DNA from: Marinicella sp.
GTDB taxonomy: Bacteria; Pseudomonadota; Gammaproteobacteria; Xanthomonadales; Marinicellaceae
Direction of reading: 5' to 3'
Assembly (NCBI GenBank): GCA_965230295.1
Contig: OZ246001.1
Location: 1,824,001-1,888,000, forward strand
Length of the DNA: 64,000 bases
The notes below the pieces were generated by a model. That model had not been told where the DNA came from, searched no databases, and was given only the letters and a program-made list of their open reading frames with translations. Every line of letters starts with the position of its first letter. The stretch's first letter is position 1. This document shows positions 1-64,000 of this stretch, one piece after another. The translations under genes were made by a program, and so were the position numbers.

Positions 1-967
1 CAGAAAGCCTGATATCGGGTGTCTCGGCTTGATTTTCAAGCGCAGGGCCCTGAATATTTTCAATTGATGATGTTAATTGATCCGTTAACATCTGAATATT
101 GGGTTTAATCTCTTGCAAGATGTCTTGGGCGGACTCAACCAATTGTGCACCTTGTTTTATCAAATGATGACATCCTTTGGCCAAGGGGTTGTGAATGCTG
201 CCAGGAATGGCCATCACAGGCCGGTTGTTTTCCATACTTAATCTGGCTGTGATGAGGGTGCCGCTTTTTTGTGCCGCTTCAATCACCAGCGTACCCAATG
301 ACAAACCAGCAATGATTCGATTTCGTCTGGGGAAATTTTGTGCATTGGGAGGGGTGTTGAAAGGAAACTCAGAAACCACGGCGCCATTGTTGGCAATGGT
401 TTTTGCCAAGCTTTGGTTTTGTTTGGGATAGATCGCATTGATTCCTGTGCCCATAACAGCAATCGTTTGTCCCAGTGCATCCAAAGCACCTTGGTGTGCT
501 TGGGCATCTATCCCGGCAGCCAGTCCACTGGTTATCACCAAGCCCCTTTTCGCCAAATCAAAACAAAAGTCATGGGCATTCATCAGGCCGCTTTGGCTGG
601 CATTGCGACTGCCCACCACCGCCAGTTGAGGAAGCAACAAAGCATTGGTATTGCCTTTGACAAAAAGCAATATTGGCGGGTCGCCAATTTGTTTCAGTTG
701 TGGTGGATACAAAGGGTCATCCAATGTGAGTATTTCGTTGTTGTCTTTAGCCAACCAATCAAGTTCAGCTACAAGGTCATCATTGGTGGCGCGGGATAAA
801 TAATTTTTTGCTGATTCGGGGATGTTGCATTCTTTCGGAAACCGTTTCATGTTGACGATTTCACTGGCGTCCTTACAGTGCTTTAACAAACAAGTGATTT
901 TTACCAAACCAAGTCCTGGTGCATTGAGTAAATGCAACCAGGATGATTTGTTATTTAATGTAGACAT
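1..967 (-). CDS. dprA: DNA-processing protein DprA (Smf), 3' end runs off the window
   Basis: Manual minus-strand translation from ATG at 967 (MSTLNNKSSWLHLLNAPGLG...) contains the DprA motifs AVVGSR, SGLAAGID, FPRRNRIIAG, SGTLITA and PGSIHNPLAKGCHHLIKQGA. It lies in the usual lysM-dprA/def context. Confidence 0.93.
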   Translation of the reverse strand, partial: MSTLNNKSSWLHLLNAPGLGLVKITCLLKHCKDASEIVNMKRFPKECNIPESAKNYLSRATNDDLVAELDWLAKDNNEILTLDDPLYPPQLKQIGDPPILLFVKGNTNALLLPQLAVVGSRNASQSGLMNAHDFCFDLAKRGLVITSGLAAGIDAQAHQGALDALGQTIAVMGTGINAIYPKQNQSLAKTIANNGAVVSEFPFNTPPNAQNFPRRNRIIAGLSLGTLVIEAAQKSGTLITARLSMENNRPVMAIPGSIHNPLAKGCHHLIKQGAQLVESAQDILQEIKPNIQMLTDQLTSSIENIQGPALENQAETPDIRLS

Positions 968-977
968 TCCTTGTCTA
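961..977 (-). promoter_or_regulatory. CsrA/RsmA-like binding hairpin over the dprA start
   Basis: The minus strand reads TAGACA-AGGAA-TGTCTA, a 6-bp stem with GGA in the loop. It is close to the CsrA consensus RUACARGGAUGU and includes the ATG. Confidence 0.5.
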
Positions 978-1005
978 TAGTGTTGGTTGAGTTATGCAGG
1001 CTGCA

Positions 1006-2220
1006 TCATGGCAGCTTGACATAGTCATACATTTTTATGGGGCGGTTACCGTCAGTAATGATGGCATAACTGATGTTCTCAAATGTTTTGAAAACCATAA
1101 TGTGTCCTGCCAATTCCATGGGTAGAGTGACCATGGCTTTTGAAGGCTTGAATAAGGTTTTCAGGTCTTCTTTGGGGTGCATGACTTCATCTCTGATAAC
1201 CCTTTCAGGGCTGTGTACTGAAAACACATCACCGACTGCAACACCTTGTGCAGAACCGTTACTGATTGCAATCACTTGTCTTCTGCCACTGCCGAATAAA
1301 GCATTGTTCAATGCCACCACACGGATGTTGTCGTCATTGACCTCGGCAGCTTTGGGCAAGAAATAGGGATTGAAATTAAAATCATCGATTGGCAGGATCA
1401 AGTCGCCTTTTTTAACTTCATAATCCACATCTATGATTTCTAAGGTAGTGATGTCATCGGTACCCACACGAACCACTTCAGCCACACCGGTGTCGGCCAC
1501 TTCATAACCTAAAATTTTGACATTTTCCCAGTAAGTGCGGTCAATGTATTTTTTCCAAAACCGGGTCATGACTGCGGTGGTGGTGTAATCAGATGATTTA
1601 CTCCAGTTGATTGATTCAATCTCGTGAGTCTTGGATGTTTCCCAAGGATAGTCAGTCGGCACTTCCCGGTAAATGACTGTAGGTCTGACAATGGCCAAAC
1701 GATCACCTTGGCGGGCATTTTTTAAATTTCGCACATAGATCAAGTCACTGGTGGCAGAGACATTGCGGTCTTCTTCAGCGGCAACTACATAGGGGGCCAA
1801 ATCAATGTCCTCTTTGTTCAGGATTCGTAACTTACGCAAAAAGGGTTCGATGTCTTTTAAAGGAATGGTTTCAATGGCTGAATCATGGCTGATGTCGCGA
1901 ACTTTAGGACCCATTTTGACGGTCGGGTGACTGCGGTTGACAGTGATGGCAGGCCTGCCATCCAAGTAAACCAAATTCAGTTGATCACCAGGGTAAATCA
2001 AATGGGGATTGTCAATTTGTGGATTGGCGTGCCATATTTCGGGCCAAAGCCATGGTGATTTTAAAAACACCGCTGAGATGTCCCACAATGTGTCCCCTTT
2101 TTGCACCACATAGGTATCTGGATGAGCAGGATTAAGCTCCACTTCTTGAGCTTGAATTGAGAAAACAAATCCTATAAGTAACGCTATAATTAAATGTTGT
2201 TTTTTAAACATCATCGGCAA
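1006..2220 (-). CDS. LysM peptidoglycan-binding protein, TsaP-like (type IV pilus secretin-associated)
   Basis: Signal peptide, LysM motif YVVQKGDTLWDIS...WPEIW..NPQIDNPHLIYPG, and conserved position upstream of dprA. The start may be 2214 or 2211. Confidence 0.85.
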   Translation of the reverse strand: MPMMFKKQHLIIALLIGFVFSIQAQEVELNPAHPDTYVVQKGDTLWDISAVFLKSPWLWPEIWHANPQIDNPHLIYPGDQLNLVYLDGRPAITVNRSHPTVKMGPKVRDISHDSAIETIPLKDIEPFLRKLRILNKEDIDLAPYVVAAEEDRNVSATSDLIYVRNLKNARQGDRLAIVRPTVIYREVPTDYPWETSKTHEIESINWSKSSDYTTTAVMTRFWKKYIDRTYWENVKILGYEVADTGVAEVVRVGTDDITTLEIIDVDYEVKKGDLILPIDDFNFNPYFLPKAAEVNDDNIRVVALNNALFGSGRRQVIAISNGSAQGVAVGDVFSVHSPERVIRDEVMHPKEDLKTLFKPSKAMVTLPMELAGHIMVFKTFENISYAIITDGNRPIKMYDYVKLP

Positions 2221-2481
2221 ACCCTTGATTTTCCTAAAACTTTAGTTTAGCCATTTTAAGAATAAAATTAAACAAAAAATGTGATTCAAACTGCAAATTG
2301 CAGTAAAAAAGCCGGTTTTTCATGTTTTTAAAACAATTCAAACGGACAAAATCTGTTGTGATTTTATCTATTTGAGATGATTTCAGGTGAAAAACACAGG
2401 CAATTTATTTCCATCTGCCACAGAAAACTATAAGATGTGCCACTTGAAAATACATTTGTACCCTAAAGAAACTGAAAAAGA

Positions 2482-2967
2482 ATGACTCAACTTAACATCT
2501 TGACCTTACCCGATTCAAGATTAAAAACCATTGCTCAACCAGTCACTGAAATCACTGAGGACATCAAACAATTGGCCAGTGACATGTTGGAAACCATGTA
2601 TGCTGCACCTGGTATTGGACTGGCTGCTACCCAAGTAGATCAGCACATTCAAATGGTTGTCATTGATGTGTCCGAAGATAAATCGGAGCCATTGATCATG
2701 ATCAACCCAGAAATCATCGAAAAAGCGGGTATCCAAACACATGAAGAAGGTTGTCTTTCAGTGCCAGGGATATACGCCAAAGTTAAAAGGGCCGATCAAG
2801 TGATGGTTAAATACCAGAATTTAGATGGCCACTGGCAAGAACTCACTGCTGAAGGCTTGCTGGCGGTGTGTATTCAACATGAGCTTGATCACCTCAAGGG
2901 CATTGTGTTTTTAGATCATTTGTCCCTGTTAAAAAGAAAGATCGCACTGAAAAAACTATCAAAATAA
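2482..2967 (+). CDS. def: peptide deformylase
   Basis: Motifs [13 protein letters not shown] and QHELDHL. Confidence 0.97.
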
Positions 2968-2986
2968 TCAAACGTATAAAAATTTA

Positions 2987-3727
2987 ATGAAAGCAATTCA
3001 TCAACTCCTAATCCTCATGCTGTTTTTTGGTGCAGCCAAGGCAGCAGAAAAACCCAAGCATCAAATGGAACGGTTTACCCGTGATGTTGAAATTAAAAAA
3101 CCGACAAAAATTAAAATTGTCAACCACTATGGTGACATCAGGATCAGAAAAGCAGATGATGATTTGTTCATTTATCATGGTGTTGCACAATCACAACCTT
3201 CTCAAAAGGTCACATTAGATTTTCAACAGCAAGATGGTGAAATTACGGCCATTGTGAATTACAGCGACCCAGAAAAAACCAATCACACAGATCGTTTTGA
3301 TTTGGCTTTGATTGTTCCAGAATTGGCTTCGTTAGACATAGAAATCGAAGGTGGTGAATTAACCACCAAAGGACTGAATAGTGCGGTAAAAGTACGCAGT
3401 ACAAACTCTGATATTCAAGTTAAAACCCCTAAAGCTGTAGATTTGTTCAGTAAAAATGGTGCCATTGAATGGACCGTTAATTCATTGAAAGACAAATCCG
3501 AAAGCAACATCCAGACTTACAAAGGCGCTGTGACTATTTTTTATCTAGAAAACATGCCTGGGTTTGAAATCATCACAGGTAACCATGTTGCCAGCAATTC
3601 ATCGAAATTGTTGATGAGTCAAAAGAAAATAGACCGGCTTAAGCAATATGGTGATAAAGACAGTGCGCACCAAATTAAGATAAAAACTGATTTAGGGCCA
3701 ATCACACTCATTGATTTGGCTTTTTAA
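2987..3727 (+). CDS. exported protein, DUF4097/adhesin-like beta-strand repeat
   Basis: Signal peptide (AKAAE) and repeated short beta motifs (NHYGDIRI, STNSDIQV, SKNGAIEW, TYKGAVTI, TDLGPITL). Confidence 0.6.
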   Translation: MKAIHQLLILMLFFGAAKAAEKPKHQMERFTRDVEIKKPTKIKIVNHYGDIRIRKADDDLFIYHGVAQSQPSQKVTLDFQQQDGEITAIVNYSDPEKTNHTDRFDLALIVPELASLDIEIEGGELTTKGLNSAVKVRSTNSDIQVKTPKAVDLFSKNGAIEWTVNSLKDKSESNIQTYKGAVTIFYLENMPGFEIITGNHVASNSSKLLMSQKKIDRLKQYGDKDSAHQIKIKTDLGPITLIDLAF

Positions 3728-3754
3728 TACTTATATAAAAAGAGGAGAGATATT

Positions 3755-6751
3755 TTGAAACACAAGAGTAAACTAAGATCCAGCTTGTTGGTTTTGACTT
3801 GCTTGTTGGTATGTCAGGCTGCCATGGCCACAACCACACGAGTGGGTGCAGAGTTTGTTGGTGAAACGGTTACCCCGGTGACTGTTACGGTTAATTTAGC
3901 CAACGGCACCAAGCCGAACCAATGGAAACCAGGTGACCCGGTCAAAGAGATCCCGATGCGCTTTCGTCGCCCCAAAGGCTGGGAGCGTCCTGAGGCCTTG
4001 CCACGTGGCTATGGTATAGATCCCCTGGCCTTGAAACAGTGGGATGCCACACCCAGCAATGGTTTTGGTGGTGGTGCGCAGTTTGACACCCCGCTGGTCA
4101 ATGTTGATGGCTTGGACTTCACAGGAGTCAATCCATCTGACACCAATGGTGATGTGGGTATTGACCACTACGTCCAATCAATCAACAACAGTGCCAGTTC
4201 AGGGATCTTGATTTTGAACAAAGCCGATGGCACCACTGCAGCGCAGTTTGTCCTTGATGACATTGCGGCAGGTTCAGGTACCGGTTGTGGGGGCGGCAGA
4301 GGCGACCCTGTGATCATGTATGACCAATACGTGGACAACGGTCCAGGTAACCCGAAAGGCCGTTGGGTGTTGACGGAGTTTACCAGCACTTCATTGTGTA
4401 TTTACATATCGGTCACCGAAAGCCCGATTGGCCCCACCAATGACAGCACCTGGCACATTTATGAGTTCAATTCAGCCTCAGGTGGCTTGCCTGATTATCC
4501 CAAGTTTGGTGTTTGGCGTGATGCTTATTACATGGGTGCCAATGAGAGCAACCGTCAGTATGCCTTTGACCGTGACAACATGATCAATGGTGATCCTGCA
4601 CGTGGATACCAAGTGTTCAGCACGGTTGGTTTGCCCGGTTTTGGGTTCCAACACTTGATGCCGGCTGATGCCGATGGAGAGACATTACCGCCGGCTGGTG
4701 CGCCGGGTATTTTCATGCGACACCGCGATGCACAGTACCACGGTGATCCAGGCAGTGATGTGTTGGAGATTTGGGAGTTTACCACCGATTTTGACAACCC
4801 TGGCAACAGTGCGATCACCGGTCCGATCAACATCGATGTTTCAGATTTTGATACCAATTTGGGTGGCACCAACTTTGGTGATTTATCGGTACCACAGCCC
4901 GATGGTGCGACCAACCTGTTTCCCTTGAAGCAGCCATTGATGTGGCGTGTTCAGCACAGGACATTGGATGACAAGCAATATTTGATTGGAAACATGACCA
5001 CGGATGTGAATGGTAATGATTACCATGGTGTACGTTGGTGGATTTTAGAGCGTCCGGCGGCGAGTACGGCCGGCGGTTGGATCTTGTCTGATGAGGGCAC
5101 TTACACATCAGGTGATGGCATCACCACGGGAGATGGTGTACACCGTTGGATGGCGTCAGCGGCGATGGATGGTTCAGGCAACGTGGCCATTGGTTACAAC
5201 ACTTCATCGGTGGCAGGTAACAACAACTCGGCAGCTGATGTTTATGCGGGTATGCGTTATGCGGGTCGATTGGCCTCGGATCCTGCTGGGACGATGCCAC
5301 GTGGTGAGAACTCGATCATTGAGGGTACGGCATCGAACTCCTCGGGTCGTTATGGTGATTACACCTCATTGAGTGTTGATCCTGTTGATGAGTGTACCTT
5401 CTGGTATACGGCCCAGTACAACACGTCGGGAAATTGGTCGACCCGAGTGGCTTCATTCAGGTTTGAGCAATGTGGTTGTTTGTTGGATATTGGCGGCGTT
5501 GATTTAATCAGCGCGGTGGCCAACACAGATAACAACATTCAGCTGACTTGGGATGATGAGCCTGTGATCGTTGATCCTGACTTGATTTATGCCAATGGTT
5601 TTGATGGAGAAACCAATGCAGCCATTGTTGAATTCAGAATCTACCGCTCAACAACACCAGGTGGAGGGTATGAGTTGATAGATGTGTTGCCAGGTCAAGT
5701 GGGTGCAGGCCCATACACCTATGATGATGATACCGTATCAGCCGGCACCACGTACTATTATATTGTCAGAACATCAGACGGTGGTGCTTGTTTCAGTTCG
5801 GACTCAACTGAGCAATCAGCCACAGCAACGGGTGTGTGTACATTAGAGCCTGTGTTTGCTGGAATTGAAAATGCTGATAACGACGCCACATCAACTTGTG
5901 GCATCACCACCGGGTGGAGTGCAGCAAGTAGCCAATGTCCAAATGGCTTGGGTGACATCAATTACTCAGTATACCGTTCTACCGATCCTGCATTCGTACC
6001 TTCCGGTGCCAATCAAATCGCTACAGGCATCGATGCCTTGACATACAACGACATGGCGCCAGATCTGGTGTCTGATACGGACTTTTTCTATATTGTCAGG
6101 GCCACTGATTTGGACAATGGACTTGAAGAGACCAATACCGTGTTGGCATCTGCCTTCCCAACGGGCGAAATCACACCAGAAGTGTTCAATGAGAACCTTG
6201 ACGCTTATGTTGATTTCACCGATGCCGAAGCATCTGGTTGGTCAACATTTGCTGACGCCGGTGCCACCGATTGGCGAATCGAGTCAGGCGATGACAACAC
6301 CACCGGTACTTCAGTTGCCTTTGTGTCTTCAGACCTGGCGGCTGTGGCTGATAAGTCTTTGATGACCAAACAATTCTCGCCATCAGCCACTTCGGTCTTA
6401 AGTTTCTTCCACAAGTATGATTTTGAACCCACATATGACGGTGGTGTCCTTGAAATCCTGGTTGATGGATCCGGAACCTGGGTTGATCTGGAGTCAAACT
6501 TCATAACCGGTTCATATGACGCCACTTTGAATGGCGGTTTTGGACAACCATTGGGTGCCAGACCGGCTTGGAATGGCTTACAAGCAACCTTTACCCAGAT
6601 AGAAGTTGATCTGTCAGCTTACGCTGGCCAAGTGGTGAACGTCAGATGGCGTATGGGTACAGATGTAAGTGTGGCAGCTGGTGACTGGAAAATTGATGAC
6701 ATTGTCATTACAGATTCAGGAACCTTTGGAGTTTGTACTCCGGCACCCTAA
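3755..6751 (+). CDS. large secreted multidomain protein (uncharacterised N-terminal domain, two FnIII-like domains, C-terminal jelly-roll/MAM-like domain)
   Basis: RBS AGGAG before the TTG start. Signal peptide (AAMA), PSDTNGDVG..HYVQ motif, FnIII-like LTW...IYRS...YYYIVR segments, and a C-terminal YDGGVLEI...WRMGTD...WKIDD segment. Confidence 0.75.
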   Translation: MKHKSKLRSSLLVLTCLLVCQAAMATTTRVGAEFVGETVTPVTVTVNLANGTKPNQWKPGDPVKEIPMRFRRPKGWERPEALPRGYGIDPLALKQWDATPSNGFGGGAQFDTPLVNVDGLDFTGVNPSDTNGDVGIDHYVQSINNSASSGILILNKADGTTAAQFVLDDIAAGSGTGCGGGRGDPVIMYDQYVDNGPGNPKGRWVLTEFTSTSLCIYISVTESPIGPTNDSTWHIYEFNSASGGLPDYPKFGVWRDAYYMGANESNRQYAFDRDNMINGDPARGYQVFSTVGLPGFGFQHLMPADADGETLPPAGAPGIFMRHRDAQYHGDPGSDVLEIWEFTTDFDNPGNSAITGPINIDVSDFDTNLGGTNFGDLSVPQPDGATNLFPLKQPLMWRVQHRTLDDKQYLIGNMTTDVNGNDYHGVRWWILERPAASTAGGWILSDEGTYTSGDGITTGDGVHRWMASAAMDGSGNVAIGYNTSSVAGNNNSAADVYAGMRYAGRLASDPAGTMPRGENSIIEGTASNSSGRYGDYTSLSVDPVDECTFWYTAQYNTSGNWSTRVASFRFEQCGCLLDIGGVDLISAVANTDNNIQLTWDDEPVIVDPDLIYANGFDGETNAAIVEFRIYRSTTPGGGYELIDVLPGQVGAGPYTYDDDTVSAGTTYYYIVRTSDGGACFSSDSTEQSATATGVCTLEPVFAGIENADNDATSTCGITTGWSAASSQCPNGLGDINYSVYRSTDPAFVPSGANQIATGIDALTYNDMAPDLVSDTDFFYIVRATDLDNGLEETNTVLASAFPTGEITPEVFNENLDAYVDFTDAEASGWSTFADAGATDWRIESGDDNTTGTSVAFVSSDLAAVADKSLMTKQFSPSATSVLSFFHKYDFEPTYDGGVLEILVDGSGTWVDLESNFITGSYDATLNGGFGQPLGARPAWNGLQATFTQIEVDLSAYAGQVVNVRWRMGTDVSVAAGDWKIDDIVITDSGTFGVCTPAP

Positions 6752-6771
6752 TTCCTCAAGTTGAAGGAAAT

Positions 6772-6803
6772 AAAAAAGGCCTTCGTAATGAAGGCCTTTT
6801 TTT
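6772..6803. terminator. bidirectional intrinsic terminator
   Basis: AAAAAAGGCCTTC-GTAAT-GAAGGCCTTTTTTT between convergent genes. Confidence 0.9.
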
Positions 6804-6821
6804 TGGCATTAAAAACCAGGC

Positions 6822-8283
<1,462 letters not shown>

Positions 8284-8287
<4 letters not shown>

Positions 8288-9153
8288 TTGGGGCTTTTCT
8301 CTCTGAAATATTTAAAGAACTCAGAGTTTGGATCCAGCACCATCACATTGCCAGAGTTTTGTGCAAAGCTGTTGGCATAGGCCTCAAGACTGCGGACAAA
8401 AGCGAAAAATTCAGGGTTCTTTTGGTGACTGTCTGCGAATAATTTGGTGGCCTCAGCGTCACCTTCACCGCGAATCACAGCGGCTTTTTGTTCGGCATCA
8501 GCCAACATGATTTGGATTCTTTTATCGGTGTTCGCGCGGATGTTGATGGACTCCTTGCGACCGGTTGAGCGGTGTTCCGCCGCTTCAACCAAACGTTCAG
8601 AACGCATGCGGTTATAGACCGATTCATTGACTGATTGATCCAAGTTGATTTGTTTGATTCTGACGTCAACAATTTCGATGCCATAGTCTTCAGCACGTGA
8701 CTTGGTTTGTGAACGCAAGTTTTCCATCAACTCAATCCGTTGTGTCGAAATGGCTTGATCCAGTGTGCGCACAGAAAACTCTTCTTGCAGGGCGTTTTTG
8801 ACCACGCCAGATAAGTTGGCATTGGCTTTGGCAATTAAGCCAGCATTTGAAGTGAAGAAAACTTTGACGTCTTTGATGCGCCACTTAACAAAGTAGTCCA
8901 CCATCAAGTATTCATTGTCGGTATTGAATACACGCTCTGGGGCGTTATCCAGAGTTTGGATGCGGCTGTCAAATTTAACGATGTTGTTAACAATCGGAAA
9001 TTTAACATGTAGTCCGGGCTCGTAACCGGCTTGTACCACTTCACCAAAGCGCAATTTAACGGCGGTTTCTTTTTCGTCAATGGTGAACAGAAAGAAACTG
9101 GCCAAAACAGCCAACACCAGTAATCCAATAAGCAATGCGATGAGTTTATTCAT
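8284..9153 (-). CDS. hflC: FtsH protease modulator HflC
   Basis: N-terminal TM helix, SPFH domain, RMRSER motif and C-terminal NPEFFAFVRSLEAY. Confidence 0.95.
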
Positions 9154-9155
9154 GA

Positions 9156-10322
9156 TTATTTCCCCCTCCCACGACGAGTGGTTCTGGTAGTTTGATTGCT
9201 GTTTGACTGCAATTGATTCATGTTGGGTGTGACCACTGTGGTGCCCAAATCCAAGGGTGTGTTGTCAGTTATTTTGGGTTGGTTCTTCATCAACTGATCC
9301 AAAGGCAAATACATCATGCTGTTACCCGAGTCTTGGTCCATGATCACTTTCGAAGTGTCCCCCAGAACACTCTCCATGGTTTCTAAAAACAAACGTTGTC
9401 TGGTCACTTCAGGTGCCAATTCATATTGTTCTCGCAACAAGTTAAAACGATCGGCTTTACCGGCCGCTTCAGCAATGATGGCTTCTTTATAGGCTTCGGC
9501 TTCCTGAATGATTTTTAACACCTTACCTTCGGCTTCTGGGATGCGGCCATTGGCATATTCGTTGGCTTGGTTGATGAAGGTTTTTTGATCTTCACGGGCT
9601 TTGACCACATCATCGAAGGCTTCCTTCACATTGATGGGTGGATGCACTTCAGTGATGTTGACTTGTGTCAGTTGAATGCCCGTTTTGTAGTCGTTCAACA
9701 TGGTTTGAATTTCTTCACGAGCCTGTTGGTTAACAGCGGTTCTGTTTTCATTGATGATAAAGTCCAGTGTACGGGTACCTGCCACTTGGCGCATCACACT
9801 TTCAGCCACTTGCCTGACTGTGTTTTGTGGGCTGGAAACACTGAACAAGTAATCATTGACCCGCTCTTCATCAATGCGGTATTGAATGGAATAGTCGATT
9901 TCAATCAAGTTCTTATCTTCGGTCAACATTTGACCTGAATTGTCTTCTTGTCGAATGGTCTCAACATTGACCCGGTAAACTTCTGCTAATGGTCTGGGCA
10001 AGGTGAAGCGCAAACCAGGCTGCATGGTGTGTGAATATTCACCGAAGACCAAAACCACGCCACGTTCAGCTTGCTCGATTTGGTAGGCTGCACTGTAGAT
10101 ACCAAGACCCAGTAAGCCAAAGAGTAGGATCAATACCGGCCCTTGGGCATTTTTGTTATTACCGCCACCAGAAGACTGGCCCAAGCCCAATGCCCGTTTG
10201 ATTGAGTTGAATAAATCACTGAGGATTTGATCGAACTCTGGTGGTTTGTTGTTACCACCAGGGCGGTTGTTGTTTGGCTTGTTTCCGCCGGAATTTTGGT
10301 TGCCAGGTTCATTCCAAGGCAT
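9156..10322 (-). CDS. hflK: FtsH protease modulator HflK
   Basis: MPWNEPG start, VKEAFDDV, APEVTRQRLFLETME and MMYLPLD. Confidence 0.96.
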   Translation of the reverse strand: MPWNEPGNQNSGGNKPNNNRPGGNNKPPEFDQILSDLFNSIKRALGLGQSSGGGNNKNAQGPVLILLFGLLGLGIYSAAYQIEQAERGVVLVFGEYSHTMQPGLRFTLPRPLAEVYRVNVETIRQEDNSGQMLTEDKNLIEIDYSIQYRIDEERVNDYLFSVSSPQNTVRQVAESVMRQVAGTRTLDFIINENRTAVNQQAREEIQTMLNDYKTGIQLTQVNITEVHPPINVKEAFDDVVKAREDQKTFINQANEYANGRIPEAEGKVLKIIQEAEAYKEAIIAEAAGKADRFNLLREQYELAPEVTRQRLFLETMESVLGDTSKVIMDQDSGNSMMYLPLDQLMKNQPKITDNTPLDLGTTVVTPNMNQLQSNSNQTTRTTRRGRGK

Positions 10323-10339
10323 ACATGTTCTCCTGTTAG

Positions 10340-11680
10340 TTACCAGTCTTGTGGGTTTTCATTAATGGCGACTTCATTGGCAGACAACAAGTCACACACA
10401 AAGGCAGCACTGGGGTCATTGCTTTTGGCCAGCTGTCGCCATTTTTCTATGGGTAATTCTACCCTAATTTGCCAGTCACCTGAATCACTGAACTGTTCAT
10501 CCCGAATGGCTTCCAGTTCATAAAATTGCGCCCGCAATTTAGCCAGGTGCATTGGCAACACGAATTCGAGTGATAAATGGGTACGATGAAGCCGTTCTTC
10601 AATGGCTTTCAACAATAAATCTATACCTTTGTTCTTGTGTGCAGAAATCCACACTTTATCCGGGCTGTCTGATTGGCTTTTCTGCAATTGTTCAGGGTGA
10701 CCTGATTGATCAATTTTATTGAAAATTTCAACCACTGGAACCGACTCGATATGCAACTCATCCAGTACTTTATAAACTTCAGCCATGTGGTCGCGGTGTT
10801 CCGGGTTACTGTCATCTATCACATGCAATAACAAGTCCGCATCAACCGCTTCTTGCAAAGTGGCGCGAAATGCTGCCACCAACTCATGCGGCAGGTCGCG
10901 CACAAACCCCACCGTGTCACTGATCACGGCTTTACAGCCAGGGATCACTGTCAGTTGTCTGACTGTGGGATCCAGGGTGGCAAACAACTGATCTTCTGCA
11001 TAAACACCGGCTTCTGTCAGCAGATTGAATAAGGTGGATTTTCCGGCGTTGGTGTAACCCACCAAAGCCAGCATTTTGGTGCCAGATTTCTTGCGTTGCT
11101 TGCGCCCCTGTTCACGCTGACGCATGACTTTGTCCAGTTTGGCATTCAGAGACTTCACTCGGGCATTTAACAAGCGTCGATCAGTTTCTAATTGGGTTTC
11201 ACCGGGCCCACGCATGCCGATACCACCTTTCTGTCGCTCCAAATGCGTCCAACCGCGTACCAATCGGGTCGACATGTGTTTTAATTGCGCCAGTTCTACT
11301 TGTAACTGGCCTTCATATGAGCGGGCCCGTTGAGCAAAGATGTCTAAGATCAGGGTTCTGCGATCCAATACCCGGGCTTTGACAAAGGCTTCCAGGTTCC
11401 GCTCTTGCACCGGGCTCAAGGACGCGTCCACAATCACCACATCGGCTTCGTGCACCTTGACGGCATGTTTGAGCTCTTCGGCTTTACCTGAGCCAATGTA
11501 AAACTTTGGATCGATGGATTGTTTGGAGCTGGTGATGACGTCAAAAATATCGGCACCTGCTGTGGTCACCAATTCCTTGAATTCTTCGATGCGGTCTGGT
11601 TGCTCACCACGACGGTCTCTTTGCATCGGGGTGGGGCATAACAAGATGGCGCGATCACCGCGTTCGGACCTCTCAAACAT
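10340..11680 (-). CDS. hflX: ribosome rescue GTPase HflX
   Basis: Start MFERSE (ATG at 11680). Motifs RGPGETQLETDRR, GYTNAGKS, LFATLDPT, DTVGF and NKID. Confidence 0.97.
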   Translation of the reverse strand: MFERSERGDRAILLCPTPMQRDRRGEQPDRIEEFKELVTTAGADIFDVITSSKQSIDPKFYIGSGKAEELKHAVKVHEADVVIVDASLSPVQERNLEAFVKARVLDRRTLILDIFAQRARSYEGQLQVELAQLKHMSTRLVRGWTHLERQKGGIGMRGPGETQLETDRRLLNARVKSLNAKLDKVMRQREQGRKQRKKSGTKMLALVGYTNAGKSTLFNLLTEAGVYAEDQLFATLDPTVRQLTVIPGCKAVISDTVGFVRDLPHELVAAFRATLQEAVDADLLLHVIDDSNPEHRDHMAEVYKVLDELHIESVPVVEIFNKIDQSGHPEQLQKSQSDSPDKVWISAHKNKGIDLLLKAIEERLHRTHLSLEFVLPMHLAKLRAQFYELEAIRDEQFSDSGDWQIRVELPIEKWRQLAKSNDPSAAFVCDLLSANEVAINENPQDW

Positions 11681-11685
11681 CAGAT

Positions 11686-11990
11686 GTACCTTTCTTCCCT
11701 TCTTTTGCCGTTCCGGCAAAAACCGGCTGCGAAAGGTTTGTTTGATGAGTCAAGCTCTGACTCGCAATGCTCGCCAACCGCTTGACATAGGACAGAAATA
11801 TGATTGCCTTCATTTGACCTTCGGTCAAAAACCGGCTTCCTCGGGTGGCGTTGATGAGCATTGCCCTGAACTGCTCCGCAGTCCAGCCGCTTAGCATGTT
11901 TAAGTACCTCGCTTCCCTTCTTTCATCGTTCCGGCGAAAACCGGCTGCGCTTGTTTTCTTTAATGAGCCTGGCTCTGAACGGCTGTTCAG
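11686..11990. repeat. three degenerate tandem units with an exact 109-bp period, each built from short hairpins
   Basis: AACCGGCT begins at 11721, 11830 and 11939. Each copy is preceded by CTTC-stem-TTC-stem and followed by T(G/A)ATGAG-N7-CTGA. Confidence 0.8.
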
Positions 11991-12081
11991 TTCAACAGTC
12001 CGATGATTCGAACTCCTGAATGTATGCTTCTTCTGTTCCTGAGAAATGTCATCTAATGGTAAATCACGCAAACCACCGCCC

Positions 12082-12111
12082 GTCATTGCCCGGCTTGACC
12101 GGGCAATCCAT
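12082..12111. repeat. REP-like palindrome GTCATTGCCCGGCTTGACCGGGCAATCCAT
   Basis: Stem ATTGCCCGG/CCGGGCAAT with GTCA...CCA flanks. It resembles the widespread GTCATT...ATCCA proteobacterial REP class. Confidence 0.65.
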
Positions 12112-12268
12112 AGGTCAGGAAAAGGAAGTATTGCGATTTGTCTGAAGCACAAGAAGCGATACTGGAGTTCCATAGGCCGTGAAGCGGGTTCGAACGCAGT
12201 TCGAAATTCAGCCAACTGCTGATCAATAACTGTTGTGGCTTTTGGAGTCATCATTTCTTCCGGACCAA

Positions 12269-12302
12269 TAAAAAAAGCAGTTTCTTGTGGGAAACTGCTT
12301 TG
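12269..12302 (-). terminator. intrinsic terminator downstream of hfq
   Basis: The minus strand reads AAAGCAGTTTC-CCACAA-GAAACTGCTTTTTTT. Confidence 0.85.
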
Positions 12303-12326
12303 AACAAGTTGCTTTTGTGATTGCGT

Positions 12327-12566
12327 TCAGTCTTCGCCATCCTGTTGGATTTTATAAGTACTGACATTCTTCGCCGGCACAATGGTCGATATGGCGTGTT
12401 TATACACCAACTGGTTGGTGGTGTTGTTCAACACGATCACGAATTGATCAAATGATTCAACAGTGCCTTGCAATTTAATGCCGTTCATAAGAAAAACAGA
12501 TACTGGAATGCGGTCTTTGCGCAATGCATTCAAGAATGGGTCCTGTAAAGTTTGTGATTTAGACAT
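12327..12566 (-). CDS. hfq: RNA chaperone Hfq
   Basis: [17 protein letters not shown]...NGIKLQG..ESFDQFV...[13 protein letters not shown]. The likely start is ATG at 12566. Confidence 0.98.
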
Positions 12567-12743
12567 GGTGGTTACCTTACTCTTATTATTATATGGGTGT
12601 ATTTTAGCACAAGCGTGATTTTTATCAGTAATTTCCAACATTAACTTGATTGAAAAGGGTAGATAAAAACAACTTTGAAAATAAAATCTTGACCATTAGA
12701 CTGAGTAAGTATTCTAAAGTTTAGAAGTTATTTAACAAAAATA

Positions 12744-13344
12744 AGGAATGTTCTTGGGGCTCCATTCTGGTTCATGGTCTGACAGGTCTTCATATTTGCT
12801 GCGCAAATAAACCGACCTTTACAGACTATTGTCTGAGCAGTTGCTTCGCACTGCATGTCTGTTCTAGACAAAAGTGAAAACGACCGCGGCGAACATGACA
12901 TACTACCTCGCACGCACTGCGGCATTCAAATCGGGCTTCTTTATCTTCGATAAAACCGCCCAACTTTCATTGCCTGTGCTATAACGCCATTCACATAAGG
13001 CTTCTTGACTTCGTCAAATCGCCATATGCTCATTGGCTATTCTCTTCGCCTCTGATTGGCTTACATGGAAGTAAGTCCTCTGAGGAGGCAGGATGCCGGT
13101 ATCAGAGGTGACTACATGGATGTAGGTCTGCCGCGATAGCTAGGAGCGATAGCGGCCGCAACATCAATTGCTCACGGCTTATCACTCATTTCATCAAGGC
13201 TTATTGACTTCGTCAAACCGCCATGATTACATTCACGCGCTACGGCATTCTAGGTAGGCTTCTTCATCTTCGATGAAACCGCCAACCTTTCATCACCTGC
13301 GCTGCCTAACCGGCTCGGCGGGTCAAGCTGCTCAACAGCTTTCC
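12744..13344. mobile_element. non-autonomous palindromic (MITE-like) element, copy 1
   Basis: 12744-12884 matches 38577-38717 (141 bp, 2 mismatches by eye). 12885-12980 and 13234-13344 match 38815-38951. It has no coding capacity and consists of nested hairpins. Confidence 0.75.
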
Positions 13345-13384
13345 AGCGCAGAAAAAATAATAAAATCAATAAATCCATAGGGTT

Positions 13385-13393
13385 TGCTATAAT
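13385..13393 (+). promoter_or_regulatory. extended -10 promoter element (TGcTATAAT)
   Basis: Perfect TGnTATAAT about 28 bp upstream of the 2OG oxygenase start. Confidence 0.55.
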
Positions 13394-13420
13394 TCAGTTC
13401 GTTGAATTACCTATGGAATC

Positions 13421-14476
13421 GTGATGATATCGGATTATCTGAACCCAACAAGTATTGAGCAAGTCGAAGAGTTTAAGCGTTCATTTGCCAGTAACAAGCC
13501 CTTTAAACATTTGGTAATGGATGAGTTCTTTAAACCTGAGTTCGCGGAAAAAATGCTCCAAGAGTTTCCTCAGTTTGAAACAGAACTGGCGATGAACGAA
13601 AACGGCGAGGTTGGTAGAAAAGCGGTACATGAGAAAGTCTCAGGAATTGGGCCTACTTATCAAAAGTTGGATACTCTGGCCAAAAGTGATGAATTCCTTA
13701 AGTGGGTTGAATAAGTCACAGGAATTGAGCATTTAATTTATGACCCCTATTATTTTGGTGGAGGTACTCACAATAATTTATCTGGTCAAGATTTAGACCC
13801 GCATGTGGACTTTACCCACCATCCAATGACCGGACATCATCGCAGACTCAATTTAATCGTCTATTTGAACAAAGAATGGGATAAAAGTTGGGGCGGTAAC
13901 ATTGAATTTCATAAAAATCCAAGATTAGAACCTGAGCACGACGAAATTATCAGCGTTAAACCCTTGTTCAATAGAGCGGTGATTTTTGAGACCAACAACA
14001 TTTCATGGCATGGCTTTCCACGAATTGAATTACCTGAAACTAAAAAAGACCTCTCGCGGAAGTCATTCGCTTTGTATTACTATACAGATCAGCGTGATCA
14101 GCAAATAAAACCGCATTCTACGATTTATGTCGAAAGACATTTACCTACCAGGTATGAAGCGGGAATGACGATAGAAGCCGAAGATATTCAGGAAATTAAA
14201 ACCTTGTTGGCACGCAGGGATCAACACTTAGAAAGGCTTTACAACAACATCACCCATTTGATGACTGAAACCAGGGACTTGAAATGGAGTCTTAATCAAG
14301 CCCAACAAGCGCATCAAGAACCTATTGAGAACAATCAAAAAAAAGCAGAAATGGATGCAGGTGAACATGACCAGCAGATGTTGATCAATCGCATTCATGA
14401 ATTAGAAAACTCAACTTCATGGAAAGTCACGGCCCCTTTTAGAAAAATAAAGAAAATGTTTTCCAAAAGTGGCTGA
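13421..14476 (+). pseudogene. 2OG-Fe(II) oxygenase with C-terminal coiled coil, interrupted by an in-frame TAA at 13712-13714
   Basis: ORFs 13421-13714 and 13805-14476 are in the same frame. The codons between them read VTGIEHLIYDPYYFGGGTHNNLSGQDLDPHVD, which includes the HxD motif. Later motifs are RRLNLIVYLN, SWHG and RKSFALYYY. Confidence 0.85.
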
Positions 14477-14519
14477 TTGATAAACCCCACAATTAACAGG
14501 CCTTACAATTTTTTTGGTC

Positions 14520-17500
14520 TTATTGTAGTTGCACTTTGAATTTCGTTAAAAACAAGGATAATTTTCTCACATCAGAACTGTTTTCAAGTTCGGATGGAGC
14601 AGTGGCTTTGGGCATTTTCAGCATGATGCTGACGGGGTCATTGTTGGCTGACTCTGGAAGTTCGGTATTAACTCTTAAGTGGTAACTTCTACGCTCTACC
14701 AGCTCGAACTGTTCAATGACTTTGTTGTTAACGGAAACCTCAATACTTTGTTGCTCAAGTAAGCCCTGACGAATGAATGGACTGGCGCTGATGTCTATGG
14801 TCAATTGTGTTTGGTTTTTTGGCGTAGGCAAAACCACAAAGATTTGTTTGCCCACCCAGCGCGTGTGATCATGAATGGTGTACCAGTCTCCTGCTAAATA
14901 TGGGGCTGACTCTTCAAGCAAAGCGTCAACGGGAGAGCTGAGGGTACTTTGAATGGCTTGTTTGCGCAAATCGGTCAGCATACTTTCACTGTTTTTGATG
15001 ATGCTGCGGTTGTGACTGCTGTTAAATGCTTGATATAGGTGTTGATAGTTGGCATCGGCATAATAGTTGAGTTCAGAAATCAGCCCATCACCATCGTTGG
15101 CAAAAAGCCTCAGTTGATGTTGCTGGATGCTGGGAACTTGTCCGATGGGCAGGGTGATTTGGTAGCCGGCGTTGGTCAACTCTTGTAAGCCATACTGACC
15201 CAATAAATAAGGCTTCTTCATGCCCGTGGCAACGGTCGCGACCAGTTGATTATCGACAAAAAGATAGATTTCTTTTGCAGGTTTTCCGGTGATGGTGTTG
15301 CCAGCCCAGCCATCAATCAAGTATGCAGCATCATTGTTGGTCATTCTTAATGTGGCAGTACCAAACATTGTACTGTCGTTGTCTATCTTGACCGGGTCTT
15401 CAGAATCAAATCTAATGTGGTTCTCTGTTTGGGATAAGGTGGCTTGATTGATTTGTGAGCTCAATAATTCATCAACCACAAATGAATTGTTTGTCATCTG
15501 GTTGACGGCAAAAAAACGCATATTCAGTTTGGTTATGTGACCTTGTTTGTACAGTTTCTCTGGATCAATCAAGCCAGCACATTCTTTCGGTGCGTGTTGA
15601 AACATGATGCAATGACTGATGATTTGGCCATTGAGTGAAACCAATATTTCATTCACATCATCATCTAATAAGTGTTGTAAGCGGTAATAGACAGGGACAT
15701 ATTGTCCATTTGGATCCAAGGCTTGGCTGTATAGATTGGCATTCAGTAACTTGATCGCATTGGTTTTGACCTCTTGCACATCCAAAGCGGAAACGGGCTT
15801 TTCATAGAAGGTTTGGTTTCTTTGGGTTTGATAAATGCCAGTCCATCCATCTCCAGGAAATAACTCGGTTTGACGTTGTAATTGTTGGTCATACAAAACT
15901 GAATAATTACCAGTCAAGGGTGTGAGAACACGGCCTTCTTGCACCATATCTAACGGTTCTTTCCTGAATTCTTCGCTCCTTAGGCTCATGCCATCTGATA
16001 ACGTATCCTCCATCGGAACACGAAAAACATCAAGGATGGTAGGAAGCAGGTCGAAGTTGTTGGCCTCTCTCATGTCCACAGCACCTGTTTTTTGGTTGGG
16101 GTACTTAACTATTAAGGGAATGGCAGCAATCGCAGCAATGTTATCTTGATGAGCAAAGCGTCTAGATTGGCCAGCGATGAAAGCTGATCCATGGTCGGCC
16201 ACCACTGCGATCATGGCTTGTTCATATAAACCCAATTCTTTGATTCGGTCGGTGGTTTTTTTGATCAAGGCATCCGTTGCACCGACTTGTAACAAATGCT
16301 TGCGCCAAGCAAGCTCAGTGGCCCAGGGATCATCCAACCATTGGTGGGCAACGGAAGCTTTGGGGTCATTCTTATCGAGTTGTCCTGGTGTACCTTCAGG
16401 TTCGTAAAAACCATATAACTTCAAATCAGGCAACATGTTCCAAGGCGCATGGGGTAGCAAAATATGGAGAAAATGAACGGTATTTTTTGGGTGTTTTTCA
16501 AATGAGGCAATAAAGTCGTTAAACGTTTCCTGGCGTTCAGAAAAGGTGGCGGTGGCCTTTTCTTCTTTAAACTCTTGTAAATAACCAATCCAACGATCAT
16601 TGATCGCCGGCAACTTTTTCCTGATGTTGGTTGGTGAAATGCGATGCAAATAAATAACGGCGGTGTCCTCGATCAACAATTGTGTCATGTCTGCGGCATT
16701 TTCTTGGCACAGGTGAGGAGGACAAAGGCTGGTGAAGCTTTCTACCGCATTGATTTGGTGTGAAGCGGACAATAAACTGAATAAGTTATTCGGAAATTGC
16801 TCATAGGTACCCACCTTGCCATGATAATCAATTGGATTTTCACCAGTCAGGATCGCGGGTAAAGCCAAATTAGTGGCACTTGAGATGGTTTTGGCATTGG
16901 GGTACCAAGTGGCGTCTTGGGCCAATTCTGCAAATGCTGGAAAGCGGGTTTCATCGATTTCTTTGTGGTTGTTTTGAATCGATTGTAAAGGAAACTCATC
17001 CAATACAATCACAAACAAGGGGAACTGGGCATCAGAGCCGCCTTGAATGGTATTTGAGTCTTGAACAAACTTGGGCAACAGTTGATTGGCTGCAGAAAAA
17101 AACAGGAATTGGCCCATGAAGATCAAGACCACCGGAGACAGCCACAAAGCGACGGTTTTGAATAGATCTGTTCGCAGGATTAAAAAAAGCAATGTGGCAG
17201 CAATCAACAGAGCAATGGCAACCGCTGGAAAAGATTGCATGTTATTAAAAAAAGGCAGGAAAAACAGCGCCAGTAATAAAGTCGAAAGGGCCCTGGCGAA
17301 CCATTCTTTAAAAGTGTCAGAAAGCCAGCCTGTTATAACTGTGGTTAGCCACATCAGTAACGGAGGTATAAAACTCAAGGTCAAGGTTGATAAGATTAAT
17401 GACCAACCACGCACATCGTGTGCCACCAAAAATGTGGGCCCATTACCCAGCATACTCATGATGGGTTGAACCACAGCCAAAGACCAAATCACTGTTAGAA

Positions 17501-17567
17501 AAAGAAACAACAGGAGGTTGTTTGAGGTGATTTTATCGGTTTTTTTGTTTGGTTGTTGCGGGTTCAT
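14520..17567 (-). CDS. membrane-anchored sulfatase/LtaS-fold transferase with periplasmic beta-sandwich domains
   Basis: About 5 N-terminal TM helices. Motifs IVLDEF, SATNLALPAILTG (Thr where sulfatases have Cys/Ser), HILLPHAP and ADHG. Confidence 0.75.
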   Translation of the reverse strand: MNPQQPNKKTDKITSNNLLLFLFLTVIWSLAVVQPIMSMLGNGPTFLVAHDVRGWSLILSTLTLSFIPPLLMWLTTVITGWLSDTFKEWFARALSTLLLALFFLPFFNNMQSFPAVAIALLIAATLLFLILRTDLFKTVALWLSPVVLIFMGQFLFFSAANQLLPKFVQDSNTIQGGSDAQFPLFVIVLDEFPLQSIQNNHKEIDETRFPAFAELAQDATWYPNAKTISSATNLALPAILTGENPIDYHGKVGTYEQFPNNLFSLLSASHQINAVESFTSLCPPHLCQENAADMTQLLIEDTAVIYLHRISPTNIRKKLPAINDRWIGYLQEFKEEKATATFSERQETFNDFIASFEKHPKNTVHFLHILLPHAPWNMLPDLKLYGFYEPEGTPGQLDKNDPKASVAHQWLDDPWATELAWRKHLLQVGATDALIKKTTDRIKELGLYEQAMIAVVADHGSAFIAGQSRRFAHQDNIAAIAAIPLIVKYPNQKTGAVDMREANNFDLLPTILDVFRVPMEDTLSDGMSLRSEEFRKEPLDMVQEGRVLTPLTGNYSVLYDQQLQRQTELFPGDGWTGIYQTQRNQTFYEKPVSALDVQEVKTNAIKLLNANLYSQALDPNGQYVPVYYRLQHLLDDDVNEILVSLNGQIISHCIMFQHAPKECAGLIDPEKLYKQGHITKLNMRFFAVNQMTNNSFVVDELLSSQINQATLSQTENHIRFDSEDPVKIDNDSTMFGTATLRMTNNDAAYLIDGWAGNTITGKPAKEIYLFVDNQLVATVATGMKKPYLLGQYGLQELTNAGYQITLPIGQVPSIQQHQLRLFANDGDGLISELNYYADANYQHLYQAFNSSHNRSIIKNSESMLTDLRKQAIQSTLSSPVDALLEESAPYLAGDWYTIHDHTRWVGKQIFVVLPTPKNQTQLTIDISASPFIRQGLLEQQSIEVSVNNKVIEQFELVERRSYHLRVNTELPESANNDPVSIMLKMPKATAPSELENSSDVRKLSLFLTKFKVQLQ

Positions 17568-17650
17568 TGATGTTTGTTTATGTTGGGCGCTGGGGTGACA
17601 AGTTTAACAGCAATTTTCTGGATATAAATGGTTTTTGAACAATCATGGAT

Positions 17651-20266
17651 TCAGTTAAGTTGATCGGTATTGATGACTTCAAAGCTTTTCAATTCGATGC
17701 CAAATTTCCGCCTGTCTTTGCTGTCAGAAACAGCAGAAGGTGAAGTGGTGGTGTTGGTTTGAAATTTAAGTTCGATGAGGTTTTGTTGTTCGTTGGTAAT
17801 AGCGGGGCAATCAGCGTGATATTTTCTGCCACCCCTGTCTGACTCTTCAAAAACATCCAAATTCAGCGGAATGCCATTCATGTAAACCTGAAGTTGATCC
17901 GGGTCTACATGGGTATAGAATCTCAGGATATTGATGCGAACGGATTTGTTGTGACAGAAGTTTTTGGGCGCTTTGAACAGCAAAGAGGATTGTCTTTTTC
18001 CTGTCCATCTACCCAAATGCTTGGCCGCCCAAAAACCTTCAGGGTGAAATTTTTCAATGTCTTTTGAAAAATCCACTCCGAAGATTCCATCAGAACCGTC
18101 TAGACTTGCAATGTTGAAATTGGAGATTTTTAGTTTTGAAAGGTAGAGCTCATGGTCGTTGTTCATCTGCTGACCTTCAATTTTTATGCTTAACTCTTTG
18201 GAGTTTGATAGACCTGCTATGAATGGAACCAGATAGGTTAATTTTTTGTTGACCACTTTAATGAGAGCCCATTCTTTGTTATCGATACTTATGGTCACAT
18301 CGGTCAAATCTGTCATTGATAGCAATTCAATTTCAAGTTGAAAGCCGCCATTGTTATTCAGGGGCTGATCAAGCGGTAAGTTGAGAAGGAATTGTTGGTG
18401 GATCGATTGTATGCTGGAGTGGAGTAGTTGGTGGTTATCTGCCACCAGGAACTGATTCTGATAATCAGCATCAGCCTTCAAGTCTGCTCCAAACCTGACT
18501 GTTTTGTTCAATTGGTATTTGTCTACACTTTGAGGCATTTGTTCTTGGGCAGATAATATGCCAAGCCGGTTCCAGGACGTTTCGTCGTATACATGGCCTG
18601 TTATGTTGAACACCCTGAAGTCTTCCAGGTATTTAGAATCAAAGCCAGTAAAATTGTAGTAATAAAACGGCCTCTCTCTGGGTTGATTGTCTCTGAGTTC
18701 GTTGATTTCGATTCCAGGGGCATCCAAATTTTGATCACTGAACGATGCCAAGGTGGGCATGATGTCTAACAAAGAAACAGGCTTGGCAGAGAGTTCAAAA
18801 GGGTTGTTATCACCAAATCCCTTTACCAGTAACAGTGGCTTTCCAGAAGCCATTTCTTTACCCAATTCGTTGATGTAGGTGAATTCACCTTGAGCGGAGT
18901 TGTACTTCAGTCTCGTATATTCACCACCACCATGGTCTGCAGCTATGATGATGGCAGATTGATCATAAATGCCTAATTTTTCAAACTCTTTTAAATAGCT
19001 GATCATCAATTTTAAACTGGCATAAGCATAGTCTTGATAAGCTTGAAAAGAGCCGCTTTTAGGTACGGGGCGCAAGTTCCTGTCCAAGGTAAAAGGGCTG
19101 TGTGGCATCAACAGATGATAGAATCTGAAGGTGGGGTTGATGGAGTCTGTGTCTGCGTGTGTTTTGAGATTTTCTAAAAAGTTAATGCCCCGATGTTTAT
19201 TGACTTTTGGTAATTTTTTTGGCGCCTCTTTGTCTGCAGGGATCAATTGTTGATTTTCAATGTATTCAATCACGGCATTTTTGACTAAAAAATCACCTTC
19301 ATTAAAAATCACCGGCTTTAACGAATGGGGGGACGATCTGAACAGCGATAAATCCAGTGCCTGCAAATAGTTTTCAACTTTTTCAAGGGGTTCAATGTTG
19401 TCGATGAAATTACTCATGATCTCACCGTTAACAGGAATCAGGTTTTTTTTGTAAGGATACAGGCCAACATCCCAGTCATCGTCAATTAAATCGGTCAATA
19501 ATGAGTCATCATAAACATCTTTCAAAAAGGTTTGAATGGGTTGTTCTTTTTGATAAACCTGGCCGGTCAGCAGCATGGGAACGGTCGGATAGGTTTTTGA
19601 AAAAACAGCAGTTGTATCTGGATAAAATGTAAATCCTGGCAAGAGGTTGGTCAATTCCGGCTCTTGATCAATGATGTGCCAAAACAGGTCTGATTGAAAG
19701 CCATCCAAAATAAACAGCATGACATTTTTATCTTTTGAAAATTTAAACTTGTTATTTTCAGTGATTGAATAGGGATTTAAAGTTGCTTCATGATCAATAG
19801 ATGTCAAGGCAAGCAAAAATACCAGAGTGGATGCAGTTGTTGAAAACATCAATAAAACTGAAGTGTGTTTTACGATCTTTTTTCGAAAGAAAATCAAGGC
19901 AGTCAGTGCAGCAAGCCACACACTCAAGTCAACCCATTGACTGTTGGTGTGATTTGAGAAATCAATACCATCGCCTTGCAATATGCCATAATCCCAAACC
20001 AAGATATTCTGCTGGATAAAAATCAGCACATTAAGTAACACAAACAAAGGTAACAGGAACTGGCGCAAGATCCCGGGGATGACCATTGCCAGCAAACCAG
20101 AACAGAAAAAAATGGTTGCTAAGATATACAGGTATATGAAGACTGATTCAGTCAAGGGAACACTGAAATTAAATTGATTACTGAGCCAAATAACAACGGG
20201 AAAGAAAATCAGTATTTGAATCAAAGCAACTGATACGGCTATGAACAAAAGCAGCCTTTCTTTCAT
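17651..20266 (-). CDS. membrane-anchored sulfatase/LtaS-fold transferase (paralog)
   Basis: N-terminal TM helices. Motifs FILDGFQ, KTYPTVPMLLTG, HLLMPHSP and ADHG. The C-terminal SKDRRKFG resembles SSDVRKLS in the neighbouring gene. Confidence 0.75.
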   Translation of the reverse strand: MKERLLLFIAVSVALIQILIFFPVVIWLSNQFNFSVPLTESVFIYLYILATIFFCSGLLAMVIPGILRQFLLPLFVLLNVLIFIQQNILVWDYGILQGDGIDFSNHTNSQWVDLSVWLAALTALIFFRKKIVKHTSVLLMFSTTASTLVFLLALTSIDHEATLNPYSITENNKFKFSKDKNVMLFILDGFQSDLFWHIIDQEPELTNLLPGFTFYPDTTAVFSKTYPTVPMLLTGQVYQKEQPIQTFLKDVYDDSLLTDLIDDDWDVGLYPYKKNLIPVNGEIMSNFIDNIEPLEKVENYLQALDLSLFRSSPHSLKPVIFNEGDFLVKNAVIEYIENQQLIPADKEAPKKLPKVNKHRGINFLENLKTHADTDSINPTFRFYHLLMPHSPFTLDRNLRPVPKSGSFQAYQDYAYASLKLMISYLKEFEKLGIYDQSAIIIAADHGGGEYTRLKYNSAQGEFTYINELGKEMASGKPLLLVKGFGDNNPFELSAKPVSLLDIMPTLASFSDQNLDAPGIEINELRDNQPRERPFYYYNFTGFDSKYLEDFRVFNITGHVYDETSWNRLGILSAQEQMPQSVDKYQLNKTVRFGADLKADADYQNQFLVADNHQLLHSSIQSIHQQFLLNLPLDQPLNNNGGFQLEIELLSMTDLTDVTISIDNKEWALIKVVNKKLTYLVPFIAGLSNSKELSIKIEGQQMNNDHELYLSKLKISNFNIASLDGSDGIFGVDFSKDIEKFHPEGFWAAKHLGRWTGKRQSSLLFKAPKNFCHNKSVRINILRFYTHVDPDQLQVYMNGIPLNLDVFEESDRGGRKYHADCPAITNEQQNLIELKFQTNTTTSPSAVSDSKDRRKFGIELKSFEVINTDQLN

Positions 20267-20432
20267 GTAAAAACCTTCCTCTGATCAGTTAAACAAATAG
20301 TTTTTTGAGACAATAAAAGGACATGTTGTAATAGTTTCAGCTTTTATGGTCATCAAAGTATCCACGATCAAGCAATTTAACACAGCGACTTGGTTAAGCC
20401 TACTTTTTTAAGTACGATGAATGAACGTAATC

Positions 20433-21530
20433 TTAAATTTGTCGAACACAAAACTCAGGAGTGAGGTGGTCGACCCCAGCACGATTTATATGACTGTTGG
20501 CTTCTTCAGACTTCGTTTTCAAGACCGCAAACATCATGGTGGGTTTGATGGTTCCAGAATAAATGTGTTTTTCATCGGTTTCATGTATGGCATCTATGAA
20601 TGATAAATCATCAGGGTCATTCACATCAAAGTTGGGTCCAAATGGCCGGTCGATAAAAATCATTACAATGTTGGCAAACGGAATGAACAGGTCGAACTCA
20701 AATCGCTCAATCATCAATGGCAGCACATCTTGGGCGCGTATGCCTTCAAAGCCCTCACTGGAACAGTCGTGGTTGATGAACTTCTTTTCCAAGCGTTGCA
20801 TCGCATGGTTGTACATATATTTTTTGGGCATTTTGCGCCATATGTCTTCGATCAACGTGACGGCTTCGGGCCATCTTTGGTGGCCATTCCGGCCGATCAC
20901 ATCTGAGGTGATGAATTTTCCATGCTCAGTCAGTGCCAATTTGATGTTGTCATATAAGTGTTCGAGTTCGACCACATGGTGTAGGCTTTGATTGGCAATG
21001 ATGAGGTCATAGGATTTATGGGCTTGCCATTTGTTGAAGTCGGCTTGAAGAAAGGTCATTTTATCTGCCACCCCTTGTTCTGAGGCACGCTGTAAACCAC
21101 GATCAAACATAGCTTGGTTGATGTCCATGCATTCTATGATGAAGTTTTGGTATCCCTGTTTGGTTAAGTTTTTCGCCAACAACACTTCGGCGTCGCAATT
21201 ACCGGCGCCAATACTTAATATGGTGGTGTTACCCTGATTGTTTTTGATCGCTTGTATGGCATATTTTAAGAAGAATTCATCTGGGTTATTAAAGCCATGT
21301 TGAGTCAATTTGGGCACCAAATATTTGTTGGACCAATAATGAAAGATTTCTGGCAGGTCATTGACCTCTATTTCATCATTGAATCGGGTGATTTCATCAT
21401 GCAGGTGGTCTTTATAGGTTTTTGGGGCAGGCTTAAAAAACAGCTTGATGACCCAATGATAAATAGGCCTGAGCAATGCCTTGATGGGTTTTGGCATCAA
21501 GCGCTTTACTGTCTCAATGAAACCAGCCAT
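20433..21530 (-). CDS. class I SAM-dependent methyltransferase
   Basis: ILSIGAGNC motif I, MDINQ, ADFN and YDLIIANQSLHH. Confidence 0.85.
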   Translation of the reverse strand: MAGFIETVKRLMPKPIKALLRPIYHWVIKLFFKPAPKTYKDHLHDEITRFNDEIEVNDLPEIFHYWSNKYLVPKLTQHGFNNPDEFFLKYAIQAIKNNQGNTTILSIGAGNCDAEVLLAKNLTKQGYQNFIIECMDINQAMFDRGLQRASEQGVADKMTFLQADFNKWQAHKSYDLIIANQSLHHVVELEHLYDNIKLALTEHGKFITSDVIGRNGHQRWPEAVTLIEDIWRKMPKKYMYNHAMQRLEKKFINHDCSSEGFEGIRAQDVLPLMIERFEFDLFIPFANIVMIFIDRPFGPNFDVNDPDDLSFIDAIHETDEKHIYSGTIKPTMMFAVLKTKSEEANSHINRAGVDHLTPEFCVRQI

Positions 21531-22465
21531 CAGTCTTGGGATGGCGGTTGAAACTCATCAACCAGATAAATGGGTCTTTGCTTGCTTTCATTAAACATGC
21601 GGCCCAAGTATTCACCAATGATTCCCAGCGCTGTCAGTTGGATGCCGCCTAAAAACAAGATCACCACCATCAGGGATGGGTAGCCAGGGACATCACTGCC
21701 TAATATCAGGGTTTTGGCAATGATCACGGCCCCATAGATAAAGGCAAATATAGCCACGGTCATACCAATCCAAGTGGCAAAACGCAGTGGCATGTAACTG
21801 AAAGAAGTGATGCCATCCAAAGCAAAACGCCAGAGTTTGCCATAATTCCATTTGGTTTCACCAGCCGCTCTGGGCTCTCGTTCAAAATACAGCTGTTTTT
21901 GTTTGTAACCAACCCAGGCGAACAAACCTTTCATGAACCGGTTTCTTTCACGCAGTTTATTAACCGCTGTGTAGGCTTTCTTTGACATCAACCGGTAATC
22001 ACCGGTGTCTTTGGGGATGTCAATCTTGCTCATTGAGTTGATGATACGGTAGAACATGTTGGCGGTGGCTTTTTTGGTGGCTGATTCGCCGTGTCTGACT
22101 TTGCGGGTGGCATACACCACATCAAAACCGCTGTGCCAAGCTGCGATCATCTCAGGAATCAGTTCTGGTGGGTCCTGTAAATCAACATCAATCACCACTG
22201 CGGCATCGGCTGATGCATGATCCAGGCCTGCTGTCAGCGCATATTCTTTGCCAAAATTTCGACTCAAAGACAAGTAACCAAAGTTGCTGGCAGCCTCATG
22301 CATGTTGCGCATAACCTGTAAACTGTCATCGTCAGAGCCGTCATCAACAAAAATAACCCGCCACTGTACGTCACAAGATTGCATCACGGCAGTGATCCGC
22401 TCTTGAAACAAAGGGAGCACGTCTTGTTCATTATAAACAGGCACAATGATGTCTACAGATGGCAT
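21530..22465 (-). CDS. GT2 polyprenol-phosphate glycosyltransferase (GtrB/YfdH-like)
   Basis: Motifs VPVYNE, VDDGS, SRNFGKE, DVDLQDPPE and DTGDYRLM, two C-terminal TM helices, and GEYLGR. Confidence 0.92.
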   Translation of the reverse strand: MPSVDIIVPVYNEQDVLPLFQERITAVMQSCDVQWRVIFVDDGSDDDSLQVMRNMHEAASNFGYLSLSRNFGKEYALTAGLDHASADAAVVIDVDLQDPPELIPEMIAAWHSGFDVVYATRKVRHGESATKKATANMFYRIINSMSKIDIPKDTGDYRLMSKKAYTAVNKLRERNRFMKGLFAWVGYKQKQLYFEREPRAAGETKWNYGKLWRFALDGITSFSYMPLRFATWIGMTVAIFAFIYGAVIIAKTLILGSDVPGYPSLMVVILFLGGIQLTALGIIGEYLGRMFNESKQRPIYLVDEFQPPSQD

Positions 22466-22525
22466 AAATAAGCAAGGGTTAAAAAGGGTATTTTAACTAA
22501 TTAGTGCAATCATTGTTGCGATTCT

Positions 22526-22888
22526 TTATGGACGGATGAATTTGATTTGTATCTTCAATAGATAAAAGGTAACCCAACCCAGCAGCACACCGGTTACATT
22601 CATGACCCAATCCAGCCACTCCAAATACCGGTATGGTGTTAGGCTTTGTAGGAATTCGAGCACTGTGCCCAGTAGCACAAAACCAATGATGATGTGCCAG
22701 GTTTTGTTAGGATAAACATGAAAAAACCAATAACTAAGTACCCAATAGGTGCACAAGTGCAGCAACTTATCACCGCCTTGCACTTGGATGTTGGTTTCAG
22801 GCAAGCGCACCAAAGAAAGCATCACTACAGCAGCCACCATCAACCAGCCAAGGCTTCGGGTCAAGCGCAGTTTGTTTGCTGCATTCAT
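22526..22888 (-). CDS. VanZ-family membrane protein
   Basis: DKLLH...Y, EFLQ...R and DWVMNVTG. The ATG at 22888 overlaps the upstream stop (ATGA). Confidence 0.85.
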   Translation of the reverse strand: MNAANKLRLTRSLGWLMVAAVVMLSLVRLPETNIQVQGGDKLLHLCTYWVLSYWFFHVYPNKTWHIIIGFVLLGTVLEFLQSLTPYRYLEWLDWVMNVTGVLLGWVTFYLLKIQIKFIRP

Positions 22889-23973
22889 GAGTCTAACCAA
22901 CGGGTATAAGCTGCGTGCAAGTCTTGCCAATGGCATCGAATGTCTGCCGTTTGAAGTTGATCCAGTTTTTGTAGTTTTTGATAAATGGCTTGGGCCTCTT
23001 TTTTGGGGTTGCCTGGGGTTGAATTATACCGGTTGCTATCAGGATAAAGCTCGGGATAAACCAAGCGGTCGGGTACCAAAGGTAAGCAGCCACAAGCAGC
23101 AGCCTCCAGTACAGCCAGGCCCTGAAAGTCGTGTAAGGCGGTTGATAAAACCACATCGGCAGACTGTAAAATTTTAAGGTACTGGTCCCTCGATTCTATA
23201 AAACCCAGACTTAAACATTGGTCGCTGTGTTGTTCCTTGATGGTTTGCATGGTGGCGGGTTGTTCTCTGAATTGTTGTCCTATTATGTGAAATCGGATCG
23301 GCTTGGTGGTCGGCGATTTGTGCTGACAAAAATACAATAATTTGAGCAAGGTTTCAGGACCCTTGTCATGTTCCCAGCGGTGGTTCCATACAACTTCGGT
23401 GTATGGTTTTATCGATGTCTTGCTTGATCGATTGGGCTGGCAGTCATCGGCCAAGGGAACTGCCAAGACGGTTGATTTGGCAGCCAATTGATTTTCCAGG
23501 TTGTTAGGAATGCCATCTGGCATTTGTTTGATGAAACCTGATAAACCGGCAAAGAAGCTGTCGCGATTGAATTCAGAATTAAATGTAATTTGATCGGCAA
23601 CCATCGCCGAATACAAACTGCGCATTTGTATCTCTTTCAGGCCTTGTTGTTTGTGGTTGACCGGGTAAGCAAACTGGTTCTCATGGAAATAAAGCAGATT
23701 TGGAATTTTGGCCAAGTGAGGATACATGCCGCGTAAGGTGGCCAAATCTTTCATCGATGTGGCAATCAACAAATCATAATCGGCTTGTAAAAGATCATTG
23801 TATTCGGCTTTGAAATTCAGGGCATTGCCGCCCATACGCCAAGCAAAAAAACGGTCCTTTAAAGTCAAGACTACCCAGTCATGCTGGCCAAATTGAGACA
23901 CCAATTGCTCACGCCAAAACCGGTGAGAACGGGCGTCATAAGCAGACAACAGCAGAATGCGTTTGGATTTCAT
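22885..23973 (-). CDS. DUF3524 GT4 glycosyltransferase (GTDC1/QTMAN homolog)
   Basis: Motifs SH..W, R..AWRM, YFHENQFAYP, FNSEFN, WNHRWEHDKGP and STALHDFQGLAVLEA...P..P.RLVYPE. Confidence 0.85.
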   Translation of the reverse strand: MKSKRILLLSAYDARSHRFWREQLVSQFGQHDWVVLTLKDRFFAWRMGGNALNFKAEYNDLLQADYDLLIATSMKDLATLRGMYPHLAKIPNLLYFHENQFAYPVNHKQQGLKEIQMRSLYSAMVADQITFNSEFNRDSFFAGLSGFIKQMPDGIPNNLENQLAAKSTVLAVPLADDCQPNRSSKTSIKPYTEVVWNHRWEHDKGPETLLKLLYFCQHKSPTTKPIRFHIIGQQFREQPATMQTIKEQHSDQCLSLGFIESRDQYLKILQSADVVLSTALHDFQGLAVLEAAACGCLPLVPDRLVYPELYPDSNRYNSTPGNPKKEAQAIYQKLQKLDQLQTADIRCHWQDLHAAYTRWLDS

Positions 23974-24098
23974 TTTCTGCGGTTGTCGCCACACATTAGA
24001 TGAATTGTTTTATCTTTCAACACGCCACCCTGGTTGGTAAAGCGAAGCTTTATCAGTAGGGTATGCGAAATCAGTTCAAGCATGCCCTTGGGACTTCA

Positions 24099-26003
24099 TC
24101 ATTTGTTTTTGATGTCTTCTTTCAGTCGATCGACAAAACCCATCACCGCTTCTTGGGCCGTTTCAGTGGCATTCAAACTGGTGTACTGCAGTTCTGAGCC
24201 ATAACCGGTTCCAATTGAATCGCCTGATGACAAGTCATAGCTGTCGACGTCTAACTGGGCGCTGACCATGATCGAAGAGCGGCCATAATATTCCAGTGTT
24301 TGTTGTCCAACATGGTTTACATTGGCAATGATCATGGCTTCTCCGCCGTAAGCATCTAACTTGCTTTTGATCGCTGCCAAATCAACACCCTGAGACATGG
24401 CCTGAGCCATGCCAGGAACGAATTGCTCATTCAATACTTTGATGTTGTCACGTTTGAGTTCAGCTTCCAGAATTTTTTCAATCGGATTGGCCACCGCTGG
24501 GTCACCAAATACCAACACCGCAACGCCTTTGTCTTTCTTCATCACCTTGGGTTTTCGGATCACCGGTGTGGATTTTTTTTCAATAAAAGCATCGACACTT
24601 TTGTTGGCATGATCAACAGCCGCCAGAGTGGTGGTCTGGGTTTGGGCTTGTTGCTGATCAATTTTGGCTTGGTTGATCACTGAATCAGCAAGGTTCGGAT
24701 TGGTCGTTGTTTGGACCAAATCATGACCAGGGTTAACACCCGCATCATTGCTTGTTGTCACCTGGCCTGGATCAACTTGCTGGTTGTTATCACTGTCCTC
24801 TTGAGCCAGCTGCGCATTCATGTCATCGCTGATTTGAGCCAGTTCTTCTTTGGATTTCAAATTGACATCATCCAATTGCATGTTGTCAGCACTTTTACCC
24901 AGTAAAGTCATTGGTTGAGTTTGGTTGGATTGGTCATCAACTTTGTTGCCAAATGGTGAAGGAATAAAGCCTTCATATATCCCGACAGCACCAACACCAA
25001 CAGCCAAAACCAATGACAATACAGTCCAAGCCAACTTGTTGGACTTCCTTTTGGTTTTTGGCACCATGGTTTCCAATGTTGCGGCAGCTTGCATGGTCAC
25101 TTGCTGTGACACATTGGCTTTTTTCTTTTCGGGTTTGACCGATACCGCTTGCTTTTTGATGTCCTCCAAACTCAAATCTATGGTTGAAGGTCCCAATTGC
25201 CTGATCACTTCTTGGCATGATTGACAGCGTTCCTCTGGATTCTTGGCAATCATTTTTTCTAAGATGTAACTGGTTTTCTTGTCGACTTTTTTGTTGATCT
25301 CACGGATGTCTGGGATTTCTGCCTGAACCACTTCCAGCATCAGGCCCAATGGGCTGTCATTTTCGAATGGCACTTTGCCGGCCAGCATTTCATAAAACAC
25401 GATGCCCAAGGCAAAAATGTCCGAACGTGCATCGACTTCTTTACCGGTACACACTTCAGGAGAAAGGTAGCCAGGTGTGCCAACGAATTCACCAGTATTG
25501 GTTAATTTGTCACCGTACTCTCTGGTTTGAGCGATGCCAAAATCAACCACTTTAACGGTGCCATCATCACAGATCATCAGGTTAGCGGGTTTGATGTCTC
25601 GATGTACCAGATCACGCTCATGAGCCACCGCTAATCCGGCACAGGCCTGACGCAGGATTTCTTTGGCATGCGGAACAGTCAACACACTGTTACCACGCAA
25701 CAGGTCGTCCAAAGAAACGCCTTCAATAAACTCCATGGCAAAATAAGGTTGTTTCTCTTCCATACCAATGAAATACACTTGTATCACATTGGGATGATTG
25801 ATCGCTGCCATACTTTTGGCTTCACGGGTAAACCGCTCGATCAAACCTTCATCCCCCAACAAGTGTTCGCCCAATGCTTTGATGGCTACATGCCTGTTCA
25901 ATGAGGGTTCCCAGGCCTTATATACCACACCCATGCCGCCCCTGCCTAATTCAGATACGACTTCATAATGACCAAATTTCTTATTCATAATATTTTCCGA
26001 CAT
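24099..26003 (-). CDS. Hanks-type Ser/Thr protein kinase with TM helix and periplasmic domain
   Basis: Motifs LGRGGMGVVY, VAIK, HRDIKPAN, DFG, GTPGYLSPE and SDIFALG. TM segment LAWTVLSLVLAVGVGAVGIY. Confidence 0.93.
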   Translation of the reverse strand: MSENIMNKKFGHYEVVSELGRGGMGVVYKAWEPSLNRHVAIKALGEHLLGDEGLIERFTREAKSMAAINHPNVIQVYFIGMEEKQPYFAMEFIEGVSLDDLLRGNSVLTVPHAKEILRQACAGLAVAHERDLVHRDIKPANLMICDDGTVKVVDFGIAQTREYGDKLTNTGEFVGTPGYLSPEVCTGKEVDARSDIFALGIVFYEMLAGKVPFENDSPLGLMLEVVQAEIPDIREINKKVDKKTSYILEKMIAKNPEERCQSCQEVIRQLGPSTIDLSLEDIKKQAVSVKPEKKKANVSQQVTMQAAATLETMVPKTKRKSNKLAWTVLSLVLAVGVGAVGIYEGFIPSPFGNKVDDQSNQTQPMTLLGKSADNMQLDDVNLKSKEELAQISDDMNAQLAQEDSDNNQQVDPGQVTTSNDAGVNPGHDLVQTTTNPNLADSVINQAKIDQQQAQTQTTTLAAVDHANKSVDAFIEKKSTPVIRKPKVMKKDKGVAVLVFGDPAVANPIEKILEAELKRDNIKVLNEQFVPGMAQAMSQGVDLAAIKSKLDAYGGEAMIIANVNHVGQQTLEYYGRSSIMVSAQLDVDSYDLSSGDSIGTGYGSELQYTSLNATETAQEAVMGFVDRLKEDIKNK

Positions 26004-26099
26004 AGTCTTATCCCGCCCCAATAGTCTCGGTTTTTATTTTTCGAGCTTATATTGTAAACATGCGGTTTGAATATGAGCTTAACCCAAAAACCCGAGTTT

Positions 26100-26115
26100 T
26101 GTGAAGCAGATCACT
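26100..26115. promoter_or_regulatory. CRP-family binding site
   Basis: TGTGA-AGCAGA-TCACT (9/10 match to TGTGA-N6-TCACA) between the divergent kinase and aspS genes. Confidence 0.5.
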
Positions 26116-26223
26116 TTTTAATCGCCATATTTGGCCATTTATAGGCACAAATAGGTGTTATCTGTACACCTTGTTAAGGTAAAATTGCCTGCTTTTTTAA
26201 AGAAACTTGAAGGTTTAAATAGC

Positions 26224-27999
26224 ATGCGGAATGAATTTTGTGGTCAGGTCACGGAAAAATACCTGGATCAACAAGTTGAAGTCTGTGGTTGGGTCGGCAA
26301 TCGACGCGACCATGGGGGCGTCATATTCATTGATTTAAGAGACCACACGGGCTTGGTTCAGGTGGTGGTTGAACCTGATAATGAAGCGGCATTTAAGATT
26401 GCTGACAGTGCCCGTTATGAGTACTGTTTGCGCGTCAAAGGTACCGTAAGAAATCGGCCAGAAGGTCAAAACAATGATAAATTAGCCACTGGTCAAATTG
26501 AAGTGGTTGTGGATGAATACCACGTCTTGAATCCGTCTAAACCTTTGCCCTTTATGTTGGACGAGCACCCGGGTGAAAACATCCGCCTGCAATACCGCTA
26601 CTTGGACCTCAGACGCGACAACATGCAACACAACATGCGCTTGCGTTCGAAGTTAACCCACGCCTTGCGCAATCAGCTGCATCAGCAAGACTTCTTAGAC
26701 ATTGAAACACCGGTTTTGACCAAAGCAACGCCTGAAGGAGCGCGTGACTTTTTGGTGCCATCCAGGATGAATGCCGGCCAGTTTTATGCCATGCCACAAT
26801 CGCCACAACTGTTCAAACAATTGTTGATGATGTCCGGGATGGATCGTTATTATCAAATTGCGCGGTGTTTCCGTGATGAAGACTTGCGTGCCGATCGCCA
26901 GCCTGAGTTCACCCAATTGGATATTGAGATGGCTTTTGTCGAGCAAGAAGATGTGTTGCAAATGGCAGAAAACCTGATCCGCAACACCTTCAAGGAAGTC
27001 ATGGATGTTGAGTTAGCAAACCCATTCCCACGCATGACCTATGCTGAAGCCATGCGCCGCTATGGCTCTGACAAGCCAGATTTGCGCATCGATTTGGAAT
27101 TAGTGGATGTGGCTGACGCGGTGAAAGATTCTGAATTTAAAGTGTTCTCAGCACCAGCCAATGACCCCAATGGCCGTGTGGCGGTGTTGAAAGTGCCTCA
27201 AGGTGGGGCCAACTTCACCCGCAAACAAATTGATGAATACGAGCCATATGCCCGCCGTTTTGGTGCCCGTGGTTTGGCTTGGATCAAGGTCAATGACAAG
27301 TCTGCAGGTAAAGAAGGCTTACAATCACCCATTGTTAAATTCCTCAGTGACGATGCTTTGGCTGGAATTTTGTCAGCAACCGCAGCTGACAATGGCGATC
27401 TGTTGTTCTTCGGTGCTGGTAAATACAATGAAGTGAGCCAGTTTATGGGTGCTTTGCGTTTGAAAGTGGGTCAAGACATTGGACAAGTCAGTGATACATG
27501 GGAGCCCTTGTGGGTGGTTGATTTTCCGATGTTTGAGTACAACGATGATGAAAACCGGTGGGACGCATTGCATCACCCATTCACCGCACCGACAGGCTCT
27601 GTTGAAGCATTGAAAAGCAACCCGGGCGAAGCTTTGTCAAAAGGCTATGACATGGTGATGAATGGCGTGGAATTGGGTGGTGGCTCGATCCGTATTCATG
27701 ACCAGCAAATGCAATCATCGGTGCTTGAGTTATTGGGCATCAGTGAACAGCAAGCCGAAGAAAAATTTGGTTTCCTGTTAGAAGCACTGCAATTTGGTTG
27801 TCCCCCACATGGCGGCATTGCTTTCGGTGTTGATCGCATGGCCGCATTGTTGTGTGGTGAAGAATCGATCCGTGAGGTGATTGCCTTCCCGAAAACCTCC
27901 AGTGGTCATTGTCCATTAACCAGCGCCCCATCAGTCATTGACCCCGAACAACTGGCTGAGGTCCATGTTCAGGTCATTGAACCTGAAACGGATGACTGA
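26224..27999 (+). CDS. aspS: aspartate-tRNA ligase
   Basis: [14 protein letters not shown] (His as in non-discriminating Asp/Asn enzymes), [33 protein letters not shown] and PPHGG. Start ATG at 26224. Confidence 0.98.
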
Positions 28000-28606
28000 A
28001 TCACAACAAGAAGCTGTTGTATTGGTCCATGGCTTGTACATGAAGCCATGGACCTGGATTTCCTACCGCCGATTCTTGACCCGACAAGGGTATCGTGTCT
28101 ATACTTTTGGCTATAAAACAACCCGCCAACCCTTTGCATTGACCTTGATGAAATTGGTGGCCTTTGTCAATTCCCGCCACGAACAAACCGTGCATCTGGT
28201 GGTGCATTCAATGGGTGGTATTTTAAGTATGCGTGCCTTACCCAAAATCACCAAACCAGGCAAAATGGTGATGCTGGGTTCACCAGTCAAAGGTTCCAAA
28301 GTGGCCAAAAAACTCAAGCACATGGGCTGGCACAAAGGCTTGTTGAACCACGCCACAGAGCCTTTAACTGCCGGCCTGGTCGATGCGGTCAAACAAAGAG
28401 ACACCTTGATGATTGCTGGCACTTCGCCTTATGGTTTGGGTCGCTTCATAGAGCCGAAGTTGGGTCCCAGTGATGGAACGGTGGCGGTGCATGAAACCCA
28501 GGCAGAGTGGCTGGATGAACACCGTGAAATTCACAGCAGCCACTTCGGTTTGTTGCGCAACAAACAAGCCCAAGCCATGACTTTGGAGTTTTTACAAGAA
28601 ACATAA
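27992..28606 (+). CDS. alpha/beta hydrolase (lipase/esterase family)
   Basis: Motifs VLVHGL, HSMGG nucleophile elbow, LGSP, SDGTV and SHFGLL. Confidence 0.85.
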
Positions 28607-28703
28607 TCTGGCTCAAAACAAGTTTGTCATCTGTTACTTTAATTCACAAACGCTGATTCACTGATTTGCTACAATGCTGGGTTTTAAACTCAAGAGTGTT
28701 GTT

Positions 28704-29555
28704 ATGGACCAAAGAGAAGTTTCTTTTGTTGAACAAATCAAAGCCTACATCGGCGACTTTTTTAACAATCCGGAAGCCATGATTGGCATCCTGAAAGGCC
28801 TGATTTTGGCATTGTTGATTTTTTGGATTGGTCGTCGCGTGGCCAAATGGGTGTCCAATATGGTGGCCAAAGGATTGACCAAAACGGGCAATGACCCTAT
28901 TTTAGTCAATTTTCTGAAAAACCTGGTCTACTATGTGATTCTGGCCGCTGTGATCATCATGGCATTGGGTCAATTGGGGGTACAGACCACATCGTTGATT
29001 GCAGTGATGGGTGCAGCTGGTCTGGCCATAGGCTTGGCCTTGAAAGATTCTTTGTCAAACTTTGCATCGGGTGTGATGCTGGTGATGTTCAGGCCGTTTA
29101 AATTGGGCGATGTGGTTGAAGTGGCCGGCGTGACTGGCAAGGTGCAAGAAATTCGTATTTTCAGTACCATCATCAATACCCCTGATCAAAAAGAAATGAT
29201 CGTGCCCAATGGACTCATTACTGCTGATGTGATCACCAACTACACGGCCCAAAAAACCCGCAGGGTGGATTTGGTGATTGGTGTCAGTTATGACGATGAC
29301 ATCAAACAAGCCAAGCAAATCATCGAAGAAACAGTGACCGCGCACGCTTTGGTACTGCAAGATCCTGCGCCGACCATCATGCTGTTGGAATTGGCTGATT
29401 CAAGTGTCAACTTTGCAGTCAGACCTTGGTGTAAAACTGATGACTATTGGACGGTATATGGTGATTTGTTGGAGCAATTAAAATACAACCTGGAAGCCGG
29501 TGGATGCAGTTTCCCTTACCCTCAAACGGATGTGCATTTACACAAAGTCAGTTAA
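28704..29555 (+). CDS. mscS: small-conductance mechanosensitive channel
   Basis: Motifs GAAGLAIGLAL..SLSNFASG, FRPFKLGD, VPNG, LADSSVNF and PYPQ. Confidence 0.92.
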   Translation: MDQREVSFVEQIKAYIGDFFNNPEAMIGILKGLILALLIFWIGRRVAKWVSNMVAKGLTKTGNDPILVNFLKNLVYYVILAAVIIMALGQLGVQTTSLIAVMGAAGLAIGLALKDSLSNFASGVMLVMFRPFKLGDVVEVAGVTGKVQEIRIFSTIINTPDQKEMIVPNGLITADVITNYTAQKTRRVDLVIGVSYDDDIKQAKQIIEETVTAHALVLQDPAPTIMLLELADSSVNFAVRPWCKTDDYWTVYGDLLEQLKYNLEAGGCSFPYPQTDVHLHKVS

Positions 29556-29575
29556 GTCTGAATGCAGAGATGAAC

Positions 29576-29602
29576 AAAAGGCTGGATTCGTTCAGCCTTT
29601 TT
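29576..29602. terminator. bidirectional intrinsic terminator
   Basis: AAAAGGCTG-GATTCGTT-CAGCCTTTTTT between convergent genes. Confidence 0.8.
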
Positions 29603-30339
29603 TATTTTCTGGCCACAGCGACTAAGCGTTCGGCAGCCAAATCATAATCATCCTTGTTGAGGGAGCCATATATTTCAACCTGCTTAAAACCGGCTTTGAT
29701 TAGCATTGCTGTCAATTCTTCAGCAGAATAAACATAGTGTTCATATTCCCAGCGGTGGGCTTGATTGTCTCTTACCAGAATCCATTCGTTGGAATAAATA
29801 CGCATGTTATCGGTCAACAAAGGTCGTTCAAACCTTAAGTCACCGTTGTCGTATTCGGTGCAGTGAACCGGTTCAATGGCATGCGCTGCTTGCTCCTTGC
29901 CAAAGGTGTCAATCACCAAGGTTCCGGAAGGGTTCAGCCACTGGCAGGCGTTGTTCAAAACTTGTTGGTTTTCAGCTGGATTGGGATAATAGCCAAAAGA
30001 AGTGAACAGGTTGGTGATCAGGTCGAATTTTTCATTGGGTTGGTAGGCCAACAAGTCACTGTGAACCAGGTTGGCTTCTAACTGTTCTTGATCGATCAGG
30101 TTGGCAGCCTGGTTTAATAAGTAACCACTCAAATCCACACCGGTGATGGTCAGTTTTTTTCTGGCGAAGCCCAATACGTGTCGACCCGGTCCACAGGCCA
30201 AGTCCAACACCGAAGAGACCGGATGGTTGACCAAATCAAGAATTTGCTGGCATTGTTGATTGGCCAGTTGGAAGCTTTCACGATCAAACATACATTCATA
30301 AAAAACTTCCCACATGCTGTTGTTATCAAACCAAGACAT
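29602..30339 (-). CDS. class I SAM-dependent methyltransferase
   Basis: Motifs VLDLACGPGRH, GVDLS and FDLITNLFTSFGY. Confidence 0.9.
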   Translation of the reverse strand: MSWFDNNSMWEVFYECMFDRESFQLANQQCQQILDLVNHPVSSVLDLACGPGRHVLGFARKKLTITGVDLSGYLLNQAANLIDQEQLEANLVHSDLLAYQPNEKFDLITNLFTSFGYYPNPAENQQVLNNACQWLNPSGTLVIDTFGKEQAAHAIEPVHCTEYDNGDLRFERPLLTDNMRIYSNEWILVRDNQAHRWEYEHYVYSAEELTAMLIKAGFKQVEIYGSLNKDDYDLAAERLVAVARK

Positions 30340-30350
30340 GTTTTACTTAC

Positions 30351-30389
30351 CGAAAAAAAAAGACACTTTAAAGTAAAAGTGTCTTTTCG
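30351..30389 (-). terminator. intrinsic terminator of the YegP gene
   Basis: The minus strand reads AAAAGACACTTT-TACTTT-AAAGTGTCTTTTTTTTT. Confidence 0.75.
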
Positions 30390-30414
30390 AATAGTTTTTT
30401 ATCTGAAAGTTCGG

Positions 30415-30747
30415 TTACCTTTCATCAACTACTTTAGCGTCAGCTGCATTCTTAGCCACAGAAGCCATGCCATTTTTACAACCACTGCTGGTTTTATACA
30501 TTTGTGATCGGCCAATTTCCTGGCCATTGTTGGCTTTCAAAACAAAATAGTTACGACCATCTTTGGCTTCACGGCAATCAAATTTAGATTCATCACCGGC
30601 GTTGGCCTTGACTGACTCAATGCCGTTTTCACATCCTGAGGCCGAGCTGTAACCTTGCGATTGTAAAATCACCTCGCCATTACCTGCTTTCAACACAAAA
30701 TAATCTTTTCCATCTTTACCTTTAGTTATACAAAATTTTCCTGCCAT
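30415..30747 (-). CDS. yegP: YegP family protein (two DUF1508 repeats)
   Basis: The unit YFVLKA.NG.(V/E)I..SQ.Y...SGC.NG..SV..NA occurs twice. Confidence 0.88.
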   Translation of the reverse strand: MAGKFCITKGKDGKDYFVLKAGNGEVILQSQGYSSASGCENGIESVKANAGDESKFDCREAKDGRNYFVLKANNGQEIGRSQMYKTSSGCKNGMASVAKNAADAKVVDER

Positions 30748-30918
30748 GATTATTGACTCTCTCTAATTAGGTGACCTTAACTGAAGGGCTTCCCGTACAG
30801 GGGTCACAATACAAATAATAAATATCCGCACAGGACATTTTCCTTCATTCATATTAAAATAGCCGATTCAGAATGTAAATCACATATTATAAAAGTTTAC
30901 AATTGCCTTGGTATTAAT

Positions 30919-33093
30919 TTGAAGAAACGACAATTAAAATCGCTGTTCTGCGTCTTACTCGTGTCCTCAACCACATCCGCCTGGTCGCAAACAGACAGCT
31001 GTCCTGCGGTTGATGTGTTGTTGACAGAGGAGCAACAAAACTGTGTGGATCAAACAACAACACCTGGAAAGGTTGGTCTGCTGGCCCGCCGGTCTGCATT
31101 GTTAGACAGCAATGAATTCTTGTTGGATGGTGATGTGTGCATCATGCAAAATGATTTGCGGTTGATGACACCTAAATTATTTTATCACCAACAAGACCAA
31201 ACTTTCGACAGTGAGGGCGGGGTGCTGCTACAAAACAGCGACCAGCGAATCAGTGCTGATGACATCAAGTATAATTCAATCGACTTGACTGCGAACTTAC
31301 AGCAAGTGAACTTTTTCCTGATGGATTCAGACATCAATGGCAAGGCCGATCAGATGCTATTGAACCAGGATAACTCGAGACTGTCGCGCTTGACATTTTC
31401 CACTTGTTCACCGCAACAAAGGGATTGGGAAATTGTGGCCAAATCAGCAGAGTTGGATCATGATGAAGGCGTGGGTACATTTAAGAACGTGAGTTTACGT
31501 TTCAGAGATGTTCCCATTTTTTATCTGCCTTGGGCTAAATTACCATTGAATGATGATCGCCGAACCGGTTTGTTGATCCCGGGATTTTCATACTCAGATA
31601 ACACCGGGCTTGATTTGTCTTTGCCTTATTACATCAACATTGCACCAAAAATGGACGCCACCTTGACCCCACGTTTCCTGCAACAGCATGGCATGATGTT
31701 GGGCGCTGAGTTTCGATACATGAGTGAACGCAGTCGCGGCACTTTCGAAGGAACTTACTTACCCAATGATGATCGTCGGAATCGTGATAGGGGATTGATC
31801 GATTACCAACACCAAACACGGTTTGGGCGGGGTTGGTCATTCAACAGCGACCTGAATCATGTAACCGATTCACAATATTATGAAGATTTTTCTTCCAGCT
31901 CGTACATCACGTCCACACCTTACCTGCGCAGTGCCATCAATGTCAGAGGCAATGGTTTGAATTGGCGGTTTTTTGCCGGTATCAATGATTATCAAGTGCT
32001 GAGTCAGAACATCACGACTGCCAACGAACCGTACCAAACCCTACCAGAAATCAATTTTTCATGGTTTGAATATAATTATCAGCAACAGTTGAATTACGGC
32101 ATCACTTCGGAGCTGGTTAATTTTTATCGCGAGGATTCAGTCGGTGCTTGGCGCAGCGACATCACGCCCTGGGTTGAAAAACAGTGGTCCAATGCCTGGG
32201 GTTATGTCAAGCCTAAACTACAATACCGAAGCACCCATTATCAGTTTGATGATGATCGCAATGATTTATCCAGGAACTTACCCATTGCATCATTGGATTT
32301 GGGTGTGAGTTTTGAAAAAAGTGTGGATTCAGGTGGTTATAAATCAATTGAACCCCGTTTGTTTTATGTGTATGCCCCTGAACGTGATCAGACGGACATC
32401 CCCATTTTTGACAGCCGTGAACTGACTTTTGGTTCATCTTTGTTGTTCCAAACCAACCGATTTTCAGGTGCTGATCGCCAATCGGACATGAATCAAGTGG
32501 CTGCGGCAGTGACACACCGAAGTTTTGCTGCCAATGGACGTGAACTTTGGAACTTCACCATGGGTCAAATCAAATATTTTGATGATCAAATGGTACAAAT
32601 CAACAATCAACCTGAAGATTTAACGAAATCTCCATTGGTGATTGAATACAATCACTTCCTGACTCGTTATTGGAATGCAGGATTGAGCCTGCATTATGAC
32701 CAATCCAAATCAGAAATTGAAAGGGGCTTGTTCAGGGTACAAAGAAAAGGAGCCAATCAGAGTGTGTTCAATTTTGCGTATCGATACCGACGCAATCAAC
32801 TGGAACAGTTTGACACTTCCTTTGTTATTCCAATCAAAGATCAACATCGGATCATTGCGCGCTGGAACTACTCCACCCGAGAAAATAAGACCATTGAAGC
32901 ACTGTTTGGTTATGAGCGGAAAAACTGTTGTTGGGCTTTTCGTTTGATGGGCCGACATTACCTGACAGATGAGTCAGGTCAAAAGAACAATGGCATTTAT
33001 GCAGAAATAGAATTTAATGGTTTGGGTTCCATCGGTCGGAATCCAAGACGCATACTTAAACAAACCATATCAGGATATCAAGAGGCCTTATAA
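30919..33093 (+). CDS. lptD: LPS assembly protein LptD
   Basis: Motifs FSTCS, PIFYLP, RRTGLLIP, LPYYINIAP, EPRLFY, NRFSGADR and CCW. It lies upstream of surA. Confidence 0.95.
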   Translation: MKKRQLKSLFCVLLVSSTTSAWSQTDSCPAVDVLLTEEQQNCVDQTTTPGKVGLLARRSALLDSNEFLLDGDVCIMQNDLRLMTPKLFYHQQDQTFDSEGGVLLQNSDQRISADDIKYNSIDLTANLQQVNFFLMDSDINGKADQMLLNQDNSRLSRLTFSTCSPQQRDWEIVAKSAELDHDEGVGTFKNVSLRFRDVPIFYLPWAKLPLNDDRRTGLLIPGFSYSDNTGLDLSLPYYINIAPKMDATLTPRFLQQHGMMLGAEFRYMSERSRGTFEGTYLPNDDRRNRDRGLIDYQHQTRFGRGWSFNSDLNHVTDSQYYEDFSSSSYITSTPYLRSAINVRGNGLNWRFFAGINDYQVLSQNITTANEPYQTLPEINFSWFEYNYQQQLNYGITSELVNFYREDSVGAWRSDITPWVEKQWSNAWGYVKPKLQYRSTHYQFDDDRNDLSRNLPIASLDLGVSFEKSVDSGGYKSIEPRLFYVYAPERDQTDIPIFDSRELTFGSSLLFQTNRFSGADRQSDMNQVAAAVTHRSFAANGRELWNFTMGQIKYFDDQMVQINNQPEDLTKSPLVIEYNHFLTRYWNAGLSLHYDQSKSEIERGLFRVQRKGANQSVFNFAYRYRRNQLEQFDTSFVIPIKDQHRIIARWNYSTRENKTIEALFGYERKNCCWAFRLMGRHYLTDESGQKNNGIYAEIEFNGLGSIGRNPRRILKQTISGYQEAL

Positions 33094-33094
33094 A

Positions 33095-34354
33095 ATGAAT
33101 AAATTTTTACTGTTGTTATTATTTTCTTCATTTGCTGTAACTGCAGCTGAAGAATTGTTAGATGAAATCGTGGCGGTTGTTGATGACAGTGTCATCATGC
33201 GCACCGAGCTGGATCGCGCTGTGGCGTCCATTGAAAGGCAAATCGAAGCCAGTGGTAACCAAATTCCTCCGGCGGATATTTTAAATGCCCAAGTGTTGGA
33301 GCGATTGATTGTTCAGGAAATTCAAATCGGTCGTGCCGAGTTGGTCGGGATCAGGGTTTCTGACGCTGAAGTGGATGCAGCGCTCAGTAACATCGCCAAC
33401 CAAAATGGTTTAACGTTACCGCAGATGCAACAAACCATTGAGCAAGACGGTTTCAACTTCGTGGATTTTCGACGTGACATGAAGCGTGACATGCAAGCAG
33501 AACGTGTCCGTTATGCCTATGCCAATTCCAATGTAAAAATCAGCGATCACGAAATTGATTTGTTTTTGGCTGACAATGAACTGGATCAAGGTGAAGTTGA
33601 AATCCAACATATTTTGATTGCCACCAGTTCAGACAACGATGCTGAGGCCACAGAAGCGGCACAAAAAAAGGCCAATGAATTGTTTGACAAAATCCAAGCA
33701 GGTGAAAACTTTGCAGGTTTGGCCACACAGTATTCAGATGGCCAAAAAGCCTTGGAAGGTGGTCGTTTGGGCTGGCGCCCAGTGAATCAACTGCCGCCAT
33801 TGTTCTCGGAACAAGTCAAATTAATGGATGCTGGAGAAGTGACCCGCCCAATCCGTTCACCCAGTGGCTACCATATTTTGAAATTGTTGGATAGGAAAAG
33901 CGAAACGGTAAAAAAGGTGGACCAATACAACATGCTACACATCATGGTTGAGACCAATGAAGTCATGTCTCCAAGAGCAGGCATGGATGTGGCCAATGAT
34001 TTACATGAAAAAATCATGGCTGGCGAAGATTTTTCTCAATTGGCTGAAGAACATTCGGATGACCACAGTTCAGCACCCTTGGGTGGAGACATGGGTTGGT
34101 TCGAGGCCAATAAATTTGGCCCAAGAATCGGTGATGTGTTGAAAACTTTAGAACTCAACGAAGTGTCACAACCATTCCAAACCGAAGCAGGCTGGCACAT
34201 CATCAAATTTCTGGGTAAAAAAGAATCTGATATCACCGAAGAGTTTAAACGAGCCCAAGCATCTAATGCCATCAGAGAACGGAAAGTTCAAGAACTCATT
34301 GAATCTTGGATACGTGAAATCCGTGGTGAGGCATTTGTTGATATCAGGATTTAA
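33095..34354 (+). CDS. surA: periplasmic chaperone/PPIase SurA
   Basis: IVAVVD, VLERLI and two parvulin domains (HILI..GG.LGW..P..S..GYHI). Start ATG at 33095. Confidence 0.95.
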   Translation: MNKFLLLLLFSSFAVTAAEELLDEIVAVVDDSVIMRTELDRAVASIERQIEASGNQIPPADILNAQVLERLIVQEIQIGRAELVGIRVSDAEVDAALSNIANQNGLTLPQMQQTIEQDGFNFVDFRRDMKRDMQAERVRYAYANSNVKISDHEIDLFLADNELDQGEVEIQHILIATSSDNDAEATEAAQKKANELFDKIQAGENFAGLATQYSDGQKALEGGRLGWRPVNQLPPLFSEQVKLMDAGEVTRPIRSPSGYHILKLLDRKSETVKKVDQYNMLHIMVETNEVMSPRAGMDVANDLHEKIMAGEDFSQLAEEHSDDHSSAPLGGDMGWFEANKFGPRIGDVLKTLELNEVSQPFQTEAGWHIIKFLGKKESDITEEFKRAQASNAIRERKVQELIESWIREIRGEAFVDIRI

Positions 34355-34372
34355 CAGAGACCCATCGCAGCC

Positions 34373-35305
34373 ATGATTGCAATCACAGTTGGGGAACCAG
34401 CAGGTATTGGAATTGAGCTGATAGGCCAGTTGGCAATCAACAATGAATTACAAGATTGTGTGTTGGTTGGTGACGAGCATTTGATCAAGCAGTCTTTGCC
34501 AGCGGCCGCAGAAGTGGCCATCCAGCATATACCTTTGGCAGCTCCGAGTACTTTGGGACAATTAGACCCCCGCAATGCGGCATATGTTTTAAAAACCATA
34601 GAAGCCGCAGCCATGGGGTGCTTGTCCGGATCCTATACAGCGATGGTTACCTGTCCCATTCACAAAGGTGTCATCAATGATGCGGGCATACCATTTTCAG
34701 GACACACTGAATACCTGGCTGAAATCACCAACACGGATAAGGTGGTGATGATGTTACTTAACGATGTGATGCGAGTTGCTTTGGTGACAACCCACATTCC
34801 TTTGAAGGATGTGGCTGCCCAAATAACGAAAACCGAGCTTCAACAAGTCACAAAAATTTTGCATGCTGACATGACCCAAAAATTTGGCATTTCAGACCCT
34901 AGAATTGGTGTCTGTGGACTCAATCCACATGCTGGAGAAGAGGGCCATTTGGGTCGGGAAGAATTAGACACCATCATTCCTGCATTGGAAGAGTTAAGAA
35001 CCGATGGCATGGATTTGGTTGGGCCAATTCCGGCAGACACCTTATTCACTCCTGTAAAAGTTAAACAATACGATGCCATTTTGGCCATGTACCATGACCA
35101 GGGTTTGGCACCGCTCAAGTATGCCGGATTTGGAAACTCGGTCAACATCACCTTGGGTCTACCGATCATACGTACCAGTGTCGATCACGGCACAGCATTG
35201 GACATCGCCGGTCAAGGTAAAGCCCAAGCAGGCAGTTTACGCGCTGCATTGCAGCTGGCCAAAGATTGTGTTTACAGAACACAACAAACCAGGTCTCTGT
35301 CATGA
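34373..35305 (+). CDS. pdxA: 4-hydroxythreonine-4-phosphate dehydrogenase
   Basis: Motifs GEPAGIG, GHTEYL, GLNPHAGE, MYHDQGL and RTSVDHGTA. Confidence 0.97.
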   Translation: MIAITVGEPAGIGIELIGQLAINNELQDCVLVGDEHLIKQSLPAAAEVAIQHIPLAAPSTLGQLDPRNAAYVLKTIEAAAMGCLSGSYTAMVTCPIHKGVINDAGIPFSGHTEYLAEITNTDKVVMMLLNDVMRVALVTTHIPLKDVAAQITKTELQQVTKILHADMTQKFGISDPRIGVCGLNPHAGEEGHLGREELDTIIPALEELRTDGMDLVGPIPADTLFTPVKVKQYDAILAMYHDQGLAPLKYAGFGNSVNITLGLPIIRTSVDHGTALDIAGQGKAQAGSLRAALQLAKDCVYRTQQTRSLS

Positions 35306-36060
35306 AAGCCAAAAAAGGCTTGGGACAGAACTTTCTGCATGATGATGGGGTGATCAACAACATTGTTAAGATCATCAATCCCCAGGCAGGTGATAAACTG
35401 ATTGAAATTGGCCCTGGACATGGTGCCATCACCCGTTACCTGCAAGCCAGTGGTGCGGATTTACAATTGATAGAATTGGATCATGACTTGATCCCGCTGT
35501 TAGAGCAAAAGTTTGGTTCATTCGAGAATGTGCGGTTACATCACATGGACGCATTGCAGCTGATGCTTGAAAACGGGCCTTATACTGTGGTTGGCAATTT
35601 GCCCTATAACATATCATCGCCTTTGTTGATTAACATGCTGTATCAGTCGGATCAAATTGAACAAATGATTTTCATGTTACAAAAAGAAGTGGTGCAACGC
35701 ATTTGTGCAGAACCCGGGGCCAAACTGTTTGGCCGTTTGTCAGTCATGCTACAACACCGGTTTGATTGTATCGGGCATTTAACCATTCCACCGGAAGCTT
35801 TCAATCCTCGGCCCAAAATTGACTCTCAGATCATTCAATTGGTGACCAAAAAAGCCCCCACAAAAGTCGATCTTTCTGCGTTGGAAAAACTGGTCAAACA
35901 AGCCTTCGCTATGCGTCGCAAAACCATCCGTAACAACTTGAAAAAGATGGTCAGTTCAGAGCAGTTGGAGGCCGTGGGTATAGATCCAGGCCAACGCGCG
36001 GAAACCATTGCAGTTCATCAATTTGAACAATTGGCATTGGCCTTACAACAGTCACCCTAA
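35302..36060 (+). CDS. rsmA: 16S rRNA m6,2A dimethyltransferase
   Basis: Motifs GQNFL, EIGPG, GNLPYNIS, MLQKEV and AFAMRRK. Start ATG at 35302. Confidence 0.97.
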   Translation: MKAKKGLGQNFLHDDGVINNIVKIINPQAGDKLIEIGPGHGAITRYLQASGADLQLIELDHDLIPLLEQKFGSFENVRLHHMDALQLMLENGPYTVVGNLPYNISSPLLINMLYQSDQIEQMIFMLQKEVVQRICAEPGAKLFGRLSVMLQHRFDCIGHLTIPPEAFNPRPKIDSQIIQLVTKKAPTKVDLSALEKLVKQAFAMRRKTIRNNLKKMVSSEQLEAVGIDPGQRAETIAVHQFEQLALALQQSP

Positions 36061-36063
36061 ATC

Positions 36064-36663
36064 ATGTTAATCAAAGACCTTGCAGCGTTACCCAGTTGTT
36101 TCATTACGGCCACCGACACCGATGCCGGAAAAACCTTTGTCTCAAGTCAAATCTTATCAGCCTGGCAAGACCAGGGCTTGAATGTAGCTGCTTTCAAACC
36201 CATTGCTTCAGGTGCCATTTGGCAGAATGGCAAATTGGTCAGTGAAGATGCCATCGAGCTGGCGAAAGTGACCGGCCAGAGCCTGGATGAAATCAATCCA
36301 TTCACTTTTGAACAACCAGCCTCGCCGCACATCGCAGACACCAACGGTGAGTTCGTTTTGCATGAATGTGTGGCTCAACTCAAGGTGCTGCAAGACAAAT
36401 ATGATCGCGTGCTGGTTGAGGGTGTGGGCGGCTGGTGTGTGCCATTGAATGGTGAGTTGATGCTTAAAGATTTGGTACAAGCCGTCGATTTACCGGTGAT
36501 CATGGTGGCCAAAATCGGTTTAGGCTGCATCAACCACAGTCTACTGACCATCGACAAAATCAGGCAAGACACCAACTTATACCATGGCTGGATCGCCAAT
36601 CAGATCGACCCACATTTTGCTGACGCTGACGCCAATATTGAGGCCATCGAATCAAGGTGTTGA
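36064..36663 (+). CDS. bioD: dethiobiotin synthase
   Basis: Motifs TATDTDAGKT, FKPIASG, SPH, VEGVGG and LGCINH. Confidence 0.93.
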   Translation: MLIKDLAALPSCFITATDTDAGKTFVSSQILSAWQDQGLNVAAFKPIASGAIWQNGKLVSEDAIELAKVTGQSLDEINPFTFEQPASPHIADTNGEFVLHECVAQLKVLQDKYDRVLVEGVGGWCVPLNGELMLKDLVQAVDLPVIMVAKIGLGCINHSLLTIDKIRQDTNLYHGWIANQIDPHFADADANIEAIESRC

Positions 36664-36930
36664 CTGCGTTCAGCCAATGCTTTGTTCTGATATCTTCTGT
36701 CCGGGCATAAACTATGAACCCATAGCCATGAATTGAGTAAGGTCATCGGCGATCGGGACGATTGTGCTCCAATGATTGCCTATGGATGATTGATCTTGAA
36801 ACCATGAAGAAAATATCGAAGTTCATCAAATTGTCATTGTCCTGCCATAAAAACAAAACTTATTGAAATTACACTCTCAATTTTTCTTTGAGCGGTTGTT
36901 AAACCACGACACCCATATTTGGAGATTTTT

Positions 36931-38472
36931 ATGAAAGTGATTAATTGGTATACCATCAAAACAATTATTCTGTTGGCAGTAACGTGTGGCACCCATGCGA
37001 GCATCAAATTGGACAAAATCAACAGCCTGTCAACAGGATTAGGCGAGGGCTCTGGCGAGATCAGCAGTTATGATGCCGGCAGTCAAAAACTGTTTGTGAT
37101 TAACTCGGGCTTTGCTTCATTCAGTATCTTTGACTTGACTGACCCCGCCACATCCAGCGGCAGCACTGTCATCGACCTGAGTTCATTTGGCGCAGGGCCG
37201 AACAGCATCGCCAGTTACAATGGCCTGGTGGCAGTTGCGATTGAAGCGAACACAGTCACTGACAATGGCACCGTGGAATTTTTTGATGTTGATGGCGTAC
37301 ACCAGACCAGCGTTACCGTGGGTGCCTTGCCTGACATGCTGACCTTTAATCAAGACGGCACAAAACTCATAGTGGCCAATGAAGGCGAACCGGATAACGG
37401 CATTAATCCGTTGGGGTCAATCAGTATCATTGATATCAATAATGGTGTGCCCGCAGCCAATGCCAACAATTTAAGTTTCAGCGCTTTCAATGTGGGTCAA
37501 CCCAGGAATGGTGAATTACCAGTTGATGTCATCATTGCTCCTGGTGTTGCAGTTGCAGATGATTTAGAGCCTGAATATGTGGCCATCAGTGTGGACAATA
37601 CCCAGGCGTTTGTTACCTTGCAAGAAAACAATGCGGTGGCTGTCATTGACCTGGTAACACCAGCGATCAGCAGTATCCAGGCTTTGGGGTTTAAAGATCA
37701 CAGCCTAGCAGGTAATGAATTGGATCCCAGTGACAGGGATGGCAATGGTGGTTCTGGTGCCATCAATATCAACAACTGGCCAGTTAAAGGCATCTATATG
37801 CCCGATGCGATTGCTACAGTTAACATTCAGGGTACTGATTACTACTTAACGGCCAATGAAGGTGACGCCCGTGATGAGGATCAGAGAATCAAAGATTTGG
37901 TGTTAGATCCCACGGCTTTTCCTGATGCTGCAAACTTACAACTGGACGCTCAACTGGGACGATTGGATGCCCAAACCAATTTAGGCAATACGCCCAATGG
38001 TTTTTCTGAATTGTTTGTTTATGGCGGTCGATCATTCTCAATCTGGAATGGAATCACAGGTGCCCAGGTGTTCGACTCTGGCAGCGAAATAGCTTATAAA
38101 ATTGCAGAATTAACGCCGGGATTGTTCAATGCCAACAATGCCTCTGCTGCTGATTTTGATGAGCGAAGTGACAACAAAGGTGCAGAACCAGAAGGCATTA
38201 CCACAGCAAACATCAATGATAAAGTATATGCTTTTGTGGGTCTGGAGCGGGTTGGTGGTGTCATGGTATATGACGTGACCGATCCAGCACTGGCCAGTTT
38301 TGAAAGTTATCAGCCTGCCACCGATGGTGATGTGGCACCTGAAGGTTTGTTATTCATTGCAGGTAGTGATAATGGTTCAGGTCAGGACTTGTTATTGGTC
38401 AGTTATGAAGATACAGGAACCATTGGTATCTTTCGTTTGATCGATGTAATTTTTGAAAACAGCTTCGAGTAA
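36931..38472 (+). CDS. secreted choice-of-anchor I family protein (beta-propeller, often annotated alkaline-phosphatase-like)
   Basis: Signal peptide. Motifs VGALPDM, ANEGEP, LEPEYV, LQENNA, MPDAI, ANEGDAR, GGRSFSIW, FDERSDNKG.EPEG and GLERVGG. Confidence 0.85.
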   Translation: MKVINWYTIKTIILLAVTCGTHASIKLDKINSLSTGLGEGSGEISSYDAGSQKLFVINSGFASFSIFDLTDPATSSGSTVIDLSSFGAGPNSIASYNGLVAVAIEANTVTDNGTVEFFDVDGVHQTSVTVGALPDMLTFNQDGTKLIVANEGEPDNGINPLGSISIIDINNGVPAANANNLSFSAFNVGQPRNGELPVDVIIAPGVAVADDLEPEYVAISVDNTQAFVTLQENNAVAVIDLVTPAISSIQALGFKDHSLAGNELDPSDRDGNGGSGAININNWPVKGIYMPDAIATVNIQGTDYYLTANEGDARDEDQRIKDLVLDPTAFPDAANLQLDAQLGRLDAQTNLGNTPNGFSELFVYGGRSFSIWNGITGAQVFDSGSEIAYKIAELTPGLFNANNASAADFDERSDNKGAEPEGITTANINDKVYAFVGLERVGGVMVYDVTDPALASFESYQPATDGDVAPEGLLFIAGSDNGSGQDLLLVSYEDTGTIGIFRLIDVIFENSFE

Positions 38473-38490
38473 TTTTACTGGTCACAGGCC

Positions 38491-38562
38491 AAGAACGTTG
38501 ACTGAAGTCAACGCTCCAAATGAGTATTCAGTATCAACGGAGTGTCGGTTTCAGTCGATGTC
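38491..38562. repeat. inverted pair of GGAG-type REP palindromes
   Basis: 38491-38520 (minus) reads TTTGGAGCGTTGACTTCAGTCAACGTTC. 38539-38562 (plus) reads GGAGTGTCGGTTTCAGTCGATG. A third copy is at 55730-55758. Confidence 0.65.
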
Positions 38563-38576
38563 AGGTGGTTGAATTT

Positions 38577-38951
38577 AGGAATGTTCTTGGGGCTTCATTC
38601 TGGTTCATGGTCTGACAGGTCTTCATATTTGCTGCGCAAATAAACCGACCTTTACAGACTATTGTCTGAGCAGTTGCTTCGCACTGCATGTCTGTTCCAG
38701 ACAAAAGTGAAAACGACTGCTTACATGGATGTAAGTATGCAGCGATAGCAGGCAGGAATTGTTCCCAACAATTCTCTGCATTCACCCCGTCCTGGGGATC
38801 GATGCGGTAGCTGCCGAGGCGAACATGACTTGCTACCTCGCACGCACTGCGGCATTCAAATCGGGCTTCTTCATCTTCGATGAAACCGCCAACCTTTCAT
38901 CACCTGCGCTGCCTAACCGGCTTGGTGGGTCAAGCTGCTCAGCAGCTTTCC
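38577..38951. mobile_element. non-autonomous palindromic (MITE-like) element, copy 2, with a 97-bp insert
   Basis: Near-identical to the blocks of 12744-13344. It is bounded by the short inverted ends TTAGGAA...TTCCTAA. The insert at 38718-38814 is absent at the matching position of copy 1. Confidence 0.75.
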
Positions 38952-39000
38952 TAAGTACACCACCACTGTCAACATGTAAGCATCCGGGTCACTTGCCCCA

Positions 39001-40239
39001 TTAATTCTTTTGCAAGGCCTGGATCGGGTCCAGTTCAGCCGCTTGTTTGGCTGGATAATAGCCAAAGGCAATGCCAGTCAATAAACACACCCCAACGGCC
39101 AGTATGATGGAAAAAATGCTCCATGCCACTGGCCAGGCGGCAAACGATTGAATCAAGAATGACAAGGCTATGCCCATAATGATTCCTAAAACAGCCCCGA
39201 AGGCAGCGATGGTGGCACTTTCAATCAGGAATTGGTTTTTGATGTCAACCTTGCGCGCACCCAGCGCACGTAACAAGCCGATTTCTTTGGTCCGTTCCAG
39301 CACTGTGGCCAGCATGATGTTCATGATTCCAATACCACCTACCAACAAAGAAATGCCGGCAATGCTGGACATCACAATGGTGAAGATCTGTTGGGTTTGG
39401 TTTTGTTGATTCAACAAAGATGCCGGCACCACAATCTGGTAGTCATCAATGTTGCCATGGCGACGCTTGAGCAAACGGTCTATGGCCACTGAAGCCAATT
39501 GTGGTTTGATGGACTGATCGAGCCCAACCCGGATGGTGTCCAGCTGACTTTCAAGCATCTCCAGCTTCAGTCGCTTGAAAGCGGTTTCGACCGGGATGAA
39601 AATCTGATTGTGTTCAGCACCTAATTTGATGCCTTGGATTTCGTCTTTGCTCAATTCGTCTTTGCGCAAAATGCCGACCACTTCAACCCATAAGTGGTTG
39701 ATCTTGATGCGTTGTCCCAGGGCATTTTCTCCAGGGAACAGCTGTTCAGCCGCTTCAGAACCAATCACCGCCACCTGAGCAAATTCAGCGTTGGCCTCTG
39801 CACCAAATAAGCGACCTTCAGACACTTCCAGGTTTGACATGGCAAAACAGTTGGGAGACACCGCTTTAACGGCACCATCTGAGTTGGCATTGACAGAAAA
39901 CAAACTCCATGTTTTTAGGGTTTTTTCGCCACATGTTTGTTCAACAAATGGCAGGCTGTCCTGTATGGCACGCACATCATTCATCGACAAGCCCAAGGTG
40001 TCTTCGCGAATTTCTTTCAAGGTTTCCTGGTCAAAAGTTTTTTCTTCTATGACCAAATTTCTTAAGCCCATCTTTTCAATCAAACGGGTGGCCTCAGCTT
40101 TGGCACCTTCACCAATGCTGAGCATGGCAATCACCGCACCCACGCCAAAAACCATGCCCAATAGGGTCAACAAAGTGCGCAACTTGTGATGCATCATTTC
40201 AGAAATGGCGTGGCGTAAGTTGATGCTCAAGGTGTTCAC
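39001..40239 (-). CDS. MacB/FtsX-family ABC transporter permease
   Basis: Motifs RTLLTLLG..FGVGAVIAM, ISLLVGGIGIMNIML..V.ERTKEIG..RALGA, QFLIES and GYYPA..AA.LDPI.AL. Confidence 0.93.
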   Translation of the reverse strand: MNTLSINLRHAISEMMHHKLRTLLTLLGMVFGVGAVIAMLSIGEGAKAEATRLIEKMGLRNLVIEEKTFDQETLKEIREDTLGLSMNDVRAIQDSLPFVEQTCGEKTLKTWSLFSVNANSDGAVKAVSPNCFAMSNLEVSEGRLFGAEANAEFAQVAVIGSEAAEQLFPGENALGQRIKINHLWVEVVGILRKDELSKDEIQGIKLGAEHNQIFIPVETAFKRLKLEMLESQLDTIRVGLDQSIKPQLASVAIDRLLKRRHGNIDDYQIVVPASLLNQQNQTQQIFTIVMSSIAGISLLVGGIGIMNIMLATVLERTKEIGLLRALGARKVDIKNQFLIESATIAAFGAVLGIIMGIALSFLIQSFAAWPVAWSIFSIILAVGVCLLTGIAFGYYPAKQAAELDPIQALQKN

Positions 40240-41450
40240 AGGCGAGCCTCCAGAACCATGTCAACAGGTTGGGTCAAAGCCACCTCATCACCATCTGATA
40301 AGCCAGATTCAATGGTGCACATGCTGGAGCTACAAAAGCCGGTTTGGATCGACTGCTGTTTGAATTGTTCTCCATTTTTGACAAAAACCCAGGTTCGGTC
40401 TTCGACCCTGAAGACAGTTTGGATGGGTACTACCAACCCCTGGTTTTGTTCCACAACGCGGATACTGGCATCCAGTCTTTGACCCGGTTTGAGCCGTTCA
40501 TCACCGGTGGCATTAATGGCGACGGTCACGGTAAAATATTTAACCGGGTTGTCCCGCTCTTTGGGTTGAGCGGTTTGGCTGATTGAACTGACCGTGCCAT
40601 CGTAAATGGCGCCTTGAAATGCGTGTAAGGTAACTGTGACGCCCACACCTTCTTTGATGCCGATGGCTTCAACCTCAGGCACAAAAACCTTGGCTTGCAT
40701 GGCACTCAAATCGGGCAGTTTGGCCAGTTTAGCACCTGGGAAAACCGATTTTCCAGGTTCAGGCAGTGAGCCGTCCCAGCTGGGTTCGAGTACGAATAAA
40801 CCATCATGTGGCGCCCTGATTTCTAAAGCGCTTAAACTGGCGTTGTTCATTTCCAGTTTGGCCACCTGTTTTTGTTTAGAGCTCTCCAGCACTGCTTTTT
40901 CAGAAGCGGATTTTTCCTCATAGTTGTCCTCAACCTTATCAATGTGGTCAGATTTGGCTTTCAGAAAATCCTCGTTGTCACCTGCTTCAATCATTTCAAT
41001 CTTGGTGTACAGCAACGGATCGTCGATGTTGAATTGTTTGGCCAGTTCATACTCGTAATCAATGACTTGAGATTCGGCATCAAAACTGAACTGCGTGTTA
41101 TCAATTTCACGTTCTTTGGCCAACATTGAATACATGATTTTTTGAATCTCAAAACTGGTCTCATCCACTTCTAACTGAAACTTTGATCCATCGAATCGGG
41201 CCACCACCTCACCGGCCTTGACAGGCGTAAATTGTGGCATGATCCAGGCCAAGGTTTGTGGTCGTCTGGAAGCTGCTGGCGCAGTGATGGGAGTGGACTT
41301 AACGGCTTCTAATTCACCTTCGGCGTGGATTTCAAACACCACTTCACCTTGGGCAACAGTGATCACCGGAGTGGCTGTTTTTTCATCACTGCCACACGCT
41401 GACAAACCCAGTACCATGCCCATCAATATGATCTTTCTGTTCATGTTCAC
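40236..41450 (-). CDS. periplasmic adaptor (membrane fusion protein), lipoprotein
   Basis: Lipobox LSAC, GELEA, VKAGEVVARFD, coiled coil, IRAPHDG, LKPG and VVP..V. Confidence 0.85.
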   Translation of the reverse strand: MNMNRKIILMGMVLGLSACGSDEKTATPVITVAQGEVVFEIHAEGELEAVKSTPITAPAASRRPQTLAWIMPQFTPVKAGEVVARFDGSKFQLEVDETSFEIQKIMYSMLAKEREIDNTQFSFDAESQVIDYEYELAKQFNIDDPLLYTKIEMIEAGDNEDFLKAKSDHIDKVEDNYEEKSASEKAVLESSKQKQVAKLEMNNASLSALEIRAPHDGLFVLEPSWDGSLPEPGKSVFPGAKLAKLPDLSAMQAKVFVPEVEAIGIKEGVGVTVTLHAFQGAIYDGTVSSISQTAQPKERDNPVKYFTVTVAINATGDERLKPGQRLDASIRVVEQNQGLVVPIQTVFRVEDRTWVFVKNGEQFKQQSIQTGFCSSSMCTIESGLSDGDEVALTQPVDMVLEARL

Positions 41451-42406
41451 TCCGATAAGATGGTTGCTTTGATGCTCATTCCAGGGCGCATGATTTCCAA
41501 GTTCAAATCATCAATGGTGACGATCGCATCCAGGATTTTAGATGGTTGATTTTTCGATTTGGTGCGCACCACTTTCGACAGTGATTTGATGTTGCCAGTG
41601 AACTCAGTGTCTGGATAAGCGTCAAGCACAAACTTGACCTGTTGACCTTCAGAGACGCGTGACATGTCATTTTCCTTGATCTCTAACTGGGCGATGATCT
41701 TTTCAAGATCGGCCACTTCCGATACCCGCATGCCGCCCCACACCGAGTCGCCTACAGCAAATTTATTGTTGTTCCAATCGGTTTTGTGCATCACGATGCC
41801 TTTGCGTTTAGACATGATCCGCATGCGTTTGATCGAATCATTCAATTCATCCACTTCAGCTGACAGTTTGGCTATGTTGGCTTGCAAGATTTCAACCTCG
41901 GTAATTAGCTTGTCTTCGGTCAACCTTCGATCATCCAATGCATGCTGATACTCCAACTTGCCCAACTCAAAATTCAGTTGGTTTTCTTCATATTCATTCA
42001 AGGCAATCACACTTTTAGGAAGCTCGGCCTTGCGTTGGGCTTTGTCCAGCAGCATTTTCTTTTCTTCCACAGCCAAATCTTTATTCTGGATGGTTTCTAC
42101 CATCCCCACCTGGGTGTTTTTCAACTCAGACTGTTTGATGTTCAGCTCACCTTGTTTGTCTAACAATCGCTCTTTGAGCTGATCGGTCTTGAACATCAAT
42201 ACCGGTTGGCCAGGATTTACCTGGGTGCCATCTTCTGCCATGAAGGCAATGGTGTATTGCCAGATTCTGCGTATTTTAGGCGGTGAATAGTTGTCTGTTT
42301 CAAGTGCTTTCAGTTCGCCACTGGCCTTGAACTCACCTGCTTGGACGGTTGACCAAGAGCCAACCAACAACAAAATTATCATCACATGTTTCATTTCACA
42401 CCTCAA
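41447..42406 (-). CDS. periplasmic adaptor (HlyD-type membrane fusion protein)
   Basis: Signal peptide, DGTQVNPGQPV, long coiled coil, F.VGD.V, GQQV..LDAYP and MRPGMS. Confidence 0.85.
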   Translation of the reverse strand: MRCEMKHVMIILLLVGSWSTVQAGEFKASGELKALETDNYSPPKIRRIWQYTIAFMAEDGTQVNPGQPVLMFKTDQLKERLLDKQGELNIKQSELKNTQVGMVETIQNKDLAVEEKKMLLDKAQRKAELPKSVIALNEYEENQLNFELGKLEYQHALDDRRLTEDKLITEVEILQANIAKLSAEVDELNDSIKRMRIMSKRKGIVMHKTDWNNNKFAVGDSVWGGMRVSEVADLEKIIAQLEIKENDMSRVSEGQQVKFVLDAYPDTEFTGNIKSLSKVVRTKSKNQPSKILDAIVTIDDLNLEIMRPGMSIKATILSE

Positions 42407-43334
42407 TTAGGTTAACCAAGGCGCTCATGCCAGGTAACAAATCGATGTCGTCTGCGCCATTCAGACTAACCTCTACTTCATAATACAAACCATCTCCCCA
42501 ATCCTTTTTGTCTCTTCCACCGGAAGATATTGAAATGATTTCGCCAGTCACTTGGGCTTTGGGCAAGGCATCAAACAACACATTGACAGACTTGCCTTGG
42601 GTTATTTTTGGGACATCAATGGCATTGACCCAGGCTTTTACTTTCATGTTTTGTTTCTTGGATACTTTCATGATTTCCATCCCGCTGTTGGCTTGGTCTC
42701 CCACTTGGAACTTACTGCCGGTAAAGGGATGGGTTCCATACACCACATATCCTGATTGTGTGGCTTTGATGCTCAAAGCTTCCAGCTGACCTTGCCAATA
42801 GGATAAGTCTTTTTGTTTTTGTTCGGTACCCAGTTTGACTTCCAGGACTTTTTCCCGTTGTTTTTGTTTGATGGCAGCCAAATCATTTTCTGCCTCATTT
42901 AAGGTCTTGATGGACTTTTTCAGGGCCAGTTGACGTTCTTTGTATTCCAATTCACCGATGAAATCGACAGGTACGTCGGCTTTCAGTTGGGCCACTTTGC
43001 GATCGACTTTGGCTTTTTCAAAATCCAGATTGGCATTGTTCAAGTCAATTTCGATTTGAATCATGTCTCTTTTGGCACTGGCTTTGAACACGTCCAATTG
43101 TTCAACTTTACTTTCAATGGTGCTGTCAATTTCACTGCCATCAATTCGAATGATGAAGTCACCGACCTCAACATAAGTGCCTTCATCGATCATTTCACTG
43201 ATTTTGCCTTGCCACCCTCTGACTTGTGGCATATTGATGACTTGTGTTTGGCTGGATTCAACCACGCCAGTAAACATCACAGCCTGAGCTGTTGTGCTTA
43301 AAATCAATAGAATGAGTGGAATCAATATTTTCAT
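42396..43334 (-). CDS. periplasmic adaptor (HlyD-type membrane fusion protein)
   Basis: Signal peptide, EGTYVEVGD, coiled coil, IKATQSG, FQVGD, FDALP and LLPGMS. Confidence 0.85.
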   Translation of the reverse strand: MKILIPLILLILSTTAQAVMFTGVVESSQTQVINMPQVRGWQGKISEMIDEGTYVEVGDFIIRIDGSEIDSTIESKVEQLDVFKASAKRDMIQIEIDLNNANLDFEKAKVDRKVAQLKADVPVDFIGELEYKERQLALKKSIKTLNEAENDLAAIKQKQREKVLEVKLGTEQKQKDLSYWQGQLEALSIKATQSGYVVYGTHPFTGSKFQVGDQANSGMEIMKVSKKQNMKVKAWVNAIDVPKITQGKSVNVLFDALPKAQVTGEIISISSGGRDKKDWGDGLYYEVEVSLNGADDIDLLPGMSALVNLIEV

Positions 43335-43996
43335 GCGACTATCTTCCCGTCTAAGAAGTGGATGGTGCGACCAGCGTTTTCAGCAATGTCTGGTTCATGG
43401 GTCACCATCACAATGGTTTGACCTGCTTTGTTGAGTTCTACCAGCAGGTCAATGATTTGTTGTGATATGGCACTGTCCAAGTTACCGGTCGGTTCATCGG
43501 CCAACAGCACCGCAGGCTGGTTGATCAGTGAACGGGCAATGGCCACACGTTGAATCTGACCGCCTGACATTTCATTGGGCATGTGATGCATGCGCTCACC
43601 CAAACCGACTTGGTGCAGTAGTTTTTCAGCCCGTGCCTGACCACCTTGTTGCTTTTCAGGTGAAGCAAATCGCAATGGGACCATGACGTTTTCCAGGGCG
43701 CTCAATCGAGGCAATAAATGAAATCCCTGGAACACAAAGCCAATGTGATCATTACGAATCTTTGATAAGTTGTCATCATCCAGGGCACTGACATCTTGCT
43801 TGGCCAATTGGTAATGACCACTGGTGGGTTTATCCATGCAGCCCAGGATGTTGAGCATGGTTGATTTACCTGACCCCGAGCGCCCCATGATGGCCACAAA
43901 TTCACCCGTAGCAATTGATAAATCGACTTGATCCAATGCGGTGATGGTTTCACCCTGGGTTTGATAAATCTTTGATATTTTTGACAGTTCTAACAT
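43331..43996 (-). CDS. ABC transporter ATP-binding protein (MacB/LolD type)
   Basis: Motifs GRSGSGKST, IGFVFQ, MSGGQ, LLADEPTGNLD and VTH. Confidence 0.95.
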   Translation of the reverse strand: MLELSKISKIYQTQGETITALDQVDLSIATGEFVAIMGRSGSGKSTMLNILGCMDKPTSGHYQLAKQDVSALDDDNLSKIRNDHIGFVFQGFHLLPRLSALENVMVPLRFASPEKQQGGQARAEKLLHQVGLGERMHHMPNEMSGGQIQRVAIARSLINQPAVLLADEPTGNLDSAISQQIIDLLVELNKAGQTIVMVTHEPDIAENAGRTIHFLDGKIVA

Positions 43997-44204
43997 CCTT
44001 ATTGATGCCCCGTAATAATGTTATCAGCGTAATCTGAATCAGAGATTGGAAACAGTGTCAAAAGTATGGATGTAAAAAGATGATCTTGACCCCAAAATCA
44101 TAAGATTCAGCAGTGTTACAGTTATCAGTATAAACCACAATCTTTACAAAAAGTTCAACATATTCTAAGGATGAAATGTGGATGAATTGTGAAAACCCGC
44201 AAAG

Positions 44205-44921
44205 TCAGGGTATGCAAAGTGATAATACGGCACTGAGTTCAGTGAAAAACACATTGTTTTCAGGTATCAAGCCATGGGCAAACCAGGGTGTAATGAGAAT
44301 CCACAGCCCCAACAGAAAGATGAACAACCCTGAAGCGGTCCGCAACCACATCCCTTTTTGGGTGTTGATCAAGCGTTGCATGACGGTTTGAGAAAACAGC
44401 AAAGGCAGTAGGGTACCTAAGCCAAAAAACAACATGAAACTGGCACCCCTCAAGACATCGGCTGTGGTGGCTGCAATGATCAACATGCCGTACAACAAAC
44501 CACAAGGTATTAAGCCCCACAACATGCCTTTTAAAAATACTTGATGGGTGCTGTTGGCCTGCTGAATTTGCTTCAATTTGCCAGCAATTTTAGGCCAAAA
44601 GGGCAAGGGTTTCTGGATCACCAGCCACCGTGCCTTGTCTTTGAAAATGATCACCAAAGACGTAAGTACCAACATACCACCCATAAGTATCCTGAGGAAT
44701 CCGCCCCATGTGCCCAGTTCAAGGCGTAAACTGGCACCTTGAATCAAGCCGGCAAACACGGCTCCTGATAAAGTATAAGTAGCCACCCGACCCAAGTTGG
44801 TCATCAAAGTCTGCCGGGTGTTTTGATGCTGGCAGATGACGGCACACAATCCACCACACATGGCAATACAATGAAATCCCGAAAAAAAGCCAATCAATAG
44901 GGGTGTGATGGCTGACATCAT
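44205..44921 (-). CDS. DsbD-like/TauE-SafE family membrane protein of the cco cluster
   Basis: Motifs HCIAMCGG, GRVATY, WGLIPCGLLY and M..FGLGT.P. Confidence 0.88.
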   Translation of the reverse strand: MMSAITPLLIGFFSGFHCIAMCGGLCAVICQHQNTRQTLMTNLGRVATYTLSGAVFAGLIQGASLRLELGTWGGFLRILMGGMLVLTSLVIIFKDKARWLVIQKPLPFWPKIAGKLKQIQQANSTHQVFLKGMLWGLIPCGLLYGMLIIAATTADVLRGASFMLFFGLGTLLPLLFSQTVMQRLINTQKGMWLRTASGLFIFLLGLWILITPWFAHGLIPENNVFFTELSAVLSLCIP

Positions 44922-44924
44922 GAT

Positions 44925-45125
44925 TCAGTCCTCTTTGGCGTCTTTAGTTGAATTTTCCTTTGAGTTTTTAGCCTGGATTAAAGGTTCATTGTCATCATCC
45001 AAAATAGAATAGGCGGGGCTGTCCAAATCATCGAACTGATTTTTATTGATGGCCCAAATCAGTGCCCACACTGCAGCAACTGCCAAAGCCAGACTCAACA
45101 ATACCAAAACAAAAACCATGTTCAT
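44925..45125 (-). CDS. ccoS: cbb3 oxidase assembly protein CcoS
   Basis: One TM helix then WAI...QFDDLD.P...ILDD. ATGA overlap with the ccoI stop. Confidence 0.9.
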   Translation of the reverse strand: MNMVFVLVLLSLALAVAAVWALIWAINKNQFDDLDSPAYSILDDDNEPLIQAKNSKENSTKDAKED

Positions 45126-47572
45126 GAACTGCCCACCTGTGTTAACAAACGACGTGAATTCAACACCACCAACAAGGAGCTCAAGGACATTCCAATGGCT
45201 GCCATCCAAGGTGCCAACCAGCCCATCATAGCAATCGGTGTCACACTGAGATTATATACCAGCGACCAGATTAAGTTTTGTTTGATGATGCGGTTGGTTT
45301 TTTGTGAAATGGCCAGAACACCCACCAAAGGCTGCAGGGATTTGCCCAAAATAATTAAATCAGAGGCTGAGTGGGCCAAATAAGCGCCTTGTTTTAGGCT
45401 GATTGACACATCGGCTTGTGACAATACGGGCGCATCATTAACCCCGTCGCCCACCATCACACAGGGTTTTCCTCTGTCTTGTAACGCTGAAATGTGTTTG
45501 ATTTTGTCATTGGCCTGTAACCCGCCGTGGCTGTTTTCAATGCCCAGCTGACGGCCCCAATGCCTCACCGTGTCGGGCTGGTCGCCGCTGATGATACTGG
45601 CTGTTTTGTTTTGTTGCTGCAGTTGCTTGAGTAAAGTGAACACACCTTCTCTTATAGGCACCTCTAACTCATACATAGCAACCACCTGTGTTGAATTTGC
45701 GAGATACACTTGGGTCAGATTGGGGTCTGTTTCAAAGTCAGGCAGTTCGATGCCAAGAGAAATCAACCATTGGGCACTGCCCATGTACCACTGTTGCTGT
45801 TGGGTTTGACCAGACACCCCACAGCCAGGATGTTCTTCAGCGCCAGTCACGACATCGGCATGGTGGTGTTGAAATGCAGAAGCTATCGGGTGATTACTGA
45901 CTTGTTGTAATCCTGCAGTCAGTGATTCAAAGGACTTACCTGGCTCGATCGAGTGGGTGTTTTTTATGGTCAGCTTGTCTTCTGACAAAGTGCCTGTTTT
46001 ATCAAAAAACCAGGTCGGTATTTTTGCCAGTTGTGTAATGGATTCGGTGTTGTTTACCAGCACACCTTGGCGTAATAAATTGACTCCAGCCGCTGTCAGT
46101 GCCGTTGGGGTGGCCAGTGACAATGCACAAGGGCATGTGGCGATCAAGACTGACAACAAAGCCGTCATCAAGGCATCGCTTTGGTTGAGCCCGTACCAAA
46201 TGGCCGTTCCGGTGGCCAGCACCAAAACCACGGCCACAAAGTAACTGGCGATTTGGTCAACCAATTGTAAGCTGGCTGGTTTTTTACTTTGTGCCAATTC
46301 CATCAAGTCAGCCAGTTTGGCCAGAAAACTGTCATTGTTATTGGCCGTCGTGATAAAGGTCAGACTGCCTGACACCAGTTCAGATCCAGCATAAATCGCA
46401 CAGTCTAAATCTTTATCAATCAAACGTGATTCACCGGTTAAGATGGCCTCATTAACCTGGCCAGAACCAGCTGTCACCAACCCATCACAAGGGACGACTT
46501 CGCCGGCATTGATTAACAATTGGTCGCCTTTAGATACCTGGTTCAAAGGGATGGTCTCGGTGGAGCCACCATCGCTGAGTAAGCGCTGTGCACTGACTGG
46601 TACCAAGGCAAATAAAGATTCACGCACATTCATGCCCTGATGCCTGACTTGGGACTCAACAAAACGGCCCAACAGCAAGAAAAACACGAACATGGCCATT
46701 GAATCAAAATAGACGTGTCCTGATTGCTTGAAGCTTAAGTACAAACTGACAAAATAAGCCAGGCTGATCGACAGTGCCACCGGTACATCCATTCCCAGGT
46801 GTCTGTTTTTCAGATCCCTGATGGCATTGTTAACGAAGCCTTGTCCTGAGTAAAAGTACACCACCGTGGCAACCAATAAACTGATCATCAAAAAGAAGCG
46901 TTGGATGTGGGGTGCCACTGTAAATTGATCTGGAGCGTACAGAGGCACCGCTAAAGTCATGATAAACATCATGCCAAAGCCAGCCACAGCGATGCGTTTT
47001 AATTGTCGATTGCGGTCTTCGTTGCCGGTTTGGGTTGGGTTGCTTTGTTGTAAAGGGTGGTATCCCAGGGACTCAATTTGAGAGAAAATCTCACTCAGCT
47101 TAATTTGTTCAACGGCAAATTCGACTTGCATGTTTTTGGTCACAGAGTTGATGCGGATTTCTTTGATGCCAGGTGAATTAAGCAACACTTTTTGGAGCAG
47201 CCAACCACAGGCGCTGCAATACATCCCTTCAACTTTGATGGTGGCTTGACAACCACCATTTTCATTGGTTTGAACCAGTGCTCTGAACACCTCAGGGGAG
47301 TCTAAGTGGGACCAGTTTTGATGTTTGCTGCTGACTTGTTCGGTAGGCAGTTGATTCTGGCGGTATTGATAAAAGACTTCGTGGTCATTGTCAGACAGAA
47401 AGACCGCCACTGCCTGACAACCGATGCAGCACATGGGCTGATCTGTACCTTGAATATTGGCGGTTAAATCACACCCTTTGGGAACCGCTTCGCCACAATG
47501 GAAACAGGTCGTTGATTGTCGGGTTTTGCTGTTGTGGCTGCTCAGTGAACCGGCGGACTGAAAACTGTTCAT
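45122..47572 (-). CDS. ccoI: Cu-translocating P-type ATPase CcoI/FixI
   Basis: Motifs CFHCG, CCIGC, GMYCSAC, LTGES, CPCAL, DKTGT and GDGVND. Confidence 0.93.
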   Translation of the reverse strand: MNSFQSAGSLSSHNSKTRQSTTCFHCGEAVPKGCDLTANIQGTDQPMCCIGCQAVAVFLSDNDHEVFYQYRQNQLPTEQVSSKHQNWSHLDSPEVFRALVQTNENGGCQATIKVEGMYCSACGWLLQKVLLNSPGIKEIRINSVTKNMQVEFAVEQIKLSEIFSQIESLGYHPLQQSNPTQTGNEDRNRQLKRIAVAGFGMMFIMTLAVPLYAPDQFTVAPHIQRFFLMISLLVATVVYFYSGQGFVNNAIRDLKNRHLGMDVPVALSISLAYFVSLYLSFKQSGHVYFDSMAMFVFFLLLGRFVESQVRHQGMNVRESLFALVPVSAQRLLSDGGSTETIPLNQVSKGDQLLINAGEVVPCDGLVTAGSGQVNEAILTGESRLIDKDLDCAIYAGSELVSGSLTFITTANNNDSFLAKLADLMELAQSKKPASLQLVDQIASYFVAVVLVLATGTAIWYGLNQSDALMTALLSVLIATCPCALSLATPTALTAAGVNLLRQGVLVNNTESITQLAKIPTWFFDKTGTLSEDKLTIKNTHSIEPGKSFESLTAGLQQVSNHPIASAFQHHHADVVTGAEEHPGCGVSGQTQQQQWYMGSAQWLISLGIELPDFETDPNLTQVYLANSTQVVAMYELEVPIREGVFTLLKQLQQQNKTASIISGDQPDTVRHWGRQLGIENSHGGLQANDKIKHISALQDRGKPCVMVGDGVNDAPVLSQADVSISLKQGAYLAHSASDLIILGKSLQPLVGVLAISQKTNRIIKQNLIWSLVYNLSVTPIAMMGWLAPWMAAIGMSLSSLLVVLNSRRLLTQVGSS

Positions 47573-47623
47573 TTGGCAGGGTGGCTGACATGTATTGATC
47601 CGGCGAGATTAAACCAAACCATG

Positions 47624-47821
47624 TCAGTCTTTTTCGATTTGGAACTTGTTTTGTTTAGCGATCACTTGCGGTGCATTTTGTTGTGCAATATAAACCGTAT
47701 ACAGTCCAGCAACCACAGCTGAGGCCGGTAATGAAATCATGAACCAAACCCAAGGGTATTTGTACCAGGGTAATGATTTGCGGTTCTTATCGGCAGGTGT
47801 TTTTACTGTTGTTTTGTTCAT
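47624..47821 (-). CDS. ccoH: short FixH/CcoH-like protein
   Basis: PWYK.PW.WF.I.LP...VVAG..T..IA is the FixH N-terminus. Only 65 aa. Confidence 0.7.
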   Translation of the reverse strand: MNKTTVKTPADKNRKSLPWYKYPWVWFMISLPASAVVAGLYTVYIAQQNAPQVIAKQNKFQIEKD

Positions 47822-49206
47822 TTGTTGTATCCAAAGTATTTAACTTGTTCTGAAGTAGAATCGCCTTGATCACCAGTGCTTGTCACTTTAACTTCGATGG
47901 TATGAATGCGTTTATTGGCCAGCTTTTTGGCGGCTTTGATTTTGATGGGAATGATCACCAATTCGCCGGGTTCTGCAGCAAGGCTGGTTTCATTCATTCC
48001 CAACTCAACTGACAAGCCTTCGATGCCTGAGGCAGTCACTTGATACAGGGCGCTTTTAGTACCTTTGTTCATGACTTTCAGAGTGTACACATTTTCAATG
48101 GTGTTTGCATCCACCACCCGGTAAAAGCTGTTGCGGTCATGTATCACATTCATGTCAATGGCACTGCGGTTGGCCAGTGACACACCGAAAGAGGTGACCA
48201 AGGCCAGCAAGATGATGAAATAAATCAAAGTTCTGGGTCTGAGGATGTGGGTCGGCTTGCCTTCCAGGGCATTTTCCGTGGTGTATTTAATCAGTCCCTT
48301 GGGCATGCCACTTTTTTCCATCACATCATCACAGGCATCGATGCAAGCAGCGCATGCGATGCACTCATACTGCAAGCCATCTCTGATATCGATTCCAGTC
48401 GGGCACACCTGAACACACAGCGTACAATCAATACAATCACCAGGTGCTTCTGATTCACGGCGTTTTTTGCCGCGCATCCGTGGTTCGCCGCGTTGTTCAT
48501 CATAAGATATGATCAACGTTTCTTTGTCAAACATGGCGCTTTGGAAGCGTGCATAAGGACACATGTACAAGCAGACTTGTTCACGCAAGAAACCGGCATT
48601 GCCGTAAGTGGCCAAAGCATAAAAGAACAGCCAAAAGCTCTCCCACGGCCCCAAAGTCCATTGCCACACGTGCTCGGCCAATTCTTTGATGGGGGTGAAG
48701 AATCCGACAAAGGTGAAACCCGTCCACAATGCAAAAGTGATCCATAAAAATTGTTTGCTGGTTTTGCGGATGACTTTTTCACTGGTCCAAGGGCCTTTGT
48801 CTAACTTCATCCGTTTATTGCGATTGCCTTCGGTCAACTGTTCCAACCAGATAAACACTTCGGTCCACACGGTCTGAGGGCAAGCAAACCCACACCACAA
48901 TCGACCCGCCAATGCGGTAAAAAAGAACAGGGCAAAGGCCGCAATGATCAGCATCAAAGCCAGAAAAATAAAATCCTGTGGCCACAAGGTCAGGCCAAAA
49001 ATGTGGAAACGGCGATGTGGCAGGTCAAACAAGATGGCTTGTTGCCCAGCCCAGGTAATCCAGGGCAAGACATAAAACAACCCCAACAACACCCAAACAG
49101 CCAATTTCCGCTTGAATTGAAAGCGGCCCTTCACTTCTCGAGGATACACCTTTTCATGGGCCTTGTATAAGCTTAACTCTACGGGCTTGGTATCTTGGTC
49201 GGTCAT
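47818..49206 (-). CDS. ccoG: cytochrome c oxidase accessory protein CcoG
   Basis: Motifs GRLWCGFACPQTVW, CLYMCPY, DCIDC..CVQVCP.GIDIR and CIAC..CIDAC. Confidence 0.96.
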   Translation of the reverse strand: MTDQDTKPVELSLYKAHEKVYPREVKGRFQFKRKLAVWVLLGLFYVLPWITWAGQQAILFDLPHRRFHIFGLTLWPQDFIFLALMLIIAAFALFFFTALAGRLWCGFACPQTVWTEVFIWLEQLTEGNRNKRMKLDKGPWTSEKVIRKTSKQFLWITFALWTGFTFVGFFTPIKELAEHVWQWTLGPWESFWLFFYALATYGNAGFLREQVCLYMCPYARFQSAMFDKETLIISYDEQRGEPRMRGKKRRESEAPGDCIDCTLCVQVCPTGIDIRDGLQYECIACAACIDACDDVMEKSGMPKGLIKYTTENALEGKPTHILRPRTLIYFIILLALVTSFGVSLANRSAIDMNVIHDRNSFYRVVDANTIENVYTLKVMNKGTKSALYQVTASGIEGLSVELGMNETSLAAEPGELVIIPIKIKAAKKLANKRIHTIEVKVTSTGDQGDSTSEQVKYFGYNK

Positions 49207-49239
49207 TTTTATCAGCCTTTGGTGGGTGGTGTGTGGTTC

Positions 49240-49554
49240 TTAACCGTTGGGGTTACGCTTGGCCAATCGGGTTCGGGGTAAGGCCATGACCACCCCGGCA
49301 AACAGGGCGGCCAGGAAGGTAAAAACCCAGAAAAAAGTGAAGCCCAAGGCGTAACCTTGCCATTGACTGATGTCAACAGCAAAGCTTGACAACTGCCCCA
49401 GGTATGCTGGATCGAAAAGCGCAAAAAACAACATGGACTCAACGGCAGCACAAAAGAACGAGACCCAAATGACAATGCCCATGCGACGGTAGAATATTCG
49501 CTTAATTTGGCGGTCATTAAATCCTTGATTCTTGATGATGGGTTCAGTAGTCAT
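49240..49554 (-). CDS. small membrane protein in the cco cluster
   Basis: Two TM helices (IWVSF..A.....FFALFDP and GYALGFTFFW), co-oriented between ccoP and ccoG. Confidence 0.7.
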   Translation of the reverse strand: MTTEPIIKNQGFNDRQIKRIFYRRMGIVIWVSFFCAAVESMLFFALFDPAYLGQLSSFAVDISQWQGYALGFTFFWVFTFLAALFAGVVMALPRTRLAKRNPNG

Positions 49555-49581
49555 GTGATTATTTTAGCAGTTATGTGGTTA

Positions 49582-50463
49582 TTATTGACTCAAAGAGTAA
49601 ACATAAGCAGCCACCAGCTTGATGCGATTTTCGTCCAAGATGTCTTTTTGGGCTGGCATGTTGCCATTGAAGCCTTCATACAAACCGGTTTCAATGATTT
49701 CATGGGAACCATACAGCCACACATCATCGGTTAAATCAGGTGCTCCAAACAGGTCTTGGCCCTTCCCTTCCGGACCATGACAAGCGGCACAAAACATGGC
49801 GAATTTTGATTCACCGGCAGATGCCAATTCTGCATCATGGTCAATACCTGATAAGCTGCGAACATAAGCGGCCACTTCTTTGCTGCCATCTTCACCTAAG
49901 GCGGGTGCAAAGGCGGGCATCACACCCATTCGGCCATTGGTTAATGTGGTTACAATGCTGTCATAGTCACCGCCCCAATTCCAATCATCATCAGCCAGGT
50001 TTGGAAAGCCAACAGCACCTTGAGCATCTGACGCATGACATTGGGCACAATTGTTGGCAAAGATTCTTTGGCCAATCAGCATCGCTTGTTCATCTTGAAT
50101 CATGGCATCGATTGGCTTGTTGATGAAGCTGGCAAACGATTTATTGCGGGCATCGGTAACGGCCGCATAATTGGCTTCAAATCGGTTGATCTGAGTCCAT
50201 TCTTTGCTGCCCTTGTAATTGCCCATACCTGGATAAAGATACAAATAGATCACAGAGAAGATGATGGTGATCACAAATAACCACAACCACCAACGGGGCA
50301 TGGGGTTGTCTAATTCCTGTAAGTCTTCATCCCATGTGTGCCCTGTGGTGTTGTCTGCGCGCTTATCAACTTTCTTTTTTGATGTGGCAAACAACAGCCA
50401 CAAATATGCAACGATGTGAGCTGCCACCACGATGATGACTGTCCAATGCCAAAAATTACTCAT
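49582..50463 (-). CDS. ccoP: cbb3 cytochrome c oxidase subunit III
   Basis: TGHTWD, DNPMPRWW and two CxxCH motifs (CAQCH, CAACH). Confidence 0.97.
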   Translation of the reverse strand: MSNFWHWTVIIVVAAHIVAYLWLLFATSKKKVDKRADNTTGHTWDEDLQELDNPMPRWWLWLFVITIIFSVIYLYLYPGMGNYKGSKEWTQINRFEANYAAVTDARNKSFASFINKPIDAMIQDEQAMLIGQRIFANNCAQCHASDAQGAVGFPNLADDDWNWGGDYDSIVTTLTNGRMGVMPAFAPALGEDGSKEVAAYVRSLSGIDHDAELASAGESKFAMFCAACHGPEGKGQDLFGAPDLTDDVWLYGSHEIIETGLYEGFNGNMPAQKDILDENRIKLVAAYVYSLSQ

Positions 50464-50632
50464 GAGATTTCTCCTCGGTGTTTGATTCCAAGTTGTTGAT
50501 TAGTTGGTCGTCTTCTTTAAGTGCTGTATGAGAAAGCTCCTCAAAGGTGGACTTGTTGTGTTTGCTCCAGGCCCAAGCCACGATGCCCAGGAAAACCACG
50601 ATCATCAATGCTGTGTAAATACCACTGATCAT
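50456..50632 (-). CDS. ccoQ: cbb3 cytochrome c oxidase subunit IV
   Basis: MISGIYT.....FLGIVAWAWS...K..FEE, with RBS GGAGG. Start at 50632. Confidence 0.88.
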   Translation of the reverse strand: MISGIYTALMIVVFLGIVAWAWSKHNKSTFEELSHTALKEDDQLINNLESNTEEKSHE

Positions 50633-50642
50633 AATTACCTCC

Positions 50643-51257
50643 TTATTGGTAGCTCTTGGGCATCGCCGTACCCAGATCCTGTAAGTAAGCAACCAGCGCA
50701 TCTAACTGAGTTTTGTCAGTTAAGCTGGCGGCGGCACCCGCAATGTCTTCATCTGAATAGGGGTGGCCCAGCATGCGCAGAACTTCCATGCTGGCGACTG
50801 TTTCTTCCACATCAACAGGAAGGTCGGCCAGCCAAGGATATCCGGGCATGTTGGAGGTGGGGACCACAGCCCTTGGGTCGATCAAATGAATTTCATGCCA
50901 TTCATTGGAGTAGCGCCCGCCCACACGAGCTAAATCAGGCCCGGTTCTTTTTGAGCCCCACTGGAAAGGACGGTCATACACCGATTCTCCGGCCACCGAG
51001 TAGTGCCCATAACGCAAGGTCTCATCAACGAAGGGGCGCACCTGTTGTGAATGGCAGTTGTAACAACCTTCAGCCACATAGATATTCTGTCCTGCCAGCT
51101 CCAGTGCATTGCGAGGTTCTAAGCCAGGTACGGGTTCTACCACACTGGCTTGAGACATCAAGGGTGCAATTTCAATGATGCCAGCAAAACTGATGACCAC
51201 AGCCACCAGAACGCCCATCAGACCGATGTTTTTTTCTATTTTCTCATGCTTGCTCAT
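50643..51257 (-). CDS. ccoO: cbb3 cytochrome c oxidase subunit II
   Basis: Motifs [21 protein letters not shown] and MPGY. Confidence 0.97.
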
Positions 51258-52687
51258 GCGTTCACTCCCACAGCATCTGCACTGTTGTCTTTTTCTGTAT
51301 GCGCATCAGGACTGGGTGCGCCCTTGATGGTTTTCCATGTGTTGTATGCCTGAATCAAAGCCCCAATCAAGAACAACACACCGCCAATCACCCGGATGAC
51401 GTAATAAGGGTAAGTGGCTTCTATACTTTCAACATGGCTATAAACCAATGAGCCATTGGCATCCACTTCACGCCACATCAAGCCTTGCATCACACCGGCA
51501 ATCCACATCGATGCGATGTACAGCACGATGCCTAAGGTGGCTATCCAGAAATGCACGTTGATCAGGTGGGTGCTGTACATGCCAGCTCGGCCCCACAAAC
51601 GCGGCACCAGGGTGTACATAGAAGCCATGGTCATTAAGGCCACCCAACCCAATGCGCCAGAATGCACATGGCCGATGGTCCAGTCTGTGTAGTGTGACAA
51701 GGCATTGACGGTTTTGATCGACATCATGGGCCCTTCAAAAGTACTCATACCATAGAATGACAGGGCCACAATCATCATTTTTATGATCGGATCAGATCGC
51801 AGTTTGTCCCATGCACCAGATAAGGTCATCATGCCGTTGATCATGCCGCCCCAGGAGGGTGCCAACAAGATCAAAGAAAAGACCATGCCCAATGACTGTG
51901 CCCAATCGGGTAATGATGTGTATTGTAAGTGGTGTGGTCCAGCCCACATGTAAGTCGAAACCAAGGCCCAAAAATGCACAATGGATAAACGGTATGAATA
52001 AACCGGGCGTTCAGCTTGTTTGGGAACAAAGTAATACATCATTCCCAAGAAACCGGCGGTCAGGAAAAAGCCTACCGCATTGTGCCCATACCACCACTGG
52101 GTTAAGGCATCAACCGCGCCTGAGAACACCGGGTAAGACAAGTGCCAATTCACCGGTATCGCCAGATTGTTGACAATGTGCAACACCGCGACGGTGATGA
52201 TGAATGCCGCATAGAACCAATTGGCCACATAGATGTGTTTAACAGTGCGGGTGGCGATGGTGCCGAAATAAACAATGGCATACAGCACCCAAACAACCGT
52301 CAAAAGTACATCCAATGGCCATATCAATTCAGCATACTCTTTGCCTTGAGTGAATCCGAATGGCAGGGTTAAAGCCGCACCTACTATGACCAATTGATAA
52401 CCCCAAAACACCACACTGGCCAAGGTGTTGGAATACAATTTCACCTGACAAGTTCGCTGTGCGATGTAAAAGGAGGTTCCCAACAGCGCATTGCCGCCAA
52501 ATGCAAAAATCACCGCATTGGTATGCAGTGGCCTGAGGCGAGAATACGTAAGCCAAGGAATATCAAAATTGAATGCCGGCCATGCCAGTTGAATGGCAAT
52601 AAAAACGCCAACCAACATACCAACAATTCCCCAAAATATTGTTGCAATGGTGAATTGCTTAACTACTCTATCGTTAAAATCAATCAT
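51254..52687 (-). CDS. ccoN: cbb3 cytochrome c oxidase subunit I
   Basis: Motifs [25 protein letters not shown] and [13 protein letters not shown]. Confidence 0.98.
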
Positions 52688-52755
52688 ATTTTCAATCTAA
52701 TGTTGCCCATTTAGTGATTGGCTTGAATTATAATGACTGCAATAGCTTGGAGAGG

Positions 52756-52769
52756 TTGACCTATGTCAA
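52756..52769. promoter_or_regulatory. FNR-type box
   Basis: TTGAC-CTAT-GTCAA between the divergent ccoN and fnr genes. Confidence 0.75.
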
Positions 52770-52803
52770 GATTCGAGTACATAAGACCAGAAAAATTGAA
52801 AAT

Positions 52804-53526
52804 ATGCTGAACCCAAACATTCATTTACAAAAATCAAAAACCAGTAATTGTGGCGATTGTGAGTTGTGTACCCATGTGGTGGATAATCGCCGGGTGAGGA
52901 TACAGACCTCTGAAATAGAAGCCATCGAATCGATCATTGATTCACACATCATGATAGAAAAGAATCAAATTGTTTATGAGGCCGGTGCCACCTTTCAAAA
53001 TTTATATACGGTACATTCCGGGATGTTTAAATCGGTGTACTTGACCCACCAAGGTGATGAACGCATCGTTGATGTTTTTATCCCGGGTCAGATCATGGGA
53101 TTTGATGGCATCCATGAAGGTAAGTACAAAACCACCGTCAAGGCTGTCAGTTCAGGGTCTTATTGTGTAATACCATTTTACCCGCTGCAAGAGTTGGCCT
53201 TGAAACACCGGGATATTCAAACCCGCATCATGAAGATGATGAGTGAGAAAATCATCCAATACGAAATCACCCACAGTGAATACAATGCCAAACAAAAACT
53301 GGTCAGTTTCATTAAAGATGTTTCAAATTTATATTTCTCACGGGGGTTTTCTGCCAGTCAGTTTCCCTTTCAAGTGTCACAACGAGATTTGGCCAACTAT
53401 TTGGGTCTGGCGGAAGAAACTTTGAGTCGGGTGTTCACAAAGTTGAAAAAAAATGAAATATTATCTTTGGCAGACCATCAAATAACCATCATAGATATGC
53501 CAAAATTTTTACAAGTGCTGGAGTGA
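52804..53526 (+). CDS. fnr: Crp/Fnr family regulator (FNR/Anr-like)
   Basis: N-terminal Cys cluster, G...GFDG, and the HTH LANYLGLAEETLSRVF. It is divergent from ccoN. Likely start ATG at 52804. Confidence 0.85.
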   Translation: MLNPNIHLQKSKTSNCGDCELCTHVVDNRRVRIQTSEIEAIESIIDSHIMIEKNQIVYEAGATFQNLYTVHSGMFKSVYLTHQGDERIVDVFIPGQIMGFDGIHEGKYKTTVKAVSSGSYCVIPFYPLQELALKHRDIQTRIMKMMSEKIIQYEITHSEYNAKQKLVSFIKDVSNLYFSRGFSASQFPFQVSQRDLANYLGLAEETLSRVFTKLKKNEILSLADHQITIIDMPKFLQVLE

Positions 53527-53788
53527 GATTGAATTATTTAACTTCATCCCCATATTGGCACACTGGAGCAGTAAAGCCAGCAAGGTAACATGTTTTACCT
53601 CTGGTTTAGAATAGTCAACCACTCATTATATCCGACTTGTTAGGAATAACATCGGGGGACGAGCATCAGTCACTATTCAAGCATTGAACACACACCTTTG
53701 ACATACCAATGGCATCTTGTGCCGAGGACAAAAGGTGTTTTAAATCACTAATTATCCTTTTGACCAAAGGTATTAATGGAGAACATAA

Positions 53789-54115
53789 ATGAGCGAAAAT
53801 ATTATCCAAGCCACAGACGCCACTTTTGAAGACATCACCAACTCAGATGTACCGGTACTGGTGGACTACTGGGCAGAATGGTGTGGACCATGTCGCATGA
53901 TTGCACCTATTTTGGAAGAAGTTGCTGATGAATTAGATGGCCAGGTTAAAGTGGCCAAGCTGAACATTGAAGACAACAAGGAAACGGCCGTAAAAATGGC
54001 CATCAGAGGTATCCCTACCTTAATGGTGTTCAAAAATGGTGAAGTCATTGATCAACACGTGGGTGCGGTATCAAAAGGCCAGCTGATGGACTTTTTGAGC
54101 AAACACACTTCATAA
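53789..54115 (+). CDS. trxA: thioredoxin 1
   Basis: WAEWCGPC and GIPTL, upstream of rho. Confidence 0.96.
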
Positions 54116-54123
54116 ATCGGATA

Positions 54124-54158
54124 AAGCGCCTGAATTTCAGTCTATTCAGGCGTTTTTT
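54124..54158 (+). terminator. intrinsic terminator after trxA
   Basis: GCGCCTGAAT-TTCAGTCT-ATTCAGGCGTTTTTT. Confidence 0.8.
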
Positions 54159-54361
54159 ACTTTTCAGGCTGGACAGTCACAAACTAACATGGTAGTTTAT
54201 ACACCATCAATTCCGACAAGCCTTTTGTCGAAAGCTTAATCCTTAAAATTTAACTGGCTCACATCTCACATGCATGATGTCGTGTCGTTAATTAAGGGCA
54301 TTTATTAACTGACTAACAAACCTCAATCACCATACAGGCATTCTGCCACTAACCAAGTCTT

Positions 54362-55618
54362 ATGAACCTATCAGAACTTAAACAAATGTCGACACCTAAG
54401 TTGACTGAAATTGCCAAGAAAACCGGCGTTGAAACCCGTTCACGTGTACACAAACAACAAATGATTTTTTCTATTTTGAAAAAACATGCCAAAAAAGGAG
54501 AAGACATTTTTGGCGATGGTGTGCTTGAAGTGTTGCCAGATGGTTTTGGTTTTTTGCGAGCCCCGGAGGGATCTTATCAGGCAGGGCCCGATGACATCTA
54601 TGTCTCTCCCAGTCAAATCAGGCGATTTGGCTTACAAACGGGTGATACCATTGTCGGAAAAATCAGGCCTCCGAAAGATTCTGAGCGCTACTTTGCTTTG
54701 TTACAAGTCAGCACCATCAACTATGAGCCGCCTGAAAACACCAAAGGCAAAATTATTTTTGAAAACCTCACTCCACTGTTTGCCACAGAGCAATTAAAAA
54801 TGGAACGTGGGGATGGCTCAAGAGAAGACTTGACCACCCGCATCATTGATTTGGTGGCTCCCATTGGTAAAGGCCAGCGTGGCTTGATCGTGTCACCACC
54901 CAAAGCGGGTAAAACCATGATCTTGCAAAACATAGCCACTTCAATTGCTTTGAACAACCCGGAGGCCAAATTATTTGTGTTGTTGATTGATGAGCGACCA
55001 GAAGAGGTCACCGACATGCAGCGTACGGTCAAAGGTGAGGTGATAGCATCAACCTTTGATGAGCCAGCCACCCGACACGTACAAGTGGCAGACATGGTGA
55101 TTGAACGAGCCAAGCGCTTGGTCGAGCACAAACAAGATGTGATTATTTTGTTGGATTCGATCACCCGTCTGGCCAGAGCCTATAACACCGTAACACCGGC
55201 TTCAGGCAAAATCCTCACCGGTGGTGTGGATGCCAATGCCTTGCATCGCCCGAAAAAATTCTTTGGCGCAGCCAGGAACGTGGAAGAGGGTGGTTCTTTG
55301 ACCATCATCGCCACCGGTTTGGTTGAAACGGGGTCGAAAATGGATGAGGTGATTTTTGAAGAGTTTAAAGGTACCGGTAACATGGAAGTCCATTTGGATC
55401 GACGTGCAGCCGAAAAACGCATCTGGCCAGCCCTGAACATCAATAAATCAGGCACCCGTCGTGAAGACTTGATTGTGGATCCGGACTTCCTTGCCAAAGC
55501 ACACATCTTGCGAAAAATTTTGAATCCTATGGATGATTTGCAGGCGGTGGAATTTTTGCTAGAAAAACTCAAAGACACCAAAACCAACGAAGAATTCTTT
55601 ACTTCAATGAAGCGTTGA
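54362..55618 (+). CDS. rho: transcription termination factor Rho
   Basis: Motifs [37 protein letters not shown] and [10 protein letters not shown]. Confidence 0.98.
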
Positions 55619-55640
55619 TACATTCACTTTGAAACAGCCT

Positions 55641-55758
55641 GTCCTGAGCCTGTTGAAGGGCTCAGTGGCCGCATCCGTTGGCTGAGTACTTCGACCAGCT
55701 CAGCACTGGCTGGAGTCGAAGCCACAACCTGGGAGCGTGAACTTCAGTCCACGTTCAT
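55641..55758. repeat. cluster of REP-like palindromes downstream of rho
   Basis: GTCCTGAGCCTGTTGAAGG, nested GCTGAG..CTTCGACCAGCTCAGC..GGAGTCGAAGC, and the GGAG REP at 55730-55758. Confidence 0.65.
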
Positions 55759-55857
55759 CGTTGAAACGAAGCGCACCGACCAAAACCGGCTTTCTGATCA
55801 TTCAGAGTAACCACAAAATCTAACCACATTCTCACCATCATTGGTTACAATAAACCC

Positions 55858-57375
55858 ATGCCCATTTCGTCCAGAAATACCTATGCAGCCATCGACTTGG
55901 GGTCGAATTCCTTCCACTTATTGGTCGCCACGTTCAAATCGGGTCAAATCTATCCAGTCGATTCAGTCAAGCAGATGGTCCGCTTGGCTGCAGGATTAGA
56001 TGCAGACAAAAACATTTCAACCGAATACCTGAATAAAGCCTATGAGTCGCTGGAATCCATGGCCGCCAGGATTGAAAACATCCCCATTGATCATATCAGA
56101 ATAGTGGGTACCAACACCCTCAGGGTGGCCAAAAACTCAGCTACATTTCTGGCTCGAGCAGAACACATTTTGCGGCATGAAATAGAAATCATTTCTGGCC
56201 GTGAGGAAGCTCGGATGTTGTACTTGGGTGTGGCCCAATCAACCAGTGACAGCCCGGCCAAAAAATTGGTGATGGACATTGGAGGTGGCAGTACGGAGTT
56301 GATCATTGGTGAAGGCATGAGGCCGGAAAAAAGAGAAAGTCTATACATGGGCTGTGTCAGTTACACCCGCAAATACTTCAATGATGGCGTGATCAATGAC
56401 AGCAATTGGAAACGGGCAGTCATCCATGCCTTGCAAGAACTCAACCCTTTTGTGCAAATGTTCAAACAACAAGGTTGGGAACACAGTGTCGGTGCATCAG
56501 GGACCATGCGGGCAACCGCCAAAATATTGGAGGCCAATGGTTGGTCTGATACGGGCATATCATTGACTGGATTGGAGGCATTAAGACAACGGTGCATGGA
56601 TTTGGGACACATTGACCAACTGGACCAACTCAATGGGTTGAGTGAAGAGCGGCGACCTGTTTTCATCGGTGGCTTGGCCATTGTGTATGCTTTGATGAAA
56701 GCCCTATCCATCAATAACATGGACGTTTCTATCGGGGCTTTGCGTGAAGGCTTGTTGTATGAGTTGTTGGATGGCCCCAAACAGATCTCAGTCACCCAGC
56801 GCAGCATCCGTAAACTCAGCGAGCAGTTCACCATCGACTCAGTTCATGCAGAAAGTGTGCATCGACACAGTGAAGACATACTGGGTCATTTGAATATCAA
56901 AATAAAAAAACGAATTCTAGCGTTACTCAATGGTGCCATCAGGCTGCATGAGTTGGGGCTGTCAATTGCCCACAGCCAATACCATAAAATAGGCGCCTAT
57001 GTGATTCAACATGCCGATATGCCAGGGTTTTCGAACCAACAAAAACTCATCATGTCGACCTTGGTTCGTTTGCACCGCCGTAAAATCAGCAAATCTGTCT
57101 TGGCACAATTAACCCAGCGCCAGTACAAACTGGTGGTTCCAGCACTGGTGGTATTGCGGCTGTCAGTGGTGTTTGCCCGCAACCGCCATTTTGAGCCAGT
57201 TCCTTTAGAATCTGTGCGTTGGCAAGGTGACACCATAGACCTTTGCATCAATCCCGATTGGTTGATCGATCATCCCTTGATCAAAGCCGATTTAAAAGAT
57301 GAAGTGAAGCGATTAAACGCGATCAACATTGAACTTAAGCTCAATCAACCGCAAACAGCTGTTGCAAGTCTTTGA
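55858..57375 (+). CDS. ppx: exopolyphosphatase (Ppx/GppA family)
   Basis: Motifs AAIDLGSNSFH, VGTNTLR, ISGREEAR, DIGGGSTE, GALREG and LHELG. Confidence 0.93.
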   Translation: MPISSRNTYAAIDLGSNSFHLLVATFKSGQIYPVDSVKQMVRLAAGLDADKNISTEYLNKAYESLESMAARIENIPIDHIRIVGTNTLRVAKNSATFLARAEHILRHEIEIISGREEARMLYLGVAQSTSDSPAKKLVMDIGGGSTELIIGEGMRPEKRESLYMGCVSYTRKYFNDGVINDSNWKRAVIHALQELNPFVQMFKQQGWEHSVGASGTMRATAKILEANGWSDTGISLTGLEALRQRCMDLGHIDQLDQLNGLSEERRPVFIGGLAIVYALMKALSINNMDVSIGALREGLLYELLDGPKQISVTQRSIRKLSEQFTIDSVHAESVHRHSEDILGHLNIKIKKRILALLNGAIRLHELGLSIAHSQYHKIGAYVIQHADMPGFSNQQKLIMSTLVRLHRRKISKSVLAQLTQRQYKLVVPALVVLRLSVVFARNRHFEPVPLESVRWQGDTIDLCINPDWLIDHPLIKADLKDEVKRLNAINIELKLNQPQTAVASL

Positions 57376-57772
57376 ACGCTTTGAATTCCAAAGCATTGCC
57401 TGAAGGGTCCAAAAAAAACAAAGTGGCTTGTTCTCCAGCCAGCCCTTTGAAACGCACATAGGGTTCGATGATAAAGTCAGTACCAGCTGCGGTTAGTTTG
57501 TCGGCCAGTTGTTGCCAGTCAGACATGGACAAGACCACACCAAAATGAGGAACCGGTACGCCGTGAGCATCCACCTCATTGTTGATCAAGCGAACTTGCC
57601 CGTCATCTCCTAAGGACTCATCTAGATGACAGACCAATTGGTGACCATACAAATCCAAGTCTACCCACTGAGATGAAGAGCGACCGGGTTGGCAACCCAG
57701 GGTGTTGATGTAAAAATCTTTGGCTTCAGCGATGTTGCGCACAGGAATGGCTAAATGAAATGGATTGATCAT
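57341..57772 (-). CDS. VOC/glyoxalase family protein
   Basis: Motifs PFHLAIPV, GHQLVCH, VPVPHFG and DPSGNALEFKAF. Confidence 0.9.
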   Translation of the reverse strand: MINPFHLAIPVRNIAEAKDFYINTLGCQPGRSSSQWVDLDLYGHQLVCHLDESLGDDGQVRLINNEVDAHGVPVPHFGVVLSMSDWQQLADKLTAAGTDFIIEPYVRFKGLAGEQATLFFLDPSGNALEFKAFKDLQQLFAVD

Positions 57773-57828
57773 GGTACAAATTTGTTAGAATTAAACCACG
57801 CCACATCATAACAGCCAGAGTTGATCTT

Positions 57829-58959
57829 TTGAAAGTCATTTTAAACGTCGATGCCATCACCCACCCCATCACTGGAATTGGACAGTATGCCCTTGCGTTG
57901 GGGCAGCAACTTAACAAGCATGCAGAAATCGACGCCATCAAATTTTTTTCTGCTGATCGCTGGGTTGATCAACTGGACACAGCGGAGGCACAAAACCGCT
58001 GGCTCAGTCAATTGCGCCAATGGATCCCGTTCAAGTCCTTGGCATTGAATCTTTATGGGCATCGGCGAGCCAAAAAATTCAAACAACTGACAGAAGGACT
58101 TGAGGATCACGTGTTTCACAGTCCTAACTTTGTGTTGATGGCATTTGCAGGTCGTTCATTGGCCACTTTTCATGATTTGTCTTTTGTGCATTACCGCGAT
58201 ACCCAACCGAATTATCGCCTGCGGTATTTGGACCGTGAAATTCCCAAGACCTTGTCCCAGGCAGACGCCATACTGACACCATCTGAGCATGTAAAGCAAG
58301 AAATCATTGACCACTATGGTTTTCCGGCCGAACAGATTCAAGTCACCCCGTTGGGGGTAACCGCAGGGTTTCAAAAACGCAGCGAAGATGAAATAAAGCC
58401 CACATTGGCCAGCCATCAATTGTCATACAAACAATATATATTGTCGGTGGCTACCACAGAGCCCAGAAAGAACTTGCCTAGATTGCTGGCCGCCTATGGT
58501 CAGTTGCCAGATTCATTGAGATCAAGTCACCCTTTGGTTTTGGTTGGTTCGGCGGGTTGGTTAAACAATGATTTGAACAGTCAAATTCGTTCAATGGTCA
58601 GCCAAGGTCAAATCATTGCTCCAGGCTATGTCAGCCAACAACAACTCCAACACCTGTATGCCGGAGCCAAAATCATGGCCTTACCTTCCTTGTATGAAGG
58701 TTTTGGTCTGCCCATCATTGAAGCCATGGCTTCAGGTTCAGCGGTGCTCACCAGCTTCAACTCAGCCATGCAAGAAGTGGCAGGCTCTCATGCCATGTTG
58801 TGTGACCCACTGGATGTGGACAGCATTGAAGTGGGACTGAGGGCCGCCATTGAAGATGATGCTTGGCGACACCAGGCAGAAATCAATGGTCTGAGCCACA
58901 GCGCACAGTTCACTTGGCGACGTTGTGCGGAAGCAACGGTCAAAGCTTATCAAATGTAA
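57829..58959 (+). CDS. GT4 glycosyltransferase (mannosyltransferase-like)
   Basis: Motifs TGIGQY, TFHDLS, EPRKNL and PSLYEGFGLPIIEAMASG. Confidence 0.92.
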   Translation: MKVILNVDAITHPITGIGQYALALGQQLNKHAEIDAIKFFSADRWVDQLDTAEAQNRWLSQLRQWIPFKSLALNLYGHRRAKKFKQLTEGLEDHVFHSPNFVLMAFAGRSLATFHDLSFVHYRDTQPNYRLRYLDREIPKTLSQADAILTPSEHVKQEIIDHYGFPAEQIQVTPLGVTAGFQKRSEDEIKPTLASHQLSYKQYILSVATTEPRKNLPRLLAAYGQLPDSLRSSHPLVLVGSAGWLNNDLNSQIRSMVSQGQIIAPGYVSQQQLQHLYAGAKIMALPSLYEGFGLPIIEAMASGSAVLTSFNSAMQEVAGSHAMLCDPLDVDSIEVGLRAAIEDDAWRHQAEINGLSHSAQFTWRRCAEATVKAYQM

Positions 58960-58976
58960 AATGACTGAACCACCTT

Positions 58977-59396
58977 TTACAGGCTCAGGAAGGTCTGTAA
59001 ATGTTCCAGTTCTTCTTGCCAGCCACCGACATTGTCTTGTCTGGACTCAGGTGATTTAAAGCCCGACTCAATCAACAACAACTCAGTACCGCCTTCGGGC
59101 AGTGCTGTTAACCGCCATTCAACCAAGGTAGATTCATCTTCACTGAAAGGGATGTCTTTGAATCGCATCCAGCGCCATGCAAAGTAAGTCATGGGCTCGA
59201 CAGCTTCGACCCGCATGGCAAACTGGCCATGATGTTCCCATCCTAACCAACCCAAAGCACCGGCTTTGAGTTCAAATTCAGCACTTTCCCCAAACCATTG
59301 TCCAATGCTGTCAGGGTCGGTGATGGCTAGCCAGACTTTTTCCTGGCTGGATTTTAGGGTCAGGGTACGTTCGATGTTTCTGGTTTCATGTGTCAT
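58977..59396 (-). CDS. SRPBCC/AHSA1 domain protein
   Basis: Motifs KVW.AITDP..I.QW, W.W, T.L...ESGF and GW...L..L. Confidence 0.88.
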   Translation of the reverse strand: MTHETRNIERTLTLKSSQEKVWLAITDPDSIGQWFGESAEFELKAGALGWLGWEHHGQFAMRVEAVEPMTYFAWRWMRFKDIPFSEDESTLVEWRLTALPEGGTELLLIESGFKSPESRQDNVGGWQEELEHLQTFLSL

Positions 59397-59697
59397 CAGG
59401 TTCTCCCAAAAAAGTCTTTAATTTGTCCAGTCGCCGATCCCATAAAGCAGCATAGGGTTGCAACCAGTCGGCCACTTGTTTCAATGGTTCGGCATTCAGT
59501 TGGTGCAAGCGCTGCTTGCCTACCATCTGGGTTTGTACCAAGCCGGTTTTAACCAAAACGTTCAAATGTTTGGTCACAGCTTGGCGGGTGATTTGGCGGT
59601 TTTTGGTCAAGGTACTGATCGATTGTTTGGGCTGTTCTTTCAAACAGGCCAAAATGTCTCTTCTGACCGGGTCAGCCATTGCTTTAAAAATATCCAT
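59386..59697 (-). CDS. ArsR/SmtB family regulator
   Basis: MDIFKAMADPVRRDIL and ITRQAVTKHL.VL...GLV. Start ATG at 59697. Confidence 0.9.
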   Translation of the reverse strand: MDIFKAMADPVRRDILACLKEQPKQSISTLTKNRQITRQAVTKHLNVLVKTGLVQTQMVGKQRLHQLNAEPLKQVADWLQPYAALWDRRLDKLKTFLGEPDDT

Positions 59698-59710
59698 GAA
59701 TGAATTATAC

Positions 59711-59726
59711 GCAACCACATGGTTGC
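59711..59726. promoter_or_regulatory. putative operator of the ArsR-SRPBCC operon
   Basis: Perfect inverted repeat GCAACCA-CA-TGGTTGC, 14 bp upstream of the ArsR start. Confidence 0.65.
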
Positions 59727-59833
59727 ATGTAAAGTAAAACCTGAAGTACCTGGTTATTGAATGTGCCAATGTTCATTGGAAAACCAATTCAATTCATGAA
59801 AAAATATCTTGATCTAATAACCACACTATAGCT

Positions 59834-61036
59834 ATGCAAAACTGGAAAAAAACATCACTGCTTACCCTCGTTGCTTTTATGGTTGTACTGGCAGGAACGT
59901 TTTATTTTTTCAAAATTAACATTTCCTTTCCTTCTCATCAAATAACATTTTCACCAGAGCTGGATCGTGATCGCGACGAAATCAAATGGGTTGGTGAGCA
60001 ACCCAAAAACATCATTGTGTTCATCGCTGATGGTATGGGTTTTGGACATTTGACTTTGGCCATGCACACCCAACAAACAGAATCCACCCCTTCAGTCTGG
60101 CAGTCATTTGAGGTCAAAGGATGGCACGATGCCCGATCGAATTACGGACCTTTAACGGACTCTGAAGCAGGCGCAACAGCCATGTCAACAGGTGTTTCAA
60201 CACGATTTGGTTACATTGGTATCGATGGAGGAGCTCAGCCCGTATCCAATATTTTTGAAGTGGCTGCGGCCCATCAATATGCCACCGGCGTGGTGACCGA
60301 TTCTTATGTTTGGGATGGAACGCCAGCTGGCTTTGTTGCCCACTCCAACGATGAAGATGATGCCAGAGACTTGTTGACACAACTGGCCAACAGCGACTTG
60401 GATTTGGTTTTTGGTGAGCTTGAAGATTTGGGTGAGGGTGATGTACCGGAACTTGAAGAAAGCATAGACATTATGAGCACCCGGTTTCATTTGCTTGATG
60501 GGTCATTGGATTTGCCAACTGGGTCAGACCAATCTAAGCCTGTGGCTGTTTTGTTTGCAGAAGATGAAATCCAAGACCTTGATTCAAAGCCCAATCTGAC
60601 ACGGCTTACAGAAGTGGCTTTGACCTATTTATCTGCCAAAGACCAGCCTTTCTTGTTATTGGTAGAAAGTGAAGAACTGGATTCAGCTTCACACACCAAT
60701 GACGCTTCCAGGGTCATTAAAGGGTTGCAATCGATTCAGGATGCGCTTGCCTTAATTCTAGAGTTTGTCAAAAACAATGGTGATACTTTGGTGGTTTTTA
60801 CCTCTGACCATGAAACAGGTGGCCTGGCCGTTCTGGCAGATTATGATGATTATCCTGATATGCATTTACGCTGGTCTACTAAAGAACACTCGGCAGCTGT
60901 GGTACCGTTGTTTGCTTATGGCCCAGGTGCTGAATTGTTTGCCCAGGTTGAGAGAAACAATGAGGTTGGCATCATTCTGAAGTATTTGCTCCAAGACCAA
61001 TCACCTGTTGATACAGCAGAGGATGTTTCTGAGTGA
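59834..61036 (+). CDS. alkaline phosphatase (PhoA family), N-terminally anchored
   Basis: Motifs IADGMG, TDSEAGATAM (Ser nucleophile), DGTPA, E...D..SH and TSDHETGG. Confidence 0.85.
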   Translation: MQNWKKTSLLTLVAFMVVLAGTFYFFKINISFPSHQITFSPELDRDRDEIKWVGEQPKNIIVFIADGMGFGHLTLAMHTQQTESTPSVWQSFEVKGWHDARSNYGPLTDSEAGATAMSTGVSTRFGYIGIDGGAQPVSNIFEVAAAHQYATGVVTDSYVWDGTPAGFVAHSNDEDDARDLLTQLANSDLDLVFGELEDLGEGDVPELEESIDIMSTRFHLLDGSLDLPTGSDQSKPVAVLFAEDEIQDLDSKPNLTRLTEVALTYLSAKDQPFLLLVESEELDSASHTNDASRVIKGLQSIQDALALILEFVKNNGDTLVVFTSDHETGGLAVLADYDDYPDMHLRWSTKEHSAAVVPLFAYGPGAELFAQVERNNEVGIILKYLLQDQSPVDTAEDVSE

Positions 61037-61196
61037 AGTTGCAAACGATATACCGGCCAATAATTTTCAAAGAGACCAGATGAATGCAGTTGGCCCTTAA
61101 ATGAAGTCCTGAAGACAATCCTATTTAATTGAATCAAGAACTGTAACTTTATTTAACAATCGAGATTTGTTTCATGGATTAACATGACTTGATTTA

Positions 61197-62102
61197 ATGT
61201 GTGGGAAAACCCTTGTGTATAAAGCGCTAACAGTTTTGGGTGTGGCAGTTTTTGCAACAGTCTTTGAATATCAAACCATGGTTCGGATTGAAAACATCAG
61301 GTGGGTCAATGCCTTGGTTGAAATCATCATTACCTTGTTGGGGGCCTATTTATTTATTTGGAAAAAGCCTGTCATCAACCGCAGAATCATCACTTCGCTT
61401 GACGTGGGTTTCTTTTTGTTTTTCTTATCCATGTTGGTTGATTCACTGGATCAATTCTTCATCCACAGTGAACTGTATACCGCAGTCTTTGAGAAATGCA
61501 CATTGTTGGTCAGTATTTATTGCATCATTTATGGCATAGGGAAGTGGTTTGTTTTGAACCAAGATTTAAACAACAAACTGGTGGATAAAACCATCACTGA
61601 TGAACTGACTCAGTTGTTGAACCGCCGAGGCATCATGAGCCACTTGGCTCAATTAAAAGAACAAAACCCACCCATTCCTTATTCTTTCATTGTTATGGAC
61701 ATCGATGATTTTAAAGAAATCAATGATCAATTTGGACATTTTGTGGGAGACCGGACTTTACAACAGATTGGGGTGTTTTTTAACGCTAAGGCCCAGGAAA
61801 ATTGGGCTGTTGGTCGTTGGGGTGGAGAAGAATTCATCATTGTACTATCAAATGTGAAACTCGAAGAAGCACAACAGATTGCTGAAGGTATCAGAACTGA
61901 AGTACAGGAAATTAAGCCGGTGAGGGAAAAGGATGAGTTTCGCATCACCCTCAGCATTGGAGTCAGTGTCTACAATGAAAAAGACCACTCCTATTTAGCA
62001 GCCGTTTGTCGGGCTGATAAACTGCTGTATCAAGCCAAAAGCCTTGGAAAAAATAAAGTGATCTCAGAATTAGATATGCAGGAAGTTGATTGTTGTTCAT
62101 AG
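61197..62102 (+). CDS. membrane-bound diguanylate cyclase
   Basis: Four TM helices, then D.LT.L.NRR, DIDDFK.IND.FGH..GD, RWGGEEF and AD..LY.AK..GKN. Confidence 0.93.
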   Translation: MCGKTLVYKALTVLGVAVFATVFEYQTMVRIENIRWVNALVEIIITLLGAYLFIWKKPVINRRIITSLDVGFFLFFLSMLVDSLDQFFIHSELYTAVFEKCTLLVSIYCIIYGIGKWFVLNQDLNNKLVDKTITDELTQLLNRRGIMSHLAQLKEQNPPIPYSFIVMDIDDFKEINDQFGHFVGDRTLQQIGVFFNAKAQENWAVGRWGGEEFIIVLSNVKLEEAQQIAEGIRTEVQEIKPVREKDEFRITLSIGVSVYNEKDHSYLAAVCRADKLLYQAKSLGKNKVISELDMQEVDCCS

Positions 62103-62162
62103 CTTTGGAACATCCGTTCAGATATCCATTTGTGTGTTGAGAAATCACCTCATGAGTTTAAT

Positions 62163-62178
62163 CTGATTAACGAATCAG
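62163..62178. promoter_or_regulatory. palindromic operator-like site
   Basis: CTGATT-AACG-AATCAG about 40 bp upstream of the DUF1295 gene. Confidence 0.35.
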
Positions 62179-62217
62179 TTATAGTGGTGCCATTAGAATA
62201 ATCACGTGACCGGCTGA

Positions 62218-63132
62218 ATGAAATACTACACGCCTCTGATTCCTTTTTCTTTGGGAATTTTATTGCTGTTGCAACTGCCAATTTTTGCTGATCTGGTGTG
62301 GGCCAATGGCATCTTACAATTGTTGATATTCATTGCTTTGGCTTCTTTACCGGCGCTAAGAACAGGGCGTATGAGTTATGTCGATATTGCCTGGCCTTGG
62401 GGGTTGGTTCTATTGGGCTTAATTACCTTGATCAATTGTCCTGAGTTAAATTTACGGGTTTGGTTGGTGTCGACCTTATACATATTGATGGGATTACGTA
62501 TGGGGTTGGGGGCGATTAAACTTTGGCAGGCTGGTTATTTAAACAGTGAACTTCCTCGCTACCAGTACCAACGCAGGCGGTGGCGACGCAAAGGCAAGCA
62601 CAACACACCATTGGCCATGCAAGTTGAAATCCTGGTTCAAGGATTGGCCAATGTTTCATTTTTGGCCATACCAGCCTTTGTGATGGCCGTGAATCCGGAC
62701 CCTTCAATTGCGGTGATGACATGGGTCGGTTTGGTGTTGTGGATTGGTGCCTATGTGATGGAATCGGTTGCAGACATGCAAAAACTGAATTTCCTCAGGG
62801 AGATGAAAAAAGAAGGGGTTCGGCATCAGGTGTGCGATGTGGGCTTGTGGGCTTACAGCAGACATCCCAATTATTTTGCTGAATGGATGGCATGGAATGC
62901 CTTGGTCATCATGGCTGTACCCTCATGGTTTTATCTGCTGTCTACTCAACCGGTGGTTTTGTGGTTAACCATGGGTGTGGCGCTGGTGCTGGTCTCATAC
63001 ATCATGTACAGCACTCTGGTTTTTTATACCGGTGCTGTTCCTGCAGAATATTACTCAGTCAAGAAAAGACCTCAATACGAGTCGTATCAGAAAGCCACCA
63101 ACCGGTTTTTTCCGGGTTCAAAAAAAAATTAA
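62218..63132 (+). CDS. DUF1295 membrane protein (steroid 5-alpha-reductase-like)
   Basis: Motifs VDIAW, RY, ESVAD.QK..F, GLWAYSRHPNYFAE and Y..YQ..T..FFP. Confidence 0.9.
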   Translation: MKYYTPLIPFSLGILLLLQLPIFADLVWANGILQLLIFIALASLPALRTGRMSYVDIAWPWGLVLLGLITLINCPELNLRVWLVSTLYILMGLRMGLGAIKLWQAGYLNSELPRYQYQRRRWRRKGKHNTPLAMQVEILVQGLANVSFLAIPAFVMAVNPDPSIAVMTWVGLVLWIGAYVMESVADMQKLNFLREMKKEGVRHQVCDVGLWAYSRHPNYFAEWMAWNALVIMAVPSWFYLLSTQPVVLWLTMGVALVLVSYIMYSTLVFYTGAVPAEYYSVKKRPQYESYQKATNRFFPGSKKN

Positions 63133-63210
63133 CCCATAAAAGATTGACCGGCATCAATTAACCCAGGGGATTTTTGTTTCATAATATTTCTTTTGGTATG
63201 AATTATTGGT

Positions 63211-64000
63211 ATGGCATTTTGGCAGGCATTGGCTGGATTAGGGTTGTTTCTGTTTGGAATGAAACAATTGGAGGCTGCCCTGAAACTGATGGCCGGGGCC
63301 CAGTTCAACCGCTGGATCATTAACTCAACTAATCGCCCCATTCGTTCAGTTTCTACCGGCATCATTGCCACTGCAATGGTACAAAGCAGTTCTTTGGTTG
63401 GGTTGATTACCTTGGCGTTTGTGGGTGCCGGTATCATGCCTTTGGTCAATGGTATTGGGGTGGTACTTGGTTCAAATCTTGGCACCACTTTCACCGGTTG
63501 GATGGTGGCTACATTAGGCTTTAAAGTGGACATGTCCTTGTTGGTTTACCCTTTGTTAGGCCTGGGCGGATTAGGCTATGGTTTGTTGAAAGGAAAGAGT
63601 CAATCTGTGGCCTTAGCGATCTTGGGAATGTCCTTGTTGTTGATGGGGCTGGACTTCATGAAAGACAGTGCCACAGCTGTGTCAGACCAACTCAGCTTAG
63701 GTGTTTTGCAAGGTTACCCATTGATCGTCTATTTACTGTTTGGTGTGGTAATGACAGCAATCATTCAAAGCAGTTCGGTGATGATGATGTTGTCATTGGC
63801 TGCGCTGTATGCTGGCTTGTTGACGTTACCTGCCGCTGCTGCGGTGGTCATTGGTGCAGACCTGGGTACCACCAGTACAGTGATGCTGGGAGGCATTCAG
63901 GGTGCTGCTGCCAAACGCCGATTGGCCTTGGCCCATGTGATTTTTAATTTGGTGGTGGATGTGTTGGCCTTTGCCTCGATTCATTGGATTTTATCACTGA
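63211..64000 (+). CDS. Na/Pi cotransporter family protein, 3' end runs off the window
   Basis: Manual translation MAFWQALAGLGLFLFGMKQL..., with two QSSS repeats and GSNLGTT/GADLGTT. Confidence 0.9.
   Translation, partial: MAFWQALAGLGLFLFGMKQLEAALKLMAGAQFNRWIINSTNRPIRSVSTGIIATAMVQSSSLVGLITLAFVGAGIMPLVNGIGVVLGSNLGTTFTGWMVATLGFKVDMSLLVYPLLGLGGLGYGLLKGKSQSVALAILGMSLLLMGLDFMKDSATAVSDQLSLGVLQGYPLIVYLLFGVVMTAIIQSSSVMMMLSLAALYAGLLTLPAAAAVVIGADLGTTSTVMLGGIQGAAAKRRLALAHVIFNLVVDVLAFASIHWILSL

What the first reader, a model, noticed from the sequence alone, without database searches (positions are those of the whole stretch)
22885..27999. Bacterial homolog of tRNA-Asp queuosine mannosyltransferase (GTDC1/QTMAN) lies two genes from aspS
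Seen: the DUF3524 motifs YFHENQ..YP and W.HRWEHDK.P. Known: vertebrate GTDC1/QTMAN mannosylates Q34 of tRNA-Asp. To my knowledge the bacterial homologs have no assigned substrate. Seen: aspS is 2.2 kb away, but the gene is translationally coupled to vanZ and precedes the glycan cassette. Inference: either bacterial Q-tRNA glycosylation or an envelope glycan role.
Basis: partly seen in the sequence, partly recalled or inferred. Interest (0 to 1): 0.6.

Follow-up and report, generated by a model that had tools for sequence, protein, structure and literature searches.

The report
Bacterial queuosine-mannosyltransferase homolog; aspS link incidental
This Marinicella gene is a genuine, full-length bacterial relative of the animal enzyme that puts mannose on the tRNA base queuosine, but its closeness to the aspartyl-tRNA synthetase gene is inherited gene order in one bacterial family and says nothing about what the enzyme does.

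Summary
Window 22885-23973 (-) encodes a 362-aa cytoplasmic glycosyltransferase with a complete QTMAN_N domain (E 1.2e-55), a GT1 C-domain and both quoted motifs. It lies 2.25 kb from a divergent aspS, and its stop overlaps the vanZ start (ATGA).

The aspS adjacency is kept in 13 of 13 Marinicellaceae regions, as part of a SurA-LptD-...-AspS | kinase-QTMANh block. It occurs in only 2 of 80 related loci, both Marinicella-like, and not in the one positive genome of another family. The vanZ/GT2 cassette is equally lineage-bound. So neither context clue predicts function.

Elsewhere the gene sits beside trpS, prfC, Sel1-repeat genes or, in one Marinobacter sub-lineage, inside a glucosylglycerate operon. 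In M. antarcticus it is fused to that operon's kinase.

The genome has tgt, queA, queG, queC, manC and GUN tRNAs, so glycosyl-queuosine remains possible. It also has GluQRS, which already modifies Q34 of tRNA-Asp.

Best reading (about 0.45): a tRNA-Q34 hexosyltransferase, resting on homology alone. Databases already name the family, and this scan has flagged bacterial members at least six times on other DNA. Interest is modest.

The parts
22885..23973 (-). QTMAN/GTDC1-family glycosyltransferase (362 aa; QTMAN_N plus GT1 C-domain; no predicted TM segment)
   Evidence: Pfam; translation and motifs; identical 362-aa database protein P0002; AF2 model with pLDDT 92.8 and GT-B fold; no hydrophobic segment.
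22526..22888 (-). VanZ-like small membrane protein; its likely start ATG 22888 overlaps the glycosyltransferase stop (ATGA)
   Evidence: Pfam VanZ E 2.7e-9; sequence read; TM segments.
21530..22465 (-). GT2 polyprenyl-phosphate sugar transferase type (PgfS/ArnC-like), with two C-terminal TM segments
   Evidence: Pfam Glycos_transf_2 E 6.6e-27; NCBIfam PgfS E 7.7e-86 and ArnC-type E 6.4e-51, both below their equivalog cut-offs; TM segments.
20433..21530 (-). SAM-dependent methyltransferase (365 aa)
   Evidence: Pfam Methyltransf_31/25/12/11.
17651..20266 (-). 871-aa protein with 4-5 N-terminal TM segments and a large soluble domain; no family match
   Evidence: 0 Pfam and 0 NCBIfam families; hydropathy.
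24099..26021 (-). Ser/Thr protein kinase (640 aa) with one TM segment (residues 328-355) and a C-terminal region without a family; directly upstream of the glycosyltransferase in all Marinicellaceae regions examined
   Evidence: Pfam Pkinase E 1.4e-55; TM; synteny in 13 of 13 regions.
26224..27999 (+). aspS, aspartate-tRNA ligase, divergent from the kinase gene (the ORF opens at GTG 26155; the likely start is ATG 26224)
   Evidence: NCBIfam NF001750 883.5 bits and TIGR00459 807 bits; N-terminus.
27938..28606 (+). alpha/beta hydrolase downstream of aspS, part of the conserved Marinicellaceae block
   Evidence: Pfam Abhydrolase_6; synteny.

Best explanation
The gene encodes a soluble, cytoplasmic, retaining-type GT-B glycosyltransferase. 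It belongs to a single orthologous family shared by roughly 5% of sampled gammaproteobacterial genomes and by animals (QTMAN/GTDC1). Most likely it does in Marinicella what QTMAN does in vertebrates. It would take a nucleotide-hexose (by analogy GDP-mannose, which this genome can make) and transfer the sugar to a hydroxyl of the cyclopentenediol ring of queuosine at position 34 of an already Q-modified GUN-anticodon tRNA. Shown here: family membership, fold, an intact Q pathway, a GDP-mannose supply, and the presence of the substrate tRNAs. Inferred only: the acceptor, the donor and which tRNA. The nearness of aspS is vertically inherited gene order and carries no functional information.
For: The QTMAN_N match is full-length, at 188 bits against a cut-off of 25, and is followed by a GT1 domain. 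Against a nemertean QTMAN-like protein (P0123, RWD+QTMAN_N+GT1) the N-domain is 35% identical over 169 aa (E 2e-27) and the C-domain 44% over 125 aa (E 2e-33). The YFHENQ..YP and W.HRWEHDKGP motifs are kept. Of 61 positions conserved at 97% or more across 115 homologs, 33 lie in the acceptor-side N-domain, which fits an invariant acceptor. The AF2 model (pLDDT 92.8, pTM 0.90) is a GT-B fold, and its nearest solved structures are retaining GT-B enzymes. There is no TM segment. The own genome has tgt, queA, queG, queC and manC and tRNA-Asp (two genes), Asn, Tyr and His with GUN anticodons. tgt and queA are present in 22 of 22 family-positive genomes. manC is over its cut-off in 20 of 22, against 291 of 400 in the class sample. 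The gene has no conserved operon partner across 78 indexed loci, which by my general knowledge is the usual pattern for tRNA-modification genes. A FastTree tree (no support values read) broadly follows taxonomy, with one Marinobacter clade and no obvious paralog split.
Against: No experiment on any bacterial member was found. The co-occurrence with tgt and queA does not discriminate, because both are near-universal in the class. The manC enrichment is weak (about 0.04 by my own binomial arithmetic, and relatives are not independent). GluQRS, which already hypermodifies Q34 of tRNA-Asp in bacteria (recalled), is over its cut-off in 20 of 22 positive genomes, this one included. So there is no sign of functional replacement, and there would be competition for the same diol. 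Linkage to Q genes is rare. tgt lies within 10 kb in 8 of 80 loci, all among Spongiibacteraceae/Halieaceae/Pseudohongiellaceae-type records. In the 3 of the 22 evenly drawn or related positive genomes where both genes share a contig, they lie over 400 kb apart; in the other 19 they are on different contigs. The median pI of homologs is 6.5, which is not basic. In one Marinobacter sub-lineage the ortholog is the fifth gene of a glucosylglycerate-type operon, and in M. antarcticus it is fused to that operon's P-loop kinase. In Marinicellaceae it is coupled to envelope-type genes.
Confidence: 0.45

Rival explanations
1. The enzyme glycosylates a soluble, non-tRNA acceptor in the cytoplasm. Candidates are a small metabolite (a glycerate/phosphoglycerate-type compatible-solute precursor, a cyclitol, a pterin or a free 7-deazaguanine derivative) or a protein. 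On this view the animal enzymes acquired the Q-tRNA acceptor later.
For: In 5 of 80 loci (L036, L045, L046, L052, L069; Marinobacter) the ortholog closes a tight co-directional operon. The order is P-loop PRK/uridine-kinase-like kinase, MPGP-family HAD-IIB phosphatase (TIGR01486, 222 bits against a cut-off of 164.75), GpgS-like synthase (NF040724, E 1.5e-114, below its cut-off), GH13 sucrose-phosphorylase-like enzyme, then the QTMAN homolog, with gaps of -4 to 46 nt. In M. antarcticus the kinase is fused end-to-start to the homolog (P0122). The nearest solved folds include enzymes with small soluble acceptors: GlgM, MshA, BshA, OtsA, VldE, sucrose-phosphate synthase and a tetrahydrobiopterin glucosyltransferase. 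The named records among the homologs and loci are almost all marine or halophilic taxa. The homologs are not basic.
Against: The glucosylglycerate context is confined to one subclade of the Marinobacter clade. Its closest orthologs sit in other contexts. This single-contig Marinicella genome has no MPGP-family phosphatase, no GpgS and no homolog of the kinase or the GH13 enzyme. So the family's common function cannot depend on them. No phosphatase partner recurs across the 78 indexed loci. The fusion could be a deletion remnant. Fold neighbours share only 10-16% identity.
Confidence: 0.25
2. In Marinicellaceae the enzyme is the cytoplasmic glycosyltransferase of an envelope-glycan or lipid-modification operon: kinase, GT4-like transferase, VanZ, GT2, methyltransferase and a large membrane protein.
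For: The stop and start overlap as ATGA with vanZ. The genes run co-directionally with a PgfS/ArnC-like GT2 that has C-terminal TM segments and with an 871-aa polytopic membrane protein. The QTMANh-VanZ and QTMANh-GT2 adjacencies are each seen in 11 of 13 Marinicellaceae regions. One source labels homologs 'glycosyltransferase involved in cell wall biosynthesis', which is an automatic label.
Against: Outside Marinicella-like records GT2 is adjacent in 0 of 78 loci and VanZ in 0 of 78 (the 2 positives are L028 and L029). No envelope gene recurs next to the family. Within the family the cassette erodes while the transferase stays: VanZ is undetected in L115 and L121, and GT2 in L111 and L116. 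From general knowledge (recalled, not tested here), a GT2 that makes a polyprenyl-phosphate sugar, together with membrane partners, forms a complete system without a soluble GT4-type enzyme. The strongly conserved acceptor-side domain shared with animals is not what variable glycan transferases show.
Confidence: 0.15
3. The aspS proximity reflects a functional tie between this transferase and tRNA-Asp metabolism, such as co-regulation through the divergent kinase/aspS promoter region.
For: aspS and the kinase-transferase pair are adjacent in 13 of 13 Marinicellaceae regions. Vertebrate QTMAN acts on tRNA-Asp (abstract of the 2026 bioRxiv preprint; passages). Single anecdotes elsewhere: a tRNA-Asp gene lies just downstream in L085 and 4.6 kb upstream in L083 (60 of the 80 loci were scanned).
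Against: aspS is within 10 kb in only 2 of 80 loci, both Marinicella-like, and not in G030. The whole SurA-LptD-MT-MscS-hydrolase-AspS block is conserved with it, so this is shared ancestry. In the sister genus about 1.7 kb lies between the kinase and aspS matches (L119). Another lineage places the gene next to trpS (17 loci), and tRNA-Trp carries no Q (recalled). No tRNA gene lies in the window.
Confidence: 0.05

Closest known systems
Vertebrate QTMAN (GTDC1), tRNA-queuosine alpha-mannosyltransferase
   Same: The domain architecture is the same: QTMAN_N followed by a GT1-type C-domain. The signature motifs are shared. Identity to an animal family member is 35-44% in both domains. The fold is GT-B. 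The host has Q-tRNA and GDP-mannose biosynthesis genes.
   Different: The bacterial protein is shorter. The animal homolog compared here has about 135 extra residues between the N-domain and the W.HRWEHDKGP motif, plus an N-terminal RWD domain. The acceptor, the donor and the tRNA specificity are untested in any bacterium. That vertebrate QTMAN uses GDP-mannose on Q34 of tRNA-Asp comes from Zhao et al. 2023 as cited in the papers read. I did not see the original paper.
GluQRS (YadB), glutamyl-Q tRNA(Asp) synthetase
   Same: It is the known bacterial enzyme that decorates the cyclopentenediol of Q34 in tRNA-Asp (recalled). It is present in this genome (TIGR03838, 342.8 bits against a cut-off of 276.7) and in 20 of 22 family-positive genomes.
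   Different: It belongs to an unrelated fold and chemistry: a class I synthetase paralog that esterifies glutamate. Its co-occurrence means the homolog does not replace it.
Retaining GT-B glycosyltransferases with soluble acceptors (GlgM, MshA, BshA, OtsA, VldE, sucrose-phosphate synthase, pterin glucosyltransferase)
   Same: These are the best structural neighbours (Foldseek E 3e-11 to 3e-8, TM about 0.55-0.66).
   Different: Identity is only 10-16%. None has the QTMAN_N sequence signature. A profile search of PDB sequences finds only C-domain similarity.
QTGAL (B3GNTL1), the galactosyl-Q transferase of tRNA-Tyr
   Same: It is the other known Q-glycosylating enzyme.
   Different: It is a different protein family. 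No similarity was seen or tested here.

Membership tests
QTMAN/GTDC1 (PF12038 + GT1) | Complete QTMAN_N (former DUF3524) N-terminal domain | tested here: met
   Positions 1-168 of 168, 188.3 bits against a cut-off of 25, E 1.2e-55; the same from the genome search.
QTMAN/GTDC1 (PF12038 + GT1) | GT1/GT4-type nucleotide-sugar-binding C-terminal domain following it | tested here: met
   Glycos_transf_1 E 3.4e-11 and Glyco_trans_1_4 E 3.3e-8 at residues 199-341.
QTMAN/GTDC1 (PF12038 + GT1) | Signature motifs shared with animal members (YFHENQ..YP; W.HRWEHDKGP) | tested here: met
   Present, invariant in 68 homologs and aligned to the same motifs in the nemertean protein P0123. Vertebrate QTMAN itself was not available to align.
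QTMAN/GTDC1 (PF12038 + GT1) | GT-B two-Rossmann fold | tested here: met
   AF2 model with pLDDT 92.8 and pTM 0.90; the top 50 Foldseek PDB matches listed are GT-B-type glycosyltransferases by their titles.
QTMAN/GTDC1 (PF12038 + GT1) | Host makes queuosine-modified tRNA (substrate available) | tested here: met
   tgt, queA, queG and queC are present; GUN tRNAs are present.
QTMAN/GTDC1 (PF12038 + GT1) | Acceptor is Q34 of tRNA (tRNA-Asp in vertebrates) | not testable with these tools
   This needs nucleoside mass spectrometry or an enzyme assay. Context gives no support.
QTMAN/GTDC1 (PF12038 + GT1) | Donor is GDP-mannose | tested here: inconclusive
   manC is present in the own genome and in 20 of 22 positive genomes against 291 of 400 in the background. 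This is compatible but weak.
Envelope-glycan GT4 transferases (cell-wall/LPS type) | Recurrent clustering with glycan-assembly genes across the family | tested here: not met
   GT2 is adjacent in 2 of 80 loci and VanZ in 1 of 80, all Marinicella-like. Other neighbours are heterogeneous.
Glycosyl-(phospho)glycerate compatible-solute systems (GpgS/MpgS with MPGP-type phosphatase) | Partner phosphatase or synthase present in the genome | tested here: not met
   No TIGR01486 or NF040724 match in the own genome. No tblastn match to the Marinobacter kinase, MPGP, GpgS or GH13 proteins.

The most novel reading that the evidence does not exclude
Marinicella, and with it about one in twenty gammaproteobacterial genomes plus members of other phyla, carries a hexosyl-queuosine in tRNA. 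This would be the first glycosylated queuosine in bacteria. It would exist alongside glutamyl-Q, which implies either two alternative decorations competing for the same Q34 diol or different GUN tRNAs carrying different decorations. It would also suggest that the animal enzyme descends from this bacterial family.
Probability: 0.4. Interest if true: 0.7.

Novelty: new member of a known kind. Interest (0 to 1): 0.3.

Why it matters
As far as I recall, and in the papers read here, glycosylated queuosine (manQ, galQ) is described only in animals. Bacteria make the queuosine that animals salvage. If bacterial QTMAN homologs glycosylate Q, a new bacterial tRNA modification exists, and the origin of the animal enzyme becomes traceable. 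The question is directly testable by nucleoside mass spectrometry in a culturable marine bacterium, or by expressing the gene in E. coli, which lacks the family (0 of 14 control genomes).

This window adds little to that question. Databases already label the family by homology. The scan has flagged bacterial members repeatedly. The one new clue offered here, aspS adjacency, proves to be inherited gene order.

Three results are useful. GluQRS co-occurs rather than being replaced. Neither context reading holds. A Marinobacter sub-lineage ties the ortholog to a glucosylglycerate operon and a kinase fusion, which is a concrete rival acceptor hypothesis.

Tried and rejected
Phage relatives. A pattern scan of viral contigs with the family alignment found 21 pattern matches and 0 confirmed relatives. 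tblastn against 50,697 phage records gave 6 weak matches to the C-domain only (26-38% identity over 16-34% of the query). The one inspected (H3) is a transferase next to GlmS and a BshB-like deacetylase, not a QTMAN relative. So I could not reproduce the earlier notes on phage QTMAN-like genes in deazaguanine clusters.

Solved structures. A profile search of PDB sequences found no family member, only 6 hits by C-domain similarity.

Expression. No RNA holder was listed for the stretch, and read laying was not used.

tRNA genes near the family. tRNA-Asp lay within the locus in 2 of 60 scanned loci and tRNA-Asn in 1. These are too few to count.

Charge. The homologs are not basic, which decides nothing.

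A rough enrichment of translation genes among neighbours (aspS, trpS, prfC, mnmE, tsaB, queA-tgt) was considered. I rejected it as evidence. The trpS/tsaB/M18 block and the tgt cases belong to one or two related lineages, and the evenly drawn sample shows no tgt linkage.

A phyletic test in a phylum where tgt is patchy (Actinomycetota, where the Atlas lists a 102-member family cluster) could not be run. No genome handle outside Pseudomonadota or Myxococcota was obtainable after the single genome-contig scan.

One search failed on wrong coordinates and was corrected. One search did not run and was re-sent.
Full report
WHAT IS THERE

The window comes from a single-contig 4.0-Mb genome, G000. Its closest named relatives are Marinicella species, Gammaproteobacteria.

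On the minus strand the following genes run in order:
- A Ser/Thr kinase (24099-26021; one TM segment).
- The gene in question (22885-23973).
- A VanZ-like membrane protein (22526-22888).
- A PgfS/ArnC-like GT2 (21530-22465).
- A methyltransferase (20433-21530).
- An 871-aa polytopic membrane protein with no family match (17651-20266).

aspS lies on the plus strand, divergent from the kinase. The ORF opens at 26155, the likely start is ATG 26224, and it ends at 27999.

The protein matches Pfam QTMAN_N end to end (188 bits, cut-off 25, E 1.2e-55) and is followed by a GT1 domain. It carries YFHENQFAYP and WNHRWEHDKGP. Its TGA stop overlaps an in-frame ATG of vanZ.

THE PROTEIN

A word-indexed search found 4573 homologs at E <= 1e-10 among 7487 candidates. 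Sources name many of them 'tRNA-queuosine alpha-mannosyltransferase domain-containing protein' or 'DUF3524 domain-containing protein'. The protein atlas gives the same automatic names. Both are labels by homology.

In 115 full-length homologs (of 120 listed; 5 outside 340-420 aa were dropped), 61 positions are at least 97% conserved. Of these, 33 lie in the N-domain.

An AlphaFold2 model built on 68 sequences is confident (pLDDT 92.8, pTM 0.90). It is a GT-B fold. Its nearest solved structures are retaining GT-B enzymes: archaeal glycogen synthase, GlgM, VldE, MshA, OtsA, BshA, sucrose-phosphate synthase and a pterin glucosyltransferase. Identity to these is 10-16%. No QTMAN-family structure is in the PDB copy by profile search.

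The search for longer forms returned 4 proteins. One is an animal member from the nemertean Lineus longissimus, with RWD, QTMAN_N and GT1 domains. The Marinicella protein is 35% identical to it over the N-domain and 44% over the C-domain core, and both motifs are kept. Membership in the QTMAN/GTDC1 family is therefore solid. I could not align vertebrate QTMAN itself.

IS THE aspS LINK CONSERVED?

I fetched 20-kb regions around the homolog from 14 of the 24 other positive genomes, chosen for contig length. All 13 Marinicellaceae regions (12 from the same genus, plus the sister genus G024) keep the block SurA-LptD-methyltransferase-MscS-hydrolase-AspS | kinase-homolog. The one positive genome from another family of the order (G030) has none of these neighbours.

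Among 80 loci with 10-kb flanks from other species' genomes (the best 80 of at least 594 confirmed relatives), aspS and the kinase are each present in 2, L028 and L029. These are an uncultured Marinicella and a 55%-identical gammaproteobacterial MAG. The adjacency is therefore gene order inherited within one family.

The glycan cassette fares no better:
- GT2 is adjacent in 2 of 80 loci and VanZ in 1 of 80.
- Inside Marinicellaceae, VanZ was not detected in 2 of 13 regions and GT2 in 2 of 13, while the homolog persists.

WHAT SURROUNDS THE FAMILY ELSEWHERE

I called ORFs in the 80 loci. Two loci (L042, L084) could not be indexed and were dropped. I clustered the neighbours and annotated cluster representatives and 69 further immediate neighbours. 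No partner is general.

The largest recurring block is M18 aminopeptidase (18 loci), then the homolog, then trpS. trpS is confirmed as tryptophan-tRNA ligase. It occurs in 17 loci, immediately downstream and co-directional in 16 of them. These loci are Cellvibrionaceae, Spongiibacteraceae and Halieaceae-type records, and tsaB, uppP and adk lie further upstream.

Other lineages show:
- prfC upstream (L034).
- mnmE alongside (L050).
- Three Sel1-repeat genes (Amphritea).
- MFS and PFOR genes (some Marinobacter).
- Response regulators, peroxiredoxins, an AcrB pump and others.

tgt lies within 10 kb in 8 of 80 loci and queA in 4 of 80. queG, queC and gluQ are in 0 of 80. The tgt cases fall in two related groups. 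Among the 22 positive genomes from the even class sample and close relatives, tgt shares a contig with the homolog in three, and there they lie more than 400 kb apart. In the other 19 the two genes are on different contigs. I regard the scatter of translation-related neighbours as anecdotal.

A RIVAL LEAD FOUND ON THE WAY

In 5 Marinobacter loci the ortholog is the fifth gene of a tight operon:
- A P-loop kinase of the PRK/uridine-kinase type.
- An MPGP-family HAD-IIB phosphatase (TIGR01486, over its cut-off).
- A GpgS-like glucosyl-3-phosphoglycerate synthase (E 1.5e-114, below the equivalog cut-off).
- A GH13 sucrose-phosphorylase-like enzyme.
- The homolog.
- A quinone oxidoreductase.

In M. 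antarcticus the same kind of kinase is fused directly to the homolog (P0122, 714 aa). This suggests a glycosylglycerate-type soluble acceptor.

Three results count against extending it to the family. A tree places these five inside a single Marinobacter clade whose other members sit in unrelated contexts. The Marinicella genome has no MPGP-family phosphatase, no GpgS and no homolog of the kinase or the GH13 enzyme. No phosphatase recurs next to the family. A paper on glucosylglycerol metabolism in Marinobacter, of which I saw only searched passages, does not mention the transferase.

CAN THE ORGANISM SUPPLY THE PRESUMED SUBSTRATES?

The genome has tgt, queA, queG, queC and manC. It has two tRNA-Asp genes and one each of tRNA-Asn, Tyr and His with GUN anticodons. 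None of these tRNA genes is in the window.

The family is over its cut-off in 20 of 401 evenly drawn gammaproteobacterial genomes and matches in 17 of 309 genera. It is in 22 of 23 other genomes of the genus. It is in 0 of 14 model control genomes.

In 22 positive genomes:
- tgt is present in 22.
- queA is present in 22.
- manC is over its cut-off in 20. The class sample has 291 of 400. That tally includes four genomes flagged as unpublished (G298, G076, G308, G154) and excludes the unscored G255.
- GluQRS is over its cut-off in 20, this genome included.

The Q-pathway co-occurrence is expected for this class, so it only fails to refute. The GluQRS result is new and cuts slightly against tRNA-Asp as the target. 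The known bacterial decorator of that same diol is retained, not replaced.

LITERATURE

Searches for QTMAN, GTDC1, DUF3524, QTGAL and mannosyl-queuosine found only work on animals.

I read the abstract and outline of the 2026 preprint on the hierarchy of Q glycosylation. I read searched passages of that preprint, a 2026 ageing preprint and a 2024 review. All attribute the vertebrate activity to Zhao et al. 2023, which I did not see. None mentions bacterial homologs.

The scan's own notes list at least six earlier follow-ups of bacterial members on other genomes, with the same conclusion, and two phage cases. I could not reproduce the phage lead with this query.

VERDICT

This is a real, intact, vertically inherited member of a family that is known and already named. 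Its biochemical function in bacteria is unproven. The best reading is a tRNA-Q34 hexosyltransferase (0.45). The rivals are a soluble non-tRNA acceptor (0.25), an envelope role in Marinicellaceae (0.15) and an aspS-specific tie (0.05). I class it as a new member of a known kind, of modest interest. The underlying question of whether bacteria glycosylate queuosine stays open and is easy to test.

Noticed in passing
L036, L045, L046, L052, L069 (about 5200-11100 in each); protein P0122: In one Marinobacter sub-lineage the QTMAN homolog ends a tight operon: P-loop PRK-like kinase, MPGP-family phosphatase, GpgS-like synthase, GH13 sucrose-phosphorylase-like enzyme. In M. antarcticus the kinase is fused to the homolog (714 aa). 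This is a possible uncharacterised glycosylglycerate-related role.
   Followed up: partly
17 of the 80 loci, e.g. L068:11150-12160, L054 about 11100-12140: trpS (tryptophan-tRNA ligase) lies downstream of the homolog and co-directional, immediately so in 16 of the 17 loci. An M18 aminopeptidase lies upstream. The records are Cellvibrionaceae/Spongiibacteraceae/Halieaceae-type. In L054 queA-tgt follows about 5 kb further on, after a TonB receptor gene and tRNA-Leu.
   Followed up: partly
window 17651-20266 (-): An 871-aa protein with 4-5 N-terminal TM segments and a large soluble domain, with no Pfam or NCBIfam match. A 47%-identical copy follows the GT2 gene in one other Marinicella genome (L114). 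By eye (untested), the stretch after the TM segments recalls membrane-anchored alkaline-phosphatase-superfamily transferases.
   Followed up: no
window 24099-26021 (-): A Ser/Thr kinase with one TM segment and a family-less C-terminal region of about 285 aa. It is kept directly upstream of the homolog in 13 of 13 Marinicellaceae regions, and the matches lie as little as about 15 nt apart in L108 and L109. It is absent next to the family elsewhere.
   Followed up: partly
L108-L121 versus the window: Within Marinicellaceae the homolog is only 47-64% identical to the window's copy. AspS is 76-92%, the GT2 75-90% and the kinase 57-79%. So it evolves faster than its neighbours.
   Followed up: no
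G100:C30:38780-39142; G016:C61:9401-9909: One class-sample genome has a truncated QTMAN_N match with an internal TAA while keeping tgt, queA and gluQ. One Marinicella genome (89% complete, 7% contamination) shows the gene as two overlapping matches, which could be a frameshift or an assembly error.
   Followed up: no
L085:11190-11266; L083:5329-5405: A tRNA-Asp(GUC) gene lies about 250 nt downstream of the homolog in a Cellvibrionaceae MAG and 4.6 kb upstream in Neptuniibacter caesariensis. These are isolated cases among 60 loci scanned.
   Followed up: no
proteins P0123, P0124, P0125: A nemertean family member carries an N-terminal RWD domain. Two unnamed 660-690-aa proteins have a QTMAN_N domain interrupted by an insertion.
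   Followed up: no
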